Source: Squalus acanthias (lineage: Eukaryota). From it: a stretch of 64,000 bases of DNA. Position numbers and translations under genes: made by a program. The DNA lies in contig CM059430.1 of assembly GCA_030390025.1 (NCBI GenBank), positions 67,456,001-67,520,000 on the forward strand, in the 5' to 3' direction. Of this stretch, positions 1 through 64,000 are shown piece by piece. Each line of letters opens with the position of its first letter. Positions within the stretch are counted from its first letter, which is position 1. The notes beneath the pieces are model-generated. The model was not told where the DNA came from and searched no databases. It saw only the letters and a program-made list of their open reading frames with translations.

Positions 1-953
1 TGTAAAATCTCCAAGTTTGAAGACGACACAAAGCTGGGTTGGCATGTGTGTTGTGAGGAGAATGCAGAGAAACTCCTGTATGATTTGGACAAGTTGGATG
101 ATTGGGCAGATGCATGGCAGATGCAGTATAATGTGGATAAATGCGAGGTTATCCACTCTGGTGGCAAAAACAGGCAGGCAGATTATTACCTGAACGGCAA
201 TAGATTGGAAAAGGGGAAGTTCAACAAGACCTGGGTGTCCTTGTGCACCAGTCGCTGAAGGTAAGCATGCAGGTGCAGCAGGTGGTTAAGAAGGCAAATG
301 GTATGTTGGCCTTCATAGCGAGAGTTTTTGAGTACAGGAGCAAGGATGTCTTGCTGCAGTTGTACCGGGCCTTGGTGAGACCACACCTTGAGTATTGTGT
401 GCAGTTTTCGGCGCCTTATCTGAGGAAGGATGTTCTTGCCATGGAGTGATTGCAGCGAAGGTTCACCAGACTGATACCTGGGATGGCAGGAATGACGTAT
501 GAAGAGAGATTGGGATGATTGGGCTTTTCGCTAGAGTTTAGAAGAATGAGATTGGGTACTCATTGAAACTTATAAAATTCTAACAGGACTAGCCAGACTA
601 GTTGCAGGAAGGATGTTCCCGATGGTGGGGGAGTCCAGAACCAGGAGTCACAGTCTAAGGATAAGGGGTAAGCCATTTAGGACTGAGATGAGGAGGAATT
701 TCGTCACCCAGAGAGTGGTGAACCTGTGGAATTCTCTACCACAGAAGGCAGTTGTGGCCAATTCATTAAATATATTCAAGAAGGAGTTAGATATATTTCT
801 TAAGGCAAAGGGATCAAGGGATATGGGGAGAAAGCAGGGAACGGGTACTGAATTTGGATGATCAGACATGATCTCATTAAATGGGGGAGCAACCTTGAGG
901 GTACGAAAGGCCTACTCCTGCACCTATCTTCTATGTTTCTATGTTTCTATGTT
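1..953 (+). mobile_element. CR1 LINE, 3' part of ORF2 (RT and C-terminus) plus 3' UTR, frameshifted
   Basis: ORF fragments [30 protein letters not shown] and FTQRVVNLWNSLP-like; ends in a (TTCTATGT)n tail at about 929-953. Confidence 0.93.
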
Positions 954-959
954 GGACAC

Positions 960-1275
960 CACTGCAGCCAATTTGCACACAGAGAGTTCACAAAAATAGC
1001 AAAGAGATAAATGACCAGATAATCTGTTTTAACGATGTTGGTTGAGGGATAAATTATGGCACCGGCGATATCTCGCCAGCTTAAATCATGTCATCTGATC
1101 TTTTACGTCCACTTGTTTAGGCAAATGGGGCCTCCCTTTAACATCTCATCAGTAGTATCGTACCCACGACATGCTGCACTCCCTCAGAACTACACTGACA
1201 CATCAGTCTAGATGATGTGCTCTAGTCTCTGAATTGGGCCTCGGACCCATTATCTTCTGATTCAGAGACGAGGTC
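960..1275 (-). mobile_element. Deu-domain SINE (SacSINE1/AmnSINE1-like), degenerate
   Basis: atcttttacgtccac...ggggcctc...aacatctcatc...gcactccctcag...gatgtgctctagtctctg resembles the Deu domain in reverse complement (recalled, not searched); homologous to 38130-38525. Confidence 0.65.
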
Positions 1276-2292
1276 ATGTGCGAGGCAACTTGCAAACAAC
1301 ACTCACCTTAATGATACATTGAAGTCTGATGCTAGACACAAGGCTTGCTCATACACCAGCTAGTTAATATAACCGGTAATGTGATGGGTAATGCGATACA
1401 GAGTTTGACTGCCCTTCCAGTTACTCAAACACATGTCATTATAGGGCAGAGCCCTGACATGCCGCAGCCGTTTTCCCTTTTGTTTCAAAACTCATCTCAC
1501 GACATGGCCCTTGGTCAAGCATATTGGGCACACTAACATTTATTTGGCATGCCCATGAATTCTGAACAAGATGCATAATCATTTGAACACTTCTGCTTAC
1601 CAACATCCGGAGATTTTTGTGCAACCAGAATCAGTTAGCCCTCCGGACTCTAAGGAAATGGTTTAAGGCAATTGAACCGCGTACACCATATTTCCCCCCA
1701 ATAACCATATTGGGAGTCCTCTTTTGAGTCTTGCAAAGCCATCGTACTGCACCCTGTACAATGACCAACATATTACACTGCTTATTCTCTTGTTCTAGAC
1801 TACGTACAATATCCCTTGAGGTTCTCTTCAACTCCCACCAGAAAGTGTTGCACTCTCGGGATTACGCCGCAATTTGCTGCAATATCATTAACTGGGCAGC
1901 GATGTCAATGTCGCACCTAGAACCTTATTGACATCCTGCCCAGTTCGCCAACAACATGGCCCAATAAAAAGCTGAAAACAGTGAACAGTGGCCATAACTC
2001 AGTTAAGGTGTGGCACTGAGAGTTAACTGACCTTCAAATTATGAAAGGGCTATAATTCAACTTTAAAAAGTTACTAACTTAAAACATATATTTTTAACGC
2101 ATTTTCAACAAGTAAAATGGGCTAGAAATTCGTCTGGAACCTGGCGCAAAACGGGCGGTATTAAATCGGCCCCCCGTTATACGCAGCGCCTGATATTTAG
2201 TTGCATTGACTCAAAGGGTTCTGCTCACATCACTTGCTCATTTCATGTAGGTTCTACTTGCAGTCCCCCTCGCGCTCCAATATGATAGGGAG

Positions 2293-3310
2293 ATGGAGCG
2301 GAGGCATCGAAGAAAAGAACAAGATGCTTGCAAAGGGAGGAGGGGCAGGAGGGATCTCAGCAGGATGCATTACACACTTAGGGTGTTCAGGGAGCACATT
2401 TCCTACCTGCACCTAAGCCAGGAGCCTTATATTAGGAGACTTCCCTTAACCAAGGAAGTGGTCACAGAACTCTGCCACTTCCTGCAACCAGACCTGCAGC
2501 CTCAGAGCAGAGCAACGACGGAATTCCCATTCGCCCTCAAGGTCAGCGTGGACCTCAGTTTATTTGCACTGGATTCTTCCAGTATGGAGCAGGAGACATA
2601 GCTAACATCTTACTGTTCGCCATCCATCGCTGCATCCGGGGGTAAAAGAAGGTCTCTGCTCCAGGAGAAGGGACTTATTTGTTTAGCTCTGAAAAGAGAA
2701 AAGTAGGATGAGTGCACATGTGGCTTTGCCAGGATAGCAGGTTTCCCCATCGTCCAGGGCACCATCGTCTGCACACATGTGGTATATGGGTGGCATGTTG
2801 CAATCCTGAGATGTTCAGCAACCGCAAAGTCTGCCACTCATATAATCTGCCGTTTTTGTGCGAGCATGTCAAAGCATCATGATGGTGAATGCCTGCTATC
2901 CTGGCAGCAGTCATGATGACTTCATCTAGCGCCAGTCCGGTGTGCCAGCAATCTACCAGCTATCATGTCAAACCCGAGGTTGGCTGCTTGGAGACAAGGG
3001 CTATCCGCTCTACACCTGGCCGATGATTCCCTTTCGCAACTTCACCACTCTTGGCCAAGACTCATATAACTGCATTCATGCTGCCACGTGCAACTTCATC
3101 GACCAGACCATTGGGATACAAAAGCAATGGTTCTGCTGCCTTAACCGCTCGCGAGCAGCCCTCCATTACTCGCCGCAGCTGGTGTCCCATTTCGTTGGTG
3201 GTCTGTTGCATGCTCCACAACCTGGCCATCTTGAGCATGCAGACCTTGTCACCAGGGATTCTGAAACCACCTCACACAGAGGAGGAAGAAAAGGAAGAGT
3301 AAGAGGATGA
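2293..3310 (+). pseudogene. Harbinger DDE transposase pseudogene
   Basis: Frameshifted fragments collinear with the transposase at 61443-62603. Confidence 0.85.
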
Positions 3311-3377
3311 TGAGTAGGGGGAGCAAGGGCACAGTCTCACATCCACATTCTGGAAGGGCTGTCCGTGAGCGCTTCAT

Positions 3378-5232
3378 TTTTTTCAAAATTCGTTCCTGAG
3401 AATAGGGTGTCAATGGCAAGGCCAGCATTTATTGCCCATCCCTAATTACCCTTGAGAAGGTTGTGGTGTGTCGCCTCCTTGAACCGCTGCAGTCTGTGTG
3501 GTGAAGGTACTCCCATAGTGCTGTCAGGGAGGGAATTCCAGGATTTTGACACAGCGAGGATGAAGGATCGGCAATCTCCTTCTAAGTCAGGATAGTGTGT
3601 GACTTGGAGGGCAGCTTGGAGATGGTGGTGTTCCCATGCGCCTGCTGCCCTTGTCCACCTTGATGGAAGAGGTCGCGGATTTGGGAGGTTGTGCAGAAGA
3701 AGCCTTGATGAGTTGCTGCAGTGCATCTTGTAGATGGTACAAACTGCTGACACAGTACGCCAGTGGTGGAGGGAGTGAATGCTTAAAGTCATGGACGGAG
3801 TGCCAATCAAACGGGATGCTTTGTCCTGGATGGTGTCGAACTTCTTGAGTGTTGTTGGAGATGCACTCATCCAGGCAAGTGAAGAGCATTCCATCACACT
3901 CCTTACTTTTGACTTGCAGATGGTGCAAAAGCTTTGGAGAGTCAGGAGGTGAGGCACTCGCCGCTGAATAACTAGCTTCTGACCTGCTTTTGTTGCCGTA
4001 GTAATTATGTGGCTGGTCCAGTTAATTTTCTGGTTAATGGTGAACCCCAGGCTGTTGCTGGTGGGTGAGTCTGCGATGGTAATGCAGTTGAATGTCAAGG
4101 GGAGGTGGTTAGACTCTCGCTTGTTGGAGATAGTCATTGCCTGGCACTTCTGTGGTGCAAATGTTACCTGCCACATATGAGCTCAAGCCTGAACGTCGTC
4201 GCATGTGGGCATGGACTGCTTCATTATCTGAGGAGTTGTGAATGGTGCTGAACAATTTTCAGTCATCAGCGAACATCGCAATGTCTGAAATTATGTTAGA
4301 GGGAAGATCATTGATGAAGCGGCTGAAGATGGTTGGGACTAGGACACTGCCCTGAGGAATTCCTGCATCGATGACCTGGGGCTGTGATGATTGATCTTCA
4401 ACCACCACAACCATCTTCCTTTCTGCTATGTATGACTGCAGCCAGTGGAGCGTTTTCCCCCCAATTCCATTGACTTCAGTTTTACTCGGGTTCATTGATG
4501 CCACACTCGGTCAAATGCTGCCTTGATGTCAAGGGCAGTCACTCTCAACTCACCTCTGGAATTCAGCTCCTTTGGCCATGATTGGACCAAGGCTGTAATG
4601 AGGTCTTGAGCCGAGTGGTCTTGGCGGAAGCCAAACTGGGAATCCGTGATCAGGTTTTTGGAGAGTAAGTGCCGCTTGATAGCACTGTCAACGACACCAT
4701 ACATCACTTTGCTGATGATTGAGAGTAGACTGATGGGGTGATAATTGGCCACGTTGGCTTTGTCCTGCGTTTTGTGGACAGGACATACCTGGGCAGTTTT
4801 CCACATTGTCGGATAGATGCCAGTGTTGTCGCTGTACTGGAACAGCTTGGCTAGAGGCGCGTTTAGTTCTGGAGCAGAAGTCTTCAGCTCGATGGCCGGG
4901 ATCTTGTCGGGGACCATAGCCTTTGCTGTATCCAGTGTGCTCAGCCATTTCCTGATATCACGTGAAAAGGTGGTGCCGTGTCACCTTCTTGCAGTCCGTG
5001 TGGTGAAGGCACTCCCATAGTGCTGTCAGGGAGAACGTTCCAGGATTTTGACCCAGCAACGATTAAGGAACGGCGATATATTTCTAAATCACATTGGTTT
5101 GTAACTTGGAGGTGATGGTCTTCCCATGCGCCGGCATTCCTTTTTGTTCTAGGTGGTATAGGTCGCGGGTTTGGAAGGTGCTGTTGAAGAAGCCTTGGCG
5201 AGTTGCAGCAGTACATTCTGTAGATGGTAGAT
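3378..5232 (-). mobile_element. CR1/L2-group LINE (family B) RT region and 3' tail, with a second 3' fragment at about 4965-5232
   Basis: PISLLSIISKVM, QFGFR, ALDIKAAFDRVWH, GIPQGSVL, MFADD; 3' tail GGGCAATAAATGCTGGCCTTGCCA. Confidence 0.9.
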
Positions 5233-5394
5233 TCTGGTTCAAGTGAATTTACCCCCAGTTTCTCATTGCTCACCACTTCCCCATCTTACCATCTCTCTAT
5301 AATGGAACATCAGTGTCCTCCCGGCACCAAGCTGGCAAAATGAGAGCAACAACAAAACATACATTTCTAACATAATTTATACTTTCATCAAATT

Positions 5395-6495
5395 CAAATC
5401 AGAAGTACAAAGCCAATTCATCACACTTGTGCGTTCCTCTAGTGTTGTCTTTGGTGTGCCTTTTCCTACTCTAGTGCTGCTACGAAGTGCTCCCCACGTG
5501 GCTGCAGCCTGGCTGGTGGAAGGCTGCTGACTTTCAGTGCGAGAGACCATCGATGGCCTTACAGGATGACGTCGAGCAGCTCTAGACGTAGTAGGCCTGG
5601 CTGTGGCCTCCACCACCTCGTCATGGACAGCAGCAGTATGGTCTGGCTGGCTGACAGGCAGTATCAAGGGCACTGCGGAGTGGAAGTGGTGGGAGTAGGA
5701 ATGCTGCCATCCTGAGAGATAACAGCAGGTTCTTGCTCCACGGAATCTTGCCACTCCCCCGGGGCGGCCCCTCAGCATTCCTAGCAACCTGTTGAAGCAG
5801 AGATTGCTGGACTACTGTGACACCCTGCAATCCCCTTTCGGCACTCATAAACCGAGTGCCGATCGCAGCAGTCTTAGCTTGCGTGGCAGCAAGCTGAGAC
5901 TGCAGGAGAGCAGTCTGCAATTCCACTGCAGCACTGAAACGTTGGGTCGCTTCCGCCTGGGCTGCAGTGGAAGTAGCGAGATTGGTCATCACACCGACCA
6001 TCATGTTTGGGTCCAGCACTTCTTTAATGGATTTTCCCATCATTTCCATCCTGGAAATCATGGGCCCCAATCTCTGCGCTAAACCCCGTGAAATGTTAGA
6101 GCCAGGCTCCTCCATGTTCCTTGACACTGATAAGATGCTCTCTGACAGGCTTGCCATTGCACCAACATTTTTGTGTACATGCCCAGCACTCTTCTGAAGG
6201 CTGGCATATGCAGCAGAAAGCGTGCACGAACTCACGCTCCAGGGAGCTGGCACCAAGGTTATCATTTCCCCCTGGCCTGGCCGCTGCCCACTCGTGCCCA
6301 GTGACTCACGACCTGCAGATACTGCCTCTATACTACCCTCTAGTGTACATACAGTGCCATTCTCTGAGCCGGTGTCTGAGAGTGTGAGGTGCAGTGCCGA
6401 TGTGTCTTGTGCACCTCCTCCATCACTCTCCTCCAGAACTTCAGGGACAAGCTTGCCAGGTTGTAGATCATGGACTGAGAAGGAGGATGATTGAT
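5395..6495 (-). pseudogene. Harbinger Myb/SANT-partner protein, last-exon remnant
   Basis: ORFs 5621-6265 and 5377-5787 resemble exon 3 of the partner gene at 60154-61130. Confidence 0.7.
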
Positions 6496-9400
6496 TAGCG
6501 TCGCAGATCGCAATACATTATATATACAGTGATAACCATTACTAATAATAATTATACATATACTCAGGGTCAAAGTTATGATAGCATGTACCGGAGAATT
6601 CACCGTAGCATAGGTTTCAAACTCGAGGGGATCAGCTGGCCAAGCTTTTTCGAATTTGATACATCTTTTCTAACAACCCTCTTTTTATACATTTCTTTCA
6701 CTCCAGCTACGTGTGAAACCGTATATTACAAACTATTACCTTGTTAAATTAGCTGCCATTTACTTCATATTTAATAGAAATCACTCCCCACACTCTATCA
6801 TGGCCTTGGAGGAGATAATCCCTTGGAGGACAGCTGGAATATCTCTGAGATTGGGACAAAGGAAACTTGCAGCCGAATTCTGAGTAGCTAAAAGTCTCTG
6901 CTGGTAATTTCTAATCGCCACTAAACACTCGAAACAACAGTAATAATTCTAGTCTTCTAGCAGAAAATCATTGCTGAAGTTAATATAATGAAATTAACAA
7001 TTTCCTTATAGTCTATCATGATCAGTGGCAGTGGAACACCCAGTGGGTATACCATTGCTCTGTTTCACCCTGTTATGAGTGACGAAACAGCTTTATGTCC
7101 TCAAAATTCTGACCTGCCGAAACTGACAGGATTATGGATGGCAAGAATGCCACAAAAAGACTGCCAAAATAGATGAAATTAACTTAAAATCCTCCGCAAC
7201 AATTCACTACCCGCTGCTGAGAGAATCTACAGCTTCACTGTTTCCTTTCTGGGCCTCCAAGGTTGAATGTCACGTGAGCAGCATAAATCATGTCATTAAT
7301 AGGTTCCTGTATTAGTAGTCCTAAATATGTGCAGCGGGAATGATTCGTAATCAGGTCAGAATCCCACAATTTCACGTTTGCCATTAATTTCAACGGGGAG
7401 CCGCAGATGAGACGGGACATTTAATGGTTTTTGGCGATGCAAACGATAAGCGGCGCAAATTGTCCAGGATGATGTATGAATTAAACGATGATCGTAGCTC
7501 CTCCAATAGAAGGGTTGTGAGGACAGCAAGTAGTGAGGAGGGAGACTGAGACTTTCCTACTGTTCGCCACAGTTCAATTAGCTTAAAATGGTGAGTAGCT
7601 GAGCCATTCTTGCCTGCTCTAAATATAGGTGGAGGTCGGCTGAATACAATTTACGCCACCGCCAATAGATTGAACAAGTTTGCACTACTTGTCGATATCG
7701 AGCGACCTCTGCTGGAGACGTCTAGAAAAATGTAACTACTTGATGCAGACAGAATGCTTTATGGGATACTGCCTCTGACGCGATAGTGGGATAATTCAAA
7801 TATTATCAGAGCAACGCAAATTTATGGGAATATTTAAGAGAGGCCATAACCTTAAATTGGTCCCTTGTATTGTTTCTTGGCTTTAATCTTTTAACAGCAA
7901 AACATGTCATATAAATTCACGTTGTTGGATTATATACATCTGATGATTAGCCAATGATACAGATTTAAATAAGCCGCGCATAATCTATCATAAAACTAGT
8001 TGTAAAAACCTATTGGAAATAAGGAGCTTGTCAGCCCTAAGGTACTTGTCTCATTCCACGCTTTTTTTTAGTTCACATCCCTATTAAATATTCCATCCTC
8101 TTACTGCAGCATATATTCTTCAGCTGTGATTCAAAACCTGGCACATCTCAATCCACTCTCTCTCAGATGTAAGCTCCATCAATCTGATCGTAACATACAG
8201 AAAAGGCAAGAACCGACCAACTGGTTGAATGAGCTTTCCTTGTCCAACATCTATCCCAGCAGTCCGCCCCCACACCGCACCGCCACACCCCAACCGAGCA
8301 ATCTCTTGGGAGAGGGGAATAAGAGAAAAGAAACTTCCGCCATTTCTGAATAAAATAAATCTGCGACATTCCTCGCTGACCTCTGCAGTTCCTCAAAAAA
8401 AGAACCACAGTGGCCCATATCACTGTCCCATTTACCCACGTGTCTTCTATAACTGGAGATTTCCTTCACTCGTCAGAACTCCACCTGCTTCACTTTGAAT
8501 GCCTGTAGCGAAGTTACACACAGCGCCGGCGATGGTAATTTGTTACATAGATGCACAACTATGCAGAAGAAGACCTTATTGGCATCTAATCTAAATTATG
8601 TTTCGTAGTTTACATTTGTCCCCAGTTCCCTATTACTTATCGAACTTAAATAATCTACCACCTGAGCATAAACTATTTTTTTTATAAGTTTAAAAACCTG
8701 ATAAAAATTCTCAACTCTCTAAGATTTTGCTGATAATTAAGGATCCTTAAAATTGGTATGAATCGTGTGGTCCAACTTTGTATCTTTAACAGCGTCGTGA
8801 TATCACTAACCATGAGAGTGAACATAAAGTGAACACAGTATGCGGGCGGATCATGGCTTTGTATAAGATTAGGATCGTACTTTTAGTTTTGCAATTAATC
8901 TTCACATCCAAATTGCTCTCATGAAGGAATTGCGACACTGACCATGGACCTTTAGCAACTTATATTGATTCAAAGTTAAGCAGGTGGAGTTGGTGCGAGT
9001 TAAGGAAATCTCCAGTTATAAAGGGTATGTGGGTAGATGGGACAGTTTTGTGGGTGGATGGTACAGTGATGTGGGCCACTGTGGTTACGTGGATTTTACT
9101 TAAGTATCTGCAGAGTGCAGCGAGGAATTTCGCCGACTTATTTTATTTAGAAATGGTGGAATATTTTTTTTCTCTTTTATATTAAGTTCGCCCACTAAGT
9201 GGCTTACCACGTTGTGTTAGAAAACAATCATTTATGATTTCCACAATATTGCTCTCACCCAACGCCAGTATCAGTATCAGGCCAATGGATAACTCGGCAA
9301 ATAAGCTCCCCCATACAGTAAATGATTAAGATTCCTTAACATAAGACAGAGACTTATTTGCAGAACTACATAGGAAATGATGAAAATGCACAACCTCCAT

Positions 9401-12324
9401 CCACCAATTACTTGAGGCAATAAATCTCAGCTTGAGGCAAGACCTTTTTATTAAATGTTACTATTCACCAGAAGGCGGCAGTTGGCAGATGGTAAAGTAT
9501 TAACTTACAGAGGGCATTTTAGTGACAATGCCGGAGTTGTTAAAAACATTCTGTTACCTTTTTCTCTAAACAGTGACCTTCTAAACATTTACGAGCGAGA
9601 AAGTGCTGGAGGATAATCATCAATGAAAGACGAAACACACAACAGGACTCGAGATCGTAACTCTATTCGTCTAGGATCAGATGCTCTAGTCTAATCCTCG
9701 AGTAGGGGAATAGGGAAAACTAAAGCAATGAAACTGAATGATAACTGGTTAGCAAGGCGGATTGTTTCAACTTATAGCCTCAACTTCAATTCAGCACAAG
9801 CCTAAAATACAGAAGCTACTATCCCCGCTCTCTTGTTGGGTCTCGTTCTCTCTTGCATTGTGGTCAACGTGAAAATGATGACGATGACCTCAACTCGGTT
9901 TCCAAAAATGAATGGTTCATGCACTGTTCAGAGTTATCTGCATTTTGGTAACTATGGGTCATGTGGCGAATGGAACTGTCACCCTCATAGCACACATTAG
10001 AAACTGCTCGTCTGCCGTCGGACCTGAGGAAGATAGGATGGCGTTTGATGTGAACAATGGCTGACAATAATAAGCTCATATATTTTTATTATTGAGATGA
10101 TGGACATTAATCTTGCTCCTCATATAAATCACTGTGATCCAACGGCCTTTCCTTGATTGACGTTCGACCAATATAATTATGAATTAATCAGTGCTTAGGC
10201 AGATTGATTGGGAGGAGTGGAGTCTCTTAACTAATATTACAGTATAAAAAACCCAGTCAAATACGTATTGAAGAGTTTACAGGCGAGTTGTAAAGTGGAT
10301 ACCCCGAAAATTATTAACTTGTCAATTCTGCTTTGTAATATGTACAATTTTCTTAACATAAATGAAACCAGGAAATGTTGGTTGTTTAAATATTTTGCTG
10401 AAAAAAGAAATAAACTTTTAAAACAGCAATAAGCTGGACGAATGGACCTTACGCAGCCTTTAGTTAACAGACCTTCACCACCGCCAAGTACCCAACCCCC
10501 ACCCCCACTCCCACCCGAATATTTTTGCTTAAACTGTTCTCTCGTACGAGTGAGTTTGGTATTTTTACAATTGCACTGCCGTGTCCAGCTGGGCCAAGTC
10601 CTTCTTATTATTAAAATGAATTAATTACGTGGTTTCTATCAGCCAGGGATCAACTATTTCGGTCTTTGAACGCCATCGGGGTCACTTCTCATTATGAAGT
10701 GGGGCTGAGAGCTATTTCTGGCCGTGGTTCATGAAAAAATATTTTCCAATTCAGTTAATCATACTCGTTATTCGGAATATATTCCAGGATGGTTGAACGC
10801 CTACATCGACACAATACAGAGATATACTGAGTTTCGAAGTTCCTACGAACAAGGAAAGTCGTTTAATAATGACAGCAGTTTGTCCATGATTACGTTTGGA
10901 TTGTATATGAATGTTTTTTGCTGATCATGAATGTTTAAGATTAGAGTTTAAGCTTTCCGTTTCACCAGTTAACACAGTATGTGAAGCAATATATCTACAA
11001 CAGAGAAATAATTCACGTGTGGTCTCTTGCTATTCCGCTAAACGCTACATAATTGGCCATTCATTATTCTACAGGAAGTACCTGTCGTTTCAGCGAATGA
11101 GAAATTTCATTGCTGACCTATTTTAAAGTCGAATTTGAGTAGCGGTTTAATCACAACTATCTTACAGTTTCGAGATGCATAAAATAAACGATGTATTCGT
11201 CCATTTCCGGGCACCAGCAGTTCAAGCACGGATTGCAGATCTTTCGATTGCAACATAATGGAAAAACGCCGTGCGGTTATTACATACTGTTATTGCAGAC
11301 TTGTGGAGATGATTTCCCTCAGGTCACGATATATTAGCAAATCTTATACGCAGCAGAAAATTGTGACCGTTTATTCATTTCTAGCGATGTTGCAACCTAA
11401 TTATTTTAGAATAATTTTAAGATTTGGCTACTAACATGTAACCCGGGAAATATTCAAACTAAGTTTCCTATACCACAAGCCCATAACATCGTTCCCGTGT
11501 GTCTACGCAACAACAAGTACTTTGCGGTTCAAGGGCAGGGTATTTCGGTGAGTACGTCCAGAGGGCAACGATTGCTTAACTCTCGGCTACATTGACTGCT
11601 TCAGATAGTGTGGCTGATATTGGTGCGGATGACTGTTAATTTAATGACAACTGAGCAAGTTTTCTCTCAGCCAGTGTTCTAGAGCACCGCTGATCCTGCG
11701 CACTCAACATCACCCCTCCCGAAAATAATAGCGGCAAAAGCATCAACTATTAATGCTCGCGGTTGCTTGACACTTTTTAAATAGTTCAAAAACCATGAAT
11801 AACCAAACAAAAAGGGAAAATCTGGGGCCAATTTTGGGGATAAGTCTCCGTTGAAGTATAACATCAATGTATCTTATATTTTTAAACTTGAAAAATTAAT
11901 GCTCGTATATATGTAGAAGCAGGCACTTATATGCACTGACATAATTCTTCGGTCAGATAGCAATTCCCACGGAAAACCTGTTCCGAACAAACTAGTAACA
12001 TGCATAACAGGCAGGCTCCTTCACTCTCTCTATGGTACCTCATTTATGTCGAATTGTTCAAGTCAAAGTTATTTTGCATTTAGAGAAACGTTTCGAATGC
12101 AATGCCTCTTCTGCACTTTTACCGATCCCCCTGCACTCGGTGTATATGCGTCCAGCTATAAACGCTCACTCATCACTTCACTTCTCCATCATTCCTGTCA
12201 ATTGTATTAAATTTATCCCATAGTTTTCAGACGGCAGAAGGGGACAAACTAAGTATTTACTTCGCGTACAGCAAGTTCCAGAAATAAGTTGTTATAGAAT
12301 TACTTTTAAAACACTGCGTTTCAG

Positions 12325-13300
12325 AGGCTTGATGGGGTAGTGAAATTAACGCTGTGTATATGGACTTTAAAAGGACGTTTGATAAGGTCCCACATATTAG
12401 ACTTGTTAGCAAGACTGGAACCCATGATATTAAAGAGGCCGTGGCAGCATGGATACCGATTTGACTAAGAGATAGAAAGCTGAGAGCAGAGGAGAACAGT
12501 TAATTTTCAGACAATGGCGAAGTACACAGTGGTGTCCCCTGCGGGGTCGGTTTATGACCATTGCTTTTGTTGATACATATTAATAAAATGGAATTGGGAA
12601 TAGAGGGCATAATTTAAAAGCTTGCAACTGATCGGAAACCTGGAAATTTAATAAACAGCAAGGAGGTTGGTAGCAAACTTCCGGATGACATAACCAGACT
12701 GGTGAAATGGGCAAACACATGGCAGATAAAATGTATTGCTGAAAAGTGCGTAGTGATGCATTTTGGGAGCATGAATGGAGAGAGGCAATATAAACTAAAT
12801 GGCACAATTGGAAAGTGGTGCAGGAAAATAGAGTCTGGCGATTCGCATACACATATCATCGAAGGTGGCATAACAAGTTGATATGGCTTTTACAAAAATA
12901 CGGGATCCTTGGCTCTATATATAGATACATAGTGTACAAAAGCTAGGAAGCTTTGCCAAAATGTTATAAATCGCTGATTAGGCCTCAAATAGATATTGTG
13001 TCCAATTCTGGGCAACAAACTTTAGGTAGGATGTCAAGGCTTTGGAGTGGGACAGAGCAGATATACCAGAATGACACCAGGGATGAGGGACTTCAGTTAT
13101 AAGGGAGACTAGAGAAGCTAGGATGGTTCACCTTAGAGCCGAGAAAGTTAACGGGAGATTTAATAGAGGTGTTCAAAATTAAGAAGGTTTTTGATAGAGT
13201 TAATACAGATAAACTGGCAGGAGTGTCGCTAACCAATGGATACACAGTTAAAATAATTGGCAAATGAACCAGTGGAGCGATAATAAGCAATGTATTTAAT
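12325..13300 (+). mobile_element. Degenerate CR1 fragment
   Basis: YMDF..FDKVPH, GVP.GSV and RDFSY..RLEKLG-like remnants with many stops. Confidence 0.8.
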
Positions 13301-14778
13301 CTATGGCGTTACCAATAAGACTTACTCGTCAATAAATGACTGTTGGCGGATATTAGCCTAATATCGCAAAATTATAACACCTTCCCCTGTCTACGATTTT
13401 GACGGAGGTGTTATAACTATGTTTTAAATGAAAAAAAACCGACCTGATTTAAATTAGTACCGAAGAACGGCACTTGCATGCGATAATATCGTAAACAGTA
13501 AAGTGTGACGATACCGAACCCTCTAATCTCTTCAATATATTTTCGGACAAATATACCAAACTAAAAGGTGACATCTGTCGTGTTGAATTAACCTCAACCA
13601 ATACGTTCGTTTTGTTGGGAATTACGTTATATTACATATTAATTGAACCTCAACTTTACATCTCCCATCTCCCAGTAAGACTAAATGTTTAGTATTACCT
13701 CATAATTTACACCAGGTTATCCTCAATCCAATAGTCCCAAATCTGGTGGGGTCCAACAATACTTGTAGAATGTCGTTAATTTGTATCGATCACACTTTTT
13801 GGTCTAATTTTTAGCTGAAGAAGAAGATAAAGTAATTATTTAGTCAACAAATGATTCCTGTAACCAATCATTAAAGAGGATTCAGCACATTTACTATCAG
13901 ATTCCTATGGTGCACCAAGGGCTTTAAAGGTCATTATTGGACATTGGCTATTTGCATGGAGGAATCATTGGAGCCTCTTGAGATTCCACAGGTCCGATAA
14001 CAGATATACCTGTACTTAAAAAGGTACCACACCTAAGCAACATAGCTACGGGTCCTTTAATTTATAGCAATTGCAAGTAAAATAATAGCATCTATGCTAA
14101 GGAGTCCTAATAATGGCACCTATGCAACTTCCACCTCCGTAACATCGCCCGTCTCCGCCCTTGCCTGAGCTCGTCCGCTGCTGAAACCATCATCCATGCC
14201 CTTGTTACCTCTAGACTTGACTATTTAAACGCACTCCTGGCTGGCCTCGCACATTCCACACAGCATGAACTTTAGGTGATCCATAACTCAGCTGCCCGTG
14301 TCCTAACTCGCACCATTTCCCGTTCGCCCATCACCCCTGCGCTCGCTGATCTACATTGGCTCCCGTTTAAGCAGCACATCGTTTTCAAAATTCTCATCCT
14401 TGTTTTCAAATCCCTCCAAGGCCTCGCCCCTTCCAATCTCTGTAATCTCCTTCAGCCCCACAACCAACCGATATATCTGCGCTCCTTGAATTCTGCCCTC
14501 TTGAGCATCCCTGATTATAATCGCTTAACCTTTGGTGGCCGTGCCTTCTGTTGCCTAGGGCTTTAGCTCTGGAATTCACTGCCATACACCTCTCCACCTC
14601 GCTACCTCTCTTTCCTCATTTAAGACGCTCCTTAAAACCTACCTCTTTGAAAAAGCTTTTGGTCACCTGCCCTAAATTATCCTTATGTGGCTCGGTGTCA
14701 AATTCTGTGACTTAAAATATTCTTGTGCAGCGTCTTGTGACGTTTTACTACTTTAAAGGTGCTATACAAATACAAGTT

Positions 14779-14922
14779 ACAAAAGCAAAATACTGTGGAT
14801 GCTGGAAATCTGAAATAAAAACAGAAATGCTGGAAATGCTCAGCAGGTCAGGCAGCATCTGTGTAGAGAGGAACAGAGTTAACGTTTCAGGTCGATGACC
14901 ATTCGTCAGAACTACAAGTCAG
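14779..14922 (-). mobile_element. Short Penelope-derived non-autonomous element with 11-bp TSD
   Basis: AAATACAAGTT duplicated at 14768-14778 and 14923-14933; homologous to 39038-39170; contains a hammerhead core. Confidence 0.75.
14877..14913 (-). ncRNA. Minimal type I hammerhead ribozyme motif
   Basis: Minus strand reads AGTT-CTGACGA-A-TGGTC ATC GACCT-GAAA-CG-TT-AACT: stem I AGTT/AACT, both conserved core boxes, stem II, palindromic ACGT stem III. Confidence 0.72.
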
Positions 14923-16208
14923 AAATACAAGTTGATGTTGTTCTTGTTGTTGAGTCGAATGGGAGAGTATTTGTGCAACTATTACTTAACAGGACAGATG
15001 CGACAAGGATTTAGAAACTTAAAACATATTTGATATTTTCGATGACGTTACAGATACACTAAGTGGCGGAATTCTCTATGAGATATATTAATTGGACTTT
15101 CAGAAATGTTTCGCCGAAGTTTCAAATGAAATATTTTAAAACCCCAAGAATCCAGCGTAAAATATTGGACTAGATTAAAAACAAGTTTTTTTTTAATGTC
15201 CTGGTTGAGTTGTTTCTAAACTGGATAACGGACCAGGATCTCAGAATTAAGTTGGTAAAATCTGTTAACGATACTGAACTAAGAAGAGCATTGTATAATG
15301 AATACATATTTCTACAACTACTTAGCCAGTTCTTTCAACAGGTCAATAAGATGAAGATTTACTATAAATGATAAATGTAAAATATTGCACATAAGTCACA
15401 TAAACGTGTCCCTGAAGTATACAACAAGTGGAATTGAATTAACAGTTTGAGGTTTAGAAAGAGACCTTAGAATAAAAGCGCACTAGTCATAATCAATGCC
15501 AAGAAAAATGGGAAAGCGGATATAAAAGGAGATAAAATGTTGAGCTATATATCCAGAACGAGAGTGCATATGTTCAGAGATGATGCTCGGTCTTTACAAT
15601 GAATGTTTCAGTGTAAGCTTGCAGTGCCGTTCTCAGTTCTGGTCGCCACTTTACAATAAACTGCATTCAGTTTAAGGACAGTCCATGGAAGAGCAACAAC
15701 ATTAATATCCAAATTAGAGAATCTTAATTCTTTCACTCCAGATTATGACAGATCTCACTGAGTCTATAAATTGTCCAATATTAAAGATTAGGAAAGAGCT
15801 ATCTAGATTATTTTACAGTAGGACATAAAAATGGGGCAAGAAAGGAAAAGCACTAACCTATGAAACATAGATCTAAAACAGTTAATAGCAAGAATGACAT
15901 TACTCATGAACGTTCAAATAATATGCCAGGCAAAGTAGTAAAGATCAAAATCTCTAAAAATAGGTTGTAATAGAATAGTTTAAGCTTCTGGACTTATGAC
16001 TTCTATGAGCTGAATGATCATTTGTTTTCCTTGACTTTTCCTAGAGTCTTATTTCCATTAAATTCTTTATTGTTTTCTCCTGTTTCGTGTCTTTTTTTGC
16101 AGTCAATCTTATATTTGTATTTGATCATTCTTTGCGGAATGCCCCTCAAAGCACCAGTGTTACTGTATCCTTCTGTTACCCGTTCTGAAAAAAGTGAAAA
16201 ACCAAAAC

Positions 16209-16226
16209 ATATATATATATATATAT
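16209..16226. repeat. (TA)n microsatellite
   Basis: atatatatat run. Confidence 0.9.
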
Positions 16227-16449
16227 CTACACATGAAAGCTTAATGTAAATACGTTTCTGAAAACAGGTTCATACCGGATGTATTGTTTGCATTATTTTG
16301 AAGAAAGTACGGCATCCAGTGAGTTCATGAATGTTTGTGCCCATATTGGTGCGTGTTCAAATGTCTGGGTCACAATATAATAAACGAAATTGGCTCAAAG
16401 CTTGTCATCCATGCCAAGTGTCATTGTAGTAGGGAAAGTCAACTTTAGC

Positions 16450-17230
16450 CTTTTCTCGATGAAGCTTAAATCCATAGATCTCTAGAGTACAGCAGGCGAA
16501 CATTTGGCCCAGTATTTCTATGCCCCCTCTCTCCCCATAGCGCCGCATCTCCTGCTCATTATATTAATTTAGTTTTGCCTTAAAATATTCAATGGTCTCT
16601 GCTTCATCCAATATCGTGGCAAAGCATGCCATGCTCCAACAATTCTCGAAATAAATTAATTTCTCCTAACCTCTCTCCTCATTCTCCGACTGCCATTTTA
16701 TAAATTGATGACTTCTGGGCACTGACTCTGCTAGAATAAATAGTCTACCGCGATTCTATCCATCTAAACTCTTCAGTTTTCTTATAAATCTACACCAAAT
16801 ATCCTCAGCCTCCTGTGCTCTAATGGAAAAAGTCGCAGTATCTCAACTATTCATTCTCTTCATGATCAATGTGCACCAAACGCTGACTATGGCTGTCATT
16901 TCAATCGTGGAGCGCACAAAACTGCAAAATGTACGCTAGAAACCTGGTCAACGTTTTGCATAAATGTTTAATTCCGTCATTATCCCCATACTATACTACA
17001 TCAGTTAGAGCCCCAAATGTTGCTTTCTCTTTGTTATGGATTTACCACCTGCATTCTCACTTTCAAAGAAACTTATACTTGCCCCCGATATATCTGTCCA
17101 TTCAACGTATTTTCTTTGCATGTATATTCTCAGCCTTGCTTTCCTCCCAAAATGTATTATTTCACTGTGGTCCATCTGCTATCTATCTTCCCATTCTGCA
17201 ATCCGTCTATGCCTTGCTGAAGACTTCCTT
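16450..17230 (-). mobile_element. Degenerate CR1 fragment
   Basis: Reverse-complement CR1 3' motifs (tttctcctaacctctctcc, cacaaaactgca). Confidence 0.6.
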
Positions 17231-17878
17231 GACAGGAATCCTATTTTTGTGGAAACATCAATTAGAAAAACTGAACTGCAACTGTTTCAAACAGTGATAT
17301 GATTATACTTGTGATGTTAACATGTATAAATTAAATCAAATACATTCCACGCACAGATTATAATGAAGACTTACAGTGCTCATTGGTAAACTATGTTGTA
17401 TTTCTCTGTCTCGCTTTGTGAATTCACGAATCTGAAGGGAACGCTTTGAGTCCAAGCATTTAGAAATGCGGGTTGTTAAACGATTTCAAAATGCATTCAT
17501 ATCGGAAAAACACCTCGTTTAAATTCGTAGTAGCAACTATAAAAATGCTACTACTTTGTGCTGCCGCTCATGGGAATATTTCCTTCCCGTGGTCATGTCA
17601 GCTGAAATGACTATTTCAGCATTCTTTCATTTGCTTTTCTAAATCATAGACTACCACTTACCCTGGGACTCATCTGCGAGCCATGCGCATCTAAAATCAC
17701 CGTGACTACTTTTTCAATGGAGCTGTTCATTTTAAATCTCTTAAACCAATATGCAAAATGATTGAATACACCGAGGCCCTGAAGTTATCATTGGTGGCAT
17801 TAACTCAAGAACGCTTAATGCGCTGGTTTGAAATTTCTCTCTCTATAATTTCATTAAGAACGATAACCAGTTCATATA

Positions 17879-18622
17879 GGCCCAGAAATTGATCTCGCTC
17901 TGTTCCCGCGGGGGTAAGCCTTTCCCGCGATGTCTCACCTCGCTTATGCTTTTTCTGATCCAGCTCGCACGAACTTGATGTTCCAGACATCAGCTGTGCT
18001 GGGCTTGCGTATCCCAGCGGCGTAGTTAATTCGTGCGAGCTGTGGGATCACGTGACTCAGTTAGAGCCAATGGCAGCACACCATCTTCCATTCATAAGTC
18101 TCACAGCATGGCTGAGAGACTTATGAATCTTACACCCCCCCAAAATAACAGCTAAACCTCAATTAAATTTAAAAAAAAACCCATCACATTAATAAAATAA
18201 GTATAGTTAATTAAATTAACCATTTTAAATAAAAAATTAAATTTTTGAAAAAATTTAAAATCTTTTAAAAAGTTATAAAAATAAACTTACCTGTCTTTAA
18301 AGTCTATAAAAAAGATATACCTGTAAAAAAAAATTCAAAAAAATACTTAATTCACTACTTACCTTCTTAAAAGCGGGTCTTACTCCTCCTTTTTACATTT
18401 CCAAAATCTTCAGTACTTACCTGCGCGTCCAAAGCATGAAGTGCACAGCGTGCGCGCAGCCTGTAGCGCGCACGCGATGCACTCCGGCCCCGCCCCCTTT
18501 TCGGAAGAGCAATTGCCGGTTTTCAGCGCATGCGCAGGGCATGCAGAAAACCGGCAATTGGAGTGGGAATACGCGAGAGTATGCAGTGCGTACTCTCGCG
18601 TCCCGGGATCAATTTTCGGCCC
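17879..18622. mobile_element. Harbinger-type MITE (744 bp), TSD ATA
   Basis: TIRs GGCCCAGAAATTGATC and GATCAATTTTCGGCCC (13/16 match); ATA on both sides. Confidence 0.8.
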
Positions 18623-18729
18623 ATAATGTTTTCTTAGTTTATATTCTTAAGTTATATAAACCACTGAGTTTCTGTACTAAGGTGGCTTATCCTCTCACGC
18701 ACACGCATCCGCCTCTGGTGTGCCACAAA

Positions 18730-19330
18730 ATTTCACCTACGCCCTTTGTATTACCTATTTATATGGTACCTCTCAACGCATAGGACCACATACAGGGATT
18801 AGTTTTCACATATGGGACAATGATATGCAACTGTACGTGTCTTTCACTAGCCTTCATTCCCTGCCTGCTGTAGTGTTGGCGAATGGCTTGGATGATATGA
18901 TGTTTTGAATGGCGTAATGCCTTCTTCAGCTCAATATTGGAATACGAAAGACAGCCTATTTGGCTCCCATCAGAAAATCTATGCCTTCGCAGCTGCTCGC
19001 TCAGATTGAACCCGACGATTAGCACGCTAGTGTCATTTCCGACACTTCGTTTAATTTGAAATACATATATCTTTGTCACCAACACAACCTTCAATCACCT
19101 CTGTAACACAGTTGAACCGCGTTCGTGCCTGACTGTTTTCACAATTGCGTCCCTCGCGCATTGCTTTCATTACCACAAATTTTGGTTTTGTCCATTATCT
19201 TCTTAACAGCAGCCAGGCTCCACCCTGTACAAACTTGGCCTCATCCAAATGTCTGTGGCCCATATATTTTACTATGAAATATATACACACCCATCACCTT
19301 CCTCCCACCAACTTTCAGTGAATCGACGTC
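18730..19330 (+). mobile_element. Old L2 relic
   Basis: Remnants SFH...DMQLYVSF and cccatcacc...cc in L2 ORF2 order. Confidence 0.55.
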
Positions 19331-21490
19331 TACCAGCCAATACTGCTCAGTGTCACCAAATCCCGCATTGCTAGTCAATCCCACTTCAGAAAAGTAACAT
19401 CACCCTATATTCCTTCATCCGTCGCACTGCCAATATTCTGTCTCTGATGTTTAGTGCATCTCCCGTTCTATCCACAGGAAAATCTGCGACAAAACATTCA
19501 CCATGCCTCTGCACTCTGGCGTGTTCTTGATAAGCCTTTTTGATCTTTTTCCAATTTCCTTCATTTCACAAACGCCCCAAACGGTCGCCTCTGGGACAAT
19601 ACTTTTATTCACCTCCCCTAACTTCTTTTTCGCCGAGAGAAAATTGTTGTTCTTTAGACCGCTTTGGGACGTGTCATTACTTTCTAGGCGTATGCAAATT
19701 GGAGTTATCGCTGTTGCTATGCTGTGAAAAATAAAATGATAGCAACTCACTACATATTATCACAATGTACTCAAAAATAATTATTAGTATTTTGAAATAA
19801 TGTGTGATTTATAAAAAACTAATCTATATTGTTAAAGCTTAATTTACTCACAGGAACGTTGGTGAATCTTGCAAACTTCACTTTTAACTGAATCCAAAGA
19901 GTTTATAGACAGATGACAAACCGATTTTCTATTATTTTCAAAAAAGATTATGGTACATTAGCAGGGAAAATACGCCATAGGTTGAAGCTTTAACATATGC
20001 TGCCCCAGTTGGATGAGATGTATTTCATGCTTGTTTTGCTACTCCGTTGAATTGCTAATCGTAGCTTCGGTAGTCTTGAATGATGTTCAATCGATGTTAA
20101 GTAATTTTTCATAAAGAGGAGGGAATAAAGCAGCAGAACATCACAAGATGGAATAGGTCTGCATCCCAGGTTGTTCTGTTATGAGATGTGAAATAAGCCG
20201 GATAAATAGCTGTGGATTAATATTGCAAAAATGGCAAGTAACAAATAGCATTAAACGTCGCACACATTTCTCATCATGTCAAAGTATAAGGGCTGGAAGA
20301 ACCTCACGGCGCTGTCTTCGTGTATCTCTTACCTTTTATTTAGGCATAGGATCCATTGTCGCTCTATAAAGGGACGCGTAACTAAAGGAGACGAAATATT
20401 GTTCATTAAAAAAAACTGTTAACTTTAAGATGCAAACAAATATTATTTATATTATTATGAGCAGACCAACCATTACCTAGGAAAACTTAGGCAGACAGCA
20501 GTAAGATGCTAGATATTAAAGGAGAATATACACATCCTCACAAAGTACTAGACATCCTGGGTTCAGTGAATTCAGTGAACACATCTTGCAGCTACGTAGA
20601 TTTACAGTGACTTGAAATGTAATGTATGTGGAAGGTGTGACTGTGTCAATGCTTCCATTTGTATTATGTGCCTTGATTGTGCGCCCTGATCAGGTTTCAG
20701 TGTGCAAGGGGTGCAATGCATGAACCTTGAGCTTGTGTGAGATGTTGTTGAACATTAATTGTGTAAAAGGTAAATAGGAAAATCTTTGTGGCATACAGAC
20801 TTGGGCTTTCTGCCCAACATAGCATACTGTTTGTTACTTTGTCACATTTGTTAATTTTCTCTGCAGCTGTTCGCATGTTGTGCGGGTAGTGCACATAGCA
20901 TTGAGACGGACCATTGGATACTGCAAGGAAAGATGCACCCATGTTGCATGGGTAGGGTTCCGTGAAATTATTAACAGACACTTAAACTTTGCAGCCCTAG
21001 GGTATTTGCGCCTACTATCAACCATTTGGTTTGGTGTTGCATTGCACTATTACCTGCTAATGAAATTGTTTCATGCTTGCATATTAGGTTGTTCATTTTC
21101 CCTTTACATAGCCTTGGCAAAACAATTCAAAAATTTAATTTCAGTCGAAATAGTATTAACCGCTGAAACAATATCGGTACCCATACGAAGAAACTTGTTC
21201 TTAATTGTGAAGATACCTTTAAGTTAGACGTTCTGGTCATATTTTCCGCGTCGACAACAGATTGGCTCACTGCACAAGACCAAAGCTGTGCAGCCACATA
21301 TAAATAATTATTTAAATGTGCTGACCATGTATGTTGCGACAGACAGCTCGCTGCGCTGTTGGTTAACGTTGTCCCATCCGGGAGGCAGTTTAAGCACAAG
21401 GTTAACTTGGAGAGTCAATTTCACCTGATATTTCCAAACAATCGGGCTCATTGCTTCTTCGCGGTGAATTGTCAATTCCCATTGTCGAAA

Positions 21491-21545
21491 ATGTTTTTTG
21501 GCGCAGTATTTCGACATATAAAGTTGCTCGCCATTATTTACGCAG
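21491..21545 (+). CDS. VJ-C1 IgSF receptor, exon 1 (leader)
   Basis: gaaaATG; MFFGAVFRHIKLLAIIYA; phase-1 donor CAG|GTATAT; 118-nt pyrimidine-rich intron; joins in frame to AAVDA-QIKV (plausible signal cleavage site). Confidence 0.7.
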
Positions 21546-21663
21546 GTATATATCCCACCACTCCCTTTCTCCCTCCCATCTCTCAATCTCCCCCACCTCT
21601 CTCCCTCTCTGTCTCTGGTGCGGTACAATACATCTAAATATTGTTTGCATTTATTCCTCACAG

Positions 21664-21984
21664 CTGCTGTGGATGCTCAGATCAAAGTGTCCCAAACTCC
21701 TGAAAGTGCTCACCGGTTCGTAGGTGGAAACATTACTTTCTATTGCGCGTTTCCTCTTTTTCAAGATAATTCCGATGTGAACATTTACTGGTGGAAACTG
21801 GGCGAAAATGAGTTTCTGCAGTCAGGTTCGGACAGCAGAAAACGATTTCTTCCTTTAAAGAAAGGTGAAGCCTCTTTTCAGCTCCTGAATGTCAACGCCG
21901 CGGACTCTGGAGTTTATTACTGCGGAGTGAAACATCCGGCTAGTAGGATTGCAAATGGAACTGGATCAAATCTTGCAATCTTCG
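21664..21984 (+). CDS. VJ-C1 IgSF receptor, exon 2 (germline-joined VJ-type V-set domain)
   Basis: Acceptor ttattcctcacag, donor G|GTAAGC, phase 1/1; VSQTP...ITFYC...IYWWK...DSGVYYC...NGTGSNLAIF (J-like G-x-G strand in the same exon); no RSS seen. Confidence 0.95.
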
Positions 21985-22344
21985 GTAAGCGCATAGTGTA
22001 CCTGAAATTATTCCACAAATAATTCATTACACAGGGTGGCGAGTTTATTTTAATAAGATGTTCAAAGGACCTTGGTTTATGCTTTTTAATGGGTTCAGTA
22101 ACAATCACATTCAATCCTTCCATTCTTCGCATTATAATTAAAAATAATTATCTGCGCCTTATTGCATGCTGGTGTTGCGGGAAATACACTGTGCCTTATT
22201 GAATGCTTGAAGATAAGAGAAAGGAAACTCGGGAGAGATGTACAACAGGCGGCCAATCCACCATCACCCGTTTTACACTATCGCCAACATTTAAAATTAA
22301 CCACAAAGTGCAATTCCATTCATTTGCTGATTGATGAAGAGACT

Positions 22345-22530
22345 GGGGTAAAATTGACTTTTGCCATAGTGTAAAACGAGTGACAGCGTGTTGACAGCCC
22401 GTTTTACACGTCTCCTGGTTTTTATTTCCATTGAAGTAAATAGAAATAAAATCGGGTGGGATGTAAAATGCGGTGCCTGATTCGCTTTCACCCGTTTTAC
22501 ACTATCGCTCAACTTCAAGATCTAATTCAG
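22345..22530. mobile_element. Short palindromic MITE (half copy at about 22225-22303)
   Basis: Starts GGGGTAAAATTGA; arms atagtgtaaaacg and cgttttacactat around the centre atttccattgaagtaaatagaaat. Confidence 0.7.
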
Positions 22531-22910
22531 CTGAGGGCGAAAACGTTTTTCCACCTACAAATTCCTCTCGATGCTTTTCATAAATTCATCATGACATACG
22601 CCATTCTCTTCTGAAAAATTAGATTAGAATGTATCGAAAATGATATTTACAACGAGAAAAATGTTAAGTGCCAAAGTGACACAAGGGCCCTATTGCTTAA
22701 AAATTCATAATATACATCAAATAATAAATATACGTTGCGGCTGGTCGCAGGGATGCATAAATGCATTTTTGAAGTTTTCCTATATTTGCTACTTTCAATT
22801 ACAAGAGAAACATCGGCCAGACCAATCTTTGTACAGCTGTACTATGTGATCACACATAACACCAGAGGAATGCTTACGTCAATGTTCCAATTTCTTCAAG
22901 AAAACACATA

Positions 22911-23672
22911 GGGCCGGATTTTGCTGCAGATTCGCTGATCGTTTTAAGCGTGTAAATCGGACAGCAAATTCCAGTGACAGCACATGCCCAGGTAAACAAG
23001 GAAATCAGAAAGTTGCTGCCCGAGTTAACCTGTTCCTCGAACAGCTTCATTATAACAGTATTTCGCCGAGAGACACGGCATTGAAATATGTGGAAGAGGG
23101 TGCATTTGTTGTACTTATGTAATAGATACCCACTAAACTCGGCCAAAAAAGTTAGAGCTCCTCAATTCCAGTGTAATGATTTCTTTATCGGCGTGATGAC
23201 TATTAATTGCTGCGAAACAACCTCTCTGACACTGAGTATAAACTTTTATACGTGAGCTGTTTCATTCCTTCAGATTTTAATTACTGGAGATTTAAAAAAT
23301 AAAAAAAATATAAATCTTGTTAACTTTTTCGTACTGTTCCTTTCACCTCCTCTCTTAAACCCATCGTTCTCTCTCTTGCTTTACTTCGCTTTCTGTACAT
23401 GATTTGCCATTAAATTAACTATTCTAACTAAACACTCCCGGGTTCAAAATCTGCCGCTGCTCATTAACAATGTTTCAGTCTAATTGGTTAAGGAAATGCA
23501 CAGTTGCTTGCCGTGTTCACACAGTTACCAGATCCACTGTAGAGGGTGCTGCGTGAAAATGTCTCACATCACGGTAAATTCCATGCAAATTCCCATAGAA
23601 AGCCTGTGGGTAAGTGTAAGTGTAATGAATGGCTGGTGCCGTTCGTTCGCCGCTGAGATCAAAATCGCTCCC
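22911..23672. mobile_element. Harbinger-type MITE in the V-C1 intron
   Basis: TIRs GGGCCGGATTTTG and CAAAATCGCTCCC; internal homology to 39907-40603. Confidence 0.7.
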
Positions 23673-23705
23673 ACTGTAACATCTCCCATCTCATTTGTAT
23701 TGCAG

Positions 23706-24017
23706 TTCCTCCAATTCCGTTGAGTATAAAGCCCGAATTACCTGAGAATACTCTATCCAGAACTCTAATTATCTTGTGTAAGACGGCTGCTTTTTACCCG
23801 GACATTATCAATATAACTTGGTACAAGGATGGCGTTCGTATTACAACGGGGATAAAGACCATTAAACACCTGAATGGCGAGGGACTGTATGAAATTACCA
23901 GCTTTTTGGAAGCCACAGGATCTGTCCCGAATGGCGATGTTTATACCTGTCAAGTTTCTCACCTCACGCTCAAGATTCCAGTAAATATCACCTGCATTGC
24001 CCCGAATTGGAAAGCAG
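23706..24017 (+). CDS. VJ-C1 IgSF receptor, exon 3 (C1-set domain)
   Basis: Acceptor ttgtattgcag, donor G|GTGAGC, phase 1/1; LCKTAAFYPDIINITWYK...YEITSFL...YTCQVSHLTL. Confidence 0.95.
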
Positions 24018-25740
24018 GTGAGCGAACAATATCCCTTGTTGGGCAATCAAGTGTTCTAAGGTTAACTTTTACAGACTTTTAACAAAAAGAGATACCGCGA
24101 TAAATTACATTAAAATTGACGCCCTTGTTACAATACCCTCCATGACTATGTTCCACTCCGTTAAAATTCAACAGTCCATGAACTTCCTCCCTCCTCTGCT
24201 TCACAACGACGTGTTTCGAGTAAGCACAAGACACTTGATGGTGGTTTATACGGAACAGACTTTATTGATATCTGGTATAAGTGTGCAGCCCAACTAATTA
24301 CGGAGAGTGACTTTTCTGTTTCTCGTTCTATCTTTCGAGCCCTCTGAAGACCATGTTTCAAAGGACATGTCGAATAAGGAACTCATGACGTATCTTTTCC
24401 TCAATCCTTTGAAAACAGTCTATTTATGTACATCGTTGTATTTTTTGTACGCCAAAGCTACTTTCCTCAAACAAGACTTCTTGACTTAACAATTCTCGAA
24501 TTCTTCGAAGGGTAGGATTTATTAATCGTTATCTTTCTATATTCTAGTTAATGGATCCTTCTACCTATGCTTGTTACCCTAGTCACTAACGTTATACCTT
24601 AATCACTGATGGTTGAGGTAATTATTGTCACTTATTTCCTTGCGCAAGCATTTCTTGTATATTACGCTCAGACACTAACAGGAGAAGACAAGCTATGCTT
24701 TACTCTCACGGCACTTCAAAGCTATCCTGTTTAGCTTGGAAAGTCAGTTGCTCTAAGAGGAAAGGAAATTTAATTGTTTTCAATTAACTCCCCAAGGTTT
24801 CCAACATACCGCTCTCCAGGATGTGCAACACACTCATCATTTGAAACTTCTCCAGTCTTACCTACCAGTTCGCCTCTCTCCGATCTGATGTGTAACACCC
24901 GGTCACTGGGCTTCATGTTCAGTGGCATATAATTCACGCAACGGGCTCCTTCACTTGGAAATCTTTTTCGCAAATCCTCTCCCAAACCTAATTTCCCTCC
25001 ATATTATACAAACTTCCAGAAAATATACATTCTGGCCCACCTCGTGATAAGAAAAGAAAAATGTCTACACAGAACGATTTGCGAAGTGCATTTATTAATT
25101 ATGTAGAATAATCAAAATTAGATAATTCCAGCATTTCTATTGACGGCCCGATTCTATGCTCTGTGAAATATATACATATGAAATGATTTACTGTGCAACT
25201 GTAGTTCTCAGATTAATTAAGAACACTTCACTCTACTATAAAAATAAAACAATAGAAATATTTCACATTGCAAAGGAAAAACATATAATCAGGCAACTAT
25301 TAAATGTTTCTTCTGCTATACCGAGGTGAAATTAAAGAGGATAAACATTTTTTTCTCTGGAACATAATTACATTTGTTTTAGACCCAGTGAACCCAGTAA
25401 AGCGCGGAGCGTAAAGCAGTTTCTGGCATTATGTGAACAATCTGATGAGTTCATGTGGTCAGATTTCTAGTGATGAACCTTTCAATACTTACTTGCATAG
25501 GTTACCAAACTTTCGTTTTTTCATGTTTCCTATAATAGAAACTGAGCCCTGGAACAGAAACAATTTGTTTTATTATTGTATCTAATCTCGTTCTTCCTAT
25601 TGTAGTTTACCACACTGCGATTGAGAATTAATTTATTTCACTCTTGTTCCTGATTCGTCTATTTATTTATTTCAAGTGATTGTAGTTAGAGCATGCAACC
25701 TATAAACATACATCATTCGTGCGTATTTCATACATTTTAG

Positions 25741-25853
25741 GTTTCGCTCACAGATTCTCCGTTTTTCTGATTCCTCGGTTTGTATTGGGCTTTCTGGTGA
25801 TTGTCGTGCTGACGATTATCATTGTGGACCATTGCAAATCAGCGCCCATTTAA
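25741..25853 (+). CDS. VJ-C1 IgSF receptor, exon 4 (transmembrane segment with Arg, short tail)
   Basis: Acceptor catacattttag, phase 1; GFAHRFSVFLIPRFVLGFLVIVVLTIIIVDHCKSAPI*; donor GTAAG 2 nt after the stop; total CDS 801 nt = 266 aa. Confidence 0.85.
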
Positions 25854-27246
25854 TGGTAAGACGATTTCTTATTACAGTCCATGTGGTAGAATTGTCGCGG
25901 TTCACCCGATTTCCCGTCGTTAATTTGTCCGAAACCCTGGAGATACGCCGTAGATGATTCAAGTACATGATTCTTTCAACGCGGAATTCCCTACCCTATA
26001 TTTATTGGTTTTTATATTAGATTGGTGGCATTCACAGATAAATCACGGGACTACAGCTTGCATACTGCAAATTATGTATTGTCAGATCAGCTGATGATCA
26101 ATGACTACAATAATTGTCATATTTTAAAATATCAGTCACCTGTGGAATATTCTACACATGTATACTATTGATAAACGGTGCATTGGATCTATTACAGTAA
26201 AATCTTAGTAGTTCAGTTCGTAATTTCTATCCCGAGCCTTATATTTTGAGACACTGCTGCCCTTTCATTCTTTACCGCAGTTTGTCAATGAGATACTTAT
26301 TATTGCGATGGTTTTGCACCTGATATCAAACAGAGCCATTCCCGCAGATAGAATTGGAAGGGTTGATTACCTTCCTTTTAAAGTGGTGTTGTATTCAACA
26401 AGCCTTGCAGATTGTTTACAGCAAGTCGTTCAAGTGGAAGGTTCTATTCTAAACTTGAAAATATGCATGGCAAATTCACCGAATCTTTAAAGACGGGATT
26501 TCATGTTATTTGTAAAATATTTTACATTGTATTATAGCAAAATAGATATAGGTTATCCTTATTAAATAATGTGAGGAAGAAAGTGGAAATGATATGAGGA
26601 GATGTTCATTTAGTCTAATTCGTTCTCTGTTTCTAAAATAGCAGGAAATCAATTTTAATATAATAATCCATGGTTACTCTTTACAAGAGGCTTGAACAGT
26701 TTAATGTAGCCCCAAAATGACAAATCCGCACAATGGTTTAATCTGGAAAATCAATGAATGGGGGAGGGGATTTACTCTGTAATGTATGTTGCGAAGTTGT
26801 AAACGAATTTATGCCAAAGGCACAGAACAATTCTCTCTCGCTCCAGTGTTTTCACAGCTCTTAGTGCAATTCAGCAATTGAAATCCTGCAGAATAATGTG
26901 TTCGTCGTGTGTAGATATGGTTTAGAGGCATTTAAAGTTTATTGATGTCCGATTAATTCCAACAGCTTGTCAATATCCATATAATTAAAAGCTGTTTAGT
27001 GATAAAGCAGGTACGAACTATAGAGAAACTGATATTACACCCATGAAAAATCATAATTTACTCTAATTCTGGAACACATATTTATAATTAAATATAATTG
27101 CAACAACATATGTAACATAAATTAAGTGTGATTCATTGACAGAAAAAGTAAAAGTTATTTACTGAAACGTGTTATGTATAAAAAGACAAGAAAAGTAGCA
27201 GTGGGTGAAAATAACACAAATTCTAAGCCGTTTTTCTTTGTTGTAG

Positions 27247-27284
27247 ATCTTGTTGCAACATCTGAGACTTTATCTGACTTGTAA
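27247..27284 (+). other. Candidate terminal (cytoplasmic or 3' UTR) exon of the IgSF gene
   Basis: Strong acceptor tttttctttgttgtag; in phase 1 reads DLVATSETLSDL*. Confidence 0.35.
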
Positions 27285-27599
27285 AGCTGGAGATTCTATC
27301 GCCTTCAAGATAACAAATTGGAAGATTGAAATTCGTGCGTTGCCACCTGGGAAAAGATGCAGCTAATCTGAAAGCAGATTCTACGTGTAACATAAAATTT
27401 ACTAAAATATTGAAAAAAGTGAAGATACTTGTTAAAACAATTTGTCATATTTTGTGCACATTTCTTTCTTCCGTTTTTCTTATTGAGTTATTGATGTGGT
27501 TAATTTTCTTGTTTTTAAAAAATTTGTAAATCATTATATTTGTTTTTTTTCTTAAGTATGGAAACTATTATGTCAGCATTTCTGTTTATTTTCTGAAAG

Positions 27600-27906
27600 C
27601 CGCTGAAGTAACTTCGATCAATATGGATCAATTCCCGAAATACATTAAGGTTGCCAAGAGTACAAATGTTTCCATGTTCTGAACATGTCCCATATTTCAA
27701 GATGCCCCCGATGTTTATTGGCGGAGATGGGGCGAGGAGACTTTTCTGGAGCCAGACAAAAGAAAGCAATTTAATGTCAAAAAAGGAAAGTGGTTCATTT
27801 GATCTCCTGAATGCGAGTGTCGCCGACTCCGGAGTGTATTACTGTCAAGTAAAACATAATCAAAAATCTATTGGAGATGGAAGTGGCTCCCAGCTTGCTG
27901 TGTACG
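27600..27906 (+). pseudogene. Paralogous VJ-type V exon, pseudogene
   Basis: Acceptor ttttctgaaag, donor G|GTAAAT; AAEVTSINMDQFP...VSMF*TCPIFQD...VYWRRWGEETFL...KKG/SGSFDLLN..ADSGVYYCQVKH...GDGSGSQLAVY; TGA at 27680-27682 replaces the B-strand Cys; +1 frameshift near 27787. Confidence 0.9.
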
Positions 27907-27974
27907 GTAAATGTCATTGTGACGGGGAGTGGGAGATTCTCAGCAGTGTGCGATATATGTAAAACTCAATAGTG

Positions 27975-28130
27975 GGGGTAATTTGAACTTTTATCACTTG
28001 ACGAAAACCAGGTGATAGCAAATTCGTTTTACACTTTTCCCGATTTGCTTTTCCATTGACTCCGGTGTACAACGGCCTGCCGATTCACTGGCGCACGGTT
28101 TGCACTACTGCCCCAGCTCAATTTCACCCC
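27975..28130. mobile_element. Short palindromic MITE
   Basis: TIRs GGGGTAATTTGA and TCAATTTCACCCC; centre ttccattgac. Confidence 0.65.
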
Positions 28131-29119
28131 TTCATTGTCCGCATGACATTCCAAAGTGCTTTGCAGCCAATTAGTTCTTTTGGAAGTGCAGTTAAAATTA
28201 TTAAGGATGCAAGATACTGAAATATTATAAATGTTTAAATCTTGGTTTGAAATTAATTGTTTTTCACACGAAGCTCTATTTGGTGCGTTTTGTGGAGATA
28301 GGGTGTACATTCGTGTTTACGTGTAGTTCGCTGAGTGAAACTGATATGGATGGCCGTCTTAGATATTGCACAACTTATTGTAATGAAAACGAGTATTATT
28401 CTAGCTGAATATATTTTTTCGGAATTATGTTTACCTTATTCCTTTGCGTGGCAAAAGTTAATATTAATTGGTTGCGTTTTATTGTGCTTGATATATGTAA
28501 TATTATTATTCCTTGAACCGTTTCAACGGCAAATAATTGTTAAAGTAAACTTATGCATTGTGTTCATCATCCTGACTTTTATTCGAAGAAAGAAATCTTG
28601 CATGATATTATATGACGATTATAACATCTTAAATCGCGGAATTACTTACCTACTCTGGTCTACGCAACGTAGTTTAAACTAGCCGAGGTTACAGCTTACA
28701 CAACTCGCTGCTTTCCATTATACCCATTTTCTGAAGTTTTGGATCCTGGTGTTTTCTTGGTTAAATTGTTTCAATAGTGGAGCTTAATTAAAATTGAAAG
28801 TTAAGAATTAAAGAAGGTAATGTGGAGGGTCCCGCGGGGGAGCGACTAGATATCCCGTTCTGAGATTTGAAACATTTAAAGCACATTGCAATGTATTGTT
28901 GATGATGGATGTGATGGGTTTGGATATAATATTGAATAAAACTTTAAAGACCCTCTTGCCGATGTCAACGGGTTTTAACTTAGCTCGCGGTTAGTAAAAT
29001 GCTTCGCATTAACAACAAATAAAATAAACCGATTTTATAACATGAACCAAGAGTGTGCCAGTTTTGCCAGCTCCTTGTAGCTCTCAGAAAAGATTGTGCC
29101 CTGATCAATGAATGGAATT

Positions 29120-29800
29120 AAATTCGAAGGAGACTGCGGCTGTGTTGTGACCTGTTATTGTAATGTCTGCACTCAAGCTAACAGCACACATCTGGAGTCC
29201 TACGTTTGGTGAAGTAAAATTCTGGACTTGAGATCTTATCCGTATTTGTTAGGACTGAAATGGCCCTTGTCTCAACGAAATGGATCTGCAACAAAGTAAA
29301 TATCTTCTGCAGCTTGATGAACAATCTCGTCCTAAGATTTCTCATCCATATGAGCAGGCATTGGATGAGACTGGTTGGCTGTCCCACGTATTGTGCGGTC
29401 CTCAGAAAGAGCAAAATTATCAGAGTCCATTCCTCCATGCCACCAGTCCTGGGCTATCGTCCCACATGGTAAATCTATGTAGAAAAACAGCTTTAATGTG
29501 AGATGATTCTCTATATCCGAGCCATAATCATTTGCAGGCTGGAAGAGACGGCATACTCCAACATGTCACCGGGGCCTGCTAATGCATCTGTTGGACCATC
29601 CATGGATGAAGCACAGATTAACCTGAGGGTCTCTGTCCATGGAGACGCCACTGCCAATCTCCTTGGAAAAGACCTGTGTTCCGAGGTATGCTGAAGTCCT
29701 GTAAAGCCATGTGTCACGGTTCACATCCTGCAGATAGTGCAATCCTCTAATGTAGCTGGAATCGGCAGCACACTGAAACGTTGCCCAAATGTTACACATA
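29120..29800 (-). mobile_element. Possible very old Harbinger transposase relic
   Basis: Weak remnants (VETRAISVL, TPDVCC, downstream cacaac) in roughly the expected order. Confidence 0.3.
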
Positions 29801-30099
29801 CACTTGATTTTGCATAAGCCTCATTCCTTTAAAGCAGGTACTTTGTAAAAAAAAATATCTCGCGCTCTCAAAATGAAGGGCAATGTTTCCTGAGCCGCCA
29901 CTTAACTTTTACCTTCACATTTTCATTGCCGGGTACTCCTTTTGGAAAGGCTATTACGGAATTATAATAGACGTGAGCACAGAACTCCACTCGCAATGGT
30001 TTGTGCAAGGAACCTCCAGGACCAATAAAGAGGATAGATATGGACTGTTAGTTACTGAAGATTAATTGGTTCAGAGTGGTAATTTTGAGGAAAGGGTGA

Positions 30100-31800
30100 T
30101 GGCAACAATTTGGAAGTTGGGGAAATAATATCTGCAATAACCGATCCATTAACAATATCGGAGAGCAGTAAGGAAAAGAACGTCAATTGTCCATTGGTTA
30201 GTGCGAGAAAATGGAACTCATGGAGGAGATAAGAATAATCGCTGGGAGAGATGAGAGAAGGGGTACAGAGTGCCAAGCGGTCAGATAGAAATAACATCGG
30301 GATTGGAGAAGTCTACGGATAGGTCTACATGCTTGTAACACTTGTGCTGACATAGGGAGTAGGGTGTCAGGGGTAGTACAGAATGAACTTTTGAGCAAGG
30401 CAACAGAGGCAGCAGTGTCATACAGCATAAAGGGCCAGGAGAGAGGGGATTTGGAATAAAAAAGCGTTTTTCCCGAGAAGAGGAAGAATTTTGTCCCAGG
30501 TCGGTAAGGGTAATGCGATTGGGTGTAGGAGGGCGATGTTGATAGTGATGGGGATGAAAAAGTGATCCACATTGTATATCACATCCTCTGGCAAAGAAAA
30601 TTTGCCGTATCAATAGGTCGAGGAGCTCAATAGATCAGATTGGGCAAGTTGATATGCAGCATCGGGATGAATCATAGAATCATGCAACACAGAAGGCATC
30701 CATTGGACCGTTGTGCCTGAGTCAGCTCTTTAAAAGCGCAATCCAATTTACTCCCACGCTCCAGCTATTTGCCCATAAGCCTGCAAACCAGTCCTCTTCT
30801 CCATCAAAGCCCGACATAATTTTGAATACTTCTACTACATCTCCACTTAACCTTCTCTGCTCCAAGGAGAACAATCGCAGCTTCTCCAGTCTATCTGCAT
30901 AACTTAAGTCCCTCCCCCATTGTACCATTCTAGTAAATCTCCTCTGCATCCTATCTAAGACCTCTATGTACCCATATGCATTTGTACCACATTATCAACT
31001 TATGCTGCCACCTTCAAAGATTTGTGAATATGTACCCCAAGGTCTCTCTGCTCTTGCACCGTCCTCAAAATAGTACAATTTAGACTATACTACTTCTCCA
31101 AGTTGTCCCTCCCAAAGTGCATTGAGCGAGGACAGTAGGACAGACGGATCAGAGGAGGACAAAGACGTGAAATTCGACAATTGTTCAATTCAACACAGAA
31201 TAAGTCTTTCTCAGTGTAACTGCAAAAGGAGGAGAAAAGTAAGTGACCATGGGAAAAATCATCACGGAGCGGCAGATGGCGATAGACAATGAGGACATTA
31301 AAAAAAAGGTGACAAAGTAGAAAAGGTACTTTATTGAACAGGAAAACTGAAGCAAGAATAAGGGAAAGATTAACACAGCATGTGATGACCGGTACTGCTT
31401 CGGGCAGGAGCATTGTGGAACACGTAGTCAGGTGAGGTGGCTTTGATGAATTGAATGATTTCACGGCCAGTTACCCAGATTCTAAGCAGGTTGAACATGT
31501 TAACAGCTTCACTCGAGTTGGGGTCACGGACTGGATCGGCCTTGTGCACATGTAAATGGAAATTTCGGAGGGTGGTATGTTCAGTGAAGATTCGCGCGTT
31601 AGTATCGTCAAATGGGACAGTGGTAGTGGCAAAATAATCCCTAGGGAATCAATTTCGGGAATCTTTAACGGGAGTGAGGAGTTGGGAGGAGCCAGCGACG
31701 TATGTTGTGTTCGACACAGTACAATGCACCTAACACAGAGCAGAGGGCAGCTGTGGGCCCGCCAGGAGAGGATCGAACCAGGAATGAGGGCAGGAGATCA
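30100..31800 (-). mobile_element. Old L2 ORF2 endonuclease region, interrupted by CR1
   Basis: Minus strand IKATSPDYVFHNAPARSSTG resembles the L2 APE segment; C/T-rich coding strand; boundaries approximate. Confidence 0.5.
30670..31125 (-). mobile_element. CR1 3' fragment
   Basis: MQRRFTRMV...LSYADRLEKLRLFSLEQRRLSGD. Confidence 0.85.
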
Positions 31801-32779
31801 CGTTGGACATAAGTGTGCGTAAGGAAATGTAGAGCGTCACTTCACCAAAGACCCATATGTGGTGAATGTGAGTAATACGGGCAAGTCTCGAGCAGATGAG
31901 AGATTTAGAGGCTTCGGGGCAGTACAGAGAGGCTCCTCCCAGCGAGATTGGCGGGTGAGGGGAAAGTCTGATGCTGCAGGACCAGTTTCCACGCTAACTT
32001 ACAGGAAAAGTTATGAAACGAAGTCCTCTGTGGGGGTTTCCGAAATCGATCTAAGACTAAGAAAATAATTAGGTAGCCAACTGCTCAGGCCTGGCTTAAT
32101 TTTCCTGTCCAGGTACGATATAACTGCTTCAGACAGAGGTTGGAGATTATGCGGAACAGTCTAATCACAGAGGTAGTGGTAGATATTATCAATTTTAACT
32201 CCGTGTTGGGTAATTTTTTTAGGCGACAGCTCAATTGAATATTGCGCAAAATGAGGGATATAGCCTTTGGAACTTGCCTATGAAGGGGAATGGTATATTC
32301 TTCTCCTGCAAAATTATGTTCATATATGTAAGGAACTTAAGTAGATTACATGAGACGTCATCAGTAACCATCTTTTCTGCAGCTTTTGCAGAATGATAAC
32401 TCAGAATTTCCTAGAATTTTATAGAATTACGTAGAATGTACAGCACAGAAAGATAAAATTCGATCCATGCTGGTGTTTATGCTACATACGAGCCTCCTCC
32501 CAGCCCTTTCATCCAACCCTATCAAATACGATTAGCAAGTTATCTTCTTAATGGGAATGCTGCATTGTGCCTGCGTGGATTTGTATGGGTGCATTAAGTG
32601 GGTTACATAAGTAGGTCGCACGGTTTTTAACGAGTAAACATTGTTTACTGTAGCTTGTTCAGAATGATCAATTCATAAAATTTTCGAGCACTAAACGATG
32701 GCTTTCGGCCCAACTCCTGGTGGCGGCTCTCTGAAAGACCTGTCCTCTTAGGGCGATTTCCCTCCGCTTTAGTGGGTTC

Positions 32780-34990
32780 CATAAGAACATAAGCAATACG
32801 AGCAGGAGTAGGCCATTTGGACCTTCGAAGCTGCTCCGACAATCAATAAGATCATGGCTGATGTTCTACTTCATCTGCACTTTCCTGCATTATCCCCATA
32901 TCCCTTGATTCCCTTAATATTCAAAAATCTATCGATCTCTGTCTTGAATATACTAAACGACTGAGACTCCACAGCCTTATTAGGTTAAACATTCCAAATA
33001 TTCGCCACCCTCTGAGTGAATAAATTTCTCCTCATCTCAGTCCAAAATCCCCGACCCCTTATTCTGTGAAATGTGACTCCTGGTTTTAAAATCCCCAACC
33101 AGGGGAACCATCCTCCCTGCATCTACCCTGTCAAGTCATGTAAGAATTTTGTATGTTTCAATTAGAACACCTCTCATTCTTCTAAACTCTAGAGAATATA
33201 GGCTTAGTCTACTCAATCTTTCCTCATATGACAATCCCTCCATCCCAGGAATCAGTTTGGTGAACCTTCGTTGCACTCCCTCTGTGTCAAGTATAACCTT
33301 TCGTAGGTAAGGAGAACAGAACTGTACACAGTACTCTAGGTGTGGTCTCACCAGGGCCCTATATAGTTGCAGAAAGACGTATTTACTCTTATACTCAAAT
33401 CCTCTTGTAGTAATGGCGAACATACCATTTGCTTTTCTAATTGCTTGCTGTACCTGCATGTTAACTTTCAATGATTCGTGTACAAGGACACCCAGGTCCC
33501 TCTGACCACCAACATTTCCCAATCTCTCACCATTTAAAACTTTGCTTTTCTATTTTTCCTACTAAGGTGGATAACTTCACATTTCTCGACATTATATTCA
33601 ATTTGCCATGTTACTGCCCACCTGCTTAGCATGTCTATATCCGCTTGAAGCTTCCTTGCATCCTCCTCACTACATACATTCCCACCCAGCTTTGTATCAA
33701 CAACAAACTTGGATATATTACATTTGGTCCCCTCATCCAAATTATTGATGTAGATTGTGATTAGCTGAGGATTTAGCACTGATCCTTGGGGTACCCCACT
33801 AGTTACAGCCTGCCAACCCGAAAGCAACCCGTTTATTAGTACACTCTGTTTTCTGTCCGTTAACCAATATTCAAACCCATGAGCCATAATTTTGCTTAAT
33901 AACCTCTTGTATGGCACCTTATCAAATGCTTTCTCAAAATCCAAATGCGCCACATCTACTGTTTCTCCCTTATCTATTCTGATAGTTACAACCTCAAAAA
34001 CTCTAACAGATTTGTCCAACACGATTTCCCTTTCAAAAATCCGTGTTGACTCTGCCTAATCCAATTATTATTTTCTAAGTGCCCTGTTACCATGTCCTTA
34101 ATAATTGATTCGAGCATTTTCCCTGCGACTGATGTCAGGCTAACTGGTCTGTAGCTCCCCGTTTTCTCTCTCCCTCCATTCTTAAAGAGTGGGGTTATAT
34201 TTCCCAGCTTCCAATCTTCGGGAAACATTCTGGAATCTATGGAATTTTGGAAAATGACAACCAACGCATCTACTATCTCTACAGCCACCTCTTTCAAAAC
34301 CCTAGGATGTAGGCCATCTGGTCTACGGGATTTATTGACTTTCAGTCCCATTAATTTCTCCAGTACTACTTCTTTACCAATGCAAATAACTTTCAGTTCC
34401 TCATTCGCGCTAGAGTCTGGGTTCTCCTCTATTTCTGGAAGTTTTTTGGGTCATCTCCCTTGAAGCCAGACAAAAAGTATTGGTTTAATTTATCTGCCAT
34501 ATCCTTATTCCCCATTATAGTACCCCCGGTCCCTGCCTGGAATGCACCCACATTCACTTTTGCTAATCCTTTCCTTTTTCCATACCTATGGAAGTTTTTA
34601 CAGACTGTTTTTATGTCTCTCGCTAGTTTACTCTCATATTCAATTTCCTGATTTATAATCGGCCCTACATTACAACTAATATTTGGAGGCCTATAAAGAA
34701 TTCCCATCAATGCATTCTGCCCCTTGCTGTTTCTTAGCTCTACCCAAACTGATTCTACTTCTTGATTTTCGGAGCTAAGATCCTTTCTCAATACTGTCTT
34801 TATCCCATCCTTTATTGACAGGACTACAGGTCCTCATTTTCTATTTTGCCTATCTCTTCTAAAAGTTAAGTATCCTGGAATATTTAGTTCCCACGCACTA
34901 TTAATTCATTAATTTTGTTGCGAATGCTTCGAGCATTTCAGATATAGTGCCTTTAGCTTTGAATTATTTATTTTTCCTGATGTCACCTTA
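32780..34990 (-). mobile_element. CR1 ORF2 (endonuclease to RT) plus 3' UTR, frameshifted
   Basis: [58 protein letters not shown]. Confidence 0.93.
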
Positions 34991-35424
34991 GTCACTGATG
35001 CCGTATTACGTTTGTTACTCTCTTTGTCCCTACCTGACCCACTCTGCTTATTTTTAGCCAAAATTCTACTCTACCCTCGAGCCTTGACATCACTCTCGCT
35101 GCTTTTAAATTTACTCTTTCCTAAATCCTCCCACCCCACCCAATCTTCATCATGCATCATGAATCCTATTATATTTATCCACATTTATGAGTTGAATGTT
35201 TCATCTATTAAGTTGTCTTCGAAGTTAACCTATTTGAATTTCATTTTTTACATAACCCAGCTGGTTGATAGATGTTTACTTATCAAGCTGTGGCACTGGT
35301 ATATGTCTTGGCGCCAAGTTATTTGTTCCAGTCACTTACATTGACCAATAGAGACAAGTTATTCAAAAGTATGTTCAAAAACTCTATTAGAGAGGATAGG
35401 TGCGTTTGTAGAATCATAGAATTT

Positions 35425-36415
35425 TACGGGAGTTCCTCAGGGAAGTGTCCTAGGCTCAACCACTTTAGTTGCTTCATCAATGACCGTCTCTCCATTATAA
35501 GGTCAGATGTTGGGATGTCCGCTGATGAATGCACAGTGCTCAGTTCGATTCGCAACATCACTGAAAATGAAGCAGTCCATGCCCGCATGCAGCAAGGCCT
35601 GGATGACATTCAAAATGTGACTGATAAGTGGCAGGTAAAATTTGCGCCACACAAATGCCAGGCAATGAATATCTCCAACAAGCGACTTTCTAACCACGGC
35701 CCCTTTACATGTAACAGAATAACTAGCGCCGTATACCCCAGCATCAAATGCCTCGTGTCACCATTGTCCAGAATCTTTACTGGACCAGCCATATAAATAC
35801 TGTGGCTACAAGAGCACGTCAGATGCTTGGTATTCTGCTGCGAGTGTCTCACCTCCTGAATCCCCAAAACCTTTCCACCATCTACAAGGCACAGGTCGGG
35901 ATTGTGATGGAATATTTTTCACTTGCCTGGATGAGTGTAGCTCCAACAGCACTCAAGAAGGTCGATACCATCGAAGAAAAAGCAGCCCGCTGCATTGGCA
36001 CCCCATGCACCACCTTAAACATTCACTTCCACCACCACCAGCGCAACGTGACTGCAGTGCATAACATCTACAAGATGCACTGCAGCAACTCGCGAAGGCT
36101 TCTTCAACAGCACCTCCCAAACCTGCAACCTCTACCACCAAGAAGGACAATGGCACCAGATGCATTGAATTTGCATCACATCCAAGTTCTCATCCAAGTC
36201 GCGCACCATACTGACTTGGAAATATATTGCCGTTCCTTCATCGTCGCTGGGTCAAAATTCTGGAAATCCCTCCCTAACAGCACTATGGGAATACATTCAC
36301 CACAGGGCTGCAGCTGTTCAAGAAGCCGGCTCACTATCGTCTTCTTAAGGGCAATTAGAGAATGGCAATAAATGCTGGCCTTGCCAGAGACGCTCACATC
36401 CCAGCAACGAAAAGA
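35425..36415 (+). mobile_element. LINE family B, 3' end
   Basis: KWQVKFAPHKCQAM, IYKAQV...MEY..LAWM; same tail as 3378-3450. Confidence 0.9.
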
Positions 36416-36419
36416 ATTA

Positions 36420-36955
36420 CAGAGAAAGATGCCATTCACCCCGTCCTGCCTGTGCTAGTGCTTTGAAAGTGCTGTCCTATTTAATTCTAAAGTCCAGCTT
36501 TTTCGCCTTCACTATTCAAGTACATGTAGTTGTGAAAGTTTATATGGAATCTGATTCTACCACACTTCCAGGTAGTGCGTTCCAAATCCTAACAGCCCTC
36601 CGCGTGAAGAAATTTCTTCTAATTTCCCCACTAGTTATTTTACCAATTATTTAAAATCTATGACCTCTGTTAACAGACACACTTGCTAGATCACATGTTC
36701 TCCCTACTTGCTCTATCAAAACCCCTCCTAATTTTGAGTAATTGTATTAGCATTCTCTGCTGTAAGGAGAACAATCCCAGATTCACCAATCTGTCCATGT
36801 AACAGAACTCCCTCATCCCTGGTAAAACCCTGGTAAAACTCCTCACTACCGTCCCAGGGCATTGACATCCGTCCTATAGTGTGCTATCCAGACTTGAGCA
36901 CAATACTCCAGCTGAGGCTAACCAGAGATTTGAAAGGTTTAGCAGGACGTCCTTG
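36420..36955 (-). mobile_element. CR1 3' fragment
   Basis: gtgaagaaatttcttctaat, gagaacaatcccag, caatactccagctgaggc. Confidence 0.75.
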
Positions 36956-38129
36956 TACAACGGCAATGAATTTATATCTTATAATGAAATTTTGCGATTT
37001 CGTTCAGTCAGGGCAATTCTTCTCACACAATGTAAGGACCCTCGATGGGTGAAGTAAAGATCAGGTTCGAGAGGCAGAATTCAGAAAGTACAAGATAAGT
37101 ACAAAGGTATTTTGCTTCCCACTCACGAAATTGTTTCAAATCAGCCTCTTTTCAATTAGGGTCAAAAAGAGTAAAATGAAAATGGCTGTTGCAGTAATCT
37201 GAATTTCCTTTGATCGGTTATCTCTGAATCTAATTCAGTTCAAAAGTTACTATCGCTACAGAACGATGATAGCTAATAATATTTGAACGGAATAAGATGG
37301 TCACTAGAAAAATAGTAACTTTAAAAAAAATTAGTTAATTTCAATCAGATTTACATGGCATTAGGCTATACGTCGAATGGTATATTCGTTTCGTTTGTGT
37401 TTAATTTAAACCAATTTTAACCCTTTCTGCCATATTACTTTGCTGGCAGCTCACATTGGCTTTGTACCTCCTTTAGTGCACTTTTCTAAGGAAATGCATG
37501 TTTCATTTACTGACAATAAATTGCCCTCTCGCAATTTTCGGAAATCAATCATTCTTAATTTCATTTTCACTCTTCCTCCCTGAAGTCAAAAATTGGAATC
37601 ATAATCATTTCCATGCACAATATTGTGGCCCCATCAGAAAGTTGCTCTCTGGCTTTATTTTCCATTTGGGAGGGACATCTGAAAACTTTTGCGTGAGCCT
37701 TAGAAATCTGTCCCTTGACCAATCAAGTAGTTATTTAATTAAGAATGTTACGTTATGATAATTAATTAGCGACAGCATAAACATTATCCTGAAACATTCT
37801 ATTGATCGGAATTTCCAGCAAAATCTTAAACAGCCAGAAAGTGATGAATTGACGAGTTCTTCTGAAGTGCAGGCCAGAGGAAGCTTTCAAGGAGACTTAC
37901 ATTATTCCGATACACACAACGTCTTGAGGTCTTCACCCAGCGAGTGAGAAGAATTGTCCTGGTTGAGCGAAATACAAAGATGTCTTTCTAAGACGTGATT
38001 ATATTGTACATAGCGACCAGAGGAATTCTTAGGCTACTATGATGCAAACAGAGATCACCAATCTATAGTAATTTGCCTTGTTTGAAGCATTACAAAAGCT
38101 GAGTCCAAGAAATTGAAAACAGTTAATTT

Positions 38130-38525
38130 ATTCAGCGTCTCTCATGACTTCAGGACGTTGCACAGCATTTTGCCGACAATGAATTAGTTTTGAAGTGTAA
38201 TCACTGCTCATATGTAGGGAATTGCCGTCAACCAAATGTGCACTGCAAAATCCCAACAAGAGAAACGACATAAATGACCGGATAAACTGTTTTCGTGGTG
38301 TTGGTTGCAGAATGAATGCTGACTAGGACGCCATGGAAGCTTTCTTGTTCTACTGAGAGGGCAGACACAGGGTGCTCGGTTGATATATCAGCCGAAAGGC
38401 GCATTTCGGTAAATACTGCACTGAAGCATTGATCTTGATTATGTGCTCAAGTCTCGGAGTCGGGCTGGAACCCATGGTATTCTCACTCTAATCCGATAAT
38501 AGTACCATTGGGTCGAACTGACACT
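38130..38525 (-). mobile_element. Deu-domain SINE, degenerate
   Basis: ctgagagggcagac...ctgcactga...gattatgtgctcaagtctc; homologous to 960-1275. Confidence 0.65.
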
Positions 38526-38831
38526 CGAAGAACTCAAGGCTGGTTAATGTAAGAAATAGACAATTCGCACTGATGCAATAGGGGGAGCTATATGGAACCT
38601 GGTCACAAAGTATATTCCAAGGCGGATAATGAAGTAGCTTTGCTTTGACAATCGCCCATGCTATACCTGATTGCTCGAAATGGACACGGAGTACGCAACA
38701 TAGAAAGGGTCCCTTTCCCCAACACTACCATTCTTCTGAACCATGATGTGGAGATGCCGGTGTTGGACTGGGGTGGACAAATGTGAGAAGTCGCACAACA
38801 CCAGATTATAGTCCAACAGCTTTATTTGAAA

Positions 38832-38868
38832 TCACAAGCTTTCGGAGCGCTGCTCCTTCGTCAGGTGA
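38832..38868 (-). ncRNA. Minimal type I hammerhead ribozyme motif in the Penelope terminal repeat
   Basis: Minus strand reads TCAC-CTGACGA-A-GGAGC AGC GCTCC-GAAA-GC-TT-GTGA: intact core, perfect stems I and II, palindromic AGCT stem III, CUU cleavage triplet. Confidence 0.82.
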
Positions 38869-39037
38869 AGTGAAGAGATGCATATAGTCACAGCATATAT
38901 AGTCAGAGAACACTGCCAGATTATTACAGTTAATCTTTCCAACTGCCCTTTATCACACATCGGCAGAGAGATAATCGCGGCAATCAAAGGTGTGGATGGT
39001 GTCCAAACTGGTCAGTCAGGAAAACAATTCATCAAAG

Positions 39038-39170
39038 ACAATGTGGCAGATGCTGGTGTCTGTATGGAAAACAAAAAACTTTTTTTCCTGGAAATCACAG
39101 CAGGACCGGCCGCATCTGTGTAGAGAGAACAAGCCAACGATGACTCGAGTCTGGATGACTCTACGTCAGG
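39038..39170 (-). mobile_element. Second Penelope-derived short element with a degenerate hammerhead
   Basis: Homologous to 14779-14922; minus strand CTGACGT-A-GAGTC ATCCA GACTC-GAGT (core mutated). Confidence 0.6.
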
Positions 39171-39906
39171 TGGGGTTACATGTAGCGTGACATGAACCCA
39201 AGATCCCGGTTGAGGCCGGCCTCATTGGTGCGGAACTTGGCTATCAGTTTCTGCTCAACGATTTTGCCTTGTCGTGTGTCTCGAAGGCCGCCTTGGAGAA
39301 CGCTTACCCGAAGATTGGAAGCTGAATGTCCTTGACTGCTGAAGTGTTCCCCGACTGGGAGGGAACACTCCTGCCTGGCGATTGTTGTGCGGTGTCCGTT
39401 CATACATTGTCGTAGTGTCTGCATGGTCTCACCAATGTACCATCCTTTCCTGCAACGTATGAGGTAGACAACATTGGCCGAGTCACATGAGTATGTACCA
39501 TGTACCTGGTGGGTGGTGTCCTCACGTGTGATGATGGTGTCTGTGTTGATGATCTGGCATGTCTTGCAGAGGTTGCCGTGGCAGGGGTGTGTGGTGTTGT
39601 GGTCGCTGTTCTCCTGAAATCTGGGTAATCTGCTGCGAACGATGTTCTGTTTGAGGTTAGGCGGCTATTTGAAGGCGAGTAGTGGGGGGCGTGGGGATGG
39701 CCTTAGCGAGGTGTTCGTCGTCATCGATGACATGTTGAAGGCTGTGAAGAACATGACGTAGTTTCTCCGCTCCGGGGAAGTACTGGATGACGTAGGGTAC
39801 TCCGTTGGTTGTGTCCCGTGTTTGTATTCTGAGGAGGTCTATGCGATTTTTCGCTGTGGCCCGTCGGAACTGTCGATCTTCTGTTCTTCTTAATGACACA
39901 TATAAT

Positions 39907-40603
39907 GGCTTGGATTTTGAGTTAAGAATAGTGGGTCGGCTATCACTATTATTATGGAGTAAATCTGACAGGAACTTTCGGAATCGACACATGTGCATTT
40001 AAATGTGGAAATCCGGAAGTTGCTTTTTGGTTTGCCCTGCTCCTCCACAAGCTGCGCTATACAGGTCCCTTGGGATAGACTCAGCCTTGAAATCCATGTA
40101 ATGGGGTGAAGTTGCTGTACTTACCCACTAGTTAACCACTAAAAACGCCAGAAAAAATAGGGCTATGCATTCAGGTATACGGGAATTTTTAACGACGTGA
40201 TAAGTCTTAATTACTGTCAAACAACGTGTCTGGCATGAAAAATGTATAACAATTACAATTTAATTTTTACTTTTATTCCTGTCTCTGGTTTCTCTCTTCA
40301 ATACTCCCATCTTTCTTTCCATCTCTTTATTTTGCTTTCTGTACATAATTTTATAATGAATTTAGTATTCTAATTTGTATTTAATGGTTCAGAATCTGGG
40401 AGGATCCTTCAATCTGGTTGGTTGAAGAGTCTCGCTTTTTTCCGCCTCATACATGCCACAGATCCCCTGTAGAGGACCAAGTGCTAGAAAAGATTTCTAA
40501 GAAATGCATATTACGATCAAAAGCTCACGGAAAGTCTGTGGGCAATTATAAGCGTAATGATAGGTGAGCACCGTTTCTTCGCCGCTGACCGGTAATCCGG
40601 GAC
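39907..40603. mobile_element. Harbinger-type MITE, TSD AAT
   Basis: Ends GGCTTGGATTTT and TAATCCGGGAC; AAT on both sides; homologous to 22911-23672. Confidence 0.65.
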
Positions 40604-42079
40604 AATATTTTATAAAGAATTTGAAAGTCTCATAAACAATTATCAACGGACAACCCGAAAAAGAGGTAACAATGGCGACACCCCTAAAGTCGGGGGCTGG
40701 TGCCGAGAGCCAAAAACAAGCTACTGCTGGTGAAACCCTTAAAACGTTTACTGATGGAGAAAACAGGAGATCGGCATATTGATCTGGTGCATCTGTGCAA
40801 ATAAGCAGAATTATGGAATTACTGACACTCGTTACTCGACCAGTTTTTGTTGTTTAAGTTCATTCTCCTCGGAGGAGGAACCTCTACGTTCAGAATACTG
40901 CTGGGAATCATCTTATCACTCTTTGGGTCAACGGAAAACTCTCGCAGTTCTCAACATCTGCTTTACGGTTATGTTCACCTTCGAGTTCAATAAATATTTT
41001 ACACGTATTTACCAATCACCTTCGTCAGTTTGCTGAACACTTGTTAACTTGTCACCTTCATATTTAAAGGTCTGCAGTCTTCAAATTAAAAGGCCACTCA
41101 TGATTTTATCCTACAGTTGCAGCTGTTAAACTTTCAGCTCGTTAGACTTCCCGACACACTTACCTGGCGTGATCTCTGAAAAATAGAGGCTGTGAAATTA
41201 AAATACACGCAGCCAACTGAGGAAAGGGCTAGATAGTGAGCAGAGGAATAAATAATGAACAGAGAGCTAAGAAAAGGTGCAGATGGATTTCTTTTGCAGA
41301 TGGCGGGATGTGAGTAGTTGTCTGTCGCATGCTCTTTATAAGAAATCTAAGCTTTCTGCTTTCACATGAATCGTTCGGACATAGTTGCAGGATAGTTTGT
41401 AATACAATAGGGTAACAGCTAGACACAGGTGAAAGGTTATAATGGGATAGATATCATAGAGCTCTGCAGAAAAGTAGGAAGTGTAATAACCGCATTCATA
41501 CATTAGGCATGAATCAGTGAAAATTAAAGAAAATCTGTTGAGAAAGAACGTGGAAAATTGATTAAAATACAGAAGCCCGTCTTAATACCTTTGCATTATG
41601 AAACTTTATTCTGTGTGATAGACGCTAAGACATAGTTTAGATCAAATCGTTAGGATTCTGCAGACCAAAACTTATTAATCAGGATATATTGTCAGTATAA
41701 AGCAATTTAAGAAGCATCAAAAGGTCCGTGTAACGAATTATGGCTAGTTTCGAGTCAACATTGCGGGTTTATAGTATTCTGGAAAGTTGTGATGTTTATA
41801 ATCTGCAAAATCGTCTTACATTTCATGGATGAGAAATGAAACATTCCCCACATACTAATGAGAATGGCGTATATGTAGTACAACATTCCCATCTATTTGT
41901 GTAACAGCAAATAATACATGCGGATCACATGACAATAATCTCAGAATTGAAAAGTTCAGAGCAAGCCACCCGACATTTTTTATTAACTCTTTCTCTGACT
42001 GTATAAAATAGATCACGTCAGTAATTCTTTGAAAGTCTTTGCTGAGAAATCGCCTGCAATGGATAGCCATTCGTGTACA

Positions 42080-42690
42080 GGGGTTGGATTTTCCGGGGGG
42101 TCAGCCGGCGTGATGGTTGACAGGTCGGGTGAGAAACTGTTTACAGAGACATGTTTGCAGGGTACCCAAAGCTGGGAACTGAATAATACAGGGTACTCAA
42201 CATTTATGAAGAACAGACAAAAAGGAAAAAGAGGTAGCGCTGTTTTTTTGCCCTGCGGATCGGGACCCAGCTGTCAATCTGCGCCACGCGTCTTTAACAA
42301 ATGTCGGGTCTGTCAGCGCTGAACAGACCCGAAATGCAAGGGCGGGGGCGGCAATTCAGATCCTTATTATCGTGTTACTTGAAGATTAAGAACAAATTTG
42401 AGCTCACCTTTAGAATTTAACAACTGGCCCACGGGGTCCACGCTCGTGGATCAGATCTGTTAAACTAGGCGGGAACCGAAAGGCCATGGAATCATTTCAT
42501 TACTTGACAGCTTGAAATGTGCTATAAAAGTTCCCACCTCACAGCTGTTCACGTTCCAAGCTCAGAAGCTGTTGCTTACTGCATTTGGAAAACAGATTGA
42601 GCTTTATGCCGCTTGCAAGTGTTTGGAGAAAACACTTTATCCAGTGTCACCATATTGGAACAACCTCTCTCACATTTGACCAACCAAAAA
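42080..42690. mobile_element. Truncated Harbinger end containing a CR1 endonuclease fragment (about 42140-42240)
   Basis: Starts GGGGTTGGATTTT; 42300-42690 is highly similar to 45370-45745. Confidence 0.6.
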
Positions 42691-42871
42691 CAAGAAAATA
42701 CTCTAGTTCTTGGAAGATCAAAATATTCCATCAAGTCTCCGTTATTTTTATAATGGAAGTTGATATTTTTGTAATGGTTTGGTCAATGTTATCAATAGGA
42801 ACATTGCGTGCACCGCATTGCGAGTGCGATCCACTGTCTTTTGAATTGTGACTTAAAAGTGCTCTTTATTA

Positions 42872-44825
42872 ATCATAGAAACATAGAAGATAGGAGCATG
42901 AGCAGGCCATTCAGCTCCTCGATCCTGCTCTGCCATTCAATGAGATCATGGCTGATCATCCAAATTCAGCACCCTGCCCCTGCCTTCTCTCCATATCCCT
43001 TGATCCCTTTAGCTTTAAGAAATATATCTAACTCCTTCTTGAATATATTTAATGATTTGGCCAATACTGCCTCTGTGGTAGAGAATTCCACAGGTTTACC
43101 ACTCTCTGGGTGAAGAAATTCCTCCTCATCTAAGTCGTAAATGGCTTACCCCTTATCCTTAGACTGTAACCCCTGGTTCTGGACTCCCCGGCTATCGGGG
43201 ACATCCTTCCTGCATCTAGTCTGTCTAGTCCTGATAGAATTTTATAAGTTGCAATGAGATCCCCTCTCATTCTTCTAAACTCCAGCGAGTATAAGCCCAA
43301 TCGACCCAATCTCTCCTCATACGTCATTCCTGCCATCCCAGGTATCAGCCTGGTGAATGTCCGCTGCACTCCCTCCATGGCAAGAACATCCTTCCTCAGA
43401 TAAGGCGACCAAAACTGCACACAATACTCAAGATGTGGTCCCACCAAGGCCCTGTACAACTGCAGCAAGACATCCTTGTTCCTGTACTCGAACCCTTTCG
43501 CTATGAAGGCCAATATACCATTTACCTTCTTAACCATCTGCTGCACCTGCATGCTTACCTTCAGCGACTGGTGCACAAGGACACCCAGGTCTCGTTGCAC
43601 TTCCCCTTCTCCCAATCTATTGCCATTCAGATAATAATCTGCCTTCCTGTTTTTGACACCAAAGTGGATAACCTCGCATTTATCCACATTATATTGCATC
43701 TGCCATGCTTCTGCCCAATCATCCAAACTGTCCAATTCATATTGGAGTTTCTTGGCATCCTCCTCACGGCTCACACTCCCACCCAGCTTTGTGTTGTCTG
43801 CAACCTTGGAGATATTACATCCAATTCCCACGTCTAGATCATTAATATATATTGTAAATAGCTGGGGTCCGAGGACTGTTCCCTGCGGTACCCCACTAGT
43901 CACTGCCTGCCACTCGGAAAAAGACCCATTTATACCACAATTTGCTTCCTGTCTGCCAACCAGTTCTCTATCCAAGTCAATACCTTGCCCTCAATCCCAT
44001 GTGCCTTAACTTTACACCCTAATCTCTTATGCGGGACCTTATCGAAAGCCTTCTGAAAGTCCAAATACACCACATCCACTGGTTCTCCCTTATCTATTTT
44101 ACCAGTTACATCCTCAAAAAATTCCAGTAGATCAGTCAAGCACGATTTACCTTTTGTAAATCCATGTTGACTTTGTCCGATCCTGTCACTGTTTTCCAAG
44201 TGCTCTGCTATTACATCTTTTATAATGGACTCTAGCATTTCCCCCACTACCGATGCCAGGCTTACCGGTCTATAAATCCCCGTTTTCTCTCTACCACCTT
44301 TTTTGAATAGTGGGGTAACATTAGCTACCCTCCAATCCATGGGTACTTTTCCAGAGTCTATAGAATTTTGGAAGATGACCAGCAATGCATCTACTATTTT
44401 TAGAAGTCGCACAACTCCAGGTTATAATCCAACAGCTTTATTTGAAATCTCAAGGTTTCGGAGCGCTGCTCCTTCATTTCAAATAAAGCTTTTGTACTAT
44501 AACCTGGTGTTGTGCGACTTCTCACTTTTGTCCACCCCAGTCCAACACCGGCATCTGCACATCCTGGCTACTATTTTAAGGGCCACTTCCTTAAGTACCC
44601 TAGAATGTAGATTATCAGGCCCTGAGGATTTATCGGCCTTCAATCCCGTCAATTTTCCTACCACTATTTCCCTACAAATACTGATTTCTTTCAGTTCCTC
44701 CCTCTCATTAGACCCTATGTTCCCCGACATCTCTGGGAGGTTATCTGTGTCCTCCTTTGTGAAGACAGAACCAAAGTATGTATTTGATTGTTCTGCTATT
44801 TCTTTGTTCCCCATTATAAATTCCT
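42872..44825 (-). mobile_element. CR1 ORF2 RT region plus 3' UTR (same subfamily as 1-953)
   Basis: ORFs 43130-43975, 43930-44412 and 44497-44877 carry standard CR1 RT motifs. Confidence 0.95.
44401..44567. mobile_element. Fold-back Penelope terminal-repeat insertion with 10-bp TSD
   Basis: CTACTATTTT at 44391-44400 and 44568-44577; inverted arms 44402-44448 and 44476-44522; homologous to 38742-38860. Confidence 0.85.
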
Positions 44826-45296
44826 CTGATTTTAAGAGATGAGCGCCTTTAATCAGAGTGTAACATATTACAATCATGCGGCATGAGTTGAAATGCGATT
44901 ATAGCTTACTTCAAAGTTTCGAATGAAGTTCATATTCTGAAAAATGTATATAATTAGTGCACTACAAGTTAATCTCGTCAAGTATTTATCGGAAAACGTC
45001 AACAATTCTGCCATATTAGACAAATGAAATGATTATCTTATTGCGATTTTTTGCTGAGCTCAGCGAGGCTTGTCAGCTATTGTAGTAAACTGAAGCTGGT
45101 GATGTATCTTGCTTGCAATCACAGTCATGAGTTCAACAAAACACATTCGAATTATAATAATTATTACAATTCGCCAACAATGGGACCTTATCTTTGAGAA
45201 GCAAAATGTATTTTTTTACTTTCAGCGATATTGTAAACAGACGGTTTCGATGGGCAGCCCATTGTAATCCCCGCCCGATTTTATTTCCCATTTAAA

Positions 45297-47009
45297 GGGA
45301 GATTGTTTCGAAGGTCAGCGGACACGTTCGGTGGCGGGTCGGGTGGGATTTTTTTTTGAGTTTCCCAGATGTTGGGTCTGTGAGGACTGAACAGACCAAA
45401 CTCGCAGCGACGGGGGAGGCAATTCAGTTTATTATGACCTTGATAACAGCCCATCAAAAAGTATTTTGAGCTTACCGTAGCATTTTACCAGGGTGCCCAC
45501 GGGGTCCACGCTGCTCGGGAATCATGTCAGGTAAAGAGCTCGGGCAATGTATGACCATGGAATCATTTCATTACTTGACAGCTTGAAATGTGGCATCAAA
45601 GCTCCCATCCCACAGCTGCTCGCTTTCTAACGCAGAAGCTGTTGCTTACTGCATTTGGAAGACAGATTGAGATTTATGCAGCTTGCAAGTGGTTGGAGCA
45701 AACTCCAATGTCACCTCATTGGAAACATCTCTCTCACCATTGACAGATTGCATACGCCATCTCAAGTTCACTTGCCATGCATTGCACCAGCATCGGTGCC
45801 CTTGAAACTATCTGACGTTCGCCCTAAGAATGCCACCACGATCAGCCCCAACACCAGAATCACCAGGCACACCAGCAGCACCAACAATAACACCACACTT
45901 CTCCTCAATCAACTGATAATGCACAGGACGCAGGGCATCAGCACCCAAGCACATTGCTGCCCAGGAGACCAGGGATGGCCTCACCCTGGCCAGATTTACT
46001 TCATTTGAAGCTGTACACCGTGGCTGCCACATGATACACCAGGTTGGCAGCACCCCAGGCCAACACGAGAAAGCATCCCTACAATGCCCAAGCCATTCCT
46101 TTCACACTCATGGCCATTGCGGTGTCTCACCATTCATGGCAACTCACAAAACCACTTCCAAAGGTGCACACAGATCTGTCCAAGAAGGCAAAGTGTTCAA
46201 AATAAAGTTTTCAATGTTTGACACCACATTAACAGAAATTTTACATGCACTTTGCATAAAAACCCCAAGTGTATACCCTTGTGTGTTGTTATTTGGAATG
46301 ATTGGACTAGTATGAGGGTGAGTGTGGAGGTGGCGAGTGAGATAAGGAAGTGATAATGTAGATAGAGAGGGATTGGTGGAGGTGCAAGGTAAGCTGGTAT
46401 GAGTAAGCATGTGCCGGAGTAGGGTAGGAAAGGCAGAGTGATGGGAATGTGTTGAGTGGCACAGCAGGATGAGGTTGTGAGTGGCTTTGCAGTAACATTT
46501 CGTGATCTACTGAGATCAAGGAAAGGTTTTCACCACTGCAGCCTGGTACACCTGACGACATCCCTGCTGTGTCGTCCTGTACAATGTGGAACCGGGTACG
46601 TTGGTCTCCTGCGGAGGACACTTCCGCCCATAGGAAGGGAAGAGGATCTCCTTGCGTGCTGTGATTTCCTCCATAAGCAGATGGAGGGAGTCATGGGAGA
46701 GGCTTGCTGCAGCCGTGGATCTCTGTGCAGTGCTTGTTAGTGTTTGCAGCATCTCAATGCTGTAGAACACTGACAGCACAACTGTCAAAATAAATTTGCG
46801 CATGGTAGCTTTAAGGAAACCGGCTAATGACGGTCATCAAATGACGTTATCATTCCCACTTCCTTCAATTGGCCGGCAAACTAGCTGGGCGGGCTAAACA
46901 AGCTCAATCAACGTAAAATCATTCTGCACAGCGGAATCAGCAGCGGATGTCAGGACCCGCCATCGACCTCGCCCGCCACGAACCCGCCGATGTTGGGGAA
47001 ATCGCGGCC
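45297..47009. mobile_element. Internally deleted Harbinger element with Myb/SANT exon remnant (minus strand, about 46500-46740)
   Basis: SHDSLHLLMEEITARKEILFP resembles TERALDALVGAVERRRCILFP; degenerate TIRs; flanked by two halves of a palindromic MITE. Confidence 0.65.
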
Positions 47010-47209
47010 TAAGTAACTGGAAAGGAAACTCGGGTGGGGTGTGTAATGACTGGCTCATCCGAAATCGCCTGTTTTACATTATAGGTAAAATTACCAGCTG
47101 TCGAGGTTACAGTAATTTCTGAAAAGCTTAAGAAGACACATTCCATCACATAAAATAACTAATAATTAATTGGGTATATGTATTATATAAACATGCCACA
47201 ATTGTAATT

Positions 47210-47696
47210 GGGGTACGGTCGCATAGTGTTTATTTTACTGGACTAGTAATTCAAAGGAATTGAATAAAAGTCCGGAGATGTGCGTTCAAATCCCACCATG
47301 GCAGCTGGGCGAATTGAAATTTAGTTAACATTCAGTTAATGTAAAACCTAGTATCAGTAAAGGTGGCCATAAAACTACAGGATTATCGTAAAAACCCATC
47401 TGGTTCACTAATGTCCTTTGCAGCAGGAAATATGCCATCCTTACCCGGTCTGTCCTATATGTGACTCCAGACCCACAGCAATGTGGTAGACTCTTAACTA
47501 CCCTCTGAAATGGCCTAGCAAGCAACAAAGTTATACCAAACCAGTACAACAAAGTCAGCACCGTGTGAGTAACTTCACCACAATGACTGGAGTGATTCAA
47601 GAAGGCGGCTCACCAACACCTCCTCAAGGGTAATTAGGCATTGAAAATAAATGCTGGCCTTGCCAGCGACACTCACATCCCAGGAATGAAAAATAA
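47210..47696 (+). mobile_element. tRNA-headed SINE with LINE family B 3' tail
   Basis: Degenerate A box, B box GTTCAAATCC near 47284; ends aataaatgctggccttgccagcgacactcacatccc. Confidence 0.8.
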
Positions 47697-47821
47697 AGTT
47701 GTTGCGCCAATAATATTAACAAACGATCACACTTAGCCTGCCTTACATCAATATGGGTCATATATTAGACCTGAGCAGTAGCTCAAAAATAAGTGATTTG
47801 TCTCCAACAGCCCGTTTTGCA

Positions 47822-48430
47822 CTCATAAGATCATAAGAAATAGGAGCAGGAGTAGGCCATTTCGCAATTGAAGTACGCTCCATCATCAATAAGATCATGG
47901 TTGATCTTCTAACTCATCTCCACTTTCCTGAACGAACCCCATATCCCTTTAATATTCAAAAATCTATCGATCTCTGTCTTGAATATACCCAACGATTGAG
48001 CCTCCACCGCCTTCTCGGGTAGAGAATTCCAATAATTCACCATCCTCTGAGTGAAGAAATTTCTCCTCATCTCAGTCCTAAATTGCCAACCCCTTATTCT
48101 GAGACCGTGACCCCTGGTTCTGGACTCCCCAGCCAGGGGATACATTCTCCCAGCATCTAAACTGTCAAGCCTTGTAAGAATTTTGTATGTTTCAATGAGA
48201 TCACCTCTCATTCTGCTAAACTCTAGAGAATATAGGCCTAGTCTACTCAATCTGTCAACAAACGACAATCCTCCCATTCCAGGAACCAGTCTGGTGAACC
48301 TCCGTTGCACTCTCTTATGGCAAGTATATCCTTCTTTAAGTAATGGGACCAAAACTGTACACAGTACTCCAGGTGTGGTCTCACCAGGGCCCTATATAAT
48401 TGCAGTAAGACTTATTTACTCTTATGCTCA
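47822..48430 (-). mobile_element. CR1 3' end
   Basis: [12 protein letters not shown]...LYSLEFSRMRGDLIETYKIL. Confidence 0.92.
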
Positions 48431-49239
48431 AATTACACAGAATCATGTTGCAGATGTGCAATTAAACACACATTCTCTAAAGAAAGTTTTGCATTAGTTA
48501 CGTTTCCGACATAACTCTGTTTTTAACACAGCACGCCTACCAACAGAAGTAATTGGATTACATGGCCGAACAATATATCATTACCAGCGAAAAGAGATCT
48601 CAGTTTTAATAATACGTTGCTTTCCGCATGACCCCAGAAGCTTGCATAGAGCGAATATATCTGTAATCAATCACAGAGATTGATTCCATTCAAAATATTT
48701 CCTGATTCCTCATTCTCAGCTAAAATTGGACACATCTGGTTAAGAAATTGCTGTTTTGTTCCAACCAGTACAACTCCACCACCATAAATCAGTCCGCCTC
48801 CCAACACTTAATTCATCTGTGAAACGAAATTGAAATGAATACGTTTTGTATCGTTGATGATCCTTACATTTCGTGATTACGTTTACAGGTCGTCATTTTG
48901 CACCACCAAGAAAATGCTGCTGTGGCTATATGATAAAATTGCACGTGTTCCATTTGAAACTCTTCATTTATTTCGATCCAGTTTGATAAGATTATTCTGT
49001 AATCATAGTTTGAACTTTTATATTGTGCAGTCTTAATCAATTCCGATCATTCGACACATATAGTTTCAATCATTCACACTCCTTCTCTCTATGTTAATGT
49101 CCAGACCTCTCCCTCTCCTCATCTCATTCTACAAGTCACCAAAATTGCTCTTTGTCCGTAATTCGCCCTCATGCATTCCCTCTTTCTCTGGAACTCCATT
49201 TACTTCTTGAATTCCACTTCTCTAAGGTAACTAAAGGAT

Positions 49240-50270
49240 GAGCAAGAGAAACTCACAGGCAATGACAGAGAAAAGACAGAAGTATCGAATAACTGTGTCC
49301 CCTCAGTTTTTACTAAAGGTGCTTATAAAATGGACACTTCGCTGGAATATGGGGATTAAAAGAATATTAACACGTTTGGGATAGAAAGAAAATAATTGAC
49401 AAACTAGCAGAACTAAAAGAGGATAAACCCCCGTTCCGGATGGTATGCAACCACGCAGATTCAAAGAAACTAGGGAGGAGATAGCAGAGGCACTAGTTTT
49501 TATATCTATATATATATATATATATATACACAAGTTCCATAGTAGGGAGGATAGTGCCAGAGAACAGGCAGACAGCTAATTTTTTTCCTATATATAAAAA
49601 GGGAGATATAACAAAACCTGGGAATTATAGACCAGTCAGCTTGACGTGAGTGGTACGAAAGATACTGGAAGCTTTATTAAAAGGAGTAATAGAAGAGCAT
49701 CTAGAGACAGAAAAGACAATTAAAATAATCTGCATGCATTACGAAAGGCTAAGCCATGCTTGGCTAAACTGATAGAATTCTTTAAAGAATAACGGAGGAT
49801 GAAGACAAGGGTAATATCATAGCTGTAATATACTTGGGTGTTCAAAAGGCCTTCGTTAAGGGACACAGGGTTGGTTCATGACAAAGGTTAGGGCATGTGG
49901 ATTCAGGGGAACAAAAAGCTGAATAGATAACAAATTGGCTAAAAAGTAGAAAGCAGTGAGTAGGGTTAAAAGGTCATTATACAGATTGGAGGAATGTAGA
50001 ACGCGGCTTACCACAAGCATCAGTGCTGGAACCGCTGTTATTCATAATTTACATTATTGATTAGGACTTAGGAACAAGTAACTGAATTCAACATTTGCAG
50101 AAGATACCATCTGAGCAGTAGAGCTAACACCGAGGAACAAGGCAATCTGATACAACAGGACATTACAATAATTGCAGACTGGGCAGTTAAGTGTCAAATT
50201 AACTTTAACACAGATAAATGTGAGGTGATGCACTTTGGTAGGAAAAATAGAAACATCACTTAGAGATTAA
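49240..50270 (+). mobile_element. Degenerate CR1 RT fragment containing (TA)n at about 49501-49530
   Basis: NYRPVSLT, PQASVL and DKCEVMHFGRKN remnants. Confidence 0.8.
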
Positions 50271-50284
50271 CAAAATAACAAACT

Positions 50285-51943
50285 GAAACATAGAATCATA
50301 GCAATGTACTACACAGAAGCAGGCAACTCGGCTCACCGTGTCTGCGCTGGTCGAAAAATAACTATTCAGCCTAATCCCACGTTGAAGCTCTTGCCCCGTA
50401 ACCTTGCCGGTTACGGCACTTCAAGTGCACAGCCAAGTGTGTTTCAAATGTGATGAAGGTGTCTGCCTTTACCAACCTTTAGGCAGTTCGTTTCAGGCCC
50501 CCCACCTTCCTCTGGGAAAAAAAATTCTCCTCAACTCCCCTCTAATCCTTCTAATAATTACGTAAATCTACGCCCCCTGTTAATTGACCTCTTGCTAAGG
50601 GAAGCAGATCCTCCATATTCACTATATCTTGGCCCCTCATAATTAAATACACCTCAATTAAGTCTCCCCTCAACCTTCTCTGTTCCAAAGAAACCAAGCC
50701 CAGCCTATCCAATCTTTCCTCATAGCTAAAATTCTCCAGTCCTGACAACATCTTTGTAAATTGTCTTGGTACCCTCTCTAATGCAATCACATCTTCCCTG
50801 TAATTTGGTGACCAGAACTGTACGTAGTAATATTTCTGTTGTCTAACTAGTGTTTTATACAGCTCTAGCATAAGCTCTCTGCTCTTATATTCTATGCTTC
50901 GGATAATAAAGGAAAGTATCCGTATGCCTTCTTAAACAATTTATCTACCTGTCCTGCTACCTTCATGCATCTGTGGACCTGCACTCCAAGGTCCTTCTGA
51001 CCCTCTACATTTCTAGCTATCCTACCATTTATTGTGTATTCCCTTGCCTCGTTAGCTCTTCCAAATGAATTACCACACACTTCTCCGGATTGAATTCCAT
51101 TTGAAACATTTGTCATCAGTTCATTGATATCTTCCTGCAGTCTACAGCTATCTTTCTCACTATTAACCAGACGGTGAATATTTGTATCATCTGCAACCTT
51201 CTTAATCATGCCCCCTACATTGAAGTTAAATCATTGATACTCAGCACGAATAGCAGGGGACCTAGTACTGAGCCCCTTGGTACACGACGGGAAATAGCCT
51301 TCAGTTACAAAACCACCCATCGACCATTACCCTCAGTTTCCTGCTACTTAACCAATTTTGGACCCAATTTCGCACTTTCCCTTGGATCCCAAGGGCTTTT
51401 ACTTTTTTGACCAAGCTACCATGTGGGACCTTTTCAAAGGCCTTGCTAGTATCTATGTAGACAACATCAAACGCACAGCCCTCATCGACCTTCCCCAATA
51501 ATTCCTCAAAAAATACAAGCAAATTAGTCCATGCTGACTGTCCTTGATTAATCCGTGACTTTCTAAATGATGATTTATAGTTTAATGTTTTCCAATAATT
51601 TTCCCAACACCGAGGGTAGGCTGACTGGCCTGTAATCACTCGATCTATCCCTTTCTCCATTTTTAAACAATGGCACAACATTAGGAGTCTTCTAGTCATC
51701 TGTCACCACGCCTGTAGCCAGAGAGGATTAGAAAATGATCGTCAGAGCTTTTGCTATTTCCCCCCTTGCCGCTCGTAACAGCCTGGGACACATTTCATCC
51801 GGACCTGGCAATTTATATACATTAAAAGATGCTAAACCTCTTAACAATTCCTCTCTCTCTATGTTTATCCCAACTAATATTTCACACTCCTCCTCCGTAA
51901 CTACAATGTTTGCTTCATCCCACTCTTCTGTGACAGACACAAA
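50285..51943 (-). mobile_element. CR1 ORF2 fragment plus 3' UTR
   Basis: KAFEKVPH, KVADDT, LENFSYEERLDRLGL. Confidence 0.9.
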
Positions 51944-52787
51944 GGGCTCGATTTTGTCAATGGGGATGTGATGGAGGCGGGACTCTCACTTTTTGGGTTG
52001 TACTCCCGCCTCCATCGATTTGTGACCAGCCCACGCTACTTTCCCTTGATTGACCTTGTTAAGCCCGCCCAGCGGGCTCAGCAGGCCAATTAAGGGACAC
52101 CTGGATATCGGTGACGTCAGCGATTGACATTTCATCTGTCACGAGCTTTTGACAGATGAAATATCAGCGTTTGACAGCTCTGTGAAGCTGTCAAACAGTG
52201 ACAATCTGTCTTCTAACTTGAGTCCTTCAACTCAGACTCAGTTAGTGAGCTCTCCAGACCAGAAAGCAGAGGCTGCAGCTTTTGACAGCTCACGGCCATT
52301 CTGCTTTCTGTGTCGGTGAGCTGAGGGACTCCCGAGAACTGAAGGCAGGAAGCCTGCAGGAGAAAGTAAAGGTAAGTAAAACTTATGAAAACACTTTACA
52401 CACACCAAACACACTTACCTCTGCACTCATGCACCCATCACTCACCTGTACACCGGACATCTCGACCCCTCCAAGTCCTGCAGACTGATTGTCCGCCTCG
52501 CTAACTTGGCCGTGGTTTGGAACCATCGGGCAGCCCACACTTCAGGGCTAAAAATAGGGATTAACCAAAAAACTGCCTGTTAACTACCTTTTAACAGGCA
52601 GTTAATTGTCACTAATCCCCTTCCCGCCTCGGGGAGGCGGCTCCCAGCACAGGTCGGATACCCGCCGTCTGGGACATTGACATGGAGGCGGGTTGGGGGC
52701 GGGATGGGTGCGTGCCCCCCGAATCTGCAATTTCCCCACCCCTCCCACCTCCAAACCCACCTCTACGGGGCTTGGAAAATCGAGCCC
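51944..52787. mobile_element. Harbinger-type MITE (844 bp), perfect 12-bp TIR, TSD AAA
   Basis: GGGCTCGATTTT and AAAATCGAGCCC; AAA on both sides; removing it restores the CR1 sequence gacacAAAgtattc. Confidence 0.88.
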
Positions 52788-52804
52788 AAAGTATTCAGTA
52801 AGAA

Positions 52805-55800
52805 GAGTGGTATGCACAGAGTGGCATTAAACGGAGTGAACTGAAACAGGGTGTTTTATTTGCGAATTTAGAGAGAATGGGTGCCCCTGGTAAGTAGTAA
52901 GTGAGTAGTAGCTGTAAAAATTGAAATTTAGGTTAACATTTTGGTTTTAATCTAGAACTTTAAAAACTGTAATTAACAGAAGCTGCCTGCCAGTGGCAGT
53001 TAACTGTCAGTCAGCTGTAATATTGGTCTTGAATAGGTGCTAATCACTGGGAGTAGGGGGGCTGAATCAACACTTGTAACTAGGACGAGTATAAATGTAA
53101 ATAGTTCTGCAGAAGCACAGATTGGTCTGCACAGAGTGGCATTAAACGGAGTGCACTTAAACAAAGTGTATTATTTGGGAATTTGGTGAGAATGGGAATT
53201 CGGAGAAGAGGGGAAGGAGCTGCTGCTTTTAGCCTCCAATACCTGTAGTGCTTTGTGTTACAGGGAGCTATATCATTTCATTTTGCCATAACTTAATCTG
53301 GATCAAGTAAGCAGTCAACAAAGTAAACTTTAAAGTAAGTTACTTAAATACAAATTTAATTAAATAAGACAGGGTCATATAAGAATGGTAGTGCAGGTGG
53401 TGTGCCACTATTGCAGCATGTGGGAGTTTGTGCAGAGCATTTTTATCCCGGACATGCACGTTTGCAGTAAATGCCTGCATCTTGAGGAACTTTAGCTCAG
53501 AGTTGTTGAGCTGGAGTCTGAGGTGCAGAAATTGCGGTGCATCTGGGAAGGGGAGAGTTACCTGGACACTTTGATCCAGGAGGAAATCACACCCCTTCAG
53601 TTAGGTAGTGGTGCAGGTCTGGTTAGTGTACAGAGACAAGAGCGTGTGACTGCAACTCAGGCAGGTAAGTGGACCTCAGGTGCAATGCTGGAGCAGCCTC
53701 AGCCGTTCCCATTATCCAACAGGTATGAGGTTCTTGCTGCCTGTGTGGATGAGCGAAAAGCCTGCAGGATGGATGAGCAAGCTGATCATGGCACCATAGG
53801 GAATATAATTGTGGTAGGGGACAGTATAGTCAGAGGGATAGATACTGTTCTCTGCAGCTGTGTCCTCAAGATCCGAATGTGGTGTTGCCTGCCAGGATTA
53901 CAGACATCTCCTTGCGGTTGGAGAAGAACTTGGAGTGGGAGGGGGAGAATCCAGTTGTCGTGGTCAAAGTAGGAACCAACGACATAGGTAGAACTAGGGA
54001 TGAGGTTCTGCTGAGAGAGTTTGAGGAGTTGGGGTAAAAAGTAAAAAGCAGAATTTCAAAGATAATAATCTAGGGTGTGTTACCTGAGCCTCGCGTCAAT
54101 TGGCATAGGAATAAGCAAATTAGAAGTTTAAATGCATAGCTGAAATAGTGGTGGGGGACACAGGGGTTTCGCTTCATGGGGCACTGGAACCAGTACTGGG
54201 GAAAGACGGAGCTGTTCCGTTCGGACGGGCTCCACTTAAACCGGGTTGGAACCGATCTCCTGGCGAATCGAATCACTAGGCCAGTAGACAGGCCATTAAA
54301 CTAATGAAGGAATGGGGTGAGAGGATACAGGAAAGAGTAATTTTTTTAAAGCAGCAACAGAAATGTCAAGGCTCTAGACCAGAGCAGAGTTTTGGGGAAA
54401 AAATAAGCAGCGTCGGCCAGGAAGGGACAGAGGGTGTAACAAAGGTTATAGGTCATCAGTGACTAAAGTGAAATCAGGGAAAAATAGAAAAACGTCAACG
54501 CTACTATATCTGAATGCACGAAGCATTCGCCACAAAATAGATGAATTAATAGCGCAGTTAGAAATTAATAAGTTTGATCTAATAGCCATTACGGAGACGT
54601 GGTTGCAATGTGGCCAAGGTTGGGAACTAAATATTCCAGGATACTTAACTTTTAGAAGAGAGAGGCAAAATGGAAAAGGAGGTGGAGTAGCCCTGATAAT
54701 AAAGGATGGGATAAAGACAGTAGAGAGAAAGGTCTTACCTCTGAAACTCAAGAAGTTGAACCAGTTTGGGTGGAACTAAGTAACAGCAAGGGATAGAAAA
54801 CAATGGTGGGAGTTATTTATCGGCCCCCAAACAATAGTTGTAATGTAGGGAAGAGTATAAATCAGGAAATTAGAGGCGCATTTTACAAGGGTAATACAGT
54901 AATCACGGGTGACTGACAAACCAAATGTGTAGTAATAGTGTTGTAGGTGCGTTCATGGAAAGTAGACAAGATAGTTTCTTAGATCTGTATTTTGGGGAAC
55001 CAACTAGGGAACAGGCCATTTTTGATCTAGTATTGTGCAATGAAACAGTGTTAATTACTAACCTTGTAGTAAAGAGGCTTTAAGGAAGAGTAATCATAAT
55101 ATGATATAATTTTATACTAATTTGAAAGGGATTTAGTTAAATCCGAAACTGGGGTTTCAATCTAAACAAAGCAAACTATGTACGTATGAGGGGAGAGTTG
55201 CCTAAGGTAGATTGGAAAATTGCATTAAAATATATGAGGTAGAAAATCAATGGCTAGCATTTAAAGAATTAATACAAAATTGACAACAAATGTACATTCC
55301 TTTAAGGGACAAAAATCCCACAGGAAAAGTGTTCCAACCGTAGCTAACAAGAGAAGTTAAAGATAGTATTAGATCAAAGGAAGAGACTTAGAATGTTGCC
55401 AAAAAAGATTATTAAGCCTGAGGGTTTTAGAATTCAGTGAAGGAGGACCGAGAAATTGGTAAGGAAAGATAAAAAAGAATCTGAGAGTAAATTAGAAAGT
55501 TACATAAAATACAGATTGTAAACGTTTCTACAGGTATGCAAATAGGAACAAATTAGTGAAAGTAAACGTGGGCCCATTTGAGGCAGAGACAGGAGAAATT
55601 ATAATGCACAATAAGGAAATGGCAGAGACATTAAACAAATACTTTGAATCTATCTTCACGGTAAAAGACACAAAAATCATTCCGGAAATAATGGTGAAAC
55701 AAGGGTCTACAGAGAATGAGGAACTTAAAGCAAACAGTATAAGTAAAGACATACTTACTGGAGAAATTAATGGGACTTAGTGACAAAAAATCCTCATGAC

Positions 55801-57362
55801 CTGTCGACCTGCATCCTATGGTTTTAAAACAGGTAGCTGCAAAGATAGTGGTTGCATTGATATTAATCTTCCAGAATTCTCTAGATTCTAGTACAGTCCC
55901 CACGGATTGGAAGGTAGCAAACATAACCCCGCTATTGAAGAAACGAGGAAGAGAAAAAGACAGGGAACTATAGGCCAGATAGCCTGTCATCAGTAGCAGG
56001 CCAAATGCTAGAATCTATTATTTGGGACGTGGTAACAGAGCACTTAGAAAATCGTAATATCATTCGGCAGAGTCAACATGGTTTTATGAAAGGGAAATCG
56101 TTTTTGGCAAATCTGTTAGAGTTTTTTGAAGATGTAACTAATAGATGGATAAGGGGGAACTAGTGGATGTAGTGTATTCGGATTTTCAAAAAGCATTCGA
56201 TAAGGTGCCACACAAGAGGTTCTTACACAAAATTAGGACTCATGGGATTCAGGGTAATATATTAGCAAGTATTGAGGATTGGTTAATGGACAGAAAAAAA
56301 GTGAGTAGGCAGAAACAGGACATTTTTGGTTTGGCAGGCTGTGACCAGCGGAGTACCGCAACGATCAGTGCTTGGGCCTCAGCTATTTACAATATATATT
56401 AATGTTTTAAATGAAGGGACTGAGTGTAATGCATCCAAATCTGCTCAGGATACAAAGTTAGGTGGCAAAGTAAGCTGTGAGGAGGACGCAAATAGGCTTC
56501 AGGGAGATATAGACAGGTTGACTGCATCCGCAAGAACATGGCAAATGGAACAAAATGTGGGAAACTGTGAAGTTATCCTCTTTGGTAGGAAAAACTAAAA
56601 AGCAGAATATATTTTGAATAGTGAGAGACTTGGATATATTTGCATTCAGAGGCACCTGTGTGTCCTTATGCATGATTCTGAGAATGTTAATATGCAGGTA
56701 CAGCAAACAATTAAGAAAGCAAATGGTATGGTAGCTTTTGTTAGAAAGGGATTAGAGTATAAGAGTGAAGCAGTCTTAAAACAGTTATACAGGCCATTGT
56801 TGAGGCCACACCTCGAGTATTGTGTACAGTTCTGGCCTCTTTACCTGAGGAAAGACATACTTGCCTTAGAGGGAGTGCAACAGAGGTTCACTAGACTGGT
56901 TCCTGGGAGGAGGAGATTGCCCTATGAGGAGAGATTGACTAGACAAGTCCTATATTCCCTAGCGTTTAGAAGAATGAGAGGTGCTCTAATTGAAGCATAT
57001 ACAATTCTTAAGGGGCTTGACTGGGTTAATGGTGGGAAAATGTTTCCCCTGGCTGGGGAATCTAGAACACGGGGTCACAGTCTCAGAATAAGGGGTAGGC
57101 CATTTAGGACTAAGATGAGGAGACATTTCCTCAATCAAAGGGTTGTGAATCTTTGGAATTCTCTATCCCAGAGAGCTGTGGATGCTCAGTTGAGTATATT
57201 CCAGACAGAGGTCGATACATTTTTGGCAACCAAGGGAATTAAAGGATATAGGATAGTGCGGGAAGGTGGAGAAGAGGTAGAATATCAGCCATGATCTTGT
57301 TGAATGGTGGAGCAATCTCGAAGGCCAAAGTGGCCTACCCCAGCTCTTCTTTCTTATGTTCT
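52805..57362 (+). mobile_element. Near full-length CR1 LINE (5' UTR, ORF1, ORF2, 3' UTR), inactivated
   Basis: ORF1 about 53385-54305: CHYC..W...CSKC zinc finger, coiled coil, SGNH esterase motifs GDSIVRG, VGTND, DGLHLN; ORF2 about 54459-57294: YLNARSI, ITETW, RT motifs; many stops and frameshifts; ttcttatgttctt tail. Confidence 0.93.
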
Positions 57363-57364
57363 TA

Positions 57365-58844
57365 AATTCTTATTTAACCATATCCACGTCTTCCACCTCC
57401 ACACATAGGTTACCTTTTTGGTCTCTAATAGGCCCTACTATTTCCTTAATTATTCTCTTGCTTTTTATGTATTTACAAAGCACCTTTGGGTTTTCCTTGA
57501 TTCTACTTGTCAATATTTTTTCATGTCCCCTCTTTACTTTCCTAACTTCCTTTTTAATTTCACCAATGCACTTTCAATACTATTTTGTCCTTTTCTATAA
57601 CTATGTTAAATCTAACTTAATTATGATCACTACCAACAAAATGCTGTTCCACTGCTATCCCTACCACCTGCCTAGCTTCAGTACCGAAAACTAAGTCCAG
57701 AACCGCACCCGCACTTTTTGGTCTTCTCATGTACTAGTTAAAAAAGTTCTCCTGAATGATTTTTAAGAATTCTACACCCTCTATTGCTTTTACACTAATA
57801 CTAGCCCAGTTAATATTAGGATAGTTTAAATCCAATACTATTACTGCCCAATTGATTTTCCACATCTCAGAAATTTGCCTAAATATTTGCGCTTCTATCT
57901 CCCTCTGAATGTTTGGGCGTCTATCGCGCACTTCCAGCATTGTCATTGCTCCTATATCTTGTTCTTTCAACACATATGACCTCATTTGATGATCCGTTTA
58001 GCATATCATCACTCCTCACAGCTGTAATTGTTTCCTTAACCAATATTGCGACCGCTCCCTTTTTATCCCCCTCTCTATCGCATCTGAAAATCCTGTATCC
58101 AGGAATGTTGAGCTGCCATTACTGGCCTTCTCATGCCATGTTTCAGTAATAGCTATGATATAATTCGTGTCTATCTGTACCTTCAGCTTATCGGCCTTGT
58201 TCACTAGACTCAGTGCATTGAAGTATATACCATTAAGCACTGCCAATCTCCTTCGTCGTCTATTTTCTAGCCTTTGCTTTCTCTGCCTTCCAAACTCATT
58301 TACTAATTTACTGCCTTCCATTTACAGATTTGCTTCTCTTCCTACTACATCTACGCTATGATTCCCGGCCCGGCCCTGTTGAGGCATCACCCGTGTGGGT
58401 TGTACAGGTCCCACCTCCCCCAGTTCCTCAGGATTCTAAAGTCCTCCCTACTCCAACATCTCTCCAGCCATGCATTCATCTGCTCTATCCTGCTATTTCT
58501 TTAGTCACTCAAGCATGGCACTGGGAGTAATCTGGAGATTACTGCCTTTGAAGTGCTGCTTACTAATCTTTCTTCCTAGCTCCCTCAATTCACCCTGCTG
58601 GACTGCAGCCCGCTTCCTACCTATGTCATTGGTACCGATAAGGACAATGACTTCTGGCTGATCACCCGCCTTCCTCAGCCGCTCAGTGACATCCTTGACC
58701 CTGGCACCAGCGAGGCAACATACATCCTGGAGTTACGTCTGCAGCCGCAGAAACACCTGTCTGTTCCGCTAGCTATTTAATCCACTATCACTATTGCATT
58801 ATTTGAACTTCCTCCTACCCCGCTGTACAGCTGAGCCAAACATA
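57365..58844 (-). mobile_element. CR1 (ORF1 end and ORF2 start), left part of the copy split by Harbinger
   Basis: YFNALSL, IAITETW, DLNYPNINW; continues at 63122. Confidence 0.85.
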
Positions 58845-59202
58845 GGGGGGAAAATTAGGTCGCGCCCCGTTTGGGGCGCAAATATCGTCTGGACGCAAAT
58901 ATTAGCGCCTGGTGCTAATTATCGCCACTGACTGGAAACTTCACTTTTACCGCCCCGGGAGGTGAGTGGAGCACTAAATCAGGCGCTGCACATCTGTCTT
59001 AAGGCGCAAAGGCCGAGCAGTGAGGCGCTAACTCAGTGCGCGAGCGCAGCACAGGTGCTGCCAGTTAGCGAGGGAACACAGACACACTGGCGCCGGCCAG
59101 TTCTTAAAGCGGGGGGGCCAACTTGCTCCCCAGCCACACCCTGCTCATTGCAGCCTTGAATCTCGGCCTGGAGAGACCTGTGAATCCATTTTGCTGCCAA
59201 GG

Positions 59203-61130
59203 ATGGAGAGGGTGAGAGAACGAGCTCAGCGCTTCACCGAGCGGGCCTTGGATGCTCTGGTTGGTGCGGTGGAGCGCAGAAGATGTATACTCTTCCCTGA
59301 GAGTGGCAGGAGGCCTTTGCCACGCGAGTACAGAAGAGTGTGGAGGGAGGTGGCTCAGAGCGTCTCCTCCAGGAGCATGGTGCCCAGGACCCATGTTCAA
59401 TGCCGCAAAAAGTTCAACGACCTCACTCGGGTCGTCAGGGTGAGTGGCTTTTTCTCAATACCTCTCCATCCCTCCATCTCAACCTCACTCTATGGCCAGA
59501 GGGTCTTAAAACCCCAATGCACAACACTCATCCAACACCTATGGCCCTTTCATGAAACACACACACACATTCCACACTTTGCATACATTAAGGGCTATTC
59601 ACCTATGGGAGGCACATCAGGCAAGACCATGGCTGTATACAGTAAGGGCTATTCACCTATGGGAGGCACATCAGACAAGACCATGGCTGTATACAGTATG
59701 GGCTATTCACCTATGGGAGGCACATCAGGCAAGACCATGGCTGTATACAGTAAGGGCTATTCACCTAGGGGAGGCACATCAGGCAAGACCATGGCTGTAT
59801 ATTTACTCAGATGCTGTCCTTTTTCTTGCAGGCCAAGCTGGCGCATAATAGGAGACAGCAGCAACGGACAGGTGGAGGGCGGCCTCAGCTGCAACCCTGC
59901 AGCGATCTTGAGGAGCGCGTCCACAGGATTGTGGCAAGCCGGGTGATCGGTCCCGTCGCCACTGGAGACGCCGACCCCGTTCTGGACAGCAATGGTAAGG
60001 TCATCACCTTTTTGTTCACTGTCCTTCCACTTGTCCCTCACAACACCAGCCTTTGACACTTTCAATCCAACTTGCTAACTCGCTGCACTTATTCCTCCCT
60101 TACTGCCACCCTGTCCTCACGCTAAAGCCACTCTTGTACCTCCCTGCTTTCAGATGGTGATTCACCAGCTGAGGAGACGGGCCCTGAAGCTGCCAGTGGG
60201 AGTGAAGCTGCAGCCGAGGAGGAAGAGGAAGCCGGAGCATCAGTGCCACCCTCTCCCGAGGAAGCCCATGCCCACACTGGGAACACGCCTTCCCTGGAGG
60301 GGAGCAGGGGGGAAGGGTCTGATGAGGGTGAAGCTCCAGGACCCAGTGGGCTGCAGCAACGCCAAGGGGGTAGGGAAGAACGGGGGCCTTCTCCCCAGAG
60401 GGAGAGTATGCCAGCGACTCCTACTGCAGTGGACGCAGAGGAGGAGCGGCTGATCACAGAAATGAACACCCAGGCGGTGGGCATGCACACTGAGCTCATG
60501 GGTGCAGTGGGAAGGGTGCCCGAATGCATTGAGTCACTGGCAAGGAGTGTGGAGCACTTCGCTGTAGCACAGGCGGATGCCACACTAACGCTTAGTGCTG
60601 CAATTCAGTCACTGACTGCCGTGATCCCATCTCTGACTGCTCTCATGCAGACTCAGATTGAGGCCACGCGAGCACTGACTGCTGCCAACCTCGATGGTTC
60701 GTTCACATGTCCCCGGGGCTCTCACCGCGCCGCAGCAGGCCAGCAATCTGTGCTCCAGCAGATTGCTCCGGATGCTGAAGTGCTGCCCCGTGGGAGTGCC
60801 AGTGTGTCGGACGAGCAGGGAGCTGCTGTCCTCTCTCACGATGACAGCATTCCTGCTGCCAACACTGTCACTTCTCCACTGCACTTGCCACCGCCTGTAG
60901 GACAGACTGCTGCCGCCCATGCAGAGTTGGTGCAGTCTGCATTCGGGCCCTCCAGGCCCAGAACTAGTCGAGGCCATCCTTCAGGGGCATCTGCAGAGTC
61001 AGGGTCTGACGATCAGCAGCCTTCCACCAGCCTTGCTGCAGCCACTGAGGTCCCATTACGGAGGAGCAGTAGGGTTAGAAGGGGGGAAGTGCGCAAGGGA
61101 AGGAGATCACCCTCGAAGGGCAAAAAGTAG
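59203..61130 (+). CDS. Harbinger Myb/SANT-like DNA-binding protein, 3 exons (59203-59439, 59832-59994, 60154-61130; 458 aa)
   Basis: RFTERALDALV...WREVA...RTHVQCRKKFNDL | AKLAHNRR..RTGGG; GT-AG introns in phases 0 and 1 give an open 1377-nt frame. Confidence 0.88.
59589..59801 (+). repeat. 54-bp minisatellite, about 4 copies, in intron 1 of the Myb gene
   Basis: taagggctattcacctatgggaggcacatcaggcaagaccatggctgtatacag at 59589, 59643, 59697 and 59751. Confidence 0.95.
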
Positions 61131-61442
61131 GAGGTGTGACAAAATGCTGGTCATTTTTTTATTAAAGGTCGTGGTTCGTGGTCCAACTTTTGTCTAGTGT
61201 TTTGGACATTATCTCCAGGTTGTGAGAACCAGTTATGTTAATGACTGTTTTTTTGTGTTTATTTCTATGAGTTTGTCATGAGGAAATGACACACACAGAG
61301 TTTGTAAAATAAATAAGTTTTTGTATTCAAAATATACATGTTTGGTGTTTGGAATCATTGGTGCCTTGGCCGGCTTAGGGGTTGCGTGCTGGGTTCATTG
61401 ATGTTGTTAGCAATGGCAGAAGCCATTTCCACAGCAGGGGCC

Positions 61443-62603
61443 CTAGAAGCGGCTTGCTATCAGCCGTTGACGGACGGCCCTTGCAGTTTCACCATTGTGG
61501 GCCGCCCTCCCGCCTTGGTGCTGCTGATGATCATCCTCTTCGTCCTCTTCCTCCTCTTCCTCCTCCTCATCTGGTGGTGCTCCAAGGCCTGGTGGCATTG
61601 GCTGGGTCCTGACGATTGCCATGTTATGCAACATGCAGCACACAACTACGAAGTTGGATACTCGCTCAGGCGAGTACTGCAGGGCTCCTCCAGAATGGTC
61701 GAGACAGCGGAACCGTTGCTTCAGCACGCCGATTGTGCGCTCAATGATGTTCCTGGTAGCTTGATGGCTCTCATTGTACCGCAGCTCAGCAGGGGTGTTG
61801 GGCATACGGAGCGGTGTCATCAGCCAGGTGCTCAATGGATACCCCTTGTCCCCGAGAAGCCAACCAACTGGCTGATGCGGTGCCTCGAAAAGTTCTGCCA
61901 CAGTAGTCTGGCGCAGGATGAAAGCATCGTGGCAGCTGCCAGGATAGTGGGCATTGACAGCGAGTATCAGCTGTCTGTGGTCACAGACCAACTGAACATT
62001 CAAGGAATGGAACCCCTTTCTGTTCCGGAATTCCTCGGCATTCTCATGTGGAGCACGCAAAGCCACATGCGTGCAGTCAATGGCGCCCTGCACCATGGGG
62101 AAGCCCGCTATCCTCGCAAAGCCCAGAGCGTGGTCATGCTGCTTGTCTGGGGTCATGGGGAAAGAGATGAACTCTCGTCTCCTTTTAAAGAGGGCATTTG
62201 TGACCTGCCGGATGCAGCAATGCACCACGAACTGGGAGATATTGGCGAGGTCCCCAGCAGCAGCTTGAAATGAGCCAGTAGCATAGAAGTTGAGAGCGAC
62301 TGTGACCTTCACTGCCACCGACAGAGACGTCCTGGACCTCAGTTGAGGCTGCAGATCTGGCTGCAGCAGGTGGCAGAGCTCAGTGACCACCTCCTTGCTG
62401 AATCGCAGCCTTCACAAACACAGCTCCTCAGACATATGAATGTAGGAGAGCTGTTCACGATATACCCTGGGAGGGTAAGCTCTCCTGTACATACGCCTGT
62501 TGGCCCTCCTCCATCTGGCCATCATTGCCACTCTCTCTCTGCGTCTCTGTATCCTCCGATTCAGCTGGAGCAGGACGACACCCCCAATCAGTGCAACCCA
62601 CAT
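61443..62603 (-). pseudogene. Harbinger (HARBI1-like) DDE transposase, 386 codons with one in-frame stop
   Basis: GAIDCTH, YPGSCHDAFIL, LLGDKGY, IERTIGVLKQRFRCL; ORFs 62412-62672 and 61443-62390 share a frame and are separated by TGA at 62412-62414 (CL*RLRF). Confidence 0.92.
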
Positions 62604-62706
62604 AGTCTCTTTGCAAGCAAAGTTATGAAGGACAGCAACCAAAATAGCAGCGAAGTTAGGATCAGTAGGCAAAACTACCTCACAAAGCGTTGACTCAATG
62701 CAGAAG

Positions 62707-62745
62707 TCTCTCTTTCTCTCTCTCTGAATCTCTCTCTCTCTCTCA
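62707..62745. repeat. (CT)n microsatellite upstream of the transposase
   Basis: tctctctttctctctctct...tctctctctctctctc. Confidence 0.85.
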
Positions 62746-63121
62746 GAACGAGTGGTGCAAAAATGTCAACCACAGAAAAAGATAGGAAGAGGCCCCCTTT
62801 AAATAGCGCCCCCCCCCCCCAGCCCCACAGCGATTGATAGCGTTCCAGTGTTCCGGTCATTGGATGCGCTAGGCGTTAAGGCAGGGGGCGCCACTCAATT
62901 TCCGCTCCGGGGCGCCACAAGGGCATTGCACCATGGAATGACGTCACAATCTGCGTGCGCAGGTGGTCGCAGCGGTAAGGTTTAGCGCCGCCGCACAATG
63001 TCTAGTTAAGTTCCCGAGCGGCGCAAACATCGCTGCGCCCGGGCGCTAGCGGCTGTGCGCCCCATTTGCGCCCTCTTAAGGCGCTAACGGGAGGCGCAAC
63101 CAACTGAATTTTTACCCCATA

Positions 63122-63560
63122 GTGTCTTGGCCTTGGCTGTGGCTGCACTCCCTGGAGAAACCATCGCCCTCAACCGTATTCAGTATGAATAACGGTTAGA
63201 GAGCGAGATGAACTCAGGGGACTCCTGCACTACCTGCCTGGTCCTTCTTTTCTGACTGGAGGTCACCCATTCGCTATCTGCCTGCAAACTCTGAAGCTGC
63301 ACGGTGACCACCTGCTGAAATGTGCTGTTCCCGTAGCTCTCAGCCTTGTGGATGCAATGCAGTGATGCATGTCGCTGCTCAAGCTTCGAAACCGAGAGCT
63401 TGAGTTCCTCAAGCTGATGACACTTCCTGCACATGTGGTTGTCTAGGACACGAGAAGCTTCGTGGATTTCCCACATGGCACAGGTTATGCGTTCGATGGA
63501 AAGGTGGTGCCCTGTCATGCCTGTATTTATGGGACTGCTAACTAAACTTCTTAACCAACT
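63122..63560 (-). mobile_element. CR1 ORF1 N-terminus, right part of the split copy
   Basis: TCAMWE...MCRKCHQLEELKLSVSKLEQ...LSNRY, homologous to ORF1 at 53385. Confidence 0.85.
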
Positions 63561-63854
63561 CACTAACCTAACTTAGAGAGAAAATGACAAAGGTTATCCT
63601 CATCAACCAATCAACTACCTACTGCCTGTGACGTCACTCCCTGATATTTTTGTTATGGTTTTGCCGAAAATATCCTGCCACCTGTGCTGCTGCCTGCTCT
63701 CGCTCTGTCCTGGGCCTTCTCCATCACTCCCTTCATGCTGCTGCCACCTCTACTGCAGCCTATCAGGTCGGTGCTCTGTCTTCATCCAGGCCTCTGGTAT
63801 GCATGTCCAATAACAGAACCACTATGCTACCCAACCCGATTAGGTCCTTATGCT

Positions 63855-64000
63855 CCAGACAAGCTTGGGGCTCATGGGATTGGGTGTAATATACTAACAT
63901 GGATTGCGTATTGGTTAACGGATAGAAAACAGAGAGTAAAAATAAATTGGTAATTAATGGGTTGGCAGGCAATCACTAGTGGGGTACCGCAAGGATCAGT
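63855..64000 (+). mobile_element. CR1 RT fragment
   Basis: AHGIGCNILTWIAYWLTDRKQRV...SGVPQGS. Confidence 0.85.

What the first reader, a model, noticed from the sequence alone, without database searches (positions are those of the whole stretch)
21491..25853. Intact non-rearranging, TCR-chain-shaped receptor: leader, VJ, C1, Arg-containing TM
Seen: four phase-1 exons splice to an open 266-aa protein. The V exon already contains its J-like strand (YYC...NGTGSNLAIF) and has no RSS, and it is followed by a true C1-set domain (CxxxxFYP..I.ITW, YTCQVSH). Established: C1 domains are largely restricted to Ig, TCR, MHC, B2M, tapasin, SIRP and some B7-family proteins. Germline VJ domains typify NKp30/NCR3, CD8B and the VJ-C1 genes discussed as possible antigen-receptor precursors. 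Inference: this is a cartilaginous-fish member of a poorly characterised innate receptor family with the architecture expected before RAG-transposon invasion. It is the best candidate for an undescribed system in this window.
Basis: partly seen in the sequence, partly recalled or inferred. Interest (0 to 1): 0.85.

Follow-up and report, generated by a model that had tools for sequence, protein, structure and literature searches.

The report
Shark activating-type VJ-C1 membrane receptor gene
This is an intact four-exon shark gene for a small antibody-like surface receptor that needs no gene rearrangement, the short-tailed, probably activating member of a large and so far unstudied receptor family found in sharks, rays and chimaeras.

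Summary
Four GT-AG, phase-1 exons on the + strand encode leader, V domain with a built-in J-like strand, C1-set domain, and a transmembrane segment with an 8-residue tail (801 coding nt, 266 codons). No RSS heptamer lies at the V exon's 3' end.

It is not an orphan. Both Ig exons nest in a clade of six short-tailed proteins from galeomorph sharks (V 96/82, C1 100/99 support). That clade sits in a V-C1-TM family seen in 16 chondrichthyan species, which RefSeq names inconsistently (SIRP-alpha-like, NCR3LG1-like, tapasin-related-like, Ig-lambda-like). Many members carry long tyrosine-motif tails. The window gene and several others carry a conserved R-x16-[D/E]-H transmembrane cassette and almost no tail.

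Best reading: the adaptor-coupled, activating arm of a paired inhibitory/activating family, SIRP-beta-like in logic but with one C1 and a compact, VNAR-sized V. No specific affinity to SIRP, TCR, IgL or UrIg could be shown.

Expression is untested: no listed run held the exons. I found no paper on this family in the held library. First-stage notes, unchecked, report similar genes elsewhere in this genome.

The parts
21491..21545 (+). Exon 1: start codon and most of the signal peptide (18 codons + 1 nt; split leader, phase 1)
   Evidence: ATG in context GAAAATGT, donor GTATAT. Homologous in position and sequence to the leaders of P0004, P0154 and P0155.
21664..21984 (+). Exon 2: end of leader plus V domain with a built-in J-like G strand (Cys27...Cys86 of the exon translation)
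   Evidence: (V-set 1.3e-08). AF2 model has pLDDT 87 with the G strand broken at G-T-G. Clade with six shark orthologues, support 96/82.
21954..21980 (+). J-like motif NGTGSNLAI inside the V exon; its NGT is an N-glycosylation sequon
   Evidence: N97 and G100 are invariant and G98 and T99 at least 90% conserved in 13 family V domains. This strand aligns to the J-encoded strand of TCR-beta and IgL chains (profile positions to 101-102 of 103).
23706..24017 (+). Exon 3: C1-set domain plus short stalk; extra Cys codon at 23993-23995
   Evidence: C1-set 1.1e-13; C-13-W, FYP, CQVSH. Clade with six orthologues, support 100/99.
25741..25853 (+). Exon 4: juxtamembrane, transmembrane segment with Arg (25776-25778) and Asp-His (25827-25832), short tail, stop TAA (25851-25853)
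   Evidence: best 21-23-residue hydrophobic windows include the Arg; motif R-x16-D-H; 80% identity over 30 residues to Mustelus P0153.
27584..27906 (+). Neighbouring V pseudo-exon of another family member. A stop codon (27680-27682) stands where the first canonical Cys should be, there is a +1 frame change near 27780-27790, and the GTAAG donor is kept
   Evidence: 60-81% identical to Heterodontus P0158 and P0042. No C1, TM or tail exons of it were found in the window.

Best explanation
The locus is a functional-looking gene for a type I membrane protein: signal peptide, one compact V domain with a germline J-like strand, one C1-set domain, a short stalk, a transmembrane helix and a tail of about 8 residues.

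It is the orthologue of a conserved, short-tailed gene of galeomorph sharks. It belongs to a chondrichthyan-wide multigene family whose other members have the same ectodomain plan but long cytoplasmic tails with several tyrosine motifs.

I read it as the activating arm of a paired-receptor family. In this reading the V domain binds a ligand as a single domain. The ligand is still unknown and is probably conserved, because V is as conserved as C1 or more so. The receptor cannot signal by itself. Its membrane-embedded Arg in the outer third, with a conserved acidic-His pair at the inner end, recruits an ITAM-bearing adaptor of the FcR-gamma / CD3-zeta / DAP12 kind. Inhibitory relatives would oppose the signal through their tyrosine-motif tails.

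Shown: gene structure, domain types, family membership, orthology, conservation of the transmembrane cassette, and the existence of long-tailed relatives.

Inferred: expression, adaptor coupling, activating function, single-domain ligand binding and cell type.
For: Structure and domains.

Family:
- 76 of 177 stored proteins have adjacent V and C1 domains like the window's.
- 24 of the 30 proteins looked up by name are chondrichthyan; the other six were four turtle multi-V proteins and two unnamed short contigs.
- So are 10 of 10 and 24 of 24 hits.

Orthology:
- The window's V and C1 each form a clade with P0004, P0152, P0153, P0154, P0155 and P0156, against 70 other rows. Support (ultrafast bootstrap/SH-aLRT) is V 96/82 and C1 100/99.
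- Identity to these six is 60-75% in V and 58-67% in C1. BLAST aligned the TM exon to five of the six, at 57-87% over 15-32 residues.

Paired design:
- The long-tailed members checked carry repeated x-Y-A-x-[LT] motifs, e.g. P0003, P0013, P0031, P0038.
- Short-tailed charged-TM members lie next to long-tailed ones in four separate parts of both trees: P0005 with P0008, P0083 with the P0158 group, P0069 with P0097/P0108, and P0175/P0176 with P0047.

Transmembrane cassette:
- R-x16-[D/E]-H occurs in the window and in 7 distinct stored clusters from different V/C1 clades.
- The 16-residue hydrophobic core is too short to span a bilayer without burying a charge.
- The best 19-, 21- and 23-residue hydrophobic windows all contain the Arg.
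- AF2 of the orthologue P0004 gives one continuous helix over residues 225-258.

Tail: the few residues after the Asp-His pair contain no tyrosine.

The pairing of a basic-TM, short-tailed SIRP-beta with DAP12 against an ITIM-bearing SIRP-alpha is established knowledge (PMC12975943, passages).
Against: - No transcript evidence. No listed run held the stretch. The three small runs laid covered only intronic repeats and no exon.
- The Arg is not invariant: Chiloscyllium P0154 has Gln there. The acidic residue is Val in the two Scyliorhinus orthologues.
- The Arg lies close to the outer boundary, so it could be a mere flanking residue.
- Whether this shark has FcR-gamma, DAP12 or CD3-zeta with a matching Asp was not examined.
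- My ITIM regular expression found only 0-3 strict ITIMs per long tail, so 'inhibitory' for the relatives is also an inference from motif type.
- V is more conserved than C1 in 5 of 6 orthologues. That is unusual for pathogen-driven activating paired receptors.
Confidence: 0.6

Rival explanations
1. A non-signalling family member: a decoy or adhesion molecule like SIRP-gamma, or a B7/butyrophilin-like ligand, as RefSeq's name 'NCR3LG1-like' for the orthologue P0004 would imply. It would present its V domain to a receptor on another cell and need no adaptor.
For: - The tail is minimal and without motifs.
- The Arg is replaced by Gln in one orthologue.
- The two-domain model of P0004 superposes best on B7-H6 (Z 16.9, rmsd 4.4, 190 aligned), PD-L2, B7-H3 and butyrophilins.
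- With the V-only profile, PD-L1 is the best single-V chain in the PDB (42.4 bits).
- SIRP-gamma is a precedent for a short-tailed member that does not bind DAP12 (PMC12975943, passages).
Against: - All Z values lie within about 1.5 of each other and depend on inter-domain geometry.
- The PD-L1 alignment stops at profile position 90 and misses the J-like strand. TCR-beta and IgL align to positions 101-102.
- The C domain meets all three C1 hallmarks. PMC2785349 says CD80 d2 lacks the conserved sequence patterns.
- The R-x16-[D/E]-H cassette is kept in 7 distinct clusters across separate clades. That is hard to explain without a partner inside the membrane.
Confidence: 0.2
2. One chain of a dimeric, antigen-receptor-like complex. 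It would be a non-rearranging TCR-like chain that pairs through V and C1, and in this species a stalk cysteine, with itself or with another VJ-C1 chain, and that assembles with CD3-like subunits through its transmembrane charges.
For: - The topology is V-C1-stalk-charged TM-short tail.
- Foldseek's 500 best PDB matches for the orthologue model P0004 all had E<=0.001, and the about 50 rows shown are Ig light chains.
- There is a Cys just after the G strand of C1 (codon 23993-23995), at a place comparable to the interchain Cys of light chains and TCR chains (recalled).
- C1 domains are reported always to associate with another domain (PMC2785349, passage).
- UrIg2 is a disulfide-linked homodimer (PMC12227049, sections 7 and 12).
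Against: - The stalk Cys is absent from all 6 orthologues, which have Phe there.
- The position of the J-segment interface Phe/Trp is an invariant Asn inside a conserved N-x-[ST] sequon. A glycan there would obstruct the CC'FG-face pairing.
- The C strand reads YWWK, not the WY(R/Q)Q that I recall for antigen receptors.
- The V is compact and resembles VNAR and NCAM d1, which act as single domains.
- No partner gene lies in the window.
Confidence: 0.12
3. An intact-looking but silent gene, on its way to the fate of its neighbour at 27.6 kb.
For: - No RNA evidence.
- The adjacent family V exon is a pseudo-exon with a stop and a frame change.
- The locus is surrounded by transposon remains.
Against: - All four exons are open, and all six splice sites are canonical with pyrimidine-rich acceptors.
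- Every invariant family residue is kept.
- The terminal branches are the shortest or among the shortest in the clade (0.08 for V, 0.17 for C1). That is the opposite of relaxed constraint.
Confidence: 0.08

Closest known systems
SIRP family (SIRP-alpha, -beta, -gamma) of mammals
   Same: - Non-rearranging V domain with a J-like strand followed by true C1-set domain(s).
- A paired design: tyrosine-motif tails in some members, and a basic transmembrane residue with a minimal tail in others.
- RefSeq names many long-tailed family members 'tyrosine-protein phosphatase non-receptor type substrate 1-like'.
- The whole-ectodomain family profile hits SIRP-alpha 2wng at 4.2e-31 across V plus its first C1.
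   Different: - One C1 exon instead of two.
- Arg near the outer boundary plus an inner Asp-His, instead of the Lys I recall for SIRP-beta.
- The V is shorter, with 58 residues between the cysteines.
- With the V-only profile no SIRP chain is among the 60 best PDB hits.
- A search with a long tail alone found only Callorhinchus proteins.
- Orthology to SIRP was neither shown nor excluded.
UrIg and UrIg2 (elasmobranch non-rearranging antibody-like genes; PMC12227049)
   Same: - Elasmobranch genes with a single-exon VJ, a split leader and C1-type domains. UrIg2 also has a transmembrane region.
- UrIg2 (9dmx) is the best non-antibody PDB hit of the C1 exon and of the C1 profile (8.9e-17; 97.8 bits).
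- V at least as conserved as C among species is also reported for UrIg.
   Different: - Nurse shark UrIg2 has 9 C domains and the epaulette shark model 11 (PMC12227049). The gene here has one.
- The UrIg2 score is summed over three C1 domains.
- Nothing in the sections and passages I read describes paired inhibitory and activating forms for UrIg or UrIg2 ('ITIM' occurs 0 times in the main text).
T cell receptor chains
   Same: Leader, V(J), one C1, short connecting piece, transmembrane segment with a basic residue, and a tail of a few residues. The J-like strand aligns to TCR-beta J (7ndt_EEE, profile positions 4-102, 41.8 bits).
   Different: - No RSS and no separate J.
- An invariant glycosylation sequon stands in place of the interface Phe.
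- The V is compact and lacks a clear C''.
- The stalk Cys is not conserved.
- About 15-22% identity to TCR V domains in the structural alignments.
IgNAR V domain (VNAR) and I-set domains such as NCAM d1
   Same: Best structural matches of the window's V model: NCAM d1 at Z 14.6, rmsd 1.9, 96 aligned; skate VNAR 8ht3 at Z 14.6, rmsd 2.0, 98 of 104 aligned, 24% identity. Both are compact single domains.
   Different: VNAR is made by rearrangement and sits on five C1 domains (recalled). The Z values of TCR V-beta, PD-1 and CD79b are within 1 (tied).
B7 / butyrophilin family (B7-H6 = NCR3LG1)
   Same: V-C two-domain ectodomain. Best two-domain superposition: B7-H6 at Z 16.9. RefSeq calls three family members 'NCR3LG1-like': the orthologues P0004 and P0153, and P0068.
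   Different: J-like G-x-G strand; all C1 hallmarks met; Pfam C1-set 1.1e-13 against C2-set_2 2.4e-04; charged transmembrane cassette.

Membership tests
Chondrichthyan V-C1-TM family (RefSeq models named SIRP-alpha-like, NCR3LG1-like, tapasin-related-like, Ig lambda-1-like and others) | V domain with the family signature (Q-x-P, YWWK-x-GE, DSGVYYC, NGTGS-x-L-x-V) | tested here: met
   All 14 invariant columns of alignment A2 are present in the window's V exon. V is 60-75% identical to six orthologues.
Chondrichthyan V-C1-TM family (RefSeq models named SIRP-alpha-like, NCR3LG1-like, tapasin-related-like, Ig lambda-1-like and others) | A single C1-set domain directly after V, encoded by its own phase-1 exon | tested here: met
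   76 of 177 stored proteins show the same V-C1 adjacency.
Chondrichthyan V-C1-TM family (RefSeq models named SIRP-alpha-like, NCR3LG1-like, tapasin-related-like, Ig lambda-1-like and others) | Nests inside the family in trees of each domain | tested here: met
   The clade with six short-tailed shark proteins has support V 96/82 and C1 100/99. No rows were left out of the 77. The trees contain family members only, with no outgroup.
Short-tailed (activating-type) subgroup of that family | Transmembrane cassette R-x16-[D/E]-H and a tail without tyrosine | tested here: met
   found in the window plus 7 distinct stored clusters. Of the six orthologues, 3 have the full motif, 2 keep Arg and His but not the acid, and 1 has Gln for Arg.
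SIRP family | V followed by two C1-set domains | tested here: not met
   There is only one C1 exon between V and TM. tblastn of the C1 exon and of 13 family proteins found no second C1 in the window.
SIRP family | Specific sequence affinity of the V domain to SIRP d1 | tested here: not met
   No SIRP chain is among the 60 best PDB hits of the V exon or of the V profile. The lists are capped at 60, so its rank is unknown.
SIRP family | Paired ITIM-tail and basic-TM members | tested here: met
   Met at family level. The window gene is the basic-TM type.
SIRP family | CD47 binding; DAP12 association through a transmembrane Lys | not testable with these tools
   The residue here is Arg, not Lys. 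Binding needs experiments.
Rearranging antigen receptors or germline-joined shark IgL | RSS-flanked V and J segments; or, for joined IgL, close identity to IgL V and C with a secreted chain lacking a TM | tested here: not met
   V and the J-like strand are one exon with no heptamer or nonamer. A TM exon is present. None of the named best hits is an authentic IgL or TCR; the 'Ig lambda-1 light chain-like' models are 266-337 aa. I inspected four of them (P0008, P0011, P0020, P0152) and all four have the family V-C1 plan with a transmembrane segment.
UrIg / UrIg2 | VJ exon with split leader followed by several C1 domains (9 in nurse shark UrIg2, 11 in the epaulette shark model) | tested here: not met
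   The split leader and VJ exon are met, but there is only one C1. The criterion comes from PMC12227049 section 7.
NKp30 / NCR3 | A single VJ domain without any C domain | tested here: not met
   A C1 exon is present. NKp30 V reaches Z 12.7, below 44 other entries.
C1-set domain (as defined in PMC2785349) | 13 residues between the B-strand Cys and C-strand Trp; (F/Y)(F/Y/H)P in the BC loop; x-V-x-H after the F-strand Cys | tested here: met
   against the criteria read.
PRARP (non-rearranging VJ genes of chicken and other vertebrates, Fu et al. 2019) | Sequence relationship to PRARP-A/B | not tested
   I saw the paper only as a reference-list entry and one sentence in PMC10751288. No PRARP sequence was available from any tool.

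The most novel reading that the evidence does not exclude
This orthogroup could be a surviving non-rearranging, TCR-like chain: one V(J), one C1, a charge-bearing transmembrane helix and no tail. Its assembly with ITAM subunits through the R...D-H cassette would preserve the signalling arrangement that rearranging receptors inherited.

According to unchecked first-stage notes, its family sits inside Ig light-chain cluster arrays elsewhere in this genome. If that holds, the family would be a third lineage of antigen-receptor relics beside UrIg and UrIg2. It would also make the origin of the TCR/CD3-type assembly experimentally approachable in sharks.
Probability: 0.12. Interest if true: 0.85.

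Novelty: new member of a known kind. Interest (0 to 1): 0.55.

Why it matters
Non-rearranging genes with a V(J) and a C1 domain are the material from which immunoglobulins and T cell receptors are thought to have arisen. Only a few kinds are discussed in print: SIRP, NKp30, PRARP, UrIg and UrIg2.

This gene shows that cartilaginous fish also keep a large family with the minimal plan V-C1-TM, split into long-tailed and charged-TM short-tailed forms. At least one short-tailed gene has been conserved as a single orthologue across shark lineages.

The family is hidden in databases under at least nine unrelated automatic names, so it is easy to overlook. If expression and adaptor coupling are confirmed, it would give:
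- a paired-receptor system at the base of jawed vertebrates;
- a test case for how charged transmembrane assembly with ITAM adaptors relates to the antigen receptors;
- a correction to the annotation of many shark, ray and chimaera genes.

Tried and rejected
Germline-joined IgL: rejected. A TM exon is present, the V is only about 25% identical to light chains in the structural matches, and all close relatives are family members.

NKp30: rejected, because a C1 domain is present.

Clear SIRP orthologue: not supported, but not excluded.
- The V profile does not bring up SIRP.
- The C1 profile list is filled by multi-C1 heavy chains.
- The whole-ectodomain profile ranks SIRP-alpha 7th of 10,850, but behind multi-domain chains only.
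- The tail-only search was blank outside Callorhinchus, and a blank there is weak because the tool needs shared 5-residue words.

Outgroups for a real phylogeny (SIRP, TCR, IgL, tapasin, PRARP) could not be obtained.
- The search for homologous proteins returned family members only.
- So the trees say nothing about deep relationships.

Fold searches did not discriminate between families. Ties were within 1-2 Z, and Foldseek's list was saturated by light chains. The ESM Atlas gave only generic V-set clusters.

RNA evidence:
- The look-up of sequencing runs listed three small runs holding next to none of the words.
- Read laying showed only intronic repeat pieces at 90-95% likeness and zero depth over all four exons. 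This is no evidence either way.

Relics of tyrosine-motif tail exons downstream of exon 4 (24018-34000): none, all E>0.2.

Other genes in the window: the large ORFs tested are transposon-derived (DDE_Tnp_4, Myb-like, RVT_1) or have no Pfam match. Synteny could therefore not be read from the window.

Papers:
- The UrIg 2023 and Ohta 2019 papers are not held.
- Supplements are closed and I did not ask for them. Gene tables in the supplements of PMC12227049 and PMC10751288 might list members of this family.

Full report
WHAT IS THERE

On the + strand four exons with canonical GT-AG borders and pyrimidine-rich acceptors lie at 21491-21545, 21664-21984, 23706-24017 and 25741-25853. Their lengths are 55, 321, 312 and 113 nt. 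All three introns are in phase 1, and the coding length is 801 nt, i.e. 266 codons plus stop. Each exon is open in that frame.

Every search used one exon by reference, or natural database proteins.

- Exon 1 encodes a leader that continues for a few residues into exon 2, a split leader.
- Exon 2 is a V-type domain (Pfam V-set 1.3e-08). In it YYC is followed, in the same exon, by NGTGSNLAIF. No RSS heptamer or nonamer lies in 21900-22100.
- Exon 3 is a C1-set domain (1.1e-13, against 2.4e-04 for the CD80-like C2-set_2). It meets the three C1 hallmarks given by Hatherley et al. (PMC2785349, passages read): 13 residues between Cys and Trp, FYP, and C-x-V-x-H.
- Exon 4 encodes a hydrophobic segment with Arg at 25776-25778 and Asp-His at 25827-25832, followed by six residues and TAA.

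IT BELONGS TO A LARGE FAMILY

phmmer of the V exon against 1.84 billion representative proteins gave 263 hits at E<=1e-3, 97 at E<=1e-10 and 10 at E<=1e-30.

I looked up the names of 30 of them:
- 24 are from cartilaginous fish;
- 4 are multi-V proteins of turtles, without the V-C1 plan;
- 2 are unnamed short contigs.

All 10 and all 24 hits of two further searches are chondrichthyan.

The 16 species are sharks (Heptranchias, Carcharodon, Cetorhinus, Heterodontus, Mustelus, two Chiloscyllium, two Scyliorhinus, Stegostoma), rays and a skate (two Mobula, Hemitrygon, Amblyraja) and a chimaera (Callorhinchus).

RefSeq's pipeline gives family members at least nine unrelated names. These include SIRP-alpha-like, SIRP-beta-1-like, NCR3 ligand 1-like, tapasin-related protein-like, Ig lambda-1 light chain-like, CD276 homolog and MHC class II beta-like. 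That spread shows that no characterised protein is a clear best match.

ORTHOLOGY

In maximum-likelihood trees of the 77 V domains and the 77 C1 domains (no rows left out; family members only, midpoint root), the window's exons each form a clade with the same six proteins: Carcharodon P0004, Cetorhinus P0152, Mustelus P0153, Chiloscyllium P0154, and Scyliorhinus P0155 and P0156.
- Support is 96/82 for V and 100/99 for C1.
- In the quick trees that were drawn, the window is sister to the six.
- Its terminal branches are short (0.08 and 0.17).
- Identity to the six is 60-75% in V and 58-67% in C1. BLAST aligned the transmembrane exon to five of the six, at 57-87% over 15-32 residues.
- V is more conserved than C1 in 5 of the 6 comparisons.

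All six are short-tailed (265-342 aa) and have the same kind of transmembrane segment.

So the gene is a conserved orthologue of predicted but uncharacterised genes. It is not an orthologue of SIRP, NCR3 or IgL.

THE PAIRED DESIGN

Many family members have tails of about 70-150 residues with several x-Y-A-x-[LT] motifs. The window gene and its orthologues have tails of at most about 20 residues.

The motif R-x16-[D/E]-H occurs in the window and in 7 distinct stored clusters: P0004, P0005, P0069, P0083, P0093, P0152 and P0153. These lie in separate parts of the V and C1 trees. In four places a short-tailed member lies next to long-tailed ones: P0005 with P0008, P0083 with the P0158 group, P0069 with P0097/P0108, and Mobula P0175/P0176 with P0047.

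Sixteen hydrophobic residues are too few to cross a bilayer, so at least one of the charges is buried. The best 19-, 21- and 23-residue hydrophobic windows all include the Arg. AlphaFold models residues 225-258 of P0004 as one helix (mean pLDDT 88).

This is the layout of adaptor-dependent activating receptors such as SIRP-beta with DAP12 (PMC12975943, passages). From memory, an Arg in the outer third is more typical of receptors that use FcR-gamma or CD3-zeta.

Points against:
- Chiloscyllium has Gln for the Arg.
- The two Scyliorhinus proteins have Val for the acid.
- I could not look for the adaptors.

THE V DOMAIN IS NOT A CANONICAL ANTIGEN-RECEPTOR V

Only 58 residues separate its cysteines. 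The AlphaFold model of the window's V exon (pLDDT 87) has 14 residues and hardly any strand between C and D. Its G strand is broken at G-T-G, like the bulge of J segments.

Its best structural matches are NCAM d1 (Z 14.6, rmsd 1.9, 96 aligned) and a skate VNAR (Z 14.6, rmsd 2.0, 98 aligned, 24% identity). CD79b, TCR V-beta and PD-1 are within 1 Z, i.e. tied.

With a profile of 13 family V domains, the best single-V chains in the PDB are:
- PD-L1, 42.4 bits, aligned only to profile position 90;
- TCR-beta chains, 41.8 and 41.0 bits;
- a light chain, 41.1 bits.

The TCR-beta and light chains align through the J-like strand to positions 101-102 of 103. No SIRP chain is among the 60 listed.

The residue where J segments have the interface Phe/Trp is an invariant Asn, within a conserved N-x-[ST] sequon. 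If that Asn is glycosylated, the V could not pair as VH/VL or TCR V domains do. I therefore favour single-domain binding.

The stalk Cys (23993-23995), which might suggest a disulfide-linked dimer, is absent from all six orthologues.

RELATION TO KNOWN FAMILIES

- A profile of the whole ectodomain hits UrIg2 (1.2e-34, V plus three C1) and SIRP-alpha (4.2e-31, V plus its first C1 in one stretch). Only multi-domain antibody chains rank above SIRP-alpha.
- The C1 profile list is filled by heavy chains and UrIg2, whose scores sum several C1 domains.
- Foldseek with the P0004 model returns only light chains in the rows shown.
- The representative-based search puts B7-H6, PD-L2, B7-H3 and butyrophilins first for the two-domain arrangement, all within about 1.5 Z.

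None of this singles out one family. The tools gave me no SIRP, PRARP, TCR or IgL sequences to root a tree. I therefore file the gene under the general kind 'non-rearranging VJ-C1 receptors, paired inhibitory/activating type'. It is SIRP-like in logic, with the deep relationship left open.

LITERATURE

Nine text searches found no paper describing this family.

Flajnik et al. 2025 (PMC12227049; outline, sections 7 and 12 part 1, and passages) treat UrIg, UrIg2 and NCR3 as the non-rearranging genes of sharks. 'SIRP', 'ITIM' and 'PRARP' each occur 0 times in its main text.

Verissimo et al. 2023 (PMC10751288, passages) say that several VJ-C1-type genes are known in tetrapods.

Fu 2019, Ohta 2019 and Flajnik 2023 were seen only as references; the last two are not held. 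Supplements are closed and may list such genes.

SURROUNDINGS

- At 27584-27906 lies the V exon of another family member, 60-81% identical to Heterodontus P0158 and P0042. It has a stop where the first Cys should be and a frame change. No further exons of it were found in the window.
- A weak V-like trace lies at 16240-16412 (E 0.015).
- The rest of the window is transposon debris.
- First-stage notes of this scan, all unchecked, report a long-tailed VJ-C1 gene about 17 kb before the window, a SIRP-like paired family 5.2 Mb away on the same piece, and many VJ-C1-TM genes inside Ig light-chain arrays on other pieces.

EXPRESSION

Not shown. No listed run holds the stretch.

VERDICT

The gene is real-looking, conserved, non-rearranging and V(J)-C1-TM. 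It is a new member of a known kind rather than a new kind. It is one gene of a big, mis-annotated and apparently unpublished chondrichthyan family, and most likely its adaptor-coupled activating form.

Interest is moderate to good (0.55). It would be high if the family proves to be an antigen-receptor relic with TCR-like membrane assembly.

Noticed in passing
window 27584-27906 (+): V pseudo-exon of a second family member. A stop codon at 27680-27682 replaces the first canonical Cys, there is a +1 frame change near 27780-27790, and the GTAAG donor is kept. It is closest to Heterodontus P0158 and P0042 (60-81%). No C1, TM or tail exons of it were found in the window.
   Followed up: yes
window 16240-16412 (+): Two adjacent weak tblastn matches (E 0.015; 34% and 52% identity) to the second half of the V domain of Heptranchias P0003, ending in a J-like ...GSKLVIH. 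This may be a decayed family V exon upstream of the gene.
   Followed up: no
window 25851-25861 (+): The stop codon of exon 4 lies 2 nt before a good donor site (TAA TG GTAAGA). The short tail may have arisen by a stop just inside a TM exon that once spliced on to tail exons. No tail-exon relic was found downstream (all E>0.2).
   Followed up: partly
window 23993-23995 (+): An extra Cys just after the G strand of the C1 domain, in the stalk. All six orthologues have Phe there, so a possible interchain disulfide would be particular to this species.
   Followed up: partly
stored proteins P0004, P0005, P0069, P0083, P0093, P0152, P0153: The same transmembrane cassette, R-x16-[D/E]-H, occurs in short-tailed members of separate V/C1 clades. 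This suggests either an old activating exon kept in several lineages or exchange of the TM exon between genes.
   Followed up: partly
stored proteins P0002, P0007, P0012, P0018: Outside cartilaginous fish, the strongest matches to the V exon are multi-V proteins of turtles (Chelonia, Malaclemys, Carettochelys; cluster members also from Chrysemys and Trachemys), named pIgR-like, titin-like, FCRL5-like or NCAM2. Their repeated V domains align over the whole V, including the J-like strand.
   Followed up: no
orthologues P0004, P0152-P0156 versus window exons: V is more conserved than C1 in 5 of 6 orthologue comparisons (V 60-75%, C1 58-67%). This is the pattern reported for UrIg and points to a conserved ligand.
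   Followed up: partly
window 59191-62390: Harbinger-type transposon remains: a Myb/SANT-like ORF at 59191-59946 (+) (Myb_DNA-bind_5, 3.3e-09), whose translation carries an internal tandem repeat, and a DDE_Tnp_4 transposase ORF at 61443-62390 (-) (4.8e-40). Reverse-transcriptase fragments lie at 33534-34022 and 43130-44412 (-).
   Followed up: partly
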